The translations under genes were made by a program, and so were the position numbers. A stretch of DNA of 61,144 bases, counting the filler, from Asterionella formosa (Eukaryota), in assembly GCA_002256025.1 (NCBI GenBank). It is 4 parts of 4 records of this genome, joined end to end, with 100 filler letters (N's around TTAATTAATTAA, not from the genome) between each part and the next. Parts side by side here need not be neighbours in the genome. Positions count along the whole stretch, not along the records: positions 45,940 to 61,144 come from NKIB01005559.1; 3 more parts are not named here. The stretch is one strand, 5' to 3'. The notes under the pieces are model-generated. The model saw only the letters and a program-made list of their open reading frames with translations. It had not been told where the DNA came from and ran no database searches. Every line of letters starts with the position of its first letter. Positions within the stretch are counted from its first letter, which is position 1. Positions 1 through 61,144 of this stretch are shown piece after piece.

Positions 1-136
1 ATATGCATACCTATTTTGGCAAGAGCAAGCCATTTTGAGTATGTGCAAGCAAGTCTTGAAATATTCCGGGAAATTCTATATAGTCATTCATGTCTAAACA
101 TCTTTTTATATAATGCACTGTTATTTATAACTGTAA

Positions 137-234
137 AAAATTTGTGTTTGTGTTGACCAAATTTGGTAATCCTGGTAAGCACGTCGGGGTGCCTACCAGG
201 ATTACCAAATTTGGTCAACACAAACACAAATTTT
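137..234. repeat. Near-perfect inverted repeat / hairpin (46-bp arms, 6-nt loop)
   Basis: Seen: 137-182 is the reverse complement of 189-234 except one mismatch; loop gtcggg at 183-188. Confidence 0.95.
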
Positions 235-664
235 GGGGTTATGGGTACAACGATTTGTGTTATAATACACATGATATAATAATTTTTTATTATCAGAGCG
301 CGCCCATTGAGGGAAAGCAATCAGGGAAGTTCCCCTATCCAGAGAACATCACAACTGTTATCAAAAAGACCCTGAATCCATATCTGACAAGGGAACTGTG
401 TTAGAATGATGATGATGTCATGACTTGCTACTAAAATGCCTTTGTTCTTGCTCTAAGGCATTCACATGACATGCTTTCTTCCAACCAAACTTACAATAAT
501 TATCATTCTATTTATAAAAATGAAGCAACAAGTATATATGTCTCATAAGACAGTCTGTCAACCATAATTTTAGCTCTATGTAACCTGGGATACAAGTTTG
601 TCCATGGGTATCGAAGGTGATAAGATTTCCAAAGAGTAGCAAAGCATTTCTTGACTATTCCTCC

Positions 665-3440
665 TTACACTGCATTTCGAAATAGGTCATCATCAGGTCC
701 TGTGGTAAGTTCATATATTGAAATTCGCTCCTTGACGCTCCCAGATGTCGTCGGCTTCTGCTCAGCAACGACCTTGAGAGGAGCCGCTAGTTGCTGGTTT
801 TCAACGCCGCTGTTGAATGATTCCCACGTCTCAACTTCATCCTCTAACTCCTTCAAAACTTCACTGACAGCCCCCAATTCCTTTATATCTTCAGGCATGA
901 GCTGTAGATTCTTCATCAATGCCAGTCGAACATTCGTCACGCGATCATCTTTCATTTCCAAGGCTGGGGGCAGCAAATCATACACCAACAGTCGACGCAA
1001 GTGTTTGCTTTCAGCCATACTCAGCTTTTGGTATGGTGAATACCCTTCAGCTGGAAAAATTTGGTCGTCGTCGCTGAGATCACCAAAGCGCAGTGCGAGT
1101 CCAACCGAAGAAGAAATTCGACAATATAGCTGGCGCTGGCTAAAATTGGACTTCTTATTACTGGAGTCGCTAGATTTGGTCTTGATGCCAAGAATTGTTT
1201 CCTTCAACCAGACAATCACATCATTACATGCACTAGCGGACCATTTCTTGTCCACAAGGGATGCCTCGACTGTGTTGAGGTTTTCGGCACAATAGGATCG
1301 CAGAAGCAACGTAATAGACCATTCGGCATCTTCTCTAACAATACAAACTGTATCCAGTAAGAGCATCTGTAAAATTGGCCATAAATACTCTTGTATCTTC
1401 GTTGCCTCTACTAATTCAAGCAGATCCGGCATGCTTCTGGCAACAAAGTCGCGTTGCCTCCAATTGAGCAGCATTGGATTAGTCACACTCCTCTTGTGAG
1501 CACCAAGCATGTCATCTCCTTTGACGATCTCGGACCATGTAGACAAGAGCTCAACCCTAAGTGGCATAGGCAGCAATGCGATCAAAAATGGAAAATTGCG
1601 AATGACATTTAATCGCACCGAGTCGTCCGTGTCGAAAAGGAAATGTTGTCGAAACATTGGCAAGATATCTGATACAGCAAGGTCCGCTCCAAGAATATGT
1701 GCTACTGTGTGAACCGATGATGCCAAGCAACGCTTGACCGGAAGGGGAGGAGCGAGCACTGCATCAGTATCGGTTTTGTCGTTGCTTGGATTAATCAGTG
1801 TCAAAAAACACTCCTTCAAGTCACCTTCCCAATGTTCCTTCCCAAGCAAGAGCACAACAGCGGGATAGCTGTAAGCGCAATAGACTCTCATTTCTGCATC
1901 GGTATTTTCCTCTCCTGTTGAAATCTTGGACAATAAACAAAAATGCTTCAATAAGTGCTTTGTAACAGCTTGAATGTCTTCTTCATCTGGAGGGTGCTCG
2001 CGGCGATGCTTCACCACCGCCTCAAGACTCAAAAAAGCCAATCGATTCGATGCAAGAAAATTAGGCAACGCATCCTTTAATTTCTGCAATGGAGGGACCA
2101 ATGCCTCGGGGGCATTCAATGTTGCGGGTGTTGGGGTTGGGGACGATGTCGTCGCAGTCACCGAGGAATTCAAGCGACTCACCATGCTGCTCGCATGCGG
2201 GAAAAATTGCGCTCCAATGCCGGAATTCTCCATCACAATCGATTCAAAAGTTAGTCCGCCAGGTAGAATGGAGTCAAGTGCTTGACCATATGGATAAAAG
2301 GACGCGATAAAAGGCCCTAGGAACTGCATCATGCCATGTCTAACAAACTTGTTGGCATCTTGGATAAGCTTCAAGCAAATTGGAATCAAAGTGATCCGGC
2401 GTAAATCTTTAACCTGTTTAGGTGCCAATAGCATAAGAGATCGGCTCATGTCAACCAGGCATTCGCCCGTTGCCTTGCGGACACGGTACATGTCGTCTTT
2501 AGACAATTCAATAAACATGGGCAAAATTTCCTTCTTGGCTGTTTCCAATGACGTCCCACCCAACACGCGAGGCAAGGCTTGCACAGCCGACCTCCGAACT
2601 CTAAAGGACGCATCTTTTGCCAACAACAATATGGCTGGGAGAATATACGTTTGAACAATGCTCTTGTCCAACTTGCCACCTTCGGCTGATCCGGCTAGCT
2701 CGGCTAGTAAATTGCACGAGGTGATGCGATATTCTTCTTGTAAGGCCTCCGTTGACTTTTTGGGGGGCGTGGATAACAGAGCCAAGGGTACCCGTACGAT
2801 ATGAGAGGCCACTTCGGAAGGTCGTAGGAGCAGCGCGAGACCTGCCAGAGATTCGCTCGCCGATCGGCGGACGTCGACGTCGGCGTCAGCAATAAGTGTC
2901 GAAAGGTGAGCTAGTAAAGTGGTGCAAACTGCTAAATAACCTGGTTCATTGTACCGCTTCAGGTAGTTGGGATGTTGGAGAACGACTTCCACCGACGTTC
3001 TGAAGGGTCCAATGCCTTCGAGCATGCATACAACACTCATGGGAAGAAGTTGGAATGCCAGGTGTTGACGAATAATCGATTCGGGGTCCGCGACTAGCGG
3101 TGGGAGAAGGGGAACAAGAGTCTTGAGAGTGGCTGACATTCTTCGCGATTCGTTTCGAGTTTCAAGTAGTGTGAGTTTGACGTGTCATCGAAAGCAGCAT
3201 TGCATGGCCTACAAGGCGAGATTCCAATGAGTCGACTCACCCTACTGTCTCGGCTGTTTCCGCCAACATTTTGACGTGCACTAGTCGTTGCAATGCAATT
3301 CCTGATCGACAATATCGGACGACTCGATCCAACAGTGGAAGGTCATCGTCAATGGTCAAATCTTCAAAACGCAGTGCTGCGCTAGCATCTTCTGGTGACG
3401 GAGGGCCTTCGTCTTGCATGAGAGGAGGAGGGCCCGCCAT
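665..3440 (-). CDS. PPP4R1: HEAT-repeat Ser/Thr protein phosphatase 4 regulatory subunit 1-like protein (PP2A A-subunit superfamily), 2 exons, ~891 aa
   Basis: Exon 1 3440-3241 (MAGPPPL...LDRVVRY...LQRLVHVKML), intron 3240-3141 (GTGAGT...AAG), exon 2 3140-665; the splice keeps frame (GG+A=Gly). HEAT signatures DASFRVRRSA, DDMYRVRKA, DANKFVR, DDRVTNVR, plus PP4R1-type CAYSYPAV, VKRCLASSVH and NWRQR segments. Confidence 0.85.
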
Positions 3441-4012
3441 GGTGGGAGTGAATTTTAAAAATACTATACCGGTACTTGCTGTGGTATGCTTGTGTTCAAA
3501 AATGGAGGATGCTGCTTCGCTCGACCATTGTTGTTTGCAACAAACAATGCGAGGGCGATTACAGCTACCGGTATGTAGGTACCAGGTACCAGGTACTCGG
3601 AGTAGAGTTGACCCGACAGGTTCGACACACTCTTGGTCCAAAATCGTGTGCCCTCCATTTTCTTCGAAAAGGGAATTTAAAGTGCGGAATCGATATCTGA
3701 CACTTCGTCCTATCTAAAACTTTCTTCCATTTTAAAAAAGATTGCATGTTTCAAAAGTTACGCCAAATATTTATAAAGTTATGCTCGTTTCCGCAAAAGC
3801 GTCCATTTTCGGGAATCCCAGAACCCTTACCAATTCGCCAAGTACCAGGAACAACGGGCGCGAAACGGGAGAAATAGAAACAAATACCGGTAAAAGCACT
3901 GTAGATGTAGAAGCTAAATATTTCAAATGGTAGAATCAGGTCCAAATATGTAGTCTAGTGTGCTTGAACTAATTCGACTCTAGTTTAGTAGTTTTAACTG
4001 ATGCTATGGGGG

Positions 4013-4700
4013 TTAAAGTAGTCCTCGCCTCTCTACAGACACCATCAGATGTTTAAAAGCAGATTCTATGATGCCATTCCAACAAAGCTGTTGCTCAATT
4101 TTTATCTGGGAACGCTTTGTTGTTGTCTTCTGTGCAGAAACTGTGCAACAACCCCCACGCTTCAAATCAGGAAACTTGCCTGCATGGATCAGAAAGTCCC
4201 AGTAATTCTCAGCTTGCTTCCATTTACAACATCCAGTAAAATTCATAACTAAACAAATCATCTTCTTCCTCGTCATCCCATCATTGTTTTTATCCCTGAA
4301 GCAAGCAATACCTTGAAGCTTGCCGCTTTCCAACGCACAATGTTGTTAAAGATTTAGGCAAAGGAAAGGTTGGGCGCAGCATTTTTATGTTGAAATTCCC
4401 ACCAAATTCTTTTTTTGGGGGTTTGGCAACCTTTAGTCGTTTCCTTGCATCATACAATGTTGATCTTGGAACTCTGTGAGTGCGCATAATATTTGCCTCA
4501 TTCCCTCCCAAGTAGTTCAATTCTTCCAACAATACTTTTAGGCGTTGGAGTCGGAAATTGACTACGCAAAGGTATTCAAGCAAGGATCCAGGGAATACAG
4601 ACCAGCAAGCGTTTGGCTTGCCCCTAATATCCCATGCGGAACGAAAACATCGCTTTGTGTCACCTCGAGATCGACGAAGATGAGGACGATCAGCACTGGT
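4013..4700 (-). pseudogene. Frameshifted N-terminal fragment of a probable Tc1/pogo-superfamily DNA transposase
   Basis: Two overlapping broken frames: HTH-like IMRTHRVPRSTLYDARKRLK, then AENYWDFLIHAGKFPDLKRGG..AQKTTTKRSQIKIEQQLCW. Resemblance to diatom transposase N-termini is recalled, not searched; no catalytic DDE visible. Confidence 0.4.
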
Positions 4701-6379
4701 GGTACCTCCGGAATTGGGTGGCAGGGTTAGAATTGGATTTGTTGCCCCCATTAAGCGCTCCTAACTATCACTAATTAGCTCATAAAATAAAAAAGCCCGT
4801 TTTTGTAATTCCTTCACTCATTATGAGAGCCAAACTGACAAATCGCAATCTCACAGCTGCTCTTCTTCATGCCGAGAAGCGGTCAGCCCACAAATCTTAT
4901 GGCTATCTGTGGTCGCCTACCCTTATGCGAAAAGGTCGAGAATATGTGTTCTGGAAACGCCCCTCATTGAACTGTCGCAGATTTGGAGATTCTCTAGCTA
5001 GCAAGCATCCCAAATCCATTTCTTCTCACCCAACCCGCTGCTCAGGAAATCATCCAGCACCGCCATAATCTTCCATATACTCTGAACTGCTGTCTCAAAG
5101 CTGCTGGATTAGCCTTAGATGCTTGCCAGGCCCAATCCACGGCCCTTCGAGCTGCGCATTTGGAGGACCGTGCTCTCCTAGCTGCTTGTGACTCAGATAC
5201 CCACCCTTCTTCTGTGGCCAAATGTATGTTAGCAGTTATTCTGGCTATGCACTTTTATGTGCGCACTGTATACAGAGTCTTCCTCATATTTCTCAACCAC
5301 TGCCAATCTTCTTATTCTTGGGGTTCTACAAGGGAGTGGCGCCGCCCCCTGCATCTGGATGTGTGTCAGTAATGTTTTATTTCAAGCTCTCTCCTCTCGC
5401 TCTGTGGGATTGTTCTCACCACATTGTCCACGATGCATACTCACTACTTCTTGCCCAGGAGAAGCCTTTGTACAAATATGTACTGGTATACATGATGGCT
5501 GGAATTTCGGTTTTTCATATCATACATACACAGGACTACAGTACCAGTTCTTTATATTCTTCATATATATACACTGGTATGTTATATATGTTTGGCATGA
5601 TACACATTACTATCAGTATGTACTTTTGATTTGTACTGCTGTGGTATGGGGACAATGAGACCACAGCAACTCCATCTTGACCATGACGAAATAATTGGAC
5701 TGAATATCTCCACTAATATCGACAATGAACTATTACTATTTTGTACATGTATCTAGCCTAACAAAGACAAGGTAATCGTTCAATGATAATAAATTTTGCA
5801 CTAATATTGACAACAAAAATTTGAAATTGCCGGTAGAATTTGTTTTCGTCGTCGTTTCCTCAGTTTTTCAAGAAATGAACAAAGTAGAGAATATGTTGAG
5901 TCCGCAATGACCAGCTTAATAACTTTTACTAGATTTTTTTTCTATTTACTGTACAAATAGAGTTTTGACTTTTCCCTGTTTTGAAGAACAAAATTAGAAT
6001 AAAACCTACATCATGAAGTGGCGATCATTCCGCAGACGATTCTAAAGAGTGAATTGATGACGTTTTCTATGCATTGAAATGCCTGTCCTGTGTCACATTA
6101 TCAATTTCAGCAAAATGACTGCAACTTGCTGGTACTGGTATGAACTCACTTTGCCAATCATGGTAGCCATGATGCAACTCCTACCATGACAGGGAAATAT
6201 TGGAAAGCAAGGCCAAATTTGCAGTTATGGTGACTCTGAAAATACTGGGTTGTCTAGAACAAAGGGATTTCAAAATGAGTACAGTAATACAATGTATATA
6301 CATATATATTAAACCTGCACAGAATTAAAGACTACTGGTATGTAGATTCATGGTCAGAAGATCATTTATGGGGAGTAAC

Positions 6380-7648
6380 TCAGTAGTCACCAGTAGATCC
6401 AGATTTTGATGAGCCCTTTCCTCCTTTACCCTTTGAAGAGCCATTTCCTCCTTTACCCTTTGAAGAGCCCTTTCCTCCTTTACCCTTTCCTCCTTTACCC
6501 TTTGAAGAGCCCTTTCCTCCTTTACCCTTTGAAGAGCCCTTTTCTCCTTTACCCTTTGAAGAGCCCTTTCCTCCTTTACCCTTTGATGAGCCCTTTCCTC
6601 CTTTACCCTTTGAAGAGCCCTTTCCTCCTTTGCTCTTTCCAGATTTTGAGCTAGGTATGTAGTCATCGTCAGGCATTTCCTTGGGAGGTTTGGATTCAGG
6701 AGCATAGTCGTCATCTGGTAGTCTTTTGACTGGTCCCACAGAAGGAGCAAGTGTTTTGGGGACTGGGCTCTCATAAACAAAAGGGTAAGAATATGTCATT
6801 GATGGGGTAACTGTAGGATACCCAACTCCTGGGATCGCAGTCTCTGGAGGACTGGAGGAGATTGGAGTCTCAGTGAACGGGGATTCAGTGGGGGTTACAG
6901 TAAGCTCGTTGTAGTTGATGGGGTAAGTGTATTTCATTGATGGTGCTACCGTGGGATATCCAACAACTGGGAATGTACTGGTAGGAAAGGGGACTGGAGG
7001 AAGAATTGTGGGAGTAGGAGCCAGAGTTCCTGGAACAATGGAGTCCACAGGAGCTGGAGTTACGCTGACAGGTGCTGGTGTTCCGGGTACAGGAACTGGA
7101 GTTACGCTGACAGGTGCTGGTGTTCCAGGTACAGGAGCTGGAGTTACGCTGACAGGTGCTGGTGTTCCGGGTACAGGAGCTGGTGTTCCGGGTACAGGAG
7201 TAGCAGTCACTGGAGCAGGTGTTACAGGGACTGGAGCAGGAGTAGCAGGCACTGGAGCAGGAGTAGCAGGCACTGGAGCAGGTGTTACAGGGACTGGAGC
7301 TGGAGTAGCAGGCACTGGAGCTGGAGTAACAAAGGGAGGCACAGTACCAACCATGCAACCACAATTTGTCGTAAAGCCTGCTAGGGAAGGGCAGAATGCA
7401 GGGTCAATGTAGCCAAGGAAGCCAGCAAGTTGGAAAATAGCGCAGGTGGTTTGATCTTGACCAGGAGGTGAGACGACGCCGTCTTGAATGGTAATTACCA
7501 TGTCCACCCCGCAAACTGAACATGGAGGAAAGCCAGGATTGGGAGGAGCAGTTTGCAGGGCACGATGACTCAACACGCCAACGCCTTCAGGATAGGCTAG
7601 CACTGAGTTGCAGAGGGCAGCGATGAAGAGAAGAGTAACAAAACGCAT
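6380..7648 (-). CDS. Secreted silaffin/cingulin-like cell-wall or adhesive protein (signal peptide, RXL site, Cys domain, Pro/Thr stalk, KXXK-rich tail), 422 aa
   Basis: Signal MRFVTLLFIAALCNSVLA; HRALQ (RXL motif); 6-Cys module CSVCG...C...C...CGC; PV(P/S)xTPA repeats; acidic PDDDY x2; C-terminal KGKGGKGSS repeats. The ORF is intact; function is inferred. Confidence 0.8.
   Translation of the reverse strand: MRFVTLLFIAALCNSVLAYPEGVGVLSHRALQTAPPNPGFPPCSVCGVDMVITIQDGVVSPPGQDQTTCAIFQLAGFLGYIDPAFCPSLAGFTTNCGCMVGTVPPFVTPAPVPATPAPVPVTPAPVPATPAPVPATPAPVPVTPAPVTATPVPGTPAPVPGTPAPVSVTPAPVPGTPAPVSVTPVPVPGTPAPVSVTPAPVDSIVPGTLAPTPTILPPVPFPTSTFPVVGYPTVAPSMKYTYPINYNELTVTPTESPFTETPISSSPPETAIPGVGYPTVTPSMTYSYPFVYESPVPKTLAPSVGPVKRLPDDDYAPESKPPKEMPDDDYIPSSKSGKSKGGKGSSKGKGGKGSSKGKGGKGSSKGKGEKGSSKGKGGKGSSKGKGGKGKGGKGSSKGKGGNGSSKGKGGKGSSKSGSTGDY
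6405..6640 (-). repeat. Coding 27-bp tandem repeat (~8 units, KGKGGKGSS)
   Basis: Plus-strand unit ccctttgaagagccctttcctccttta repeated with few substitutions and one partial unit. Confidence 0.95.
7040..7330 (-). repeat. Coding 21-bp tandem repeat (7-aa PV(P/S)(A/V/G)TPA units)
   Basis: Seen in the DNA (ggagcaggagtagcaggcact and variants) and in the translation. Confidence 0.9.
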
Positions 7649-8524
7649 TATGATGTTCTCGCTGTTTCACTTTTATTGCGGTCAAAAAGTGAACTGTTTT
7701 GTTATAACCACAGTTGATTTAACCAGTATGATGTTTTTCATCCTTTGTCTGAGAAGTACCGGTAAGGAAGCAAGTGCTCCAATACTCTCTCTATTTTCAA
7801 AAATATACTCTATCCCACACTGTGAAAAAATATACCGCTTTATTACTGGTAAATATCAAATTCAAATCGTTCATACCCCTCCTTGCATGTATTAATACCG
7901 ACATAATGTTTGGTACAAGTCGTGAAAGAAATACCGTTGCTTTACATAAAATAAGCAGAATTTGTAGACAACGTGCATTCTCATTCGTTGGTAGAATACA
8001 TTGAAACGGTACTTTACCGGTACTCCGTAAAGTACCGTATGCGCAACTGGCAACCTGGAGTACCGGGTACTACATATGAAATACCGGTACTATGCGTAAT
8101 CACATGTACTGTTACTACCGGTAACTGGAGTACCCAGATTTCTTACGCAAGTTGCTAGGACGTGGTGTCTCAAGATGGTTCTTACTCATGCTTACTCCTT
8201 GGCAATTCTCATGCAGAACCTTTTCTAAGGGTCGTTCTTATCATTTTCGATTTGGTATCATATTTTTTGAAAAAGTATCATGCAACGGCTACTCGATTTA
8301 AACCGAAAAAATCCATTCTCCACAAAAATAAAGATAAAATTGTATCATCAAAAAGTATCACGAAAATTCAACGGTTACGGGCTGGCAACAAACATGTGCT
8401 TTTCCTTCCAGACTACCTGTACATAATGGTACCAAATCAGTCCTCAAACCATGCAAGAAATCTACGCGAATTATGTATATGGACTAATATAGTCAATGGT
8501 ATTTGCATAGGTATTTGTTGTAGA

Positions 8525-8675
8525 CACGTGATCATTTTCGTATTCTATTGCCTAGTACGTGCTGGACGAGTGATAGTAGAATGTACCGGTAGTGACAGCC
8601 AAAGCCAAAGTATTTGCACAGCTAGTAGTATATGTCGTAGTCACGTGATCATTTTCGTATTCTATTGCCTAGTAC
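8525..8675. repeat. 34-bp identical direct repeat, 117-bp offset
   Basis: cacgtgatcattttcgtattctattgcctagtac at 8525-8558 and 8642-8675. Confidence 0.9.
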
Positions 8676-8761
8676 TTTGTCATGAATTCCCGAATATCAG
8701 AGACAGCAGTGATCTGGATTTCTTCTTCATCTGTCATTTAGCTAAGGAAGCAGAGGAACAA

Positions 8762-9065
8762 GAACACTCATCCAAACAATGAAGGTGACGCTGAAAACGG
8801 CAGCATCACTCATCCAAACAACAACAACGACAACGAAGGCACAAGTGGCACCACGAAAGAATCTCCTGGCAATCACATGTCCAGAAACGCAATCACGAGA
8901 TTGCTTTCGAGAAGACATACAGAATGTCACACAGAGCATTCAAAAAACTCACCTCCATGCTGGAAATTCAGATTGCAGGGAATTATTCCAAATGTGGCAC
9001 TTCTGAGCCCATAATTCCCGAAATTGTGGTAGCCATTGGTTTGCAATCGTTGGCTGGTGACAGCC
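8762..9065 (+). pseudogene. PIF/Harbinger transposase N-terminal remnant
   Basis: The frame of ORF 8924 extends upstream as RRHKWHHERISWQSHVQKRNHEIAFEKTYRMSHRAFKKLTSML...PIIPEIVVAIGLQSLAGDS, matching the Harbinger FxxxxRMSxxxFxxL...IxPExxxAxxLxxLAG pattern. Three in-frame TGA (8780, 8786, 8792); truncated before the DDE core. Confidence 0.7.
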
Positions 9066-9107
9066 AGTTACATCGACATGATATTCCAATACTACTTGGT
9101 ACACATG

Positions 9108-9358
9108 TTTGAGCAGGATGTTTGTAAGACTGTAAGGATCATGAAAGTCATCATTGTTAATAATTTAATCCAAAACAAGGTTATTCAAGGAAGTTAATGT
9201 GTACAGGAATCTTACCTGGGTATTACAAAAATTTTGAGCAGGATGTTTGTAAGACTGTAAGGATCATGAAAGTCATCATTGTTAATAATTTTATCCAAAA
9301 CAAGGTTATTCAAGGGAAGTTAATGTGTACAGGAATCTTACCTGGGTATTACAAAATT
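9108..9358. repeat. Tandem duplication, 2 x ~125 bp, near identical
   Basis: tttgagcaggatgtttgtaagactg...gggtattacaaaa begins at 9108 and again at 9233. Confidence 0.95.
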
Positions 9359-9489
9359 TTCTAGTATGAAATAATTCACCAACTACTCCGGTTACATGAG
9401 AGGATGTTATCGATGCAACGCACAATATCCTTTCGTTTTGTATAGACAGTAGTGGCAAGACTGAAATCACGGTATCCACTAATAGAAGA

Positions 9490-12400
9490 GTTATTCAGCG
9501 CAATTTTTTGTTCCAAGCAAGAGGGCAATCCTATTATGAAGTTGTTGAACATAAAACAAGAACGGAAAATGATGCTTCTGGCAAATCAATGTCTTACGAC
9601 TAAGACAGAATTGTGAGATATACTTTCGATCGTCATCTGTGGCAAGCTGTAACTCTATAATTTTTGTCGTCAGATTATCGGTGACTGGTGCATCCTCATT
9701 TCTTCCTTGAATGGGTAGATAGAAAGGCGGCATCTTCTTGTTACCATGAGTTGACAGTAATGAAATAACATCTTCGTCAGAATCTGGATCTTGATGACGA
9801 GGTCGTCGTTCCTTTTCTGCGCATGATGTATTATTAGCATAGTGTTCATAGGCATTACTTGCAAATTCAGACAGTTTTGTTAACGATGTAACCAATCGTA
9901 TTTTGTCTTTGACATGACTGGGAAGCCTTTTTTTAGAGAATTGTCATCATTATTGCTGTTTCGTAACTTCTTTTGAGATATGTTCTCCCCAACACGTTTA
10001 CCAGTTCGTTTTATTCCCTTTTTTGACATGATGATAACGAGGCAGCTAGGAGTAGAATAAATGTAGATGTTTCAAAATCAAAGCTTGAAACTTTATCTAC
10101 CGGTACCGGCATCTGCGAATAAAAAGTATCGTGCATATAGGATCAAGGGTATCGTACGCTGAGTGGCACAGGATTTTCACAGAGATGATAGGTTTTGGAT
10201 CAAAACTATGATCAATCTATCCTATAACTATGATGATTTATTAATATTTACCGAACTTGAAGTATGATGATAATAAGAGCATAATCATCATACAATGTAT
10301 ATCAACTGATCAACAACATTTCTTATCAATATCATGAACCTTCTCATTTTATATTCACTTCTCGTGATCGCCAAATATAAATTATTACTACAACGCATCC
10401 TAAAATCAGCTAAACTCTATGTTATCATGTGAATTGTTTCAATTCTGATCACAAGAATTGTTCAAAATAGATTGAAATGGATCTTAATTTAACTATCATA
10501 TTTAGCAATGCTATTTCTGATTCTGAAGCTAATCCAAGGAATGTTTCTCTCCTCTCTACTTGTCTCAATGTATATTCCTGTCTCGCCCTTTTCTTCCTCT
10601 ATTATGAATCTTGTGCCAGGCAGTGCCTGATGTCGTGTCTCTTTCCCTGCTGTTAGTGTCACTCTGAACTAGCCCACTATTCCGTTGTTTGATTGGTTTT
10701 ATCGTCCTATGCAGTTACAGTAATAATGGGAAGGAATGACTTGTTAGCTAGTCTTGTTAACACTGACACAACACCACGCAATTCCATTGTATCCTCTTGC
10801 TTCACTTACCACAAATCAAAGCAACTGATACATATGTCTGTAAAATAGTAAATTGTCAGTCCATTCTTGAATAATTAAGTTCTAGGTATCCAATGTTGCC
10901 GAAAAAGCTTACTGATTCGTTTTCTTTAGCTTAACTTTGAAACGAAGGAAAACTTGTGCGTCAGTTACGTTCCAACAGTAATGAATAGGTCCAACGACAA
11001 GAGCACTTACAAATTTTGTTTTGTTTTACATCTATTCCCTTATTTTAAGCAAATCAACACTGGACTTTCACAAAAGAATCAATCTGAACATGAAAGGAAT
11101 CCTTGTGGAATTGCTACTTACACAACAAATATCATCTACCCAAACTCATACTTCTCATTTCCCAACGTAGGTGAAGAGGAAATGAAAAATATGTTGAAGC
11201 ACTTGAACACAAAGGTTCCTGAGAAGAATATTGATCAGAATGACCGCATTAGTCAATGGAACATTGATGACGACAATGATTTTGAATGGATCTAATAGAA
11301 TCCAATGCATACTTAGTTACATAAGACTATAGATAGTGTCGAGAAATATATCCTGTATCGGTGCATAGCAATTCCGATTCCTTGTTGCATCCAGGGATGA
11401 TGCAGTACTTACGGGCAAGGTGAAATACGTGATCATAATGTTCATCCAAACTTGCATCTTTTCCTGGATCACGGACTTGACATAATCCATCATTTATAGC
11501 AAAAAGTTGATGCACAAAATCGTTGTTTTCCTCCTCATCTGACCTTTTGCAATAAACAATTAGCACATAGTTACTGTCATGATGAAGTGGATGACAATCA
11601 CCTTGGTATATACGGTTTGTTATAACCCTTTTCTGGGTTCTCATCCAGATTAAATACAACCTTTACATCAGTTGGATAAAGTTCATGAATTATATAATGA
11701 ATCATGGAGGTAATTGTTTCAAGGCCCCAATATGCAAGATCTTTAAAATCTGAAGATGATTTTTTGATACCTTTGACTCCATAAAATACAGAGGCGTAAG
11801 TGCATATTTCTTGTGGGGCACGTGTGTACAAATCTTTCCACAATTATAGTTGTCCATGCGTTTTCGGCAAACTCAAGAAAAATTCAGTTTGCTTTGGCAT
11901 AATCACTCTACACATTACACATGCCGAGCGACTCTTCACAAAAGTAGGCTAGCTGCCTTCGGGATTGTTCTTGATGATTTTACAAAGAAATTCTTTTTCT
12001 TCCATGTATGATTTGGAAAAAGATTCAATTTTGTGCTTCAAACTTGCTTCATTCCCGACTCAGTGCATCAACTGCCTTAGCCAGCATCACATCTCTGTCT
12101 GCATTGATCTTCTTGAGTTCGAGGTCTTGATCTAGCTCGGACTTTTTCTTGAATATATTGCTTTTCTATTAGAAATGCAATAGTTTTTCTGCTTTCATGA
12201 TGTTCATCTTGATGTTCTGGACGAACAGTGAGACAAATTTCTTGGTTTTGCAACTTTTCAACCATTTTTACTTCAGAAGTGATGTCTCCCACATTTCCGC
12301 CGGTATTTTCATTCATCGCATGAATTTGCTCATAAAATGAATGAGAATCACTGAGTTCTTCTAGATTATCGGCGATTTCAGGAGAATGAGGAGCAAAATA

Positions 12401-14126
12401 CCATACTGGATGGAACTGTGACTCTGTAGGAATAGAGTCTTCATCCGCGAAGAACAACTGTTTGGGTTTCATTATCATCTTGTCAATCATTCAATGTTGA
12501 TTGGGAACTGTATTCTGCATTGTACTACGAAGTATGATATTATAACATGCACTTTAGTAGCTAAGTCACTCCTGTAATGTAAACAAGTCGACAGTGCACA
12601 TACACACATGCTAATCAGGTTTGAGGCAACGGACAGTGGTTCCAAAATGAGAATCACTGAGTTCTTCTTCATCATCAGTGATTTCAGGAGAATGATCAAA
12701 ATACGACACTGGATGGCACTGTGACTTTGTAGGAATAGTGTCTTCATCCACAAAGAACAACTGTTTCGGTTTCCTCTTCGAAAGCAATCTTTCCTTCCTT
12801 CTCTTCTATCAGCATACTTCATTATTTTTTCTGGAGTATTATGAATCTGTTCAAGTTCATCTGATCTTTGAGTGTATTCAAAGGAATTTTCGATTGATTT
12901 CATAGCTAAGTTTCTTCATCTTCTTTTCCGAAAACATAAAGTTGTGTAATGAAAATGACGGAAGTAAGTCACATTTCTTGTTTGACTGATCCTTTCCATG
13001 ACATCCATGAAATTTATGAAATGCCATTTGGAAAGTTGTCAAAGGGCCAGAAGACTATGATTTCAAACATTGGAAGGGAAATGCGGAGTTTTAGCGGTGC
13101 TTGTGGTTGTGCAACTGATGTGATTGTAACCGAGTGTAGTAGTTGTTGAATAGGAGCACTGTGTAATATGTTACGCCAGCGGCATGAGCTATAGTGTTCA
13201 CACAAAGTATATAAAAATGAAAACGACACAATGATGCACGTGATGGCTGGCTGGGGATATGTGAACATCCCAATGAAAACAAATCGACAGTGTGCGTACG
13301 CACACACTATGCTGGTAGTCAAAATGTGGCTCTTGACAAACCGTTGAAAAATTGACATTAGTGTGCAATAATGTACAGGTATGTGGCATACCTTTGCTGA
13401 CATTGGTTGCGTTACCTGCTACAAATGGGGGCTGTGTAACAGAACCGCAAATGACCATTGACAACATTTTCCAAAAGTGGTTCACATTGTCATGTGATGT
13501 GGGGTCCGAGATCTTCATTTTGTCAGTGAATGGGCCATAGGCAACCAACGACATTGCCCCGCCTTTCATCTGCCTGAAGAATTCGGCAAGGATCCTCTTT
13601 GTCCGGAAAGAAGCTCCGATAAGTGACCAAATCGCCTGATCTGTACCGACTTGACCCAAAATCTGCTGTTAGCCGATGTCCAGGATAGGACAGTTTTTGG
13701 TTGAAAGAAAGGTGTCTGGGACAAGTTTAACACAAATACCTTATCATGTGGAACACCAGAAATCTGGAGCATTGTATCATCTTCCATGATATAAGACACA
13801 GCTTTCATGGCTTCAGCAATTTTTTCAAGAAAGGAGCGGAGATCATCAATGCGACGACATTTGAATGAGGGCCAGGAATTGTCTTTGAAGAACTTCATAG
13901 CCACTTCAATGACAAGTACATGCCATCCCACATTGTTTCCGCCCTTTTTTGATAATTGATAATGACCTGATGTTCTCCACTCTTTCCAACATGACGGGAA
14001 GTAGTTTATCCACATCCAACACCGCATCCTTGTTGGCTCCAAGGTGACCTTGTAGGAAAAAGCGAAGTAACTTACGGTCTGAGTTCTCCTTTTTTTATTT
14101 AGCAACACTCCAAGTTTCCACTTCAT
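9490..14126 (-). pseudogene. Decayed coding-like region of unknown family (probably mobile-element derived)
   Basis: A chain of short co-oriented minus-strand ORFs in shifting frames (9491-9895, 11327-11843, 12077-12903, 13198-14126) with an internal diverged repeat; no diagnostic motif recognised. Confidence 0.35.
12341..12765. repeat. Diverged ~120-bp direct repeat
   Basis: atgagaatcactgagttcttc...aagaacaactgtt at 12341-12462 and 12647-12765, with scattered substitutions and a small indel. Confidence 0.9.
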
Positions 14127-14593
14127 GACAAAACGATTGGCGTTTTCACAAGGTGGGACTGGAACAATTGAGATGTCTTTCCCAGCAAGTCGGGTACATA
14201 TGTTGCATCTGGGTGAGCAGCAACATGGAATAGCACATCACTATTACCGGCGGTTCTGCACAGCTGGCCACACTGGTATACATGAAGCAAGAAGCAGTTG
14301 CATTCTACACAATTGCGACATAAAACAATAGTAAAATTTTTAATGTGGCCATAAACAGTTGTTACAAGGAACACGCATACCGGTATTCCCAGGTGGTACC
14401 AGGTACCAGTAATATTATATGTACATGATAACGTAAGTAACATGACAATGGGTATTTACTAACTTTGGCTGAGTGCGGCTAGAGTTGAATATTCTTTATT
14501 GGGGTGAGTCTACACCAATATAATATAATATTTTGATAATATTATTTATTGACTACAGAGAAAGAGGTATTCAATTCCATAGTAGCAGTGTTA

Positions 14594-15043
14594 CTAATAA
14601 TTGTTACTACTATTCTGCTCATCTGAAGCAAGCGTTGCAGCTAATGCGCAATCGCTTACTTCTGTACACTCAAGTTGTGTGGCATACAGACGATCACGAA
14701 AATAATCGAGCAGAATGGGTGACTTGTGATTTAGACCACAATCAACAAACTGTGCGGTAGACTGATCAATCTTGATCTTAATCCAGACTTCATCCTCCAA
14801 AATGGATTCGAAGTATTCAGGTAAAGGAGAAGTATTGTCCCAAGGAACGATTTTCTTGATTTCGGAAGGCTTCCGGGCATGGTCGAGAACTGATTTATTG
14901 GATACCCTGTCATACACATTGACCAACGCTTTGGCCTTCGTGTGGCATACAAACTGGCCAATTTCGCCAGCATAATTACCGGTACCCTTCAATACCGAAA
15001 CTAGATCACTCGTATCAAGAGAAAGGTCTTCATCATCAGACAT
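14594..15043 (-). CDS. Hypothetical protein (149 aa; possibly the first part of the decayed downstream region)
   Basis: ATG-started ORF with protein-like composition (MSDDEDLSLD...); no recognised domain. Confidence 0.35.
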   Translation of the reverse strand: MSDDEDLSLDTSDLVSVLKGTGNYAGEIGQFVCHTKAKALVNVYDRVSNKSVLDHARKPSEIKKIVPWDNTSPLPEYFESILEDEVWIKIKIDQSTAQFVDCGLNHKSPILLDYFRDRLYATQLECTEVSDCALAATLASDEQNSSNNY

Positions 15044-15219
15044 CTACCGGACACTTACGCTGATTTTCGTAAAAATGTTCGGACAGTAGGCCGGTTTTTC
15101 AGCCGAAGTCTGAACTTCCGTTCATTCCCATTTTATAATTTAACACGGTATATCTAGTACTACTATGTTGAACTTGGAGTGAAGTTTGATCATTTGAGGG
15201 AAATACCGGACGAACGGCC

Positions 15220-15319
15220 NNNNNNNNNNNNNNNNNNNNNNNNNNNNNNNNNNNNNNNNNNNNTTAATTAATTAANNNNNNNNNNNNNNNNNNNNNNNNN
15301 NNNNNNNNNNNNNNNNNNN
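15220..15319. other. Artificial scaffold spacer N44-TTAATTAATTAA-N44
   Basis: 100 nt; stop-codon linker at 15264-15275; identical copies at 30532 and 45840. Confidence 0.97.
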
Positions 15320-15877
15320 ATGAAACGCGACGATCCATACGCTCAACTAGGCTTGACTTGGGGGGCGACGACGACTGAAATCAAGGAAGCGTACAAGCGC
15401 AAAGCCCGAGAGTTACACCCCGATGTTAACAAGGACGATGCAAAGGCACTTGAAAAATTTCAGCAAATGAAACAAGCTTTTGAACGACTCATGGACGTGA
15501 AGGGGGCACCTCATCGAGATGATTTGCTAGAGGAATGGTCGTTTGCTGTATGGCGTAATGCTGATATTATGGCACAAGATCGAGACGATGTGGCTGGTGC
15601 AATGAGGAAGCGACCTGTCAAGCCTGCAGCATCACTTATCAACGCTAAATGGGGCATTGCTGCTCTGGGACACCCCGATGGTGGTGGGAATGCGAGGCGA
15701 CGGGGGGAGTTAATCGGAGATGGCAAAGGTCCGCGGACCAGCACGGTTGGGACAGGGCAGTCGAAATGGGTGGATGCTAGTCAAAAATATAAGCCGTGGA
15801 CACCACCATCGGACATTAAACGAGCGGGAAAGGCGCACATAGACTTGACGCGACATGTGAGTCCTGAAGAAGAATAA
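15320..15877 (+). CDS. DnaJ (J-domain) protein, possibly 5'-truncated at the scaffold start
   Basis: DPYAQLGL...EIKEAYKRKARELHPDVNK...EKFQQMKQAFERL, with the HPD motif. Confidence 0.9.
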   Translation: MKRDDPYAQLGLTWGATTTEIKEAYKRKARELHPDVNKDDAKALEKFQQMKQAFERLMDVKGAPHRDDLLEEWSFAVWRNADIMAQDRDDVAGAMRKRPVKPAASLINAKWGIAALGHPDGGGNARRRGELIGDGKGPRTSTVGTGQSKWVDASQKYKPWTPPSDIKRAGKAHIDLTRHVSPEEE

Positions 15878-16480
15878 AATTCTTGATGCGTTTTCGAATG
15901 GGAACCATGGAAACAAACAATGTACATTAAATCATGAAGTAAATTTTCATACATATTTTTTCATTGCAGACAGAAGCAGATGTATATTTTTGACTTGTAA
16001 CCAGTTATTGAGTCAATCGAGGTTGTAAAAGGGTGGAAACACGAAATATTGTCACCACTAAATCAATCTAGGCCGACATTGCTTCGAGCAAAGCGATTAC
16101 AAACAGTTTCGTGACAAGCACCAGCCAAATTTATACCATCCTTGCGGATACATCCAGAGCTACTAAACATGCTGTGCGACCTAAATGAAATGCAAATTCT
16201 GGGGAACGACGAAATATTGAATTCTGAAAAGCACCATTGAAGGCTACTACTAAAAAGTCCTAAAATAGGTGAGTAGGGATTGGAGAACCAAGGGGAAATA
16301 TAGGTGTAGTTTCATTGAAATGGAATAAAAACAATCTTGTTTCGAGCTAATTTGTTATTGTTGTCGTGCATTTCGTCTCAGAAGTGAAACTACCGTGTAT
16401 CACAATTTAGTCATTACGTACACTATAATTTTTTTTGAATAGAAGATACAAAACTGATTCTCCCCTCCACAAAAGCGAGT

Positions 16481-18013
16481 CTACACGGCAGCCAGAAGGT
16501 TCCTCAATGCCACTTGAACAGGGTTTCCCTCACCTGGTTCAGCATAGCTGGCTTTGGTCAGAGCCAACAATATATCCTCGTTACTAGCCAACACCGGCTG
16601 TAAACGATCATGCATGGCCAAATTTTCAATACAATGAATAGCAGCAATTCTGATCTTATCGCCCTCGGCCCCAGGAGTATCTGTTTGAGCCAATTGTGCC
16701 AGAGTATGCAAGAGTCCCACATGCTCCACCATGCTCTTGCGATTTCCCACGTGTTCTGAATGCGCCTGGAAGCCTTCAGCAATATCTGCCGTGTGGGTCC
16801 ATGTCGCGCTTTTGATAAGAGCTATCATGATGATACTCTGTGCCGGCATGGGAGAGACAATGATTTCTGCCATGCGTCTCAACGTTGCAGCACAATAGAG
16901 TTTGACATCAATGGACGCAAGAGGGGAATGTAGGACCAATGCAACATTCTCAAGTAATCCAGGATGATTTGCCATGCGATTTGTCGTCTCCTCTTCCTCG
17001 GAGCAAGACATGTTAAAAAGAGTTTCCGCGGCATCCGTTCGAGACTCCTCAATCTCGTCATTACAAATAATCTCCAAGATCGCATCTAGAATCGCACCAT
17101 CCTTGTACCTTGCTACAGGAAGGGTGTTGGCGTCGGCGCACGCCACATTAAAGAGAGCAACCGCGGCATTGCGTCGGGTTTCTGGGAGTTCGTCTTTGAT
17201 CAAAATGATGAGAGTCTCCAATACCAGTTCCGATGCCATTTCAGGCACATGGTCCTTGTCTCCATTGGACAAGTTCATAATGGCCAGTGCCGAACACTGC
17301 CTCGCCACCTCGGAACGTTCATTTTGAACAATCCTTGCAATGTTGTCCACAAGTCCTTCTGTTTGTAACATGGTGATACGGTTTTCTTCGGCAGCCGCAA
17401 GGTTTGTTAGAGTTGCAATGGTGTTGAACCTTGCAGCCTCTGTCATGACCAATCCAGTCCCTGTACATCTACTGGCGCCACCAATACTTAGTCGCGCTCT
17501 GCTCAAATTGCGAGTGTCAATGATCATGACAAGGGCATGGAGCACACCAGGGCAGTGTACCATGGGGAACTTTGCTTCGGGAACCAAGGAGTACATTGCC
17601 AGAAGTTTGGTCACCTTCTGCACCGCCAGTTTCAAATCACGATTTGGTTTGGTTTCACCCCCGTAGTGTTGCAAGAACGGTCGCTCCATGACCTTGACCA
17701 GAATTGGCAAGATATCTTCCCCCACATCGTACCATGTGGCAGCAATGGCGTCGGGGGAGGCCCGGTGCACCATTTCCAAACAATTGCACAATAACGAAAT
17801 TTCGTGGTCGGCTGTTAAGACATCACCGCCAATCCTGTAGGAATCTTGCTCCAGACGGTTATTCAGAGACAAGGCAAACGCCAGTTTCTGGTACAGAATA
17901 TTTGCTGCGCCTTGTCGTAGTTCATTGTCATGCGTCGTGCGATCGCGATGATCAAAGAACCCAACGGCTTGTTGAATGCTTGCCAAACGCAAATCATGAG
18001 GAAGGATGCTCAT
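16481..18013 (-). CDS. Armadillo-repeat protein (~510 aa)
   Basis: Repeated ARM-like units (IATLTNLA, ALAIMNLS, AVALFNVA, AETLFNMS, IHCIENLA); first in-frame ATG at 18013 (the track start at 18103 is TTG). Confidence 0.8.
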   Translation of the reverse strand: MSILPHDLRLASIQQAVGFFDHRDRTTHDNELRQGAANILYQKLAFALSLNNRLEQDSYRIGGDVLTADHEISLLCNCLEMVHRASPDAIAATWYDVGEDILPILVKVMERPFLQHYGGETKPNRDLKLAVQKVTKLLAMYSLVPEAKFPMVHCPGVLHALVMIIDTRNLSRARLSIGGASRCTGTGLVMTEAARFNTIATLTNLAAAEENRITMLQTEGLVDNIARIVQNERSEVARQCSALAIMNLSNGDKDHVPEMASELVLETLIILIKDELPETRRNAAVALFNVACADANTLPVARYKDGAILDAILEIICNDEIEESRTDAAETLFNMSCSEEEETTNRMANHPGLLENVALVLHSPLASIDVKLYCAATLRRMAEIIVSPMPAQSIIMIALIKSATWTHTADIAEGFQAHSEHVGNRKSMVEHVGLLHTLAQLAQTDTPGAEGDKIRIAAIHCIENLAMHDRLQPVLASNEDILLALTKASYAEPGEGNPVQVALRNLLAAV

Positions 18014-19033
18014 ATTCACGGCTGTAGTTGAATAAGTGTGAGTGGAGACAAATGGTGGAGGAAAGAAAGCGAAACAATTACATGGTGAGTGTCGCGTTTT
18101 CAAGGAGGAGGACTGGTAATTATTGATTCCACATGAGTCAATTCAAAGTGAACTTATCACATAATCATACACGAATATATGTTTATTGTACAGTTTTTAT
18201 TAAAAATGGTGAAAATGTCATACCACAATTTTATGGTTGACACAAACACAGGGAATGACTCTGACGGTGCATGCCATGGTCCCATTGCACGCGTGCATAG
18301 CATCTTAATGGGGGTACGTGTACCGTTGACAGACATGCAAGAAATAGGAGGCAACATCGTCGGGAAAACGTACCATCGAGCAACAGGCGCAATGGCGAAA
18401 CAGCAACACTTGTCCCGGTACTAGCCGTCGGTAAACTTGAATCACTTGCCATAGNNNNNNNNNNNNNNNNNNNNNNNNNNNNNNNNNNNNNNNNNNNNNN
18501 NNNNNNNNNNNNNNNNNNNNNNNNNNNNNNNNNNNNNNNNNNNNNNNNNNNNNNNNNNNNNNNNNNNNNNNNNNNNNNNNNNNNNNNNNNNNNNNNNNNN
18601 NNNNNNNNNNNNNNNNNNNNNNNNNNNNNNNNNNNNNNNNNNNNNNNNNNNNNNNNNNNNNNNNNNNNNNNNNNNNNNNNNNNNNNNNNNNNNNNNNNNN
18701 NNNNNNNNNNNNNNNNNNNNNNNNNNNNNNNNNNNNNNNNNNNNNNNNNNNNNNNNNNNNNNNNNNNNNNNNNNNNNNNNNNNNNNNNNNNNNNNNNNNN
18801 NNNNNNNNNNNNNNNNNNNNNNNNNNNNNNNNNNNNNNNNNNNNNNNNNNNNNNNNNNNNNNNNNNNNNNNNNNNNNNNNNNNNNNNNNNNNNNNNNNNN
18901 NNNNNNNNNNNNNNNNNNNNNNNNNNNNNNNNNNNNNNNNNNNNNNNNNNNNNNNNNNNNNNNNNNNNNNNNNNNNNNNNNNNNNNNNNNNNNNNNNNNN
19001 NNNNNNNNNNNNNNNNNNNNNNNNNNNNNNCAA

Positions 19034-20137
19034 CTACCGGTAGTATCTTTCTCTCAAGAGCCAATCCATGACCTTGTTTCTCGTTTCCCCTCCCATCATT
19101 AGATGCAAGACTGTCTCGGCATGTTCTACCATTGGGAGAATATCTAACTCACATTCAAATCCATTCTGCTTCATGGCACGTGTAAAATTCAACGCCGACG
19201 TGTATGGGACTACCGTATCCTTGGCTCCATGGAGTACATAAAAGTTTGGCATCACGACCGACTGCGCAGTAGCTATGCGACGTGTCGGCGAGAAGTGATT
19301 CCATTGTGCCATGACACCTCCACATGCTGGTTTCATAGCCGAAATTTCATGAACGCCTCGACCATATTCCCAGTCATAATGATCAGCAATATCATATACA
19401 CCAGATATGGCAACCACGTCATGACATAGTCGCTCTTGTGCTGTCAATGCTGTCAACACTGCAACGTGAGCCCCACTGGAGTGTCCAATGATTGTCACGT
19501 GTTTGGGAGAATACTTTTGCTTCAATAGATTAATCGCCGATTGTAAATCCTGCATCTGATCTTGCACTGTGCCATCTGGATATGTCCGATATCCCCAAAT
19601 GGCAACTCTATTCGTGTAGTTGAAAAAGGGAATGGCAGCCAATCGGTACATCCATGGCTTCCCGGATCCCCATGCACCACCGTGTGCAAACAACACCACC
19701 CGTGCTTCATCATTCGGTTCGTCTGTTTCAAGGACAGTCATGGTTTGTTGCGGATGCGAGCCATACGAAAGCGTGGTGAGTGTGGTGGAGTGGGGGACGT
19801 GGTCTGTTTTCCTGCCAGAGTTGGAGAGGGCTAAAAAGTTGGGCAGCGCTTGAGGATACTCCTTCATGAGAGCGGGAATACCGAAGAGTACCAAAGTATC
19901 CGCAAGGATCCGGAATATTCCAGCGTCTCTAGCAAAATGAAGCCATGACGTGGGGAGCGTAGTCGTCATGGATCGAAATATATCATCGTTGGGATCGGCA
20001 GTGAATGGTAGGTCCGATGATTCCAATGACTCAAAGTAGCGTGGTTGGAATGATCGTCGTGCTTCACTCAATGATAGAAACGAAGTCGCCGGTACCCAGT
20101 ATACTGACAAAATAAGGCAATGAAGAATGGATCGCAT
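19034..20137 (-). CDS. Alpha/beta hydrolase, isoprenylcysteine-methylesterase/BD-FAE-like, probably plastid targeted
   Basis: HGGAW oxyanion motif, GHSSG nucleophile elbow, HGAKD acid and VEH His; signal peptide MRSILHCLILSVYWVPATS|F (ASAFAP-like). Confidence 0.88.
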   Translation of the reverse strand: MRSILHCLILSVYWVPATSFLSLSEARRSFQPRYFESLESSDLPFTADPNDDIFRSMTTTLPTSWLHFARDAGIFRILADTLVLFGIPALMKEYPQALPNFLALSNSGRKTDHVPHSTTLTTLSYGSHPQQTMTVLETDEPNDEARVVLFAHGGAWGSGKPWMYRLAAIPFFNYTNRVAIWGYRTYPDGTVQDQMQDLQSAINLLKQKYSPKHVTIIGHSSGAHVAVLTALTAQERLCHDVVAISGVYDIADHYDWEYGRGVHEISAMKPACGGVMAQWNHFSPTRRIATAQSVVMPNFYVLHGAKDTVVPYTSALNFTRAMKQNGFECELDILPMVEHAETVLHLMMGGETRNKVMDWLLRERYYR

Positions 20138-21339
20138 TGTCAAGAGGGCACCAGATACCAGGTACCAGGAATATTTTATTACATCGTCAACATTGTACTT
20201 CTAACTCTACCCACTACTACCGGGTACATATGTTTATNNNNNNNNNNNNNNNNNNNNNNNNNNNNNNNNNNNNNNNNNNNNNNNNNNNNNNNNNNNNNNN
20301 NNNNNNNNNNNNNNNNNNNNNNNNNNNNNNNNNNNNNNNNNNNNNNNNNNNNNNNNNNNNNNNNNNNNNNNNNNNNNNNNNNNNNNNNNNNNNNNNNNNN
20401 NNNNNNNNNNNNNNNNNNNNNNNNNNNNNNNNNNNNNNNNNNNNNNNNNNNNNNNNNNNNNNNNNNNNNNNNNNNNNNNNNNNNNNNNNNNNNNNNNNNN
20501 NNNNNNNNNNNNNNNNNNNNNNNNNNNNNNNNNNNNNNNNNNNNNNNNNNNNNNNNNNNNNNNNNNNNNNNNNNNNNNNNNNNNNNNNNNNNNNNNNNNN
20601 NNNNNNNNNNNNNNNNNNNNNNNNNNNNNNNNNNNNNNNNNNNNNNNNNNNNNNNNNNNNNNNNNNNNNNNNNNNNNNNNNNNNNNNNNNNNNNNNNNNN
20701 NNNNNNNNNNNNNNNNNNNNNNNNNNNNNNNNNNNNNNNNNNNNNNNNNNNNNNNNNNNNNCTTGCAAAATGCAACTCAAGTAACGTATGGTACATATGC
20801 CAAGAAGTTAGCTATGAATCGGCCAAAAAATGACAGTGAAAAGATTTTTCGCCATCCTCATGCACCAAATTGACACAACCATAAACATTGCCACTGTAGG
20901 CTGAAGTAAGTGCGCATTGTTGTCAATGTAATATTGGCAAATTGAACTCGCACCCCTACGCCAAAGAAACGCCGACTCGAGAGAGTGTCCTTCAGTGCTG
21001 ATCAAAAGCACTCATGCAATGATAGCTAACCAAGTTAAGTACTGGTACAAGCAAGCTTTACCCCAAGTGCGTGTTGTTGTCTTGCGCTGTGTTGTGGCTC
21101 AGTTGTTCTAACCCCTTGGCGCTTTTTCCCCTCAAATACTCCACCATCTGTGATCACGATTGGTAGATTGATTATCACAGCGAGGATTGCAGTCATTGGA
21201 CGCACGCTTAGTCAAAGTGGCCCTGCTGCAGAATTCAAATCTTTCCATTCTGAAACCAGGTTACAACAACTTGGGCAACAAAGGTATATTTCAATACGTT
21301 TGATGTCGGGATTTCAGCACACTGCGCTTTGGGATTGTT

Positions 21340-21500
21340 GGATCTTGGATTCAACAAAGTCGGCGATGATGGGATTAGATCATAGGCATGTGCTTTGTTT
21401 GGATCAAGGAGCCATGGCGTTGGCTGATGGGATCAGGAGAGGAGGGTGCGCTGTGACCAAACTAGATTTGACTGGAAACCGACTAGATAGGGCCAGATGG
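21340..21500 (+). pseudogene. Leucine-rich-repeat (RNI-like) gene remnant
   Basis: One clear unit DQGAMALADGIRRGGCAVTKLDLTGNRL in an otherwise broken frame. Confidence 0.45.
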
Positions 21501-22423
21501 AGTGATTTCAGTAACAGAAGCCATTCTAGAAGATGAACTGAGAAGGAGAAAAACGTCATATGGAGTCAATGACACTCGAGGGATCCAAGAGCTCTATTTA
21601 GTAGGCGGAACAAGCATGGGACCGATGGGTTGCCACGCAGTTGATAGTACAATGCTCTGAATGTACGAATCACACAGAATTGAGGAAGACACAACAGATT
21701 AAAATTTCATCATGCAAGTGAATTGGTTAACTCAGCCATCAGTTGATTGTTTTCAATATAAAATCAAGGCATATTTTTTACTATAGTAGGACGAGGCTAG
21801 CTAATGGTAGATCATTCAGTGCATGTGCAATTAGGCGTAGTAACTATTGTCTGTGTCCTCGCCCTCTTGTCATATTTGTTCAAGTCACACTTGTAGCCTC
21901 AGAAATTTGTACCCACGAAATTGTTAGCAAGACTGCGCCAGATTTTATCGTGTAGATTGTAGGTTCTGTTGGTACAAAGAGGAAGTCATGGCTGCGCCAG
22001 GATTTTTGACCCTCTGAATTCATAAAAACACAAACATTCATTCAACACCACTGTGAACAATTTATTTTCAACATGGGGACGAATCTTACAACTAGCATCC
22101 CCCTTCCATATGCACTCATTAAGGTTCCTGCATTTCAACCCTGAGGCAAAAATTAAAATATTGCTTAGGGTTGCCTAAACTCCCTGGAACTAAGAACTTT
22201 CAAAAGTTATTTTTAAATGACATGATTCCATTTGAAATATTCAAATTTGTGGAAATTTGCGCGTACGTGCATAGATTCCCTTTCAAATTTGCTAAATATA
22301 TAGATATAGATTGTACTTCTCTAGCTATATATATACAGTAGGATACACTCAATACACCGATCGATGGTTTATGTGTCATACGACGCAGCGGCTTGGCAAT
22401 TAGTTGAAGTGCTCTCTAGAAGT

Positions 22424-22650
22424 GGTATGCATGTGTCAAATGATAATCATCTACCGGTACCCGTATAGTACCTGCCTGCGTACTGGCAATCACACAAAAA
22501 AATCTAATTTGTGCATCCAGTGTGGGTTTGGTATGCATGTGTCAAATGATTATCATCTACCGGTAACCAAAGTGGATATGGTACTGGCGTACCGGCCATT
22601 ACCAAAGAAATTTCTAAATGTGTATCCATTGTGGCCGGTGTGGGTTTGCA
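22424..22650. repeat. Diverged tandem duplication (~106-bp offset) beside an assembly gap
   Basis: ggtatgcatgtgtcaaatgat(a/t)atcatctaccggta at 22424 and 22530; both copies end in tgtgggtttg. Confidence 0.75.
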
Positions 22651-24438
22651 AGACCTCGCAAACCGGNNNNNNNNNNNNNNNNNNNNNNNNNNNNNNNNNN
22701 NNNNNNNNNNNNNNNNNNNNNNNNNNNNNNNNNNNNNNNNNNNNNNNNNNNNNNNNNNNNNNNNNNNNNNNNNNNNNNNNNNNNNNNNNNNNNNNNNNNN
22801 NNNNNNNNNNNNNNNNNNNNNNNNNNNNNNNNNNNNNNNNNNNNNNNNNNNNNNNNNNNNNNNNNNNNNNNNNNNNNNNNNNNNNNNNNNNNNNNNNNNN
22901 NNNNNNNNNNNNNNNNNNNNNNNNNNNNNNNNNNNNNNNNNNNNNNNNNNNNNNNNNNNNNNNNNNNNNNNNNNNNNNNNNNNNNNNNNNNNNNNNNNNN
23001 NNNNNNNNNNNNNNNNNNNNNNNNNNNNNNNNNNNNNNNNNNNNNNNNNNNNNNNNNNNNNNNNNNNNNNNNNNNNNNNNNNNNNNNNNNNNNNNNNNNN
23101 NNNNNNNNNNNNNNNNNNNNNNNNNNNNNNNNNNNNNNNNNNNNNNNNNNNNNNNNGACGAAGATCCTTTCTGCACTCTCTCAACAGATCCTATCATATC
23201 CTGACGATGTATAACGCTGACATATACCCCTACTTTGTCAGGAAACTGTATCTAAGCATATGGAAAGGGTGTATATTGGTGAAAGCTCTGTTTGGCGGTA
23301 TACAATTATGTTTTACTCATAATAAGTGTGTGTTTGAATACTCTGACTCAATATTATTTTTTTAACCCTACCTCTAATCTAGGGTTGAATTGCAGGAACC
23401 TTAAACCATGAACGTTGTTAGATTGCTGGCGCAAGCCAGAATCTAAACCCTACAGAGATGCTTCTTTACTTGGCTATGTTCAGAGTCTAATCAACCAAAT
23501 ATCTGATATTTGGTTGATAAGGGGGTCATCCTTGACCAAAACCAAAGCATATTATGTCTTGGTTCATGTGGTGGCTAAATCATTTTTGCTTTTTTGACCA
23601 ACACAACAATGCATCATGACATGTAATGAACCAGAACTTCAATTGGCTTAGTATTTGGTCCATGTGGAGGTGATGATCTGACTCCTCCATCAAAGGATGA
23701 TTCTGTTGAGGTAGCAGGTTGGTGTTGAAATTAGCTACTGGTTCTACTGTACAGTCAATAAATGTAGATATTGATGGTCCAATGATCAATGAAACAGCAT
23801 CCTGGTGTACCCATTATGCGGTTGTCATTGGATTGATGGGAACATCTTGTGACATAGCCATGATATGTACTGTACCTGGTACCGGTCAGAGGGACTTAAG
23901 TTTGGATTACTGGTACGGTAGTGAATGTTGCCAATTCGTGTTTGACAGCTTAGATCATGAGTACGATTCAGTGAAATACGTTTTATGATCGTTTCATTCG
24001 TCCAAACCATGAAAACGACGAAAAAGCAAATGAATATGAATTATCTCTTTGACCCATTTCGTCAATGTGTGACATCCCACCAGAGGAAAAATGAAGCTTG
24101 AAATGTTGGATAGAGCTGGAACACTTGTTGACGTTTCCTGACATTTGTGACAGTCATAGTCATTTATCGTTCTAATAGTTTGGAAGAAATAATTACGAGC
24201 GGTAAATGAAATGCATCATACTACGGTACCTGGTACCACCGTTTTCGTTTCAACAAAATGACCCCGACTTCTATAACTATGGAGAAAGAGCCCGGCCTAA
24301 AACGCCTTGATGTGATGCTTCAATCACGAGCACCATACGGAAAGTTGGTTTCCCCTCCCTTTCCCAGGACATTTCAATGCATACATCACAATTACTACTG
24401 CTACACACCGGTAGCTATCATAGACGAGGCAAGAAACC

Positions 24439-25620
24439 ATGGCGATCCAACGTTCTCGCGCAATACAATTGGCCTTGGTCGGGGTCCTGCTTGCTGGACT
24501 CGCCATCCTTGTCATAAACCCCAGTACTTCGCGTCGACTCACTGCCGAAACTGATAAATATTCTGCCTTTGGCGTGTCGCCTCCTTCGACAGGGAGTACA
24601 CCAATTATCTCTGAGCACCTGTCACATGCTGGTAGGGACATGCCGTTTCTCCTTCCAGAACGCGCCGCAGATTGGTGTATGCCTCCAAGCCTAGGTCCTC
24701 TCGACTTTGAAAACTGCGACGCCATTGGAAAACCAGTGAACCGCCTACCACTCGTGGGAGGAATGACTAATGCTCTCAAGTTTGTGTTGTTGGGAATCAT
24801 TGAAAGTTACGAAGCAGGTCGCTGTTTCTACATTGATGAATCGGGGTCGCATTTGAAGCTTCAAAGTGGCGGAGAGCAGCATTCACTCATCAGAAGATAC
24901 TTTGCCCCCATGGGCTTAGACCCAGAGAGTCTTGTGGTACAAAAAGCCCTTCTGGAAGCACGAGTTGAGACCAAAGACTGGACCGTAGTCTGGGAATGGG
25001 AAAAACGCCGTGTCATCTCGTCGGAACACTTTATTCCATACTTAGTCAATGAACATGTAGATGGCCACCGATTAAAGTTTATCACTCTCATGAGAGCATG
25101 GCGACCACTCGCCATGGTAAGAAACGCTGCATGTTCTGCATTGGAAGGACAGGGACTGAGGGACGACTTTTTGGCCTTGAGTGTACGTCGTGGCGACAAA
25201 CATACAGTGGAGAAATTTGACTACCCAACAGCGGAATCATACGTTGCTGCTGCTGAACATGCCATTGCTGCCCGCTTTGGTGGAGTCCGTCCAAAAATCT
25301 TTGTCGCAACGGATGATTGCTCGGTCATGGGAGAACTTCGTACTCTTAGACCTGAATGGAATTTTGTCAGTCAATGTGATTTGACACAGAATGGAAATGA
25401 TAATGGATTTGCTCTTTCGGATATGAAGGATTGGTCGGCCCAAGATATGGACCAACATTATGAAAAATTCATGACTGAACTCTTTGGTTTAGCCATTGCC
25501 AAGTATGTAGTTGGTGTTACATACACAAATGTTTCATGGTGGGTGCTCTTTATGCGACGAGCAAATATTGATGAGACTGAATATTTGGACACTGATGGTT
25601 CATCACCTCGGAATTGGTAA
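24439..25620 (+). CDS. Type II membrane glycosyltransferase, alpha-1,6/alpha-1,2/O-fucosyltransferase superfamily (GT23/GT11-like), 393 aa
   Basis: N-terminal TM AIQLALVGVLLAGLAILVI; motif I LSVRRGDK, motif II KIFVATDD, motif III ELFGLAIAKYVVGVTYTNVS. Confidence 0.8.
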   Translation: MAIQRSRAIQLALVGVLLAGLAILVINPSTSRRLTAETDKYSAFGVSPPSTGSTPIISEHLSHAGRDMPFLLPERAADWCMPPSLGPLDFENCDAIGKPVNRLPLVGGMTNALKFVLLGIIESYEAGRCFYIDESGSHLKLQSGGEQHSLIRRYFAPMGLDPESLVVQKALLEARVETKDWTVVWEWEKRRVISSEHFIPYLVNEHVDGHRLKFITLMRAWRPLAMVRNAACSALEGQGLRDDFLALSVRRGDKHTVEKFDYPTAESYVAAAEHAIAARFGGVRPKIFVATDDCSVMGELRTLRPEWNFVSQCDLTQNGNDNGFALSDMKDWSAQDMDQHYEKFMTELFGLAIAKYVVGVTYTNVSWWVLFMRRANIDETEYLDTDGSSPRNW

Positions 25621-26418
25621 ATTGAAGGATTGTTATCTTATTTTTTAATTAAACTAAACTATATATGATTCATTTGTCAAGAATAGATAATGTCTTCCTA
25701 ATTTTCTGACCATAACTACTAACATTTTCCTGGACTTGTCCTCCTTGCACTCACCATGCAGAGGTTCCATGTGTCCATGTTGAACAATGACAATATTGAC
25801 CATTCGTCTCTGTCTACTAGGTCTCACAGGGTGAAAGGACTCTCCAGTATGGGGAATGTTATTCCTTTCAGCAAACCATGAAACAAATTCAGAGTCATTT
25901 CAGAGTCATTTTAAACTGAAAATTTGTTGCCTTGCCAGTAATTTAGTAAATAGTCCATGTCAATGATCTAGTTCTCTCAAGTGAAAATGGAAGGATACTC
26001 TCAGCAAATGTTAGGGTGGAAAAGTGACTAAACAATCAGTCTTTTGTTGCGATCCTGTCTTCATCCTCTTCTGGTCAAGGAGACCAGCCAGAGACGACGT
26101 CCCTTCCCCTCCAAGGCTGCTATTACGACAGCATCGATGATGTAAGACCAAGCACTTGATCTTTTAATATTGTCCTGTTGGCCGCTGTAAGCGGTCCTAG
26201 TAATCAAGCAAGATGCTGCGATTTGAGTTCAAATCTTTCTTGACTGCAGGTAAGATTCAGATTTTATCGTTCCTGACGCTAACAGAGTTATAAAACGATA
26301 TTCAAGGCATATGCAAAAAATGTAGCTGACAACACTCTTGATTCAGTTTTCAATCTTGCCAAAGAAGCTTACAATGCTGAGGGAGTTTTGCTGAGGTTCA
26401 TTACTTTACTATGTACTA

Positions 26419-26556
26419 GGGCTGATAAAATAAAATATTTCTTATCAAGACGATAAACAAACCCGGGGATGTGACCTCAAAAAGTATCCGAGCATCTTTT
26501 TTTCTGATAAACAAACCTGGTAAAGTGGCCAATTTTTTGTCAGCAAAATCGAGATG
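26419..26556 (+). mobile_element. Putative DNA-transposon terminus (copy A)
   Basis: Begins GGGCTGATAAAATAAAA, with subterminal gataaacaaacc repeats; aligns by eye over ~130 bp with the reverse complement of 34385-34506. Confidence 0.6.
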
Positions 26557-27910
26557 NNNNNNNNNNNNNNNNNNNNNNNNNNNNNNNNNNNNNNNNNNNN
26601 NNNNNNNNNNNNNNNNNNNNNNNNNNNNNNNNNNNNNNNNNNNNNNNNNNNNNNNNNNNNNNNNNNNNNNNNNNNNNNNNNNNNNNNNNNNNNNNNNNNN
26701 NNNNNNNNNNNNNNNNNNNNNNNNNNNNNNNNNNNNNNNNNNNNNNNNNNNNNNNNNNNNNNNNNNNNNNNNNNNNNNNNNNNNNNNNNNNNNNNNNNNN
26801 GAAAGTGTGTGTGGTGATTGTGATGTATGAAATGGGTGATATAACATAAATATAATGATTTTTAGCATTATCACACTTCAGTGACCAGTCGTCAACATCG
26901 GCTACTTCCAACAACCAGCCACTCTTTCTTCCAAAAATGGTGGCTAAAACATGAATTGGTGCAACCAAGAACCAGCACAGAGTATGTCATTACAACCATC
27001 GTTTCAACTAAAGAGTTCACTCAATCCGGAGCGCCGCTTTTCGGTGTTCTTTGCTGATGCACCATCTACCAATGTCAATACTGCAGAAGACCAAGACACA
27101 AACCTATGTCAACATCATTCTAATGCCGCCTCTCCTTTGCGCCCATGATTGATCTTGCATGTCCCTTCCAACAATGCAATTTGAACAGCCTCCGAAATGG
27201 AGCAAACGTAGTTCTGTAGCAAATACTTCGTTTGTTTCCAGCCATGTCATTCATGAAGATTTTGACTTGGAAGATGATTCATATGAAGATTTAAAAAAGA
27301 TAATTGCTGTAAATAATACCACAGTAAAACACAAAAGAGTGATGTTGTTTGGTAACTAGTAATAAACAACGAAATAATTCCTTGTAGATTCCTCCCTAAA
27401 CAAGCAAACACATATGATTTTGTAATTAACCAAGCAGTTTTGTGTTGAATTCGTCGGCTTTACTGCTCCTTTGTTCTTGACTAATTTGATTGATCGCTTC
27501 GTTAAATAGGCTCAAAGGGTCCAACTAAAATGGTATGTCAGGAATGATTTTAATAGAATCACTTGGCTTCTTCATACGATCCCTCCTCCTCTTGCAATGT
27601 GAAGATCAATTTGGAATGTGCCAATAGAAACAAAGCCTCGGACTCGTGCCCTGTCTCATTAAAACCTCGCAACGAAATAAAAAATTTGAGATTGTATTTC
27701 ACGCATGACAATATTTTTGCAATACAGAGGCTGAGGATTTTCAATTACAGTAATACCTGAGCGAAGCAGATCCTTCATGGATTTTTTACACAGCCAATAA
27801 TATTCTAGACATAGACAAAGTAACGTGCTATAGTTCGGATTTTTCTGGAAGAAATTGAGTGATGCTACCATTACAAGATACTGGTGCTACCAGCACTTAT
27901 AATATGAATC

Positions 27911-28315
27911 ATGTCGCCAACAAGAATCAACAGTTGACGTGATGGAGAGTTACTTGGTCTGAATGCTCCCAACAATGTGCGCTCATGTGAGCATCATGAA
28001 TGCTGTGGGAAGGTGTTGAAGAAAGATGATGTGATCAGGTTCAAGCTTGCGGCTGCAGAGGAGATTTTGGGCAAGCCATTGGAGACAATCAAGGCCGTCA
28101 TTATCAAGGATGGCACAGAACTTTGCACTGTTGGATTTCTGGGAGGGGAAGTTGCTGCATTGCCATCGCAAAAAATCAAGTACATCGACAAGTTTGCGCA
28201 TGTGCTAGAACTAGTAAATGACACCAACGAAAATTCTATGATGAGAAAGAAGAGCAATAGAAATTCTGGAATAGCCTCATTCCGCTTGATGGATGATATT
28301 CGAGGCCAGGAGTAG
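27911..28315 (+). pseudogene. HIRAN-like small gene (RSCEHHECCG motif) with one premature TGA
   Basis: ATG 27911 MSPTRINS*RDGELLGLNAPNNVRSCEHHECCG...AVIIKDGTELCTVGFL; TGA at 27935. The HIRAN-like assignment is inferred from the GL...AV...VGFL pattern. Confidence 0.5.
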
Positions 28316-28439
28316 ATTCTTTTGTAGCAGTCTTCAATAAAGCTATAAAAAACATTAAAATGCTAAAACAGACTAAAAAGTTACAATGATAGTAACATGC
28401 TACAATTTTGACCAATGTATGGTCTTCAGTCACTTGCGA

Positions 28440-28961
28440 CATACCCAAGTGAATTCCAAGTGTTCAAAATTGTTGATTGTGAAACCCTCTCTTCCCAAGC
28501 TGTCCAAACCCGCTGAACGACATCCTGACACTTCACCTTTGTGATACAAGGATTTGCGACCATCTAGCTCTCATAGGAATCCCTAAAATATTAGCTCTTG
28601 ATGGGCTTATTTGCTTACTCCGATGTTCAACACCTGTACTTTGGAGGTGTATCCTCCACAAATGAGGTCCACAGCATGTCCACAAAAAACCTTAATTGCA
28701 TTGAGGCTTGTCGCCATGAAACGCACCTGAAACTCATCCATCAGAAGCTAGGATGGCTGGGTGCCATTGATTGTCCATGGCTTCCAAATGTTGCGAATTC
28801 ACACTGAAAAAACCGACTTGTCAACCCATGCTACCCATGATTTTGTCTGACAATAATAAACCATCTGCAAATTGTTGATTGTTAAATCTCGCTGGATCCT
28901 GGCACCAGGTACTCCTTTGAAAAAAACAAGAGAAGCAAGCTTCTCTCCAGACATTGAAATG
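28440..28961 (-). pseudogene. pogo/Tigger DDE_1 transposase remnant (C-terminal half; the 5' part is in a gap)
   Basis: GEKLASLVFFKGVPGARI...CQTKSW..WVDKSVF..*IRNIWKPW...LLMDEFQV...GGYTSKVQVLNIGVSK*: canonical pogo DDE_1 blocks with stops and the last catalytic D changed to N. Confidence 0.85.
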
Positions 28962-29304
28962 NNNNNNNNNNNNNNNNNNNNNNNNNNNNNNNNNNNNNNN
29001 NNNNNNNNNNNNNNNNNNNNNNNNNNNNNNNNNNNNNNNNNNNNNNNNNNNNNNNNNNNNNNNNNNNNNNNNNNNNNNNNNNNNNNNNNNNNNNNNNNNN
29101 NNNNNNNNNNNNNNNNNNNNNNNNNNNNNNNNNNNNNNNNNNNNNNNNNNNNNNNNNNNNNNNNNNNNNNNNNNNNNNNNNNNNNNNNNNNNNNNNNNNN
29201 NNNNNNNNNNNNNNNNNNNNNNNNNNNNNNNNNNNNNNNNNNNNNNNNNNNNNNNNNNNNNNNNNNNNNNNNNNNNNNNNNNNNNNNNNNNNNNTAAGAA
29301 CTAG

Positions 29305-29620
29305 GAAGGAAGGTTGGGAAGGGAAGTAAAGGGATTATTGCTGGTTTTGTGGGAACAAGGATGGATTGACCCAAACAATGTTGACAAATAGATACTTTCC
29401 GGAAAAAGGAAGCAATGCTTTCGGCATCATCAATCTATATACAAGCCTGCGCCACCTGACGTCAATATAGCTACCTCAACTTCATCAATGAAGAAAGTAT
29501 GATGGGCAGAGCATGTGAGAAAAATCGGGGTTGATGTTTTCTTGACGCCAACATGCTTGGCTGAACATGCAGATGCGGGCATTGAGTAACCTGGGCCTGT
29601 GCAGCCAAAGGAAAAAATAA
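29305..29620 (+). pseudogene. Tc1/mariner-related DDE transposase C-terminal remnant
   Basis: EGWEGK/KGLLLVLWEQGWIDP (frameshift), then KIGVDVFLTPTCLAEHADAGIE*, resembling the KGLxxVLxERG...TPKCHxExAGEGIE blocks of this family (recalled). Confidence 0.6.
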
Positions 29621-30531
29621 AAATCTATTACAAGGGTGGTGAGATAGTGTTTAGGAGCAAAAGTTATCATAGCTGAACGCATTGGAAAATTCTTATAGAA
29701 AATATATGGTGGCATACCATGGCTGCTCTTGGCTGACAGTTGCTAAGTCAATGTACAAACACAACAAGGGTGCACAAAATACGGTCTCATTTTAATCGAC
29801 TGGCTGATACATAGTTTTGAGACTCACCATTCTGCAATGGGTTGACTTTGATCATTGCTTCGTTCGAAGCACATTCAATTCGAATGCTGTCCATTGAAAC
29901 AGCCAATGAAAAAAATTGCGGCGAAAAAGCGCAGAACAGATCAAGAGATTTCATAGGAATTAAAATAACAGGGCATATATGATGCACTGCTCCTTGTGTA
30001 GACTATATTTGATCATTTCCATATTTCATATCACACAGGTGCATGGACGACTCCTCCCGCCCTTTCATTAGATATGCAGCCATGTTGCGATAATTCTATG
30101 AATGGCTGTATGCATGCTGCGATAAATCTTACAAGACATAAAACTTTGGTAGCTTGGGGGTTATCACTTCCGTACTGTATATGGGGGTGGGTTGCATGCA
30201 TGAGCAACTACTTCGGTATAAAATATGATCTTTAATCAATAAGTTTTGATTCGTTCATCCTACCTTTGATCATAGCATATTGATCATATGATAAACGGTG
30301 TCGTTGATGAGAAAAAGAAAGATCAAAATTTATTTTCAAGAATCAGGATTAATTGATCTTAAAAATATGATCAAATGATCCTAAAACATGAGCATATTCA
30401 GTTTTCCGCTGCACTATTGTGGTACTCCCATGATAGAAAAAGTAATACACAGCAAGTATACAGTACTACTGGTAGGCCATATGAATTTTGGTCAATACTA
30501 TGTCTATATACATAAATGTATGATTTCGACC

Positions 30532-30631
30532 NNNNNNNNNNNNNNNNNNNNNNNNNNNNNNNNNNNNNNNNNNNNTTAATTAATTAANNNNNNNNNNNNN
30601 NNNNNNNNNNNNNNNNNNNNNNNNNNNNNNN
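30532..30631. other. Artificial scaffold spacer N44-TTAATTAATTAA-N44
   Basis: Linker at 30576-30587. Confidence 0.97.
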
Positions 30632-30666
30632 GACTCTCAATGGTCTACCTGTTGTTGATTGTGATA

Positions 30667-31040
30667 TCACGGCTCTTCCTGGCCGGCTAATTCTATTAAA
30701 ACTGTTGAAATTGCGTCCTGAAGCACTCTATGCTTTCTTGTATCCTGTAAGGACACGTCAGGGACCAAATAGGCTGTAGATATGAACAATGATGTCTCCG
30801 TAATCGATTGTAATCGATCCTAAGAGTTTTAATAGAATTATGGGTTTTACTGTTTGCGTAGATTGTTTTCGAATTCTCTGGTACCATTTTCGATTTAATA
30901 TGTAGTAGGTAATTTATAGCGGGATTTTCTTTCCTAAAATAATTTCTCCAACACATGAAGCCCTTGCTTTGTGCGATTGTAGGTGCCTTTTTCTTGATTG
31001 TCACCCCCTCACTTGCTGGAACTTTGAACTTCGTGGTCAT
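30667..31040 (-). CDS. Possible small two-exon hypothetical protein
   Basis: Exon 31040-30885, phase-0 intron 30884-30820 (GTACC...CTTAG), exon to TGA at 30669-30667. The start is only 27 bp from the divergent IMPACT ATG, which weakens the call. Confidence 0.25.
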
Positions 31041-31067
31041 CAGAGGCTAAACTGCCATCTCAATGTA

Positions 31068-31950
31068 ATGGCTGTTCCGCTAATATTGAGTTGGTCCCTT
31101 TTTCTGACGGCAACAATGATCGCTGCTTTTGTAAGAGTACCATCACGCCAAGTTAGATCCATACATTTCGGATATTCCATGTATGTTGAAACCATGAACA
31201 CTAGTAGAGTCATGATCTCTCGAATGCTGACCTTAATTTCTCCATTAGATGTGCAATGACTAAAGACGATGCGCCGATTACTTTACAACCGGGATCTTAT
31301 TCGGCTGAGATAGAGATCAAGAAGAGTAGGTTCCTTGGATATGCACAACGAGCTCTAAACTGGAAAGAAGCCCAAGATTATGTGGCATTGGTGCGTTCCG
31401 AACATCCCAAAGCGCGGCATGTTTGCTTTGGATTTGTTGCAGGGATTAACCCAGTTCAAGAGCGCTGTTCGGATGATGGAGAACCATCTGGTACTGCTGG
31501 TCTTCCTATTCTCAGTAAGTTTTGAATGTTGTGTTGTGTCCCTGTGCAAATAGGAAACTGAAACTAACAAATTGCATACCGGTAGGTGCAATTAAGGGTG
31601 AAGGATTGTCGGATATAGTCTGCGTGGTAGTTCGCTATTTCGGAGGCGTCAAGCTTGGAGCTGGTGGTTTAATTCGGGCGTATGGCGGAGGAGCAAGGAC
31701 CGTGCTTCGCGCTGCGCCAAAGGAAATCATGATCCCACAATCATCCTTTCGAGTTTCCGTGGTATCTTCAAATGCCGGAGCATTGTACGAATCAGTGTCA
31801 AAAGCTGGAGGATCGTTTGCCGACGAGGAGTATGATACAAATGGGAACTTGACGGTTAGGATTACTTGCAAGACCACTTGCCTAGGTGAACTACGAGAGC
31901 GCTTAATAGACACGACGAGGGGATGTGCATATTTCCCAGACGATTTATAG
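31068..31950 (+). CDS. IMPACT/YigZ (UPF0029) family protein, probably plastid targeted, 3 exons
   Basis: Exons 31068-31180, 31249-31514, 31586-31950; introns GTATGT..TTAG (68 bp) and GTAAGT..GTAG (71 bp) both keep frame. Motifs IKKSRF, ARHVC, SDDGEPSGTAGLPIL, VVVRYFGGVKLGAGGLIRAY; signal peptide ends IAA|F. Confidence 0.93.
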
Positions 31951-32147
31951 CAGTAAGGTGAAAGAGGGCAGAAAGATTTGCGCTCTAGAATAGGATAACA
32001 TAGCTAGATAATCCTGACTGTTGGGTGATCACTTCAACTGCATTTGACACCCATCCTTGATTGTTAAAGGTTGTCAGCAGCACTTGCTGAGCAACCTAGG
32101 CAAGACATTCTCTTTACAAGACTAATATCGTATTGCGATAGTATTGC

Positions 32148-33001
32148 TTACTGCTTGAAAATCTGGTCACCATAGTTGCCATAGTACAAGTCCTGAACGA
32201 AGATTCCCATGAAAGCAACCATAGCAAGGCGTCCGTTGTTAATTTCCTTGTTTTGGTAATCGAGCCAGCCCTCATCACTATCGTCAACCCAGTAAGCAGC
32301 ACCAAGGAGGTCTCCGGCAACGTATCCAGGACGCTTGGAGATCTGCTGAGCAAGCCATTCAATGGCACCACATCCAAGCACGAATTGGATCCATCCAACA
32401 GGGGAAAGCTCTTTGGCGGCCGCAAGAGGGTCGCTGGAGAGCTGGCTGTTGAAAGCGGGGTGAACACCGGCAGCAGTAATGTACCAACCCAAGCAAGCAG
32501 CCATGGCAACACGTCCGTGCTTGAGCTCGGCCTCGCGGTAAACCGCCATGGTGGCGTCAGTCTTACCAGTAGCGAATCCCAAAGGATCGAAGAACCCCAT
32601 GGGTGCAGTGATCCCAACAACGGTCTCATCCTTCCATGCCGAAAGCGCAGATCCCGAACGGATTTGTGTGGCTGGTGCGAAGGCAGCGCTACAAGGGCAA
32701 GAAAATGGAGATTAGAGGAGTTCGATACGAGAAGGTTCCCGATCAAATCACTTTATACATTTGTCGATGATATGCCTCAAAATTATCCTTCTAACGCAAC
32801 CATTTTGAATCAAGGTTTACCAGCTCTTCCAGATTTTTTGAAACATCAACAGCCAGACCAATGGATCCAAGCATCACTTTCGTTTTGTTCCATTTACTCC
32901 TCCTCGCTTCCCATGCATCAGTTCCATGAAAACGTAGTAAACCAAGCAATCACAACTACTTACGCTGAGCCGAAAAGAGCGAAAAGAGTGGCGATCTTCA
33001 T
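32148..33001 (-). CDS. Fucoxanthin-chlorophyll a/c light-harvesting protein (Lhc; possibly Lhcq type), 2 exons, ~192 aa
   Basis: Exon 1 33001-32964 (MKIATLFALFGSA), 275-bp intron 32963-32689 (GTAAGT..GTAG), exon 2 AAFAP...GFFDPLG, REAELKHGRVAM, KEINNGRLAM. Confidence 0.95.
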
Positions 33002-33406
33002 GGTCAAGAGGTAAGATAATAAAGCAATACGGAGTCAAACTAACGCATGGGAACACGTACGACAGATATCAAGCCAGATTTTACGAGATGTTTCGCGCTT
33101 GCTTGAACTCGAAAGATCGGCAAAAATCTGTTCGGGTGAGGGATACTTTTTAGCTTCAAGACCAACCGAACCGAGCAGCACCATTTCCATCGTAAAGCCA
33201 CTCCCCTGGCTCTGGCGACCCCAGTTCCTTCGTCCGTATAAAGCCACAGCCACACATCAGGCGCAGCGCGCATTTGCTCTCATTCATGCATCGAATTCTT
33301 TCACCCACTTATTTATGTGCATACGCTCCTGAACGTTGGTGGCCTGGTCAGTTTTTCTGTCAAGAGCTCCATTGGACTACGAAGATACATTCAATTACTT
33401 TTTTCT

Positions 33407-33453
33407 GGGGGGGGGGGGGGGGGGGTGGTGGTGGTGGGTGGTGGGGGGGTGGG
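33407..33453 (+). repeat. Poly-G / (GGT)n tract
   Basis: G19 followed by tggtggtggtgggtggtggggggtggg-type sequence. Confidence 0.85.
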
Positions 33454-34384
33454 AATCAATTACCGATATATAATTCACTGCTAATCTTTAATTACTATCA
33501 TGATCACTTTCACTACTATCATCATTCCTGTTGTCACCAATTTTTTCATGAATATCTCAAAAAGAAAATTCCGACCTCATGGTCACTCATTGCAATTTAC
33601 AGGAGTCTGCCCCTTGCTTGGGAAGTTGATCAGAGTTGGGATCACATTCCTCTAATTGGACATCATCATCTGGGAACCTATATGGAGGCTTGTATCATGT
33701 GAAATCTTTGAAACATGATGAAATTACACCACTACATGTGGTATCATTGATGGACCCACCTGGCTGGAGCCCCATCAATCTCTCCTTGGACAGCAGGTTG
33801 GTGGAGTAAATCAATCCTCAGTTGAATCTTAGGATCAATCACAATTTCTATAAGCCAGGCAGTTCCTGCACTGCTCCAGTTATGGGATGATACTACCGAA
33901 ATAGGGCGGATGCCATTCACTTTCTCTTGGTCTTGCATGTATCTCAAATGAAACCATGTACCCAACCATTTTGGAATTGAAACTTTTGAACCAGAACTTG
34001 ACATCCTTTTCTTCATTTGGTTGCCTTGCGTATTTGAAGTGTTATACCATAGAGACTTGACCATGGGTAGTACTTGCTCTGTAACCAAGTTTTGGATTTT
34101 GGCAATTGACAAGATCTGCCTGGTGTTTGGTAGAGTCCATAACAATGATACATCCTTTAAAAGAGCAGGGTCATGGAAGTCTAATGGGAGTGTGTCCGAG
34201 AGCCAGAAGGCGGGAATGGACCGCTTCTGTATCTGTTACAGAAGCACAAGATCCATTTCAAAACTCATTTTCTTCGATGTGCACGGGAAGGAGGAGGCGC
34301 CTTGCACCAGATTCATCAGTGTTCATTGTGACTTCAGGAGGTGCTTGGTTATGTGAAAGCCTTGAGCTTTGTGATGCACTAGTC

Positions 34385-34506
34385 TTGATTTTGCTGATTA
34401 AAAAATTGCCTCTTTTCTGGGTTTGTTTATCAGAGAAGAGATCTTCAGTCACTTTTTGATGTCATATCACTGGGTTTGTTATCAGAAAGGTTTATTTTAT
34501 CAGCCT
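34385..34506 (-). mobile_element. Putative DNA-transposon terminus (copy B), flanked by TAA
   Basis: Minus strand begins AGGCTGATAAAATAAA; homologous to 26419-26556; the flanking TAA at 34507-34509 fits a Harbinger-type TWA target. Broken minus-strand ORFs follow (33744-34452). Confidence 0.6.
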
Positions 34507-34913
34507 TAAGGTAATGAACCTCAATTCAAAATAATTTCTATATAGGAAGGGTGACTTTCTGGATAATTATCAAAGTTTTGCTTCATGAAAGGGCACATCT
34601 CATTTCTCCTAACTATACAAACACAGAGGGAGTACATGTATATGGATGATTGCTTCTTGTTGTTCAATACCTTTCCATGACCTCACCCTTGAATTGAATT
34701 TTTTTGTCAGAATACAACTGAAATGATTTCACAAATGGTGGTGACCTTAACAGGCCCCATACAGCCCAAAATTGTGGCTAAATCATATTGCATGAATCAC
34801 ACAATTTTGATCATCATTGTCCTGTAATGTGAATGACCCAGGCAAATACCATGAATGCATACCATAGCACTTGATTAACTAATGCAACATCCCGACATGG
34901 CTGATGTTTACAT

Positions 34914-35681
34914 TTAAACATTCATTTCTCTTGGGATTATTCCCTGCTTCAACATGTCGATTTCATCCTGCAGATTCGCTCTAGCCCTTGCCTCAAGGAC
35001 AGAGTTAAGTAGACGACTAGAAAATATACTGGGTTCCTCCAGAAATTTCTGCAACACATCTACACGTTTTTCGCAATACATTGCTCGATCCACATGGATG
35101 TATTCTTGTCGAATCAAACCTGCATAGGCAGCATATGCAGATGCATCTTTACTCAAAACTGCCATATCAATATCCAGAAATATTGCCAAGGCTTCGTCTC
35201 CATTCTTCGGCGCTTTGTGGTGTTTTGTGGCTAAAATGAATTCAACGACTCGCGACTGGAGATTCGCTAGACTGGAGTCTCCAACATCGCTACAAAATTC
35301 CTGAAATATTTTGGCACTATCGTCTTCATTTTCTCCTGATTGGACGTCATAGATAGCATCGTGGAATAATATGGCGAGAGCCATGACGTTGTAGTCCATG
35401 TGCTTGGAGTCGATGTCTAGGATGTCTAGAAACCCAAAAAGTTCCTCCAAATGGACCAAGGTGTGATAGGCTCGATATTTTTGTCCATACAGGTCTTTTA
35501 TTCGATTCCACCATGACTCACTGATTTCCGATGATGCTCTCTGGAAGCAAGCAGTCGCCTGAACCCAATGTGTTCGCAGCCTTTCGAGACGATCCTCGGA
35601 GTCAAGTTTGAAATTGTCATTTTGCGCCATCCATGATGACGAATAAGCGGCCTCGAGAAGGTCAGCTGATTCGACGTCCAT
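34914..35681 (-). CDS. Predicted metal-dependent HD-superfamily phosphohydrolase (COG4339-like), ~255 aa
   Basis: RAYHTLVHL, AILFHDAIYD, ENEDDSA, ILATKHH, FLDIDMAVL, YAGLIRQEY, ARANL..EI. The start could also be ATG 35708. Confidence 0.88.
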   Translation of the reverse strand: MDVESADLLEAAYSSSWMAQNDNFKLDSEDRLERLRTHWVQATACFQRASSEISESWWNRIKDLYGQKYRAYHTLVHLEELFGFLDILDIDSKHMDYNVMALAILFHDAIYDVQSGENEDDSAKIFQEFCSDVGDSSLANLQSRVVEFILATKHHKAPKNGDEALAIFLDIDMAVLSKDASAYAAYAGLIRQEYIHVDRAMYCEKRVDVLQKFLEEPSIFSSRLLNSVLEARARANLQDEIDMLKQGIIPREMNV

Positions 35682-36698
35682 TGTAAATAGCAGCACAGCA
35701 TGCAGCAATTTTTGTCACAAGTATTGTCAGGGAGGGTATGCAAACCAAAGAACGTAATGAATTTGATACCGATGTAGTACGAGGAACTGTGCTGGTATGA
35801 TACCAGGTACAAGGGTACCTGGTACCTGGTACTATAGGACCAAGCGAGTCGGAGCCATCATCGTCGATAATAGTTGAACACGACTTTCGCACCATCTATT
35901 TCATACTGGTAGTTGTAATCAAAGCAATAAGTACCAGTACCTGGTACCAGCGTACAGGTAGGTCTATCGGTAGGGCTGCAATCCGGAGTGCTTGTGGTCC
36001 CAGAGACCTCCAAGTTGCTGTAATTCTGCTCAAACTAAAGATTTAGCTACCTTTATCCCAGATTAAAATGTTAGTTTAAGCAAAATGACCGCAACTTGCT
36101 GATATATAACGGTACCACTTGGTGGGGTACTTTAGTACCTGGTACCGGGTGCATGTGATTTAGCTGTGGATTAAAAAATGTTTCATTCTTTTACTGGTAA
36201 CCGTTATAATAACCACACATTTTTACCGGAGGGATGCTCTTGTGTACAATGAAGGGGTATCTGGTACCAGGTTCATATCGCACGAAGGAGTAAATCTTCC
36301 AATACAGCACCAGGAAGTGTTGCATCCTACGATATTGGTATAGAGCATCTTGTACCAGGTACCTGGTACCACGGACGCTTGCTTTTGCAATCATATCTAA
36401 ACATCGCCTCATCTTCATCCCCGTAGCGGTGTTGTTGATCCACCTGTCGCTGGCAGCGACGTTTTGCACGATACTCCATACTGTTACTCTGAACATCACG
36501 ACAGTGACTTGAAGTCTGCGGAGATAGAAGAGGGTTGAATTTTTCTTATTCAAAGTAGGAGGGCAAACTACTTTTTGGCACTCCTCATCACTGTCACTAC
36601 CAGGTACTCTACTCCGATCACTCCACGTTAAAATAATAGCTCCAGAGGAAAAGATACGTTAGGGAACGAGCGAAAGCCGTCCCCATCAATTTTCAAGA

Positions 36699-37856
36699 AT
36701 GCAGGTTGCGAATCGAGCGGAACAAAGGAAACGAATACGAAGGCAAACTTGCCTCCGTACAAGCTGCAGTAGGCTCGTCATGCCTTTCCTGCTTGTCGTT
36801 GTAATGACCTGCTGTCCATCCAACTCACCTTGCACCGGGGAAAGTCCTCTTTTTGGAAAATTCGCTTGTGCTCTGGAGCGAGAAACAGAGAAAAAGGCAG
36901 AAAAGAGGTTAGCAGCTTCAGTTGTTACCAAGGTCCGAGTTGTGGACAAAACTACCGGCAAAGAGGTTACATCAGGCGAACGGACCATGACATTGAATCA
37001 TATTCTCATTAGAGCAGGGAAACGAGGATTAGGAGGTGGACTCCCTGGAGCAATTGCTGGCATCGTTCAAGTCCTGACTCTCATGTGGATGCGCACTATT
37101 ATCAACTATCAAAGTCGGTATGGGACAACCTTTCGACAGGCTTTGGCCAGCTTGATGAGCGACGGAGGTATTCCAAGATTTTATCGAGGTCTCCCTTTCG
37201 CATTGGTTCAAGCTCCCTTGTCACGTTTTGTGAGCACTGCCGCTAATGACGGTGTCGAAGCGCTTTTGGCGAGTTTTGATCTCACCAAGAAATGGGGACC
37301 CGGTAGAAGTACTATTGTTGCTAGTTTTGTTGTGGGGTTGTGGAGAATGGCTTTGATGCCAATTGATACATGTAAGACTGTCTTGCAGGTGGACAGCTCT
37401 GAAGGATTTCGCAATTTGATGCGACGGGTGAAGGCTGGCAGGATTGGGGTGCTATATCAAGGAGCCGTTGCAAACGCGCTCTCGTCGTTCCTTAGCCACT
37501 ATCCGTGGTTTTATACCTACAATTTGCTTTCGAAGAATGGAGCTTTGGATCTTTTAATCCCTGTCAAGCTGGTACGCAATGCGGCCATTGGAATGTTAGC
37601 CAGCGTTGTAAGCGATACTTTTGTTAATTGCATACGAGTGATCAAAACTACAAAGCAAGCTGTGGGTTCAAAGCACAATATAAGCTACGCTGACACTGTC
37701 CGCATGATTTTGGCCGCTGACGGCTGGAAAGGGCTTTTTGGTAGAGGGTTGCTAACACGAATCATGGCTAATGCCTTGCAATCAATCGTTTTCACTATTA
37801 TTTGGAGAGGCCTCTCAGAGCATTGGAAAAAGACTGACGATGAAAGGACAAGTTAA
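36699..37856 (+). CDS. Mitochondrial carrier (SLC25/Solcar) family-like transporter with N-terminal extension
   Basis: PIDTCKTVLQ signature, GGIPRFYRGL, IGVLYQG, DGWKGLFGRGL; three-fold repeat organisation. Start uncertain. Confidence 0.85.
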   Translation: MQVANRAEQRKRIRRQTCLRTSCSRLVMPFLLVVVMTCCPSNSPCTGESPLFGKFACALERETEKKAEKRLAASVVTKVRVVDKTTGKEVTSGERTMTLNHILIRAGKRGLGGGLPGAIAGIVQVLTLMWMRTIINYQSRYGTTFRQALASLMSDGGIPRFYRGLPFALVQAPLSRFVSTAANDGVEALLASFDLTKKWGPGRSTIVASFVVGLWRMALMPIDTCKTVLQVDSSEGFRNLMRRVKAGRIGVLYQGAVANALSSFLSHYPWFYTYNLLSKNGALDLLIPVKLVRNAAIGMLASVVSDTFVNCIRVIKTTKQAVGSKHNISYADTVRMILAADGWKGLFGRGLLTRIMANALQSIVFTIIWRGLSEHWKKTDDERTS

Positions 37857-38035
37857 GTGGATCACCTTTGAACGACAGTGGTGAGGAACAATAAACTGGC
37901 ATTTTTTCCGCTCTGTTTTGAACAGACAAGGAATTTCTTGTTGAATGTTGACATGTGCAGTAGTATAGGTATATAATTGTGATAGCATACTCCAACGAAC
38001 AGTCCGAGAAAAGGAGAAATATATTAAATGAATAT

Positions 38036-41000
38036 TCAAGCCTCTGAAACTTTTACTTCAGTGAGTAATTGATAGCGAAAACATGCTAACGAAAGCTGTT
38101 GTACAATTGTTCTCAGCTGTTCTTTCTTTTTCTGAATAGCTTGAATGATAGCGACCCCATGTTCGAGTATAAGATTAGCAAGTACAAGGTCAGTGACTGC
38201 TCGGATCTCGTGGCGGTAACCGGCGTGTCTTGAAATGTTGTCCAAAGCTGGCAACAGCCCACGCAGAATTACTACCATTCTATCTTTGTCGACGCGGAAG
38301 CTAGGTGTAGAGCAATCAGCCCTGATCGAAGCTCCTACCTCCTTCGCCGCATCTACAAAACATCTGGGAAAAAGATTGATGCTTTTCTGTACCCTCTTCA
38401 CGAATTCATCGCCTGCAACCACGAAAACAAATAGTGTCGTAGACTCGAATTGACCTCCGGAAAAAGTCTTCATTGCGATTTTCGGAAAAAAGCCCTGGGA
38501 TTCTTTCACTATCAAGGAAAAGAATGCGTTGTCATTTGTTTCTGGAAAAAGGTTAGTGAGATTCAACGGAAGCGATATATTTACATGTCGTTTTTGCATG
38601 ATGGAAGAAGTCCCGTCTGTCAACTGAGACTTGGGTAACGCGAACGAGCGATACACAATGTTGCTTAGAGCCTCCGAAGTTCTCGAATCTCCTTCAATGT
38701 GTGTGAACATTGTTACTGGATGCATAAGCGCCGCTTTGCAGCATTCACTTTCGCATTGTGCGTATCTGAGCTCCAAATTCTTTACACTGCCGAACTCGTT
38801 CGCAATGTTTTGTGCCAGCTTCCATGGTACGCCAGCATTTGTCAATCGGTCCGAAAGAATCGCACGCTTATCCCCTTTCGAAGCATTGAAGTGGGAGGAA
38901 TCTTTACAAATAGAATCCAGCGAAATTGCCATCAATCCCAATGCACCGATTGCTCGATGGGTTCCTTGCTCGTTTTTTGTCTGAATGAAATTTGCAGATT
39001 TGTGTGATAATATAGCCTTACCAAAAAAGCAATACAATGACTCTTCGTCTTCGACAATGGTCATCAGAGGATCTCTTCCCTCAAGCAACTGGTGTCCGTA
39101 TGCGGAGAAACCCTTTGCAGTTTTGGGGTCACCTTCAATCAGAAATATGGAGTGTTGAAAAATGTCCCGCATTTTGGTAAACTGCTTCCAGTGATCACCT
39201 TTCACTGATCTAGACACAATATCACTTATCCGCTTTCGTTCTACGCCGATATCGAGGCGCCTTCTAGTATCCAAATCATTGCCTACAAAAAAAGCGTAAT
39301 CCCCATGTTGCAAAGCCGCCTCCTCGACAATCGCTGTAGGCGTGTGCTTGGGCCACACGTCGTAAATTGGACCACTAGTCATATGACGAGTGAGTTCAAT
39401 CCGAAGCTCACGTGGTGTAGCGTCACGGTTTCGTTCTCGACTATCAATAACGATTGTCAACTGCGTATAGCAATCATTTTCATCATGTGATACTGGCTTG
39501 ATGACATCAAAAGTAGACTGCTGGGATTCGCCAAACTCAAAATCATTACTCTTGTCGTCGTCACTTTCACCAATCTCGATAATTTCATATATTTGCATAG
39601 TTCCTTTTGCTGCCTCGCTAGTTTTGGAGAAGATTCCTTGGGTCATTAAACTGTCGGTCTCATTTCCATTATGCAACACCGTTGGCGAAGCAGGTGCCTT
39701 GATCTTGGATTTCTCTTCATGAATATCAGCTTCATGTTCACTGTCATCTAAAATGATGACTTCTTGCGCTGATATTATTTTTTTCATCCTTGCCGTTGCA
39801 ATGGCGCTCGCCTTAGAATGCATGGCTGAAGCAGCATGTGATAGTGATTCGGGCCCTGAAATATTATTTTTCACGTTGTCTCGTTCCTCCGCATTGCTCT
39901 CCAAGAAAGAATTAACGAGCTTCCGCTGAGCATTGACAGGGTTCGAAATACATGCCAGAGACGGTAACTTTCGGTTGTAAGCGCCTTCACCTTCGTCACT
40001 GCTCTCAAATAGGGCCAAAAAAATTGGTTTGACTAGTTTTGTCGGAGGAGTTTTTTGCTCGGCTTCGTTCTTTTCATATTCTTCGTCGTCACTGTCCCAT
40101 ATGCCATCAAGGCTTTTCCCAAGGACAACGGAAACTTTTGATAGCGGTTTTGATCGCGCGATATCACACGAAACAACATGATGTTCGTCATCTTCACTGC
40201 TTGAATTAACATCATACCAGTCATCACCAATTGAGCTTGACTTTGTCGACTCAATGGCATGCCTCTTGCGTACACGCAATGAATGTGAATTATTCTTCAG
40301 TTTTTCCCTTCCTACTAGTGAACGCTTCGCGACTGGGATTGGAAAAATCGAACGTTGCAGGTACGAAATCATTTCATGAGATATCTCAATGTCAGGCTGC
40401 CGATCTAAAATTATTTGAATTGTTCCATATTTTTCCTCGTCAAAATTTTCCAACCGATGGCGCAATTGCAGTCCGGATATTTCTTTTGTCATAAAATCAC
40501 AGATATCATGCAGGCAACTTCTGCGATCTGACCCAACCTTGAACTTTTTGATGGAAAATCGAGGTGCTGATTTGCACCAATCACACAATTCCTCCATATC
40601 TTGCTCCTTAAACATTGACCTGGAAGTCCCCCTTCTCTTGATATTGGAGATATAAGTAGATAAATCCTTTGTAAAAGGAGGTGGATTAGAAGGCCTTGGT
40701 TCCTGGGTCTTTGAGAGGAGAAGATCATCTGGAGGAAACTTCGCTAACAGGGCCTCCGTAAATTGTTCTCCATCCCTTGTCAAAGTGTAGGTACTTTCTT
40801 TAAGATGTTCTCTTTGCGTGAGAATGAGCTTATGCGAAGAAAGAGTGGAAAGGCTACTAATTCCAGCATGCATGATTCCCTGTAAAAAGTTCGTTTCCAT
40901 TGGCTCGTTACAATGGTTCTGTCCGAGCCTACAGATTTCTGTTCTCGTCAAAGTTTTCGTCTGTGAGTGATGGAAGGCCATAAGAATAGCATATGATCCT

Positions 41001-41362
41001 CCTCCCTTTCCCATTCGTTTCAAAAACGGATCATGGAGAAACGGGTTTTGCTTTTCAGTGAAATATTGAGCCTCTTCCACAGTCATGGGTTGGTAGCAAG
41101 GTGGGTAAATAGGTTCTCGTCCTTGAACGATCGCATAGCAGAGATCTCGGACAGTCTGTGTCTTGAAGTTCAGTGGCATTCCATGAATGTTGCCCGTGGA
41201 ATCATGGACCCAAATGTCACGCCGTTCTCTCACAATATCTTCAATTCCATTTCGCCAAGTATGTATCGAACCATTTGCTTCTCTTCTCGCCTGTTCATAT
41301 CGAACCTCCAACGCCTTCTTGAGATCTTCGTTCCATGCTTTGACATGAGTGGGTTTCTTCAT
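38036..41362 (-). CDS. MUS81-like ERCC4 structure-specific endonuclease with N-terminal helical domain, winged helix and R3H-like domain (~1108 aa)
   Basis: ERCC4 motifs IVIDSRE, LQHGDY, VERKRISD, LIEGD; MUS81 WH-like SYAILMAF...TRTEI...C...TL..HKLI...YTLTRDG; R3H-like DRRSCLHDICD. First ATG at 41362. Confidence 0.82.
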   Translation of the reverse strand: MKKPTHVKAWNEDLKKALEVRYEQARREANGSIHTWRNGIEDIVRERRDIWVHDSTGNIHGMPLNFKTQTVRDLCYAIVQGREPIYPPCYQPMTVEEAQYFTEKQNPFLHDPFLKRMGKGGGSYAILMAFHHSQTKTLTRTEICRLGQNHCNEPMETNFLQGIMHAGISSLSTLSSHKLILTQREHLKESTYTLTRDGEQFTEALLAKFPPDDLLLSKTQEPRPSNPPPFTKDLSTYISNIKRRGTSRSMFKEQDMEELCDWCKSAPRFSIKKFKVGSDRRSCLHDICDFMTKEISGLQLRHRLENFDEEKYGTIQIILDRQPDIEISHEMISYLQRSIFPIPVAKRSLVGREKLKNNSHSLRVRKRHAIESTKSSSIGDDWYDVNSSSEDDEHHVVSCDIARSKPLSKVSVVLGKSLDGIWDSDDEEYEKNEAEQKTPPTKLVKPIFLALFESSDEGEGAYNRKLPSLACISNPVNAQRKLVNSFLESNAEERDNVKNNISGPESLSHAASAMHSKASAIATARMKKIISAQEVIILDDSEHEADIHEEKSKIKAPASPTVLHNGNETDSLMTQGIFSKTSEAAKGTMQIYEIIEIGESDDDKSNDFEFGESQQSTFDVIKPVSHDENDCYTQLTIVIDSRERNRDATPRELRIELTRHMTSGPIYDVWPKHTPTAIVEEAALQHGDYAFFVGNDLDTRRRLDIGVERKRISDIVSRSVKGDHWKQFTKMRDIFQHSIFLIEGDPKTAKGFSAYGHQLLEGRDPLMTIVEDEESLYCFFGKAILSHKSANFIQTKNEQGTHRAIGALGLMAISLDSICKDSSHFNASKGDKRAILSDRLTNAGVPWKLAQNIANEFGSVKNLELRYAQCESECCKAALMHPVTMFTHIEGDSRTSEALSNIVYRSFALPKSQLTDGTSSIMQKRHVNISLPLNLTNLFPETNDNAFFSLIVKESQGFFPKIAMKTFSGGQFESTTLFVFVVAGDEFVKRVQKSINLFPRCFVDAAKEVGASIRADCSTPSFRVDKDRMVVILRGLLPALDNISRHAGYRHEIRAVTDLVLANLILEHGVAIIQAIQKKKEQLRTIVQQLSLACFRYQLLTEVKVSEA

Positions 41363-42300
41363 ACCGGATGAGTGCTGCAAAAAGGGATTTCTTTCGCACG
41401 TCGTCGCCCCATTAACATTCTCCCCTGCAGTGGATGGTTGATCAGGAATCACGAACCAAACGAAGTCAAGACAATCTGAAGTACCGATAGATTTACCGGA
41501 ATCTCGTACTACCGGTATTATGTTTTAAATATCATAACACGACTGGGGGTAGAATTTTCCTGTTGTTGCTTTATTACATTATTAGAAAATGGCAGTTGTT
41601 GATTTGGTATTTTTCATGTTCTTTTGATACATAGATGCTACGCTCTTTCTGACTTGTCGTACAACCAGGGTAAGGAAGGTCCGGTTAAACACTTTTTAAC
41701 TTTGACAAAGATAAAGCTAAATATCTCGATTACTGGACCTTCCTTGGTTTTAGAAAATGGCAGTTTATGGCGATTCTTGCTTGCCAGTGACTGTACCGTT
41801 CTCCCTCTTGGCGAAAGCAAAATTGCATCAATTCTTAAAATTTCTCCGGGGCCATTTTGCCTCCTACGATTTTCTCCGGCTCAAGTACCTGGTACCAGGT
41901 ACCCTGGTGCCCTAATGAGCGGAATCACATGAGCTACAGATTCCTAAATAATATTTATATATACATTTTAAATTGGCAACTACGTGTAAAAAAACGTTTT
42001 TGGGCTTTTTCGATTTTCACTTTTGGCTACTATCTCGAGCAAAATGTAGATGCATGAGGACCCAATTTTCTTTGAACCATCTACCGTATTCTCAACATAC
42101 ATACAAAGCACGATATAGTCTATTGAGTCTTGTTCTTGCATGATTACTCAAGTCATCCTGAACAAGACATCTCACACATCCCGATCTTGCTTGCTTAGAC
42201 AATAAGTAAGCATATTTGTTTGTCAATAAGGGGATTGCATGTCTTGGTTTCTAATCAATAAAAATATTAATCCTTGACTCTTTGGATTCCATTTATTTTA

Positions 42301-42930
42301 TCACCCTCCCTGATCTTGAAACCAACAGTCCATAGTCCCATTCATAATGCGACTTGCATGAGTGTCATGAAATTTCTGAATGGCATTCTTTGAGAATAGG
42401 TCTTCAGGATTCTTCAAAGTATTCACATAATCAACTCTAAATCCCCAGCCTGCACCTTTTCTCAAATGAAATGATATCACATCAATGTGAACCAACCTGT
42501 TGATTCTTTTATAAATAGATTGCACTTGTATTGTCTTCATCAATAATCATTTCCACATATTCAACTTCATTGAGTAGACTCATTATAAGCAAAGTTTGTT
42601 TCCTTTGATCAATCTGATAGTGGCACATGCTCTGCTTCAGTACTGGAGGCAGTAACAATCTTTTGTCCTTTATGAATCCAATTCACTAGGCATGCACCAC
42701 CCATTTTACCCAAATATGTAGCTGACTTCAATGTCTTGAACTTGTAATTCATGCGGTGATCTCAATTTCAATTTTCTGTTTCTTTCATCAGTTGCAATGA
42801 ATCCTAACAAACGTTCAACAGCACTTCAATGGGCCTCTACTGGATTCTCTAAATGTTGGGAAAGTTTCCAACATGCATTTGCGCATCATACTTGTCCAAC
42901 TTTCTTCTCAAAATACAACAGTTTACCAAT
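42301..42930 (-). mobile_element. Ty1/Copia retrotransposon remnant: RT C-terminus, RNase H, polypurine tract and start of 3' LTR
   Basis: GKLLY...CANACWKLSQHLENPVEAH*SAVERLLGF (RT); LVNWIHKGQKIVTASSTEAEHVPLSD, EDNTSAI, RVDYVNTLKNPEDLFSKN (RNase H); PPT AGGGAGGG at 42311-42304 directly followed by TG at 42303. Confidence 0.85.
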
Positions 42931-43346
42931 CATGATAAAACGATTTTTTGTTTGAGCCTGAGTGTGCGTGGGCCTGAGTGTTGGTAGTAGAGTCAGAGGC
43001 TAATACTGTTGCATTGGATTGTGAAAACGCCCACTGTGACATGAGCACATGATTTTGATCTGTTTGACCTTGTATTTGTGCTCATGGTGTTGGAGCTACT
43101 TGCTGCCTCGACTGACATAGAGTGCAACGGTTTGGTATCATTGTTGTTATGTTGTAGTGATTTGGTTCCGCTTGTATATCCTCCTGTAGTAGCGTTCCGC
43201 CATTGGTATTTTTGACAGCTGGAGCGACTTTCGCCATGGTGAATTACTGCAAGCTTAATCATATCTTCGTGCGAAGAAAACCGTGTGATGGGCAGATGCT
43301 TGCACTGTAAATTATCCACGTAGGAATTATTTAATTGCTAGCCTAA

Positions 43347-45160
43347 TTATATGATGCATCCGGAATTATTGCTTTGTTGATGGTGTTGCCTTGCTGGCAG
43401 CTTGCTACACTGTTGCAAATGAGGAGTTCTTACATCTAGCTCACTGGAAAAAAATTCTGGAAGAAGGTGACGGTGCCACAAGGAGTTTTGCATGGTATAT
43501 GATTCTTGCACTGCATGTGCCAAATCAACTGTTTCCAGTATAGTGATAGCCATAGCAGTGGACTCCTTTACTGCTGTTTCCATGGCATCCTGCAGTGCAC
43601 AAGGCTTTAAACTAGCTGTCATAGATTCTTGAATTGCGACATTCAAATCATTATCTTGCCTTATTGGAGATTCATTCGAAATATTCATTTCCATGGATGC
43701 TTACAGCGCCCAATTTAAGTCAGCATCATCTACAAATGAGGGTGATTTTGCTTTAGTTTCCAACGCCCCTGCCTGTCGTGCTATGGCTGCATAAGCAGCA
43801 GCCTGACCAGGAGTTATTCGCTTCTGTTTGGTTGGTGATGATCCTCCCAGAGTGAAAGCATCTCCGGAAAAGACTCGCTTGGATGTAGTTGAAGCGGAAA
43901 GTGCGAAATTAGGCACAGCGGAATTTTGGTGATCAGGCAGAAAAGTTACAGCTTGAGACATATGAGCCTTGTTAGGGCTGCTGCTGCCGGCTTTTGATAT
44001 CATTCTGACCTGCAACGCACGTTGGCAACCAGTGCCAGCTGAGCTGTGGATTAGCTTGAGACCAGGCATGTTGAGTTGGTATTTATCACAAGCATCATGC
44101 AGAGCTTTTCGTCGATCCTTTGGTATGCTGAATGTTTTGACATTTCCAACATGAGCTGTCATGATCCAATCAAAGAGTTGCTCTTCATCTATTCCTTTAA
44201 ACGGATTGGAAGTCAGATTTCTAGTGGCTGGAGATTCAATTCCCATCACACCAAATTCCCTCATATCAGCATTCATAAAAGCTGCTGTATGCAGAGCTTT
44301 TCGTCGATCCTTTGGTATGCTGAATGTTTTGACATTTCCAACATGAGCTGTCATGATCCAATCAAAGAGTTGCTCTTCATCTATTCCTTTAAACGGATTG
44401 GAAGTCAGATTCCTAGTGCTGGCTGGAGATTCAATTCCCATCACACCAAATTCCCTCATATCAGCATTCATAAAAGCTGCTGTAGCAGGTGGACCTGATG
44501 GCAAGCCAAATTCGTTTAACGTGGCCTTTGTGAAGTACTCGCCCTTTTGTGTGATCGAATACATGTATTTTGATTGCATCCATCTAGCTACCAGCATTGT
44601 TTCTTGGGCCACCTCTATAATCCTGAACGATCAATTCATGGTTCTTGAGGGTATCCTTTCCTTTGAATCCTCCGTACATTCTTCCAGCATGATAGTCTTC
44701 CGTCATGTTTTCGTCACAGTACTCCTGACCAAGCTGGCAGAGCTGGTCCTTTGTCAATGATTTGGTCCGAGAAACATGAAAGGCCATCAAGATTGCATAA
44801 GCGCCTGACCGGTACTTTATCCTTTCGAGGTAGGGGTGATTGAGAAAGTCGTTCTCGGATGCAGCGTTCATCTGTTGTAATTGCGTCGCAGTCAACGGTT
44901 CATACCCATCAGGTATTATAGGTTTTCTACCTTCAATGATATCTCTTGCTGTTTCATAGATTGTTTTTTCATCTGGTTTTCAAATTGATGCTCTTTCCAA
45001 GTTTAGTGACATAAATATTCTTGTCCATCAAGGCTTGGAACTTCATCATTCTTTCCTTCCACAAAGTCTTTTTTCCTTCTCTTTTGGCCAGATCATAGCG
45101 AGCCTCAAAGGCTCTAACGAGGTCATCATTCCAGATCTTGGCGTTCCTTGCTGGGGGCAT
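43347..45160 (-). pseudogene. Disrupted tandem paralog of the MUS81-like gene (N-terminal domain, WH, R3H-like, UIM-like repeats; no ERCC4 visible)
   Basis: ATG 45160 MPPARNAKIWNDDLVRAFEARY aligns with HVKAWNEDLKKALEVRY; RSGAYAILMAF; DRRKALHDACD...HSSAGTGCQRALQV. Frameshifts near 44980 and 44610; in-frame TAA at 43703-43701. Confidence 0.8.
44097..44483. repeat. In-frame tandem duplication (192 + 195 bp)
   Basis: Copies start at 44097 and 44289 and differ only by a 3-nt indel and about one substitution. Confidence 0.95.
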
Positions 45161-45839
45161 GATCACCAGTGGAAATTTTAAACTGATATCAGTCGTCACA
45201 ATGTTGATATTCTATGTTGCTTCAGAACATAACGCTATCCTCTAGTCAGCAACCAGATCAGACATTGCACATGAATTGTTAGTGCGACCGCTCAGGTTGT
45301 ATTGCAGGTGGATTCTTGTGAGCAACAAGACATGATCACAATAAAAATGGAAGCTGACAACTGATTTACATAAATACCGGTACCAGGTACTATCATATCC
45401 TGAAGTCTGGCTGATTGATGTGTACAGTACTAGTAAATGCATGTGGTGCATACCACATAAATTTGTTTAATTCTTCTGCAGTCTGACTGCAATGCTAGCT
45501 CTTTCTAGACAAGCTCAGTGTATTAAAACCTTCTGTTCTAATCCCACCTTATTGTGAGCTTATTTGATCTATCTTGTAATCGTTCACATGACCAATTATT
45601 AAGGTTCTCTTCCCAAATTTGTATATAGATATTCATTGTGTTGTTAGACATTCAATTCTCAACTGACAACTCAATTCCACTCACTTAGTAGAACAATCGT
45701 GAATATTCAATGCTATCTGCATTGCATATATACCTTTCCTTCATTGAAATATTGATTACTTAGAACATTCTCCATTCGAATATTTACCTTGGTTTGCTGA
45801 TATAGTTCTTGGCAATCAATGCTGTTCAAATTCTCACAG

Positions 45840-45939
45840 NNNNNNNNNNNNNNNNNNNNNNNNNNNNNNNNNNNNNNNNNNNNTTAATTAATTAANNNNN
45901 NNNNNNNNNNNNNNNNNNNNNNNNNNNNNNNNNNNNNNN
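45840..45939. other. Artificial scaffold spacer N44-TTAATTAATTAA-N44
   Basis: Linker at 45884-45895. Confidence 0.97.
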
Positions 45940-48429
45940 TTGGATGGGCTGGATGTGTTCTTTCCTTTCGATCGTATCTACTTGGAACAGCATCAATACA
46001 TGCGTTCCTTGAAGCAATCGTTGGATGCTGGCGGCCACTGTTTGCTTGAAATGCCCACAGGGACAGGCAAGACTGTGTGTTTGTTGAGCCTGATTACCAG
46101 CTATCAGTTTGCCAACCCTTCGGCTGGAAAACTGATTTACTGCACAAGAACTGTTCCGGAAATGAATTCCGTCATGGAAGAATTAGCAACTGTCCTGGAA
46201 TATCGCGACGAGCAATTGCGCCTTTCTGACGAGAGGCAGGGGTTAACTGATTTGGAAGATTCGGTGACAGGTGAAGCAACTGGTGAAGGATCCGGTGAAC
46301 CATCGCCTAAGAAGCCCAGAATTTTCAAGAGAAAGAAAATGGGCCCCATTGGTGGAAAAGGAGCTGGCGGCGCCGGTGTTCTTGCTTTGTGTTTGTCGAG
46401 TCGACGCAACATGTGCGTTCATGAACGCGTCTTGCAGGAATCTGATAGAGAAGCAGTGGATGCCGCATGCAGAACAATGACAGCAAGTTGGGTTACAGAA
46501 CTTGCTCGACAGAATCCCGGATCGATGGAAACATGTAGCTATTTCGACAATTTTCAATCTGCAGGTGAAGCCACTGCAATGCCTAGTGGCGTCTATGACT
46601 TGGCGGAACTCAAAAAATGGGGGAAATCACGTGGATGGTGTCCGTATTTTTTAACACGTAGGGCAATCAATCATGCTAATATTCTTGTGTTTAATTACCA
46701 ATACATGTTGGACCCGAAGGTGGCTAAAATGGTGTCAAAGGAACTCGAAGCCGAATCCATCATTGTTTTTGACGAAGCCCACAACATTGATTCAGTCTGT
46801 ATAGAGGCCCTGAGTGTCAATATCAATGAACGTGCATTGGAACAAGCCACGAGATCTTTGGGAAGATTATCTTCTGAAGTATCGAGAATCAAAAAGACAG
46901 ACAACCAGCGCTTGCAACAGGAATATCAAAATTTGGTTGCTGGGCTAATTGACCAAGGTCTGCTACAAGAACCAACCCAAAATTCGGGACTCTCGAGTAA
47001 CGTTTTAAGTACTGATGTCTTGAATGAATCTGTCCCAGGGAATATCAGACGAGCTGAACACTTCATTGGCTTCATGAAGAAAATTGTTGAGCACTTGAAG
47101 GCACGACTACGAACAGTGGCAGGTCCCAACGGGGGGGTGCAATCAGAAACACCACTGGCATTTTTACATCGAATGACAAATGGAACTTCACTGGAAGCTA
47201 AGCCTCTTAAGTTTGCATACTCACGACTCTCGTCGTTGTTGCGGACCCTTCAGGTGTCCAATTTAGATGATTTCAATGCACTGACCGATGTCGCGGACTT
47301 TTCTACCCTGTTGGCTACATACTCCGAAGGTATTGCGAAATTCGCCATTATTATGGAACCAAACGGGTCGTCAATTCCTGGGGCAGTGGATCCTGTCATT
47401 CAATTGGCTTGCCTTGATGCGTCCTTGGCGATCGCACCGCTCTTTAAACGGTTTGGTAGCGTCATCATTACCTCAGGGACACTATCTCCCATTGACTTGT
47501 ATCCCAAATTGCTAAACTTTGAGCCCTGTATATCGGAATCTTTCAACATGAGTACCTTTCGACCATGTATTCGGCCTTTGGTGATAACTCGGGGATCTGA
47601 TCAATTGGCCGTATCAACGAAATTCGATGATAGAGGCGATGTGGGTGTAGTGCGAAACTATGGAGCAATGTTGGTTGAACTCTGCAGTGTTATTCCTGAT
47701 GGAGTCGTGGCATTCTTCACCTCCTACAGCTATATGGAATCGCTGGTTAGTGAATGGGATGCTATGGGAATTTTGAGAGAGTTGACTAAATCGAAGTTGG
47801 TATTTATCGAGACGAAGGATGTTGTCGAGACGACCCTAGCTTTGGACAACTACCGTCGGGCTTGTGATTGTGGCCGAGGAGCCGTTTTCCTCTCTGTTGC
47901 GCGTGGAAAGGTGTCGGAAGGAATCAACTTTGACCGTCATTATGGGAGGGCTGTGATTATGTTTGGTGTGCCTTTTCAATACACACTGAGTCACGTACTT
48001 CGCGCCAGATTAGAGTACTTGCAAACGCACTTTCAAATCCGCGAGCAGGATTTCCTCAACTTTGATGCCTTGCGCCAAGCAAGTCAGTGTGTTGGACGAG
48101 TTATTCGTAGCAAGACGGATTACGGGTTAATGATCTTTGCCGACAGTCGCTACAATCGCCATGACAAGCGATCAAAGTTGCCGAAGTGGATTCTGCAATT
48201 CCTAGGAGACGCCTATCTTAATTTGAGTACCGACATGGCGATTCAGCACGTGCGACACTTCCTTCGAGTGATGGGACAACCTGTTGATCAGACGGCACTT
48301 CAGAGTGTGCTGCTAACGTTTGAAGAAGTGAATCGAATGAATCCACCACGCAACCTTGCGACTACGACAGCTGGGGAAGGAGGAGCCATGATTGTTTCAT
48401 CTGAAGCCGAGGCAGTTGGTGAACACTAG
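45940..48429 (+). CDS. ERCC2: TFIIH/NER Fe-S DNA helicase XPD (Rad3); first few codons cut off at the scaffold start
   Basis: LEMPTGTGKT, YCTRTVPE, Fe-S cysteines (SRRNMC, AAC, TC, WCPYF), FDEAHNID, TSGTLSP, VARGKVSEGINF, QCVGRVIRSKTDYG. Confidence 0.97.
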   Translation: MDGLDVFFPFDRIYLEQHQYMRSLKQSLDAGGHCLLEMPTGTGKTVCLLSLITSYQFANPSAGKLIYCTRTVPEMNSVMEELATVLEYRDEQLRLSDERQGLTDLEDSVTGEATGEGSGEPSPKKPRIFKRKKMGPIGGKGAGGAGVLALCLSSRRNMCVHERVLQESDREAVDAACRTMTASWVTELARQNPGSMETCSYFDNFQSAGEATAMPSGVYDLAELKKWGKSRGWCPYFLTRRAINHANILVFNYQYMLDPKVAKMVSKELEAESIIVFDEAHNIDSVCIEALSVNINERALEQATRSLGRLSSEVSRIKKTDNQRLQQEYQNLVAGLIDQGLLQEPTQNSGLSSNVLSTDVLNESVPGNIRRAEHFIGFMKKIVEHLKARLRTVAGPNGGVQSETPLAFLHRMTNGTSLEAKPLKFAYSRLSSLLRTLQVSNLDDFNALTDVADFSTLLATYSEGIAKFAIIMEPNGSSIPGAVDPVIQLACLDASLAIAPLFKRFGSVIITSGTLSPIDLYPKLLNFEPCISESFNMSTFRPCIRPLVITRGSDQLAVSTKFDDRGDVGVVRNYGAMLVELCSVIPDGVVAFFTSYSYMESLVSEWDAMGILRELTKSKLVFIETKDVVETTLALDNYRRACDCGRGAVFLSVARGKVSEGINFDRHYGRAVIMFGVPFQYTLSHVLRARLEYLQTHFQIREQDFLNFDALRQASQCVGRVIRSKTDYGLMIFADSRYNRHDKRSKLPKWILQFLGDAYLNLSTDMAIQHVRHFLRVMGQPVDQTALQSVLLTFEEVNRMNPPRNLATTTAGEGGAMIVSSEAEAVGEH

Positions 48430-48918
48430 AATTCGCCGAAAAGAAATTCAATTCAGATATTGATTCGCCCATTTCGTTGCCCTTTGTCGTCATTACGTCT
48501 GCATTGTTTNNNNNNNNNNNNNNNNNNNNNNNNNNNNNNNNNNNNNNNNNNNNNNNNNNNNNNNNNNNNNNNNNNNNNNNNNNNNNNNNNNNNNNNNNNN
48601 NNNNNNNNNNNNNNNNNNNNNNNNNNNNNNNNNNNNNNNNNNNNNNNNNNNNNNNNNNNNNNNNNNNNNNNNNNNNNNNNNNNNNNNNNNNNNNNNNNNN
48701 NNNNNNNNNNNNNNNNNNNNNNNNNNNNNNNNNNNNNNNNNNNNNNNNNNNNNNNNNNNNNNNNNNNNNNNNNNNNNNNNNNNNNNNNNNNNNNNNNNNN
48801 NNNNNNNNNNNNNNNNNNNNNNNNNNNNNNNNNNNNNNNNNNNNNNNNNNNNNNNNNNNNNNNNNNNNNNNNNNNNNNNNNNNNNNNNNNNNNNNNNNNN
48901 NNNNNNNNNNNNNNNNNN

Positions 48919-50289
48919 ATCGTAGGAGCAAGAGTATTCGTATTGAAAGGGCGCACCTCCGCTGTGATCACTGGATGGTCGAAAGAGATCCATATCTAAC
49001 AACTGAAAAAATACCGCTCGTAAGATTTTTTCTGGAAATCTATCTGCCGACCCTTTGTAGGATTGATACTCTTGAAGCATCCGGTGAAGATTCAAAGGCT
49101 TGGGTACCTCTTCTTTTTCTGCATCTCGAGCCAGAATACGCCGCGCAGACAGGACAAGCGCGACTTGGGGACCCGAAAGGTCTTTTAGCAACATAATGCG
49201 AGCGTTGTGGCAATGTTCGTCAATCCCATGAAACGATGCTCCTTGTGCGACCAGGGCTTCTTCCAATTTATCCGTAAGGCATGGCAGTTCATTCGATAAA
49301 TAAATTTGCATTCGATAAAGCGATAGTGCATAATACAAAACGCGGTTAAACCATCGCAGGTCCTTGGATATCGCGTAGTTGCGCTGCATCACCTTTCGCA
49401 GTCTTACAATGTCATGTGCCGAATTTTCATCTGTAGACAGTAGAGCCTGCAACTGTTTCGAAAAAGGTGTCTCCACTTCAGTGGTTGTTGTATTTTGTAA
49501 AATGTGCATAAGATCTGAAAAAGATTTAAATGGCGATATGTAGAACACGTTTGATGCTCCTTCTGCTCGACTCTTGACGCGCTTTTCCAAGAGGCTGATC
49601 GCTCCTACATTGGTGGTCGTTCCAATAACGCATAAAGAAGTTCCACGGGAGGACGATACACGATCGAGTAAGTGATAGAGCAGCAATTGCCGGTTGCTCA
49701 TAGTCATTTCATCCTTCAACAATTGTTTGTCCATCGATGGCGTCGATCCAATCATGGCGTCAAAGTCTTCCAAAACGATACAAATGGGAATCTTTTCAGC
49801 ATTCATAAAGTTGAGTATTTCGTCCAACAAGGAGATGCTGGACGTGAACGATGTTGCTCGCAATCGCACGAGGTCATTTGTCGCCTTGTGATCGCCGTCC
49901 TTCTTAGTTTCGGCAAAGGCAATGTCATATAATTGTCGAATGATTTCCCTGACCACAACAGCCACGTCGTCTCCCTTCAATACCAATCCATGCAGTCGTA
50001 CGATCCGAATTCGATGTACTTGAATTGATTTTAAGCATGCCTCAATGAGCTGCGTCTTTCCGGATCCTCGTGGTCCCATAAGCAGCAGTGAAACATTCTT
50101 GCCCTGATCCACCAGACACGGCTTGAGAATCGAGCATATCTCGTCGTACTGGAGCTCCAATCCACGTGGTCGTTTCAATGGACGAGACGAAGGGTAGTGA
50201 TCAGCCAGGCGATCCAAGATTGTATCCAGGGCTTCAATCATCGCTTCCTTATTACCCATGTAGGGGATGGTCTTTTCTGCTTCGTTCAT
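48919..50289 (-). CDS. ORC4: Origin recognition complex subunit 4 (C-terminus lost in gap 48510-48918)
   Basis: SLLLMGPRGSGKT Walker A, VRLHGLV, NRQLLLYHLLD, LLEKRVKSR, LKDLSGPQVALV. Confidence 0.88.
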
Positions 50290-50862
50290 CGGTTGAGTAG
50301 GCAGCAGGCACCGGTTGTCAAGTTCGTCCTTTTCAAACTTCCGTGGTTGTGCGTAGTAAGGTGATTGTCGTCTATGATAGAAACGATAGACTAAAATGAG
50401 TCATCATCACTTACCTGCAAGAAGTTGCGGGAATTGTGCTGAAACCAAATAAAGTTTTAGCTATCTTTATCCGTTATAAATTTTTTATTTAGCTAAGCAA
50501 AATGTAGGGTGAATTGCAGCAACATACCACTACCGCTACTCTGTGATCTGTGATATATACCGTTATATATATATATCATACCGGTATTCGGGTTGGAGTT
50601 CTCCATTCTCATCAACTCCCTTACCGGTAATCTGTACACCCATACGATACAACGATAGATATTAGAGCTTTGATCAAACTACAAACGAAGCACCACAAAC
50701 AAAACTCTACCGCATCAAAAAGTCCTATTGCAAGCAGCAAGAAGAGAGCAGCATCAAGGAGCTACTCCTTTTATTCAACAAAACAAAACAAAACGAGTCG
50801 ATCAATCTCTTTTTGGCATGCTGCTGTCGCTTTTGAAACTCAGTATTATTATTTAATCTACA

Positions 50863-51261
50863 ATGAGTAATCCCAGAGACAGCCCTCCAGGACCCAACTC
50901 CCGACATGTGATACCCCGAGATCCTCCCGACAACCAATCACAATCCTTGACGTCGTACATTGGTAATGGCGGCATTGTTTACGCTCCCTTTATGGCAATG
51001 ATGTTGCTGTTTCAGTTGTTATTCAAAGCATTCTTCACCGTGTTTGGAAACACTCGTCATCTTGTTTCAAATTACTTTGTTCTCAGTAGAGAACAAAATG
51101 ATGTACTGAAGGAGATGCCAGTAGAACAAGAGCGGCAGCAACATGAGCTTCAACAATTACAGAAAATGCAAGTGCACCAACGTGATCGAGTTGAAGATCT
51201 TAAACGACGCATTGACAAGTTGGAAGCGAAGCAACGTGAACGAGAGGCTATGAAACAATGA
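50863..51261 (+). CDS. Hypothetical small membrane-anchored coiled-coil protein (132 aa)
   Basis: ATG in acaATG context; hydrophobic segment APFMAMMLLFQLLFKAFFTVF; Q/E/R heptad tail. Confidence 0.5.
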   Translation: MSNPRDSPPGPNSRHVIPRDPPDNQSQSLTSYIGNGGIVYAPFMAMMLLFQLLFKAFFTVFGNTRHLVSNYFVLSREQNDVLKEMPVEQERQQHELQQLQKMQVHQRDRVEDLKRRIDKLEAKQREREAMKQ

Positions 51262-51640
51262 AGGAATTCGTGGGAGGGTGGGCTGTCTAAATCAAGCAAA
51301 TATTCAACGGTGACAAATAAAGAATCATCAGCGAGGACTGGAACGAGTAAATAAGACGATGGCCCGCAAATTCCATCATCCGGTGAATTGTGTATGTAGT
51401 GCCCACGCCATGTAGTCAAGCACAACTGATTTTAGTTTCACTGATCGGAGCCTATTAAAAACGAATATTTTGGGGGCTTCTCGAAATGTAGATACATGTC
51501 ACTTTTTTATGTTGTTTGCCTGCTATATGCTAAATTCAGTTTCAAGCAATACGGAACAACCATGATACGAAGCTCTCTCATTTAATTTGTCATTGCATAA
51601 ATAGTGACACCCACAAAGAATTCACAGTTCACTCCAGCCG

Positions 51641-52252
51641 TTACGGCGACGACCTACTTTCTGCTTGTTCGTTAATATATTCCCTTGTCTTTTCAAACGC
51701 AAATCCTGCGACATGGAACAAACTTTTTCCCATGCCAGCGACACCGCTTCCTACTGCATAAAATACTGCCCTCCCTAAAGCTGCACCAGGATCTGACAGT
51801 GCTTCATGTCTATCATACTTGGCCCGTCTCTTCCGATCACTTAATATTTCATATGCCAATTTGATACGTTCCCACTCATCTCTGACATCCTCCATATTTT
51901 TGCAATAACCAGGCAATAGTTCTCTGTTTCGCGCTCCGTCAGGATGGTACCTTCGTGACAATTGGCGGTAGGCCAATTTCACATCGGCCGTGGAGCACTT
52001 GCGATCTACCTTGAGGACAGCATAAGGGTTAAGAATTTCTCCACTGTAGGTGGCAAACTCATCCAAGAGCTTTCCACCGCCTGTCTGACCGGAGGATCCC
52101 TTTCTTGGAGGGTTCAAAAAGAGAGGAGTCCTTGGCCTCACCCGTACTGTCAGATCACGAGAGGAGGATGTTGTTGCAGTAAAGGCAACGGCAGACACAA
52201 GCAACAAAGTCAAATAACACAAAAATGTAATTTGAGAACGTATGGACTTCAT
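51641..52252 (-). CDS. DnaJ (J-domain) protein, probably plastid targeted (203 aa)
   Basis: Signal ...LLLVSAVA|F, then a S/T/R-rich transit peptide; NPYAVLKV...YRQLSRRYHPDG...IKLAYEILSD..RRAKYD. Confidence 0.92.
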   Translation of the reverse strand: MKSIRSQITFLCYLTLLLVSAVAFTATTSSSRDLTVRVRPRTPLFLNPPRKGSSGQTGGGKLLDEFATYSGEILNPYAVLKVDRKCSTADVKLAYRQLSRRYHPDGARNRELLPGYCKNMEDVRDEWERIKLAYEILSDRKRRAKYDRHEALSDPGAALGRAVFYAVGSGVAGMGKSLFHVAGFAFEKTREYINEQAESRSSP

Positions 52253-53259
52253 TGTCGAATGAATACGTTGTTGTTTCGGGTGTCAATGAATGTACAATCG
52301 TTTTGCAGGGCGAGGACGACAGGCAACGTGGTTACTATGTGAACTTCGTGAGTTCATTGGCAACTGAAACTCAGTTTTGTATGCTGGTTGTTCATGACAC
52401 ATAAGATATATATACATGTAGCCAGACGAGAAGCAAAGGGAGGTGTTAGGGCCATCATGGCTGAAGCACACATTATTTAGATTCCTTTGCGTAGTACCGA
52501 ATGTATGTGGAATCCAGCCAACTGCAGAAATGACGGAGAGATGACGACACACGACAATGATGACATATGCAACAGAAGCAAATCATCATGCAACTATGCG
52601 AAATACTCTGGTTGGCGATACTGTGATGACGCAAGAATCCAGGTTTCCAAGTATAGTACCAGGTACTGCTCCGTTCTACTTATGTACCCGGTACATGGTA
52701 CCCTGTGGAAGGTCCGGGGAAACACGCTTTTTACTTAAGTAAAAATTAAGCAAAACTGCACCTCGATTACCGGACCTTCGCTGGTACTGTATACCCGTAC
52801 ATATACGCTAGGGCACTTTTTCAGAAGGATTTCCGTCCATTCGAGGGAGTCGATAATTTCAATTGGAGCCAATTGGGATATTGATATACCCGGCCGGTAT
52901 ACAGTGAATGATGTCAAACGAATACCAGTGCTACCAGGTACCTAAAACGGAGTGAGTACTTAACGCGATCATTTGAAGTTGAGGCAAATCTTTGCATACA
53001 GACCAGGTATAGTTTCGCAACGGGAATCGGCAACTCTCGCGCACTCTGTAGTTCGTTCAGGTGAGACCAACCATGACAGTTGTGTAGCGGTAACACTCTT
53101 GACTGACGCTTAAGCTTTCAGAAGCGGATAATGGCCACGTTCTGCAGCTAGTACTAGTCCAGTTGAGGAAACCAACGGGACAAACATGGCCGATCTATCT
53201 TTCTCATGACTTCACCGTTCCCCTTCTGACAGACCAATCACAAACCCAAATACATCAAG

Positions 53260-53886
53260 ATGACCAAGGCTGTTGCTCTTCTCCTTGCTAGCTTGGCCAC
53301 GTCGGCTTGTGCCTTTGCCCCTTCCAGACAAACTTCCAGCACTGTTGCCTTGAACTTGGAACCTGTCACGAACGAAGGTGCCAACTTTCCTGAGACGTTT
53401 GGCAAGCCTTGGGACCCTCTTGGTCTTATGACCAGTTTGGATGATCGTGGTGTCAGGTGGTTCCAAGCGGCCGAGGTCAAGCACGGCCGTATTGCCATGA
53501 TGGCCACTCTTGGCTGGATGGCCCAAGTGAGTGGTTTCCACTTCGGAGGAATGCTGTCCCCTACTGCTGGGGTCTCCTTTGAAGATGTCTCCAAGGTGGC
53601 TCCATTCGAGACCTTTTCCAAAATCCCAGAAGCGGGCTTTTACCAAATCCTCTTCATTATTGGAGCTGTGGAGGGATACCAAGAGATGCGTCAGCCTCAT
53701 TACATTTATGGTGGTTTGCCTGGTGATTTGGGCGCTGCTCGTGCCAAGGAATCGTCCCTCCCTCGCCTTCAAGCTGCTGAGATCAAGAACGGACGTCTTG
53801 CAATGATTGGAATGGCATCCTTTTTTTCAGCTGTAGCCCTTCCTGGATCTGTCCCTACCATGCCTGGATTCTTCCTTCCTCATTAA
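53260..53886 (+). CDS. Fucoxanthin-chlorophyll a/c light-harvesting protein (Lhc), intronless, 208 aa
   Basis: ACA|FAP targeting motif; WDPLGL, AAEVKHGRIAM, AEIKNGRLAM, PGSVP. Confidence 0.96.
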   Translation: MTKAVALLLASLATSACAFAPSRQTSSTVALNLEPVTNEGANFPETFGKPWDPLGLMTSLDDRGVRWFQAAEVKHGRIAMMATLGWMAQVSGFHFGGMLSPTAGVSFEDVSKVAPFETFSKIPEAGFYQILFIIGAVEGYQEMRQPHYIYGGLPGDLGAARAKESSLPRLQAAEIKNGRLAMIGMASFFSAVALPGSVPTMPGFFLPH

Positions 53887-54107
53887 AGCCACACGAAATG
53901 AATGAAACTGAACAGATGATGACAGCGAGATGGAGCGTCATGTCGTTTCTCTCTTGCATGTACAATTCCGCTCCTTTTCCTTGCTTGCTGCTTGTAAATG
54001 ATAGTGCAATTGATTTCTGCCAAATGTCTAACTCTAGAGTACTGCATACTAAATTCAGTCGTTTTGCGCGCAATTTACTTTCTGTCCTCCTTTTGTTATC
54101 TTTTATA

Positions 54108-54995
54108 TCACAACAAATTTTCCAGATGAAGTTTTTCCTTGAGTTCTTGTAAAAGCGTCATAACCAAGTTCTTGGACAAGCCCATGACCGAATCTTCGGT
54201 TCCCTCTATACGTTCCAGATGTTCTCTCACGAATGGATGTTCGACCATCAAACCACCGGCGCAGTCCAAAACAGGTGCATCATCTTGCAGCAAGCGATCT
54301 ATCAAATCTAACCCTTGTTCATTTGAATCAGCAATGGATGAATGAAAGACAATCGTAGCCGTATCAACTCCTGATACCTGTACCATGGATGGTACATGTG
54401 TTAACACACACGATCCGACAGTGCTCGGTGGAGCTAGTGCATATCTGGACAAGAATTCCTTTGCTTGTTGTATTGTGTTTGGTTTTTCCAAAATGTCTCC
54501 TTGGTGTGTCACTACTTGATCTCCTGTCAAGACAATCCAATTTGTTCGATCTTTAGAAATAACATTAGGCAAGTCCTCCTTACACCGTCCTGCTTGTAAT
54601 TCATTTATCAAATGAGTGGCTTTCGCCTTGGCCAATGTCAAGACCAAATCTTGGGGTAAGTCTTGAGTTCTGTCTCCCAACGTTTGCTCGTCAATAGGAC
54701 GTTTAATGACGTGAAAGTCGATTCCCATTTCCTTGAGAATTAACTTTCTAGTAAAGGACCCAGATCCTAAAATAAGTGGTACAGGAAGCCCTAATTCTTG
54801 TAATGGATCAGTACTACCGGTAGAACTACTGATCGTCATGGAGTGGATGATAGTTTGTGAGTGCCGTGTGATGCTGGGAACAAATGCTGATGGAATCGTT
54901 GGTGTTGCTGTTGTTCTTGTCAAGGCTGCCAACATGCAACAACACTTCAAAAACAATGCTCCTGATGATAGATTGATTTGTGGAAGTAAGAGCAT
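54108..54995 (-). CDS. Maf-like nucleoside triphosphate pyrophosphatase with N-terminal targeting extension
   Basis: LILGSGSFTRKLIL, AKAKA, TGDQVV, ILEKP, CAGGLMVEHP, IEGTEDSVMGL. Confidence 0.92.
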   Translation of the reverse strand: MLLLPQINLSSGALFLKCCCMLAALTRTTATPTIPSAFVPSITRHSQTIIHSMTISSSTGSTDPLQELGLPVPLILGSGSFTRKLILKEMGIDFHVIKRPIDEQTLGDRTQDLPQDLVLTLAKAKATHLINELQAGRCKEDLPNVISKDRTNWIVLTGDQVVTHQGDILEKPNTIQQAKEFLSRYALAPPSTVGSCVLTHVPSMVQVSGVDTATIVFHSSIADSNEQGLDLIDRLLQDDAPVLDCAGGLMVEHPFVREHLERIEGTEDSVMGLSKNLVMTLLQELKEKLHLENLL

Positions 54996-55459
54996 GAAAC
55001 GTCAAAATCGGATGTGCAGCTCCTCCGCCGCCACCGATGATGTTGGTGGTGATGGAAATGAATGCCGGTAGTATGATTGGAACCACAAGAACTATACCGG
55101 TAGATTCATCGAAGTAGAACAATGATAGTAGGTAGACATGAAAGTCGTACCGGTACAGGTTTCATTACCGATGTATAAAAGCTACCGTACCAGGTACCAG
55201 TACCGGTACTGGTACCTGGAAGCACTGCTAACGGTACTGGTACCTGGTACCAGTGGGTATGCATGTACCGGTATGCCGATTTGTTGATCATGATCATTCC
55301 TGCCTGCCTTGTAAAAAATGCTCTTGTTTGTTCCTCCCACCGCCATGAAATCATCATTCATGCTGACCACATCACTGTATTTAATCCTGCATGCACCTAC
55401 TACCACTTGCACTTCCTCTTATTCTTTACCTCCCAACAGCTCTGATCTCTTCCATCAAC

Positions 55460-56381
55460 ATGACGGAACAACCAAAGACCATTCAAAAGTGAGTGCCAGT
55501 GCAAGTAATACCGGTACAGCAATAGTAATAACAATAACAATCACACCCTGCTTCGATGACGTTTCGCGAAACACCACTTTTTCCACTAGTGGCTTGCCGT
55601 CATTTGCTCATATATAATAGTGGAACTAACCATGCCATTTCTCGCGTCCTGCAGCGTCATTGTCGTTGTGGCCATGGCAAGTGAAGCTAGACCCTTCGTC
55701 GAGCACTTAGACCTAGAACCCAACACTGACTTTTTCCCACCAGAGGTTCCGTTTTTGGCCTATTCCGGATCACACCACGGATGCGCCTTGACTGTCGTGA
55801 CCAATGGCGTCGATCATGTCTACGGGTCCGGTGTTGATAATTGCGGGACTGTACCAGCATCACTGGTCACCTTTCTTGCCTTGCAAAAAGATCCTGATTG
55901 CGATTTAATCATCAATGCTGGGACCTGTGGTGGATTTGCTAGCAAGGGAGCTGAAATTGGTGATGTCTTTTTGACTACTGGTGTGGCCAACCATGATCGT
56001 CGTATCCCCATTCCTCCTTTTATTCCATATGGAATTGGCAAAATAAATACCATTGCCGCTCCTCATCTGGTCACCAAACACGGATTTAAAACTGGCATCT
56101 GTACGACTGGAAATTCGTTGGACGCGACCGAGGAAGATAGGAAACACATGTTGGCCAACGATGCATCGTGCAAGGATATGGAAGCCGCAGCTGTGGCATG
56201 GTCGTGCCAATTGTACAAAAAACCATACTTAGGGGTCAAGGTGGTGACAGATATTGTGGATGGAGACCGGGCGACACATGAGGAATTTTTGGAGAATTTG
56301 CACAAGGCGGCCGATTCCTTGCAGATGGCACTACCAAAGGTCATTGAACATATTTGTGGTAGGCGCTTTGATGATTTGTAG
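55460..56381 (+). CDS. MTN: 5'-methylthioadenosine/S-adenosylhomocysteine nucleosidase (plant MTN type), 2 exons, ~251 aa
   Basis: Exon 1 55460-55488 (MTEQPKTIQ), intron 55489-55654 (GTGAGT..ACTAAC..GCAG), frame kept. AMASEA, INAGTCGGF, HDRRIP, TTGNSLD, KDMEAAAV, VTDIVDG, EEFLENL. Confidence 0.93.
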
Positions 56382-56569
56382 ACTACCGGTGGTGCATGGA
56401 AGAGTATGTAGTTTGTAATTTAACACTTTAATTCTGCCAGCGAATTTTTGTATTAGCGTTTTATTGGAAGGCTCTAGGTTAGTAGTCCAAGAGAAAAACT
56501 GTCGCCGCATTTCGTAAAAGGGTTGTATCTGACAAGGGGGCTTCATGGGATTTTCCGAGTCACTACACA

Positions 56570-58090
56570 CTACAGTATATTCGCTTCTACTACTGGCGTG
56601 GAGGGTTTGGTCCAAAATGGATATTTTGCATACACTTCATGTCCTTCCGGTTCATCCGACGAACCCACAGTAAGTCGTTCAATGGCTGCCCATGCACTCA
56701 TAGCACCTTGATCGGTGCATAATCGTGGTGGGGGTACATGCATATCCCACTTTCGTTCGGCACACAGTTGGTTCAATCTAGATCTCAATTCTTGATTGGC
56801 TGCCACACCTCCCACAACAACCAGTGTGCTAATACTGCTTTCGTCTTGCATCAACATCATTGCTCGTATCAATCGTTGTTCAATGTGTACTATTGCCACA
56901 TGTTGAAACGACGCCGCGAGATTGGCCTTGTCTTGGTAAGGGAGTTGGTCGACGGAGGATAGCTCTTGTTCTGCCGCCATTTTTTCGGCCGCCCGGCGAA
57001 TGTTCGTTTTAAGGCCCGCATAGGAAAAGTCACAATTCTTGTGTTTTTGCATCGGAATAGTCAATGGGATGCTTTTGGGATCTCCATCTTTGGCTAATTT
57101 CTCCACAGCAGGACCGCCTCCACCACCAATAGGTAGGCCCAACAGTCTTGCTGTCTTATCGAATGCTTCCCCTAGTGAATCGTCAATCGTTCCTCCTATT
57201 GTTGTGTATTGACCAACACCCACACATTTGAGTAACAGACAGTGTCCTCCACTCACCAAAAGTGCCAAAAATGGAAATTCCAAGGCTCGTGTGGTGGCAT
57301 GAGTCGTTTCTGTGGCTGCAATCTTCCTTGTTATGTCCGGGTCTAAAGGTAGTCGTGCCATGAGAATGTGCGCTTCCAAATGATGGACTCCTACAAAGGG
57401 TATGTGGTATTGCAGAGCCAGTGCTTTAGCCTTGTTCGTTCCTACTCGTAAGCATATTTCCAATCCAGGTCCCACTGTCACTCCAATGGCATGAATCTGT
57501 TCCATAGTAACCCCTGCCGAATCCAAGGCATCCTGAACGACCCCATCCATGGCATCCATATGAGCTTGTTTGGCAAGGTTCGGTACGACCCCACCAAATG
57601 GTTCATGAATGTCCGATTGACTAGCCAAGGCTTCTCCTAATATCGTTCCATTGGAAGACAGCACGGCAGCTCCAGTGTCATCACAGGACGATTCAATCCC
57701 CAAGACAATAAATTCTTGAGTCCTATCTGGAAGTCCTGACTTGGCAGCATAGGCCTGACCATCCCAAGGTTGATAAATGTTTGACCATTGGCCTCGATCC
57801 ACAGCCTTGGCCATACCGATGAATTCTCGACGCTTTTCTTTCGAGTTTTTTTTCTTTTGGGGGGAGGGGATGGAGGGAACTGCGTCGTCGTTGTTGTTGA
57901 GTGGTGATTGTTCCATCCATGCTGCAGTCGGACGAATGGTCCGTCGCTGTTGGCAAATGGCAACAAATCCAGTTGCCAGGTGCTGCCGACTTTTTGTATT
58001 CCATACACCAAGAAGCATGATTAGGGAACACGTTGCTGCAAAGGAGTTGTATGAATGGCGACACCTTCTAATACTGCGACTCCTCACCAT
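56570..58090 (-). CDS. tsaD: Organellar tRNA N6-threonylcarbamoyltransferase (TsaD/Qri7/OSGEPL1 type), 506 aa
   Basis: LGIESSCDDTG, VTVGPGL, HHLEAH, LLVSGGH, DDSLGEAFDK, FSYAGLK, GGVAAN, LCTDQGAM; long N-terminal presequence. Confidence 0.94.
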   Translation of the reverse strand: MVRSRSIRRCRHSYNSFAATCSLIMLLGVWNTKSRQHLATGFVAICQQRRTIRPTAAWMEQSPLNNNDDAVPSIPSPQKKKNSKEKRREFIGMAKAVDRGQWSNIYQPWDGQAYAAKSGLPDRTQEFIVLGIESSCDDTGAAVLSSNGTILGEALASQSDIHEPFGGVVPNLAKQAHMDAMDGVVQDALDSAGVTMEQIHAIGVTVGPGLEICLRVGTNKAKALALQYHIPFVGVHHLEAHILMARLPLDPDITRKIAATETTHATTRALEFPFLALLVSGGHCLLLKCVGVGQYTTIGGTIDDSLGEAFDKTARLLGLPIGGGGGPAVEKLAKDGDPKSIPLTIPMQKHKNCDFSYAGLKTNIRRAAEKMAAEQELSSVDQLPYQDKANLAASFQHVAIVHIEQRLIRAMMLMQDESSISTLVVVGGVAANQELRSRLNQLCAERKWDMHVPPPRLCTDQGAMSAWAAIERLTVGSSDEPEGHEVYAKYPFWTKPSTPVVEANIL

Positions 58091-58781
58091 GGTAGAAGAT
58101 TGGTACTGCTGGTATTCTGTAAAAGTCGAAAATCAAATATACCACCGGTGGTTGGTACCGGTACCCTGGTACCTGGTACTCACATTCTATCATCCTACTA
58201 CATACCCGTAGATCACCGGTTGTTACAATACCAAGTAATGAATACATTTTATACATGTGTACCTGGTACCACGTCCTGTGTTGATGGTGGGCGGATTTGT
58301 AACAACATACCTTGTAGGAGTACCAGGTATTGTAGTATGCATGATATGATATCCATGACATACAATGTTTTCTTTCCCTTATAGACTACCGGTACTAGAT
58401 ATCTGGTGACTGGCTGATGGGGTAGTGAGACTGGTAAAAATAAGAGGCAACAGCAAAATATATATGTAAATAAAATGAATAGAGCTATACATTTGATACT
58501 TTGTCAACGGATAGTGCTGGTAGATGACATGGCACGAGAACCACACCAATATTGGTGTGACAAACAAGCAAGGGAAGTCAAAGGATAGAAGAAGGTGAAT
58601 GAAATGAATGTGCAAAAGGATATAGATATGCATGTGTGTGTGTGTGTGTTAGAGGATTGCTTGAACAAGTTCGATCGTCCTGCATCTCCAGTTTGGTAGT
58701 TAAATATATACAATTAATTTGTACATCATGGTGATGGTCCAACCAAAGTGCATCTCACATTCGAAGCATAGAATAGAAACC

Positions 58782-59165
58782 TCATTCATTATCAGGAATC
58801 ATTGCTTCAAATACTCCCATGAGCAGAAGTGCATGCAATAATTTGCTTGGAAAGTTGGATGTCAATGGCATACTGTCTTGAATACAGATACGTTGCAATG
58901 CACCACTAGCCAATCGTCCAAGCATGGTGCCCACAAAGGCAAGCTGACGACGAGGTGCCAATCTTCTTGCTGGAGTCGAACTGCTGATGGTATTATGACT
59001 ACTACTACTGCTGCTGACGGAGACACACTCCATAGTACTACCGGTCGTAGTAACTGTCATCGACACGAAATGAGACGTGCCCTTTGTAGTTGCGAAGGAC
59101 ATTACAACATGAGTATTACCAGCCAACAGCAGGAGTACATTCAAGAGGAGCAAAAGAGTCTTCAT
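58782..59165 (-). CDS. Hypothetical small protein with signal peptide (possible plastid targeting), ~127 aa
   Basis: MKTLLLLLNVLLLLAGNTHVVMS|F, S/T-rich segment, hydrophobic C-terminus; no known domain. Confidence 0.4.
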   Translation of the reverse strand: MKTLLLLLNVLLLLAGNTHVVMSFATTKGTSHFVSMTVTTTGSTMECVSVSSSSSSHNTISSSTPARRLAPRRQLAFVGTMLGRLASGALQRICIQDSMPLTSNFPSKLLHALLLMGVFEAMIPDNE

Positions 59166-59686
59166 CGTGGACCTTGCTTGTATGTCATTCAATCAACAGA
59201 AAGACTTGTAAATGGCTGACAGCAAAGTATACGAGGCCAACCACTTGCTTCCTGCAATAATGAACAAGGCCTGTGCTTTGATGGCGATCGTGCATCATTG
59301 TGAACCTTGCTTGTTCTGAAAAGATCCGAACCAGAATTATAAAACATACTGGTACGGAGTTTTCTCAACTATTCCTCATGTCTGATTGGTTGATTTCAAT
59401 TTAATTAATTCTGCCTGCTGCTATTTCATGGTGACGCACTGATTCTCGGTGCGTGCCTGTCGGCCGAGTTTTTTTCATTTGTCGGAAGCAACTTTGAAGG
59501 CATCTTTTTCCTTGTTTTGGTTCCTCGCTTGTTCTCTCTGGCCCATGCATGAGCAGAAGTATTATGATCATAAAAGATATGTAGTATGTTTCATAGCCCA
59601 TTTGTACTCCCCTATTTCTAGGCAAGTATTTCATAGTGCTACTCCACCTGCCAACAAGACCTGTGCTTCCTTATATTCGTGTTAGC

Positions 59687-59898
59687 GTAGCTGAGTCCCC
59701 AACCACCTTGTTTCGCGAAAGGTGATTTTCTTAGCTGCAGTGTTACCGGTAGGGAAACTCCGACTGCCTAGTAGGAAGGCGGCACAACCTGCATGTAGGG
59801 GGGCAACCCACTATTTCTTGCGCACCAGGCAAGAACGTGCGGGACGGTTTGGCACCGAGAGTAGAAGTCGAACACAATGATTGCTTCTCAAAAAGCAA
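59687..59898 (+). ncRNA. Candidate multibranch structured RNA, family unknown
   Basis: Nine nested helices by eye, several G.U pairs on the plus strand and a GCAA tetraloop (details in findings). No expression evidence. Confidence 0.5.
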
Positions 59899-60117
59899 AG
59901 GCAACGTGACAAACCACTACCTGGTACCGTATATACCGGTAAGCTAGCTATTCCCTTAGTATTATCATCATGCGATGTAATAAATTTATGTATTCGCTCT
60001 ACATAGTAGATCAAATTTACCTACCGATACGCACTAAAGGTACATTTTGCATACAACAACACGGTATGTACATTCATCATACACACACGGTCACAAAAAT
60101 CGTAACAAGCTTCATAT

Positions 60118-60328
60118 GGCGTTGCTGAAGGCAATACACGCCCGAGGTGGTCTCTTGCCTGCGAGTATACATGTGTTCGAGACTGGGTGGCGCGAGTAGG
60201 TTGACCGTACGAGTGGCGCCCCCGGCGCTGCGAGAAGGTCACCCTACGAGTGCCATCCCAGTCGAGTACACATTTATACGAGAAGGCAAGTAGCCGCCGA
60301 GAAGGGTATTGTTGTGGCAATTCCCGCT
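60118..60328 (+). ncRNA. Candidate rod-shaped structured RNA (or ssDNA hairpin) with five periodic CGAG/CGAG tandem G.A motifs, family unknown
   Basis: Ten CGAG copies pair symmetrically about loop 60221-60223, separated by complementary non-repetitive helices. The fold is seen directly; RNA status is inferred. Confidence 0.65.
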
Positions 60329-60398
60329 CTAGCTATCGTCGCGTCATTCGCTTACTTACTGCCCACAAATTTAGCATAAATGTCAATTTTAGCCTACT

Positions 60399-60590
60399 AT
60401 TGCCCATCATATAAAATATATTTTGGATATTTCCTATCTTCACCTCGAAAATTGCCAAAGGTCCGACATTGCCCATCATTAAAATATATTTTATATATTT
60501 CAGATGTTCGCATTTTGGCAAGACAACAGACACCAATTGCCCCTCGGTTTTCCAGCCCTGGGATTGCCGAAATCGGCAAGGGGTCTACTT
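60399..60590. repeat. Short direct repeats plus terminal palindrome, possibly the end of a mobile element
   Basis: attgcccatcat(a)taaaatatatttt at 60399 and 60468, further attgcc copies, palindrome ttgccga-aa-tcggcaa at 60564-60579. Confidence 0.5.
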
Positions 60591-61144
60591 AAGGAAACAA
60601 TTTTTATATACTATACAGATTCTAATAATTTATATCTAGAATTCACCTCGTTTTTGTTCGTCTCCTGAAAAGTGGACTCCGGCAATTCACCTTTCACCAT
60701 GCCAATCGTCGTCCATCATGACCGGTTTGAAGCGAAATCAGTTCCGCGATGACGCCAGTAGCGATTCTTTGCCTAACGGATGCAGTTGATTGTTGGATTG
60801 CTTGTCTTCTCAAGGTATTCATGTAGTCGCATCGTCCATATTTCGTCGGACGCACGATGATATCGATACATCTGATGTTGGTGGCAAGTTTTTGCTCCGG
60901 TCATGTATGCAATGATGCTTAACGGATATTCTACCGGTACCGGCAGTCAGCTAGTAGTCTACATACGTACGTGGTACTAAAAACAACCATGCATGCTTTA
61001 ACGCTTACTTTGAACAGGTTATAATATTATCTCTGTAGACTCGGTATTATTTTTACGAGACCTGAAATGTTGAATTATATCGTTCACATATTCATTGATT
61101 TTACGTACCGTATGCCCGATTTCGTCCTCACAAATATAGTTCTC

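Follow-up and report, generated by a model that had tools for sequence, protein, structure and literature searches.

A plus-strand hairpin with five in-register tandem G.A motifs at the left end of a mobile repeat in Asterionella formosa DNA: a candidate cis-acting RNA scaffold

Introduction

What keeps five CGAG tetranucleotides facing five others along one long hairpin? The question arises from a segment of about 200 nt in a window of Asterionella formosa DNA (GCA_002256025.1; the window is the whole 61,144-nt stretch analysed, filler included). An earlier note on this DNA described a rod-like fold here and named three alternatives for it: a new noncoding RNA, a viroid- or retrozyme-like rod, or a structure of a mobile element. 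Our preferred reading, to which we give a probability of roughly 0.45, is that the rod acts in cis as the plus-strand RNA scaffold of a mobile element and offers one polar tandem-G.A motif, five times over, to a protein. In the open-access literature searched, we found no diatom or transposon rod of this kind described.

Results

CGAG is concentrated in the rod far beyond chance. Ten copies lie at the positions the earlier note had listed, with steps between starts of 19, 16, 15 and 17 nt on the left arm and 16, 16, 16 and 19 nt on the right. Across the remaining window, some 58,000 non-N bases, CGAG occurs 133 times, giving 0.50 expected per 220 nt. The Poisson probability of ten or more is 1.8e-10, or about 1e-5 once multiplied by all window positions, and any other 220-nt window holds at most four. 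For CTCG, a scan of the whole window found no 220-nt window with four or more. The features of the rod are as follows.

60123 to 60330, plus strand: rod hairpin, the first ~200 nt of a repeated element, placed by folds and the left boundary
60143 to 60146, plus strand: CGAG L1, opposite R5 (60298-60301), with a basal irregular loop containing C.A mismatches
60162 to 60165, plus strand: CGAG L2, opposite R4 (60279-60282), basal neighbour G.A
60178 to 60181, plus strand: CGAG L3, opposite R3 (60263-60266), basal neighbour U.U, apical pair 60182/60262
60193 to 60196, plus strand: CGAG L4, opposite R2 (60247-60250), basal neighbour G.U
60210 to 60213, plus strand: CGAG L5, opposite R1 (60231-60234), basal A.A and a one-base bulge
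60221 to 60223, plus strand: apical loop ccc, from the fold
60231 to 60301, plus strand: CGAG R1 to R5, starting at 60231, 60247, 60263, 60279 and 60298

The segment folds stably and prefers one strand. As RNA, the plus strand of 60100-60345 has a minimum free energy (MFE) of -120.6 kcal/mol (z -7.15, 0 of 200 shuffles as low), against -98.1 (z -4.66) for the minus strand, a difference of 22.5 kcal/mol. The plus-strand rod is about 100 bp long when folded and its MFE structure contains 86 pairs, 75 Watson-Crick and 11 G.U; at its base the first bases of the element, TGCTG, pair with 60316-60320. Every complementary spacer and both outer helices proposed in the earlier note appear in this structure, and all five left CGAG face a right CGAG, as it had claimed. 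Its statement that the rod is no tandem repeat also holds, TRF returning 0 rows at a score of at least 30. These results support a fold and a CGAG register that are non-random and strand-specific.

The predicted loop motif is polar rather than two-fold symmetric. At each of the five left sites, CGAG against CGAG gives, in the MFE structure, a 2x2 ga/ga loop whose closing pairs are C-G and G-C. On the basal side the neighbour is non-Watson-Crick at all five loops (C.A, G.A, U.U, G.U and A.A), and on the apical side all five have a Watson-Crick or wobble pair. The symmetric motifs of the earlier note thus keep their register and lose their two-fold symmetry.

The rod belongs to a multi-copy mobile repeat, several copies of which share one terminus amid unrelated flanks. 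Thirty-six contigs in four runs break at 60122/60123 and then enter dissimilar flanks (22 plus 8 in X21, three in X11, two in X19 and one in X2), and the same left boundary with other flanks recurs in a metagenome contig (L002) and in the copy behind a predicted protein (P0001). The element or its boundary was found in those 36 contigs from four public runs, in two metagenome contigs and in one predicted protein. Among the earlier alternatives, this shared boundary with its many different flanks bears out the mobile-element structure. One X2 contig (284 nt, depth 4.7) is a candidate empty site, joining 59913-60125 to sequence with 0 matches in the window, so the right end of the insertion would lie outside the window. 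A pyrimidine directly precedes the element at every junction read (9 of 9).

The element runs from 60123 to the window end (61144), at least 1022 nt, and its match in a second metagenome contig (L016) continues 41 nt past that end. Besides the rod it shows the following features.

60122 to 60123, no strand assigned: left terminus of the element, where homology among copies begins and upstream of which flanks differ
60130 to 60686, no strand assigned: cluster of eight ATTGCC/GGCAAT hexamers, five forward and three reverse
60331 to 61144, plus strand: rest of the element, non-coding, common to L002 (to 60874) and L016 (to 61144)
60399 to 60441 and 60468 to 60509 (within 60399 to 60509), plus strand: two direct repeats of ~43 nt, 86% alike, each starting with ATTGCC and containing an A/T-rich, TATA-like run
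60564 to 60579, plus strand: small perfect hairpin, its 6-bp stem formed from the ATTGCC/GGCAAT hexamer core, with a 4-nt loop

Across the remaining window these hexamers average about 0.5 per kb with both orientations counted together. Folding of 60331-60700 is modest (z -2.66 on the plus strand, -0.71 on the minus). The visible 1022 nt of the element contains no ORF or Pfam domain and so offers no candidate binding protein. Stop-to-stop ORFs in L016 reach at most 83 aa; of nine searched against Pfam at E<=1, seven had no family and two gave three weak sub-cut-off matches, the best being DUF3096 at 19.1 bits against a cut-off of 23.3. LTRs start with TG and end with CA; this element opens with TG at 60123, and its other end lies outside the window. 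An LTR retrotransposon would also have a second direct LTR copy, with a primer-binding site following the first LTR and a polypurine tract ahead of the second; inspection of 60600-60720 by eye showed no tRNA-3'-end-like site. The inverted first 18 nt, searched as a candidate terminal inverted repeat, matched once in the window, with three mismatches, at 42525-42542 in a decayed copia-like coding remnant, which we take as chance.

On its right side the rod shows no shared boundary. L002, L016 and contigs from X2 (record 14) and X19 (record 11) all run colinearly across 60330. A MITE or foldback transposon, of which the rod would be the whole, was rejected on this ground: only the left side is bounded, and these four contigs continue past 60330. 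The palindrome of L002 reaches 20-29 nt to the left of the 60123 terminus, so that position may not be the end of every element form.

This continuity also bears on the other two alternatives of the earlier note, a free-standing new ncRNA gene and an integrated viroid- or retrozyme-like rod. The extreme z-score of the rod-like fold, the failure of any known family to match and the presence of the rod in RNA libraries would suit such a reading, and the rod resembles viroid and HDV-like rods and retrozymes in being long, imperfectly paired and regularly interrupted in its helices. Unlike them, however, it is at most the first fifth of a longer linear genomic element. Contigs pass unbroken from the rod through 815 nt or more of further conserved element, the sharp and shared boundary is on the left side only, and no viroid-like or self-cleaving ribozyme family, hammerhead or other, scored (Rfam; window, 59900-60550, L002 and L016). 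Head-to-tail joints yield no consistent circular junction: each is one low-depth contig, and they disagree among themselves. On this evidence we regard both alternatives as highly improbable.

Searches of Rfam and of prokaryote, viral, plasmid and phage sequences likewise gave no usable match. In keeping with the undescribed structured RNA of the earlier note, Rfam 15 gave 0 matches at gathering score across the whole window, and 0 at E<=10 in 59900-60550; in L002 and L016 it gave only noise outside the rod (ST7-OT4_1, 16.4 bits against 50; sR28, 13.1 against 39). A six-CGAG register pattern at the observed spacings has 0 occurrences in viral contigs and 42 loci in metagenome contigs, of which two, L002 and L016, are blastn homologs. 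The other 40 belong to an unrelated short CGAGAC-rich element that meets the spacing through low complexity, and were excluded from counts. Two exact stretches, 25 nt from the apical part and 35 nt from downstream, have 0 matches in prokaryote genome contigs, an exact 21-nt stretch has 0 in viral contigs, and blastn with 60100-61144 found no plasmid or phage match. A protein search with a minus-strand frame across the rod returned a single candidate, P0001, at 79% identity over half of the query, too small a yield for covariation.

The element is present in RNA libraries. It is listed in 24 runs, six of them metatranscriptomes from six studies. Our contig comparison covered four of the 24 (X2, X11, X19 and X21), including two metatranscriptomes (X19 and X21); the other 20 were not counted toward habitat or expression, nor were gaps in X11 and X19 cover. 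X19 contains a 383-nt contig over 60136-60517, and X21 has 468 contigs on 59900-60600, of which the element accounts for nearly all. Assembled contigs say nothing of RNA strand, ends or level, and RNA libraries may contain DNA. Some RNA-library contigs enter the rod from a foreign flank, as either read-through transcription or carried-over DNA would produce.

Being long, stable and nearly duplex as RNA, and lying on a transcribed repeat, the fold could also feed RNA interference. The rod would then be a small-RNA precursor or trigger: a transposon transcript would carry it as a long, imperfect inverted repeat, the RNAi machinery of the host would dice it, and its regular loops would limit or phase the processing. 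In the available part of PMC4247016, expression of an inverted-repeat construct triggers silencing in a diatom, but canonical pre-miRNA-like hairpins are not found in the diatom of that paper. Small-RNA precursors, moreover, need no identical non-canonical motif five times in register, and a self-silencing trigger should be counter-selected, yet the rod is among the best-kept parts of the element. We consider this account improbable.

Judged from sequence, variation in the wider family supports the predicted fold and appears to respect its helix. The pair 60182/60262, just apical to L3, is A-U in the window, G.U in L002, L016, X2, X11 and X19, and mostly G-C in X21 (G in 5066.6 of 5091.9 depth, C in 864.6 of 1226.2); it is the only pair with a full compensatory series. 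Position 60274 is G in all four runs and both metagenome loci, mending a C-G pair broken only in the window copy. Pair-breaking minor variants are 60154 C>A in L002 and 60155 T>A at 6-14% of depth in three runs, and R1 reads CAAG (place 60232) in ~11% of X21 depth. In the L002 rod, a family-consensus copy with 89 Watson-Crick pairs, G.U outnumbers A.C by 11 to 3 (one-sided P 0.029) and A.G outnumbers C.U by 15 to 3 (P 0.004). Both excesses point to the plus strand as the favoured one, in line with the earlier argument from G.T pairs and with the more stable plus-strand fold.

Copies also differ in how much of the array they keep. In L016, R4 has changed to the exact Watson-Crick complement of L2, which implies that a copy can lose a loop and that the two arms interact as DNA or cDNA. 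Copies diverge from each other by 1-4% over the terminal ~600 nt, whereas L002 diverges by 15-17% beyond 60723, as expected of an end required in cis.

Could the rod be a functionless palindrome, an inverted duplication at the element end that hitch-hikes with a recently amplified repeat? The copies are young, so conservation at 1-4% divergence proves little by itself; the 270 nt after the rod are conserved at least as well; and a loop can be erased, as in L016. An inverted duplication, however, puts CTCG opposite CGAG, and turning out five CGAG partners needs ten specific substitutions. Nor would neutrality predict one basal-side mismatch polarity at all five loops, the strand-favouring excesses of G.U over A.C and A.G over C.U, or a pair that varies among A-U, G.U and G-C. 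We give a neutral origin a low likelihood.

A further rival places the fold in DNA. The rod would be the single-stranded hairpin ending a DNA-based element (a rolling-circle, Rep or other ssDNA-intermediate transposon or replicon), in which unwound plus-strand DNA folds and the CGAG blocks are nuclease/transposase recognition or stalling sites. The available text of PMC10085684 reports CGAG/CGAG blocks as experimentally established, thermally stable DNA hairpin elements; that such blocks are no less well documented in DNA hairpins counts against the RNA scaffold. Under DNA parameters the rod again folds better on the plus strand (-56.1, z -5.44, against -50.2, z -4.38 on the minus), and it adjoins the element terminus. 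Dense ATTGCC/GGCAAT hexamers near that end, which we take to look like subterminal transposase-binding repeats, would fit too, as would the arm-to-arm correction of L016 and the palindrome extension of L002, in which the arms meet as DNA or cDNA.

Other evidence tells against a DNA hairpin. The visible sequence holds no Rep or transposase, the element is abundant in RNA-library assemblies, and eleven G.T wobbles cost DNA more stability than G.U costs RNA. The terminal hairpins known from Rep transposons span tens of bases. Helitrons have a 5' TC and a 3' CTRR with a short hairpin, and insert between A and T; here the first two bases do not fit, the left end being T/TG instead of TC, and the preceding base is T or C, never A. 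Rep-type ends (Helitron, IS200/IS605, IS91) do share with the rod a strand-specific imperfect hairpin read single-stranded, as the accessible portion of the Replitron preprint presents them. They are, however, about ten times shorter and lack a repeated internal motif; the hairpin in that portion has an 11-bp palindrome, against 200 bases here, and no Rep gene is present at this locus. The same portion reports Replitrons as not detected in diatoms, and a Replitron was set aside. We hold a DNA hairpin to be unlikely.

Discussion

We favour a cis-acting RNA scaffold. The rod would be the conserved domain at the left end of an uncharacterised mobile element, one that is multi-copy and insertion-polymorphic and resides in a diatom-like alga's nuclear genome. 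Upon plus-strand transcription, the first ~200 nt would fold into a ~100-bp helix that shows one polar loop motif every ~16 bp, or ~1.5 helical turns, each running in order through a non-canonical pair, C-G, tandem sheared G.A/A.G and G-C. The loops would be protein-binding sites, and the array may bring one protein onto the element RNA, as several copies or as an oligomer. Candidates are the element's own nucleic-acid-binding protein and a host export or packaging factor, and loading would mark the RNA for packaging, export or copying.

A bolder version is possible, though we lean against it: the rod may be the first of a new class of transposon-borne RNA scaffolds, defined by a 5'-terminal helix with a periodic polar tandem-G.A array. 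Such an array would nucleate cooperative binding of an element or host protein for packaging, export or priming. It would amount to an RNA-virus-like repetitive structural motif signal in a widespread diatom nuclear element, strong in environmental transcriptomes.

The individual loops have known relatives in RNA and DNA. In kink-turns bound by L7Ae/15.5K, another non-canonical pair comes after the tandem sheared G.A pairs. The predicted fold has the G.A/A.G juxtaposition five times, its sheared geometry not being readable from sequence. A kink-turn assignment was rejected: it needs a three-base bulge on one strand, and the loops here are symmetric 2x2, with a one-base bulge only at L5. Guide-RNA scaffolds of the TnpB/Fanzor or IscB type, which we assume a plain rod does not resemble, were set aside, no ORF adjoining the rod. 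The identical unit of C:G, tandem G:A and G:C occurs in CGAG-block DNA hairpins of the AUTS2 promoter region and in centromere-type sheared G.A duplexes (PMC10085684, available part). Those blocks zip consecutive repeats, whereas the blocks of the rod stand 11-15 bp apart in a helix of unique sequence.

The array as a whole finds its likenesses in viral RNAs. In embecoviruses the packaging signal is a long stem that bears identical 2-nt bulges, four plus two of them (PMC8206606), and such repetitive structural motif stems are believed to bring in multiple copies of a structural protein (PMC8206606; PMC5930304), both according to the available parts of these papers. Signals of this MHV type and the rod alike place one small non-helical motif at regular intervals along a long stem. 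In the embecovirus signal, however, the motif is a 2-nt bulge and the 95-nt stem lies within a coronavirus ORF, whereas the rod has symmetric 2x2 tandem G.A loops with a polar flanking mismatch at the non-coding end of a nuclear mobile element; the two have no sequence or Rfam relationship, and the function of the rod is putative. The constitutive transport element (CTE) of type-D retroviruses, as the accessible text of PMC4330390 describes it, is a two-fold symmetric stem-loop bound by a dimeric NXF1:NXT1 platform. Like the proposed scaffold, it is a rod-like, cis-acting RNA with same-sequence sites on both arms, in its case from a retroelement. The CTE differs in having two larger loops related by rotation about mid-stem, against five small self-facing loops, and in lying near the 3' end of the viral RNA rather than at the left end of the element; we found no homology between them.

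If the rod proved neutral or a mere silencing trigger, it would be a curiosity of one transposon family. If the scaffold reading is true, the rod is a compact RNA (or ssDNA) module in which one 4-nt self-facing motif is used five times and the other helix bases are free to vary. It would then be an unusually clean natural system in which to study protein recognition of tandem G.A loops and the specificity that arrays of weak sites create. The element that carries it would be an undescribed diatom mobile element, present in four of four public assemblies compared, two of which are metatranscriptomes, and would matter for diatom genome annotation and for environmental RNA data. The invariant rod would provide a handle to the full element and its protein.

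A hairpin carrying ten CGAG motifs

The rod, a ~200-nt hairpin at 60123-60330 (plus strand), carries ten CGAG motifs, and a recount of the sequence placed all ten where the earlier note had listed them.

CGAG starts at 60143, 60162, 60178, 60193 and 60210, plus strand: left-arm sites L1 to L5
CGAG starts at 60231, 60247, 60263, 60279 and 60298, plus strand: right-arm sites R1 to R5

Outside the rod, CGAG occurs 133 times in ~58,000 non-N bases, giving an expectation of 0.50 per 220 nt; the Poisson probability of ten or more is 1.8e-10, or ~1e-5 allowing for every position. Every other 220-nt stretch of the window has four CGAG at most, and CTCG never reaches four in any of them.

The earlier note's rod, with every left CGAG facing a right one, is recovered intact in the predicted structure. 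The plus-strand RNA of 60100-60345 folds at -120.6 kcal/mol (z -7.15), which none of 200 shuffles equalled. Of the 86 pairs in its minimum free energy (MFE) structure, 11 are G.U; L1-R5, L2-R4, L3-R3, L4-R2 and L5-R1 face each other as 2x2 'ga/ga' loops, each with a closing C-G and a closing G-C pair. The plus strand had been proposed as the folded one, and it is the more stable under both RNA (minus strand -98.1, z -4.66) and DNA parameters (-56.1 vs -50.2). In these predicted folds, the neighbour towards the rod base is non-Watson-Crick at all five loops (C.A, G.A, U.U, G.U, A.A) and the neighbour towards the ccc loop is a Watson-Crick or wobble pair, making the motif directional. All five loops lack the three-base bulge of a kink-turn, so the rod cannot be read as an array of kink-turns. 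Nor is it a tandem repeat, in line with the earlier rejection of one: Tandem Repeats Finder gave no result; a plain inverted duplication, likewise dismissed, could not place CGAG against CGAG five times.

The rod as the end of a mobile element

The rod lies on the last of four scaffolds (45940-61144), which are joined at 15220-15319, 30532-30631 and 45840-45939 by linkers, each a 12-nt all-frame stop sequence with 44 N on either side; seven more N gaps of 244-576 bases lie within scaffolds. The genes upstream of the rod are ordinary nuclear ones of a photosynthetic eukaryote, with DnaJ, chlorophyll a/b-binding, Maf, PNP_UDP_1 and TsaD domains. Between the Maf-like and PNP_UDP_1 genes, 55187-55250 holds a 22-nt inverted pair (95%) of GTACC-type units, and the first scaffold has, right at its beginning (137-234), two 46-nt arms that are 98% complementary and 6 nt apart. 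By eye, ~42280-42700 (minus strand) resembles a decayed C-terminal pol end of Ty1/copia type, with a purine run and then a TG-initial sequence after it; this stretch is unrelated to the rod element.

Public sequencing data revealed a sharp left boundary. A search with 60060-60400 matched 24 runs, six of which are metatranscriptomes, from 20 studies, with 0.24-0.86 of sampled words present. We compared contigs of four runs with 59900-60600: X2 and X11 (labelled 'DNA?') and X19 and X21 (RNA). In all four, matching begins abruptly at 60122/60123 and continues rightward to the end of the compared stretch (60600). Thirty-six contigs break at this point (X21 22+8, X11 3, X19 2, X2 1) with dissimilar leftward flanks, which agree among pooled junction contigs at 0.37-0.58. 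One 284-nt X2 contig, at a low depth of 4.7, follows the window's left flank (59913-60125) and then runs into 65 nt absent from the window, as an empty insertion site would look.

Metagenome contigs and a protein database supplied further copies. A pattern fixing nothing but the register, with six CGAG spaced as in the rod, matched 42 contigs, two of them blastn homologs: L002 (reverse strand) matches 60122-60874 at 94.7% with a left flank different from the window's, and L016 matches 60175-61144 at 95.0%, extending 41 nt beyond the window end. The other 40 (L001, L003-L015, L017-L042) are not homologs and were set aside; they carry an unrelated short repeat that begins CAGGGATGGGCA (or closely similar letters), is dense in CGAGAC units and resembles a miniature DNA transposon bearing subterminal repeats, its terminus presumably hAT-like. 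The minus-strand frame across the rod had one candidate and one hit in a protein database, P0001, a diverged left-arm copy that shares the window's boundary with a different flank again; CAAG at its L2 and L4 reflects CpG transitions. In all nine junctions read (those of the window and L002, that inferred from P0001, and six consensus strings from the runs), a pyrimidine precedes the element's TG (at 60122 in the window), which reflects either a preferred target or a first base that varies.

The element spans at least 1022 nt, since matches run to the window end and the scaffold terminates inside it. Its visible part has no ORF above 83 aa, and Pfam at E<=1 gives three weak hits, each under its curated cut-off. 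ATTGCC/GGCAAT hexamers number eight in the first ~570 nt vs ~0.5 per kb elsewhere, and two 43-nt direct repeats contain A/T-rich TATA-like runs. Copies diverge by 1-4% across the first ~600 nt, and L002 by 15-17% beyond 60723, a mosaic that fits a terminal region required in cis. There is no CpG depletion (observed/expected 1.05 in the rod, 1.33 in the rest of the element, 0.76 in the window).

Because contigs pass 60330 colinearly, the rod is not a self-contained foldback MITE. The same contigs, the element's length and the common left boundary uphold the earlier note's mobile-element interpretation and count against its independent ncRNA gene, making a free-standing ncRNA or viroid-like rod highly improbable; no recognisable ribozyme is present.

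Variation within the fold

Comparison of copies gives evidence both for and against the fold. L002 agrees with the majority in the runs at each of the four rod positions that set the window apart; its rod has 89 Watson-Crick pairs, with G.U exceeding A.C (11 vs 3, one-sided P 0.029). A.G also exceeds C.U (15 vs 3, P 0.004), a contrast that vanishes without the ten motif A.G (5 vs 3, P 0.36). Pair 60182/60262 is A-U in the window, G.U in L002, L016, X2, X11 and X19, and mostly G-C in X21 (G 5066.6/5091.9 depth, C 864.6/1226.2 depth), variation that preserves the helix. At 60274 every source but the window has G, pairing with C60170, so that mismatch is private; 60315 lies in a loop. Against the fold, pair-breaking variants occur (60154 C>A in L002; 60155 T>A at 6-14% of depth in three runs), R1 is CAAG in 11% of X21 depth, and the rod is not less variable than the next 270 nt (listed variable places, 5 in 208 nt vs 12 in 270 nt). 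We consider a neutral palindrome improbable.

Two single copies add to the points against the fold. In L016 the R4 site (window 60279-60283) is the exact complement of L2 through three substitutions together. Three simultaneous changes can arise only by arm-to-arm copying, a sign of templated correction between arms, and the plain complement shows how the unselected state appears.

In L002, a stretch of 20-29 nt abutting the boundary on its left is the reverse complement of the bases that follow the rod on its right, which lengthens the rod (MFE -160.4, z -12.3). Such a layout would be expected if a minus-strand 3' end at 60123 had snapped back and primed synthesis, but 5 of the 29 letters do not match and the extension is seen at no other junction. 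Further left lies a diverged, direct-oriented piece that resembles (66% over 59 nt) the ATTGCC repeat unit of the element. The arrangement suggests nesting, tandem arrangement or snap-back synthesis.

Presence in RNA libraries

Both RNA libraries compared contain the element. X19 yields a contig of 383 nt that covers 60136-60517 and has 7 differences, and X21 yields 468 contigs on 59900-60600, nearly all on the element, with summed depths of 1908-10466 in full bins of 60140-60595 vs 0-2.4 in left-flank bins (X2: ~23-38 vs 4.7). Summed contig depth is a poor expression measure, contigs carry no strand or end information and RNA libraries can contain DNA, so we conclude no more than that RNA preparations contain the element, probably in the form of RNA. 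That the rod is a precursor or trigger of small RNAs seems quite unlikely.

A candidate protein-loading scaffold

Self-facing CGAG in RNA forms a block of C:G, tandem sheared G:A and G:C, as thermodynamic and NMR work established. NMR shows the same block in DNA (PMC10085684). Because self-facing CGAG forms this block, the rod would be a stiff helix presenting five copies of one small, directional, non-helical surface. At 16-bp steps, ~1.5 turns, neighbouring sites would lie on opposite sides of the helix. The closest functional precedents are viral packaging signals, which use 'repetitive structural motifs' (PMC8206606), and the CTE of type-D retroviruses, which is two-fold symmetric and read by a dimeric export factor (PMC4330390). 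From the five-site geometry and these precedents, we tentatively adopt, at a probability of about 0.45, the reading of the rod as a cis-acting plus-strand RNA scaffold by which the transcript of the element would be loaded with multiple copies of a single protein. It is unlikely that the rod is instead an end structure of single-stranded DNA, serving an enzyme of DNA-based transposition or replication; the remaining probability goes to explanations we have not thought of.

No Rfam 15 family matches the rod or element, a match that the earlier note had said would remove novelty, and searches of prokaryote species genomes, viral contigs, plasmids and phages did not find the sequence. A Replitron identity was set aside, as a preprint reports no detection of Replitrons in diatoms. 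The CGAG array has no described counterpart in Rfam 15 or the open-access literature searched. We regard the rod as a structured cis-element of a mobile element, a kind already known.
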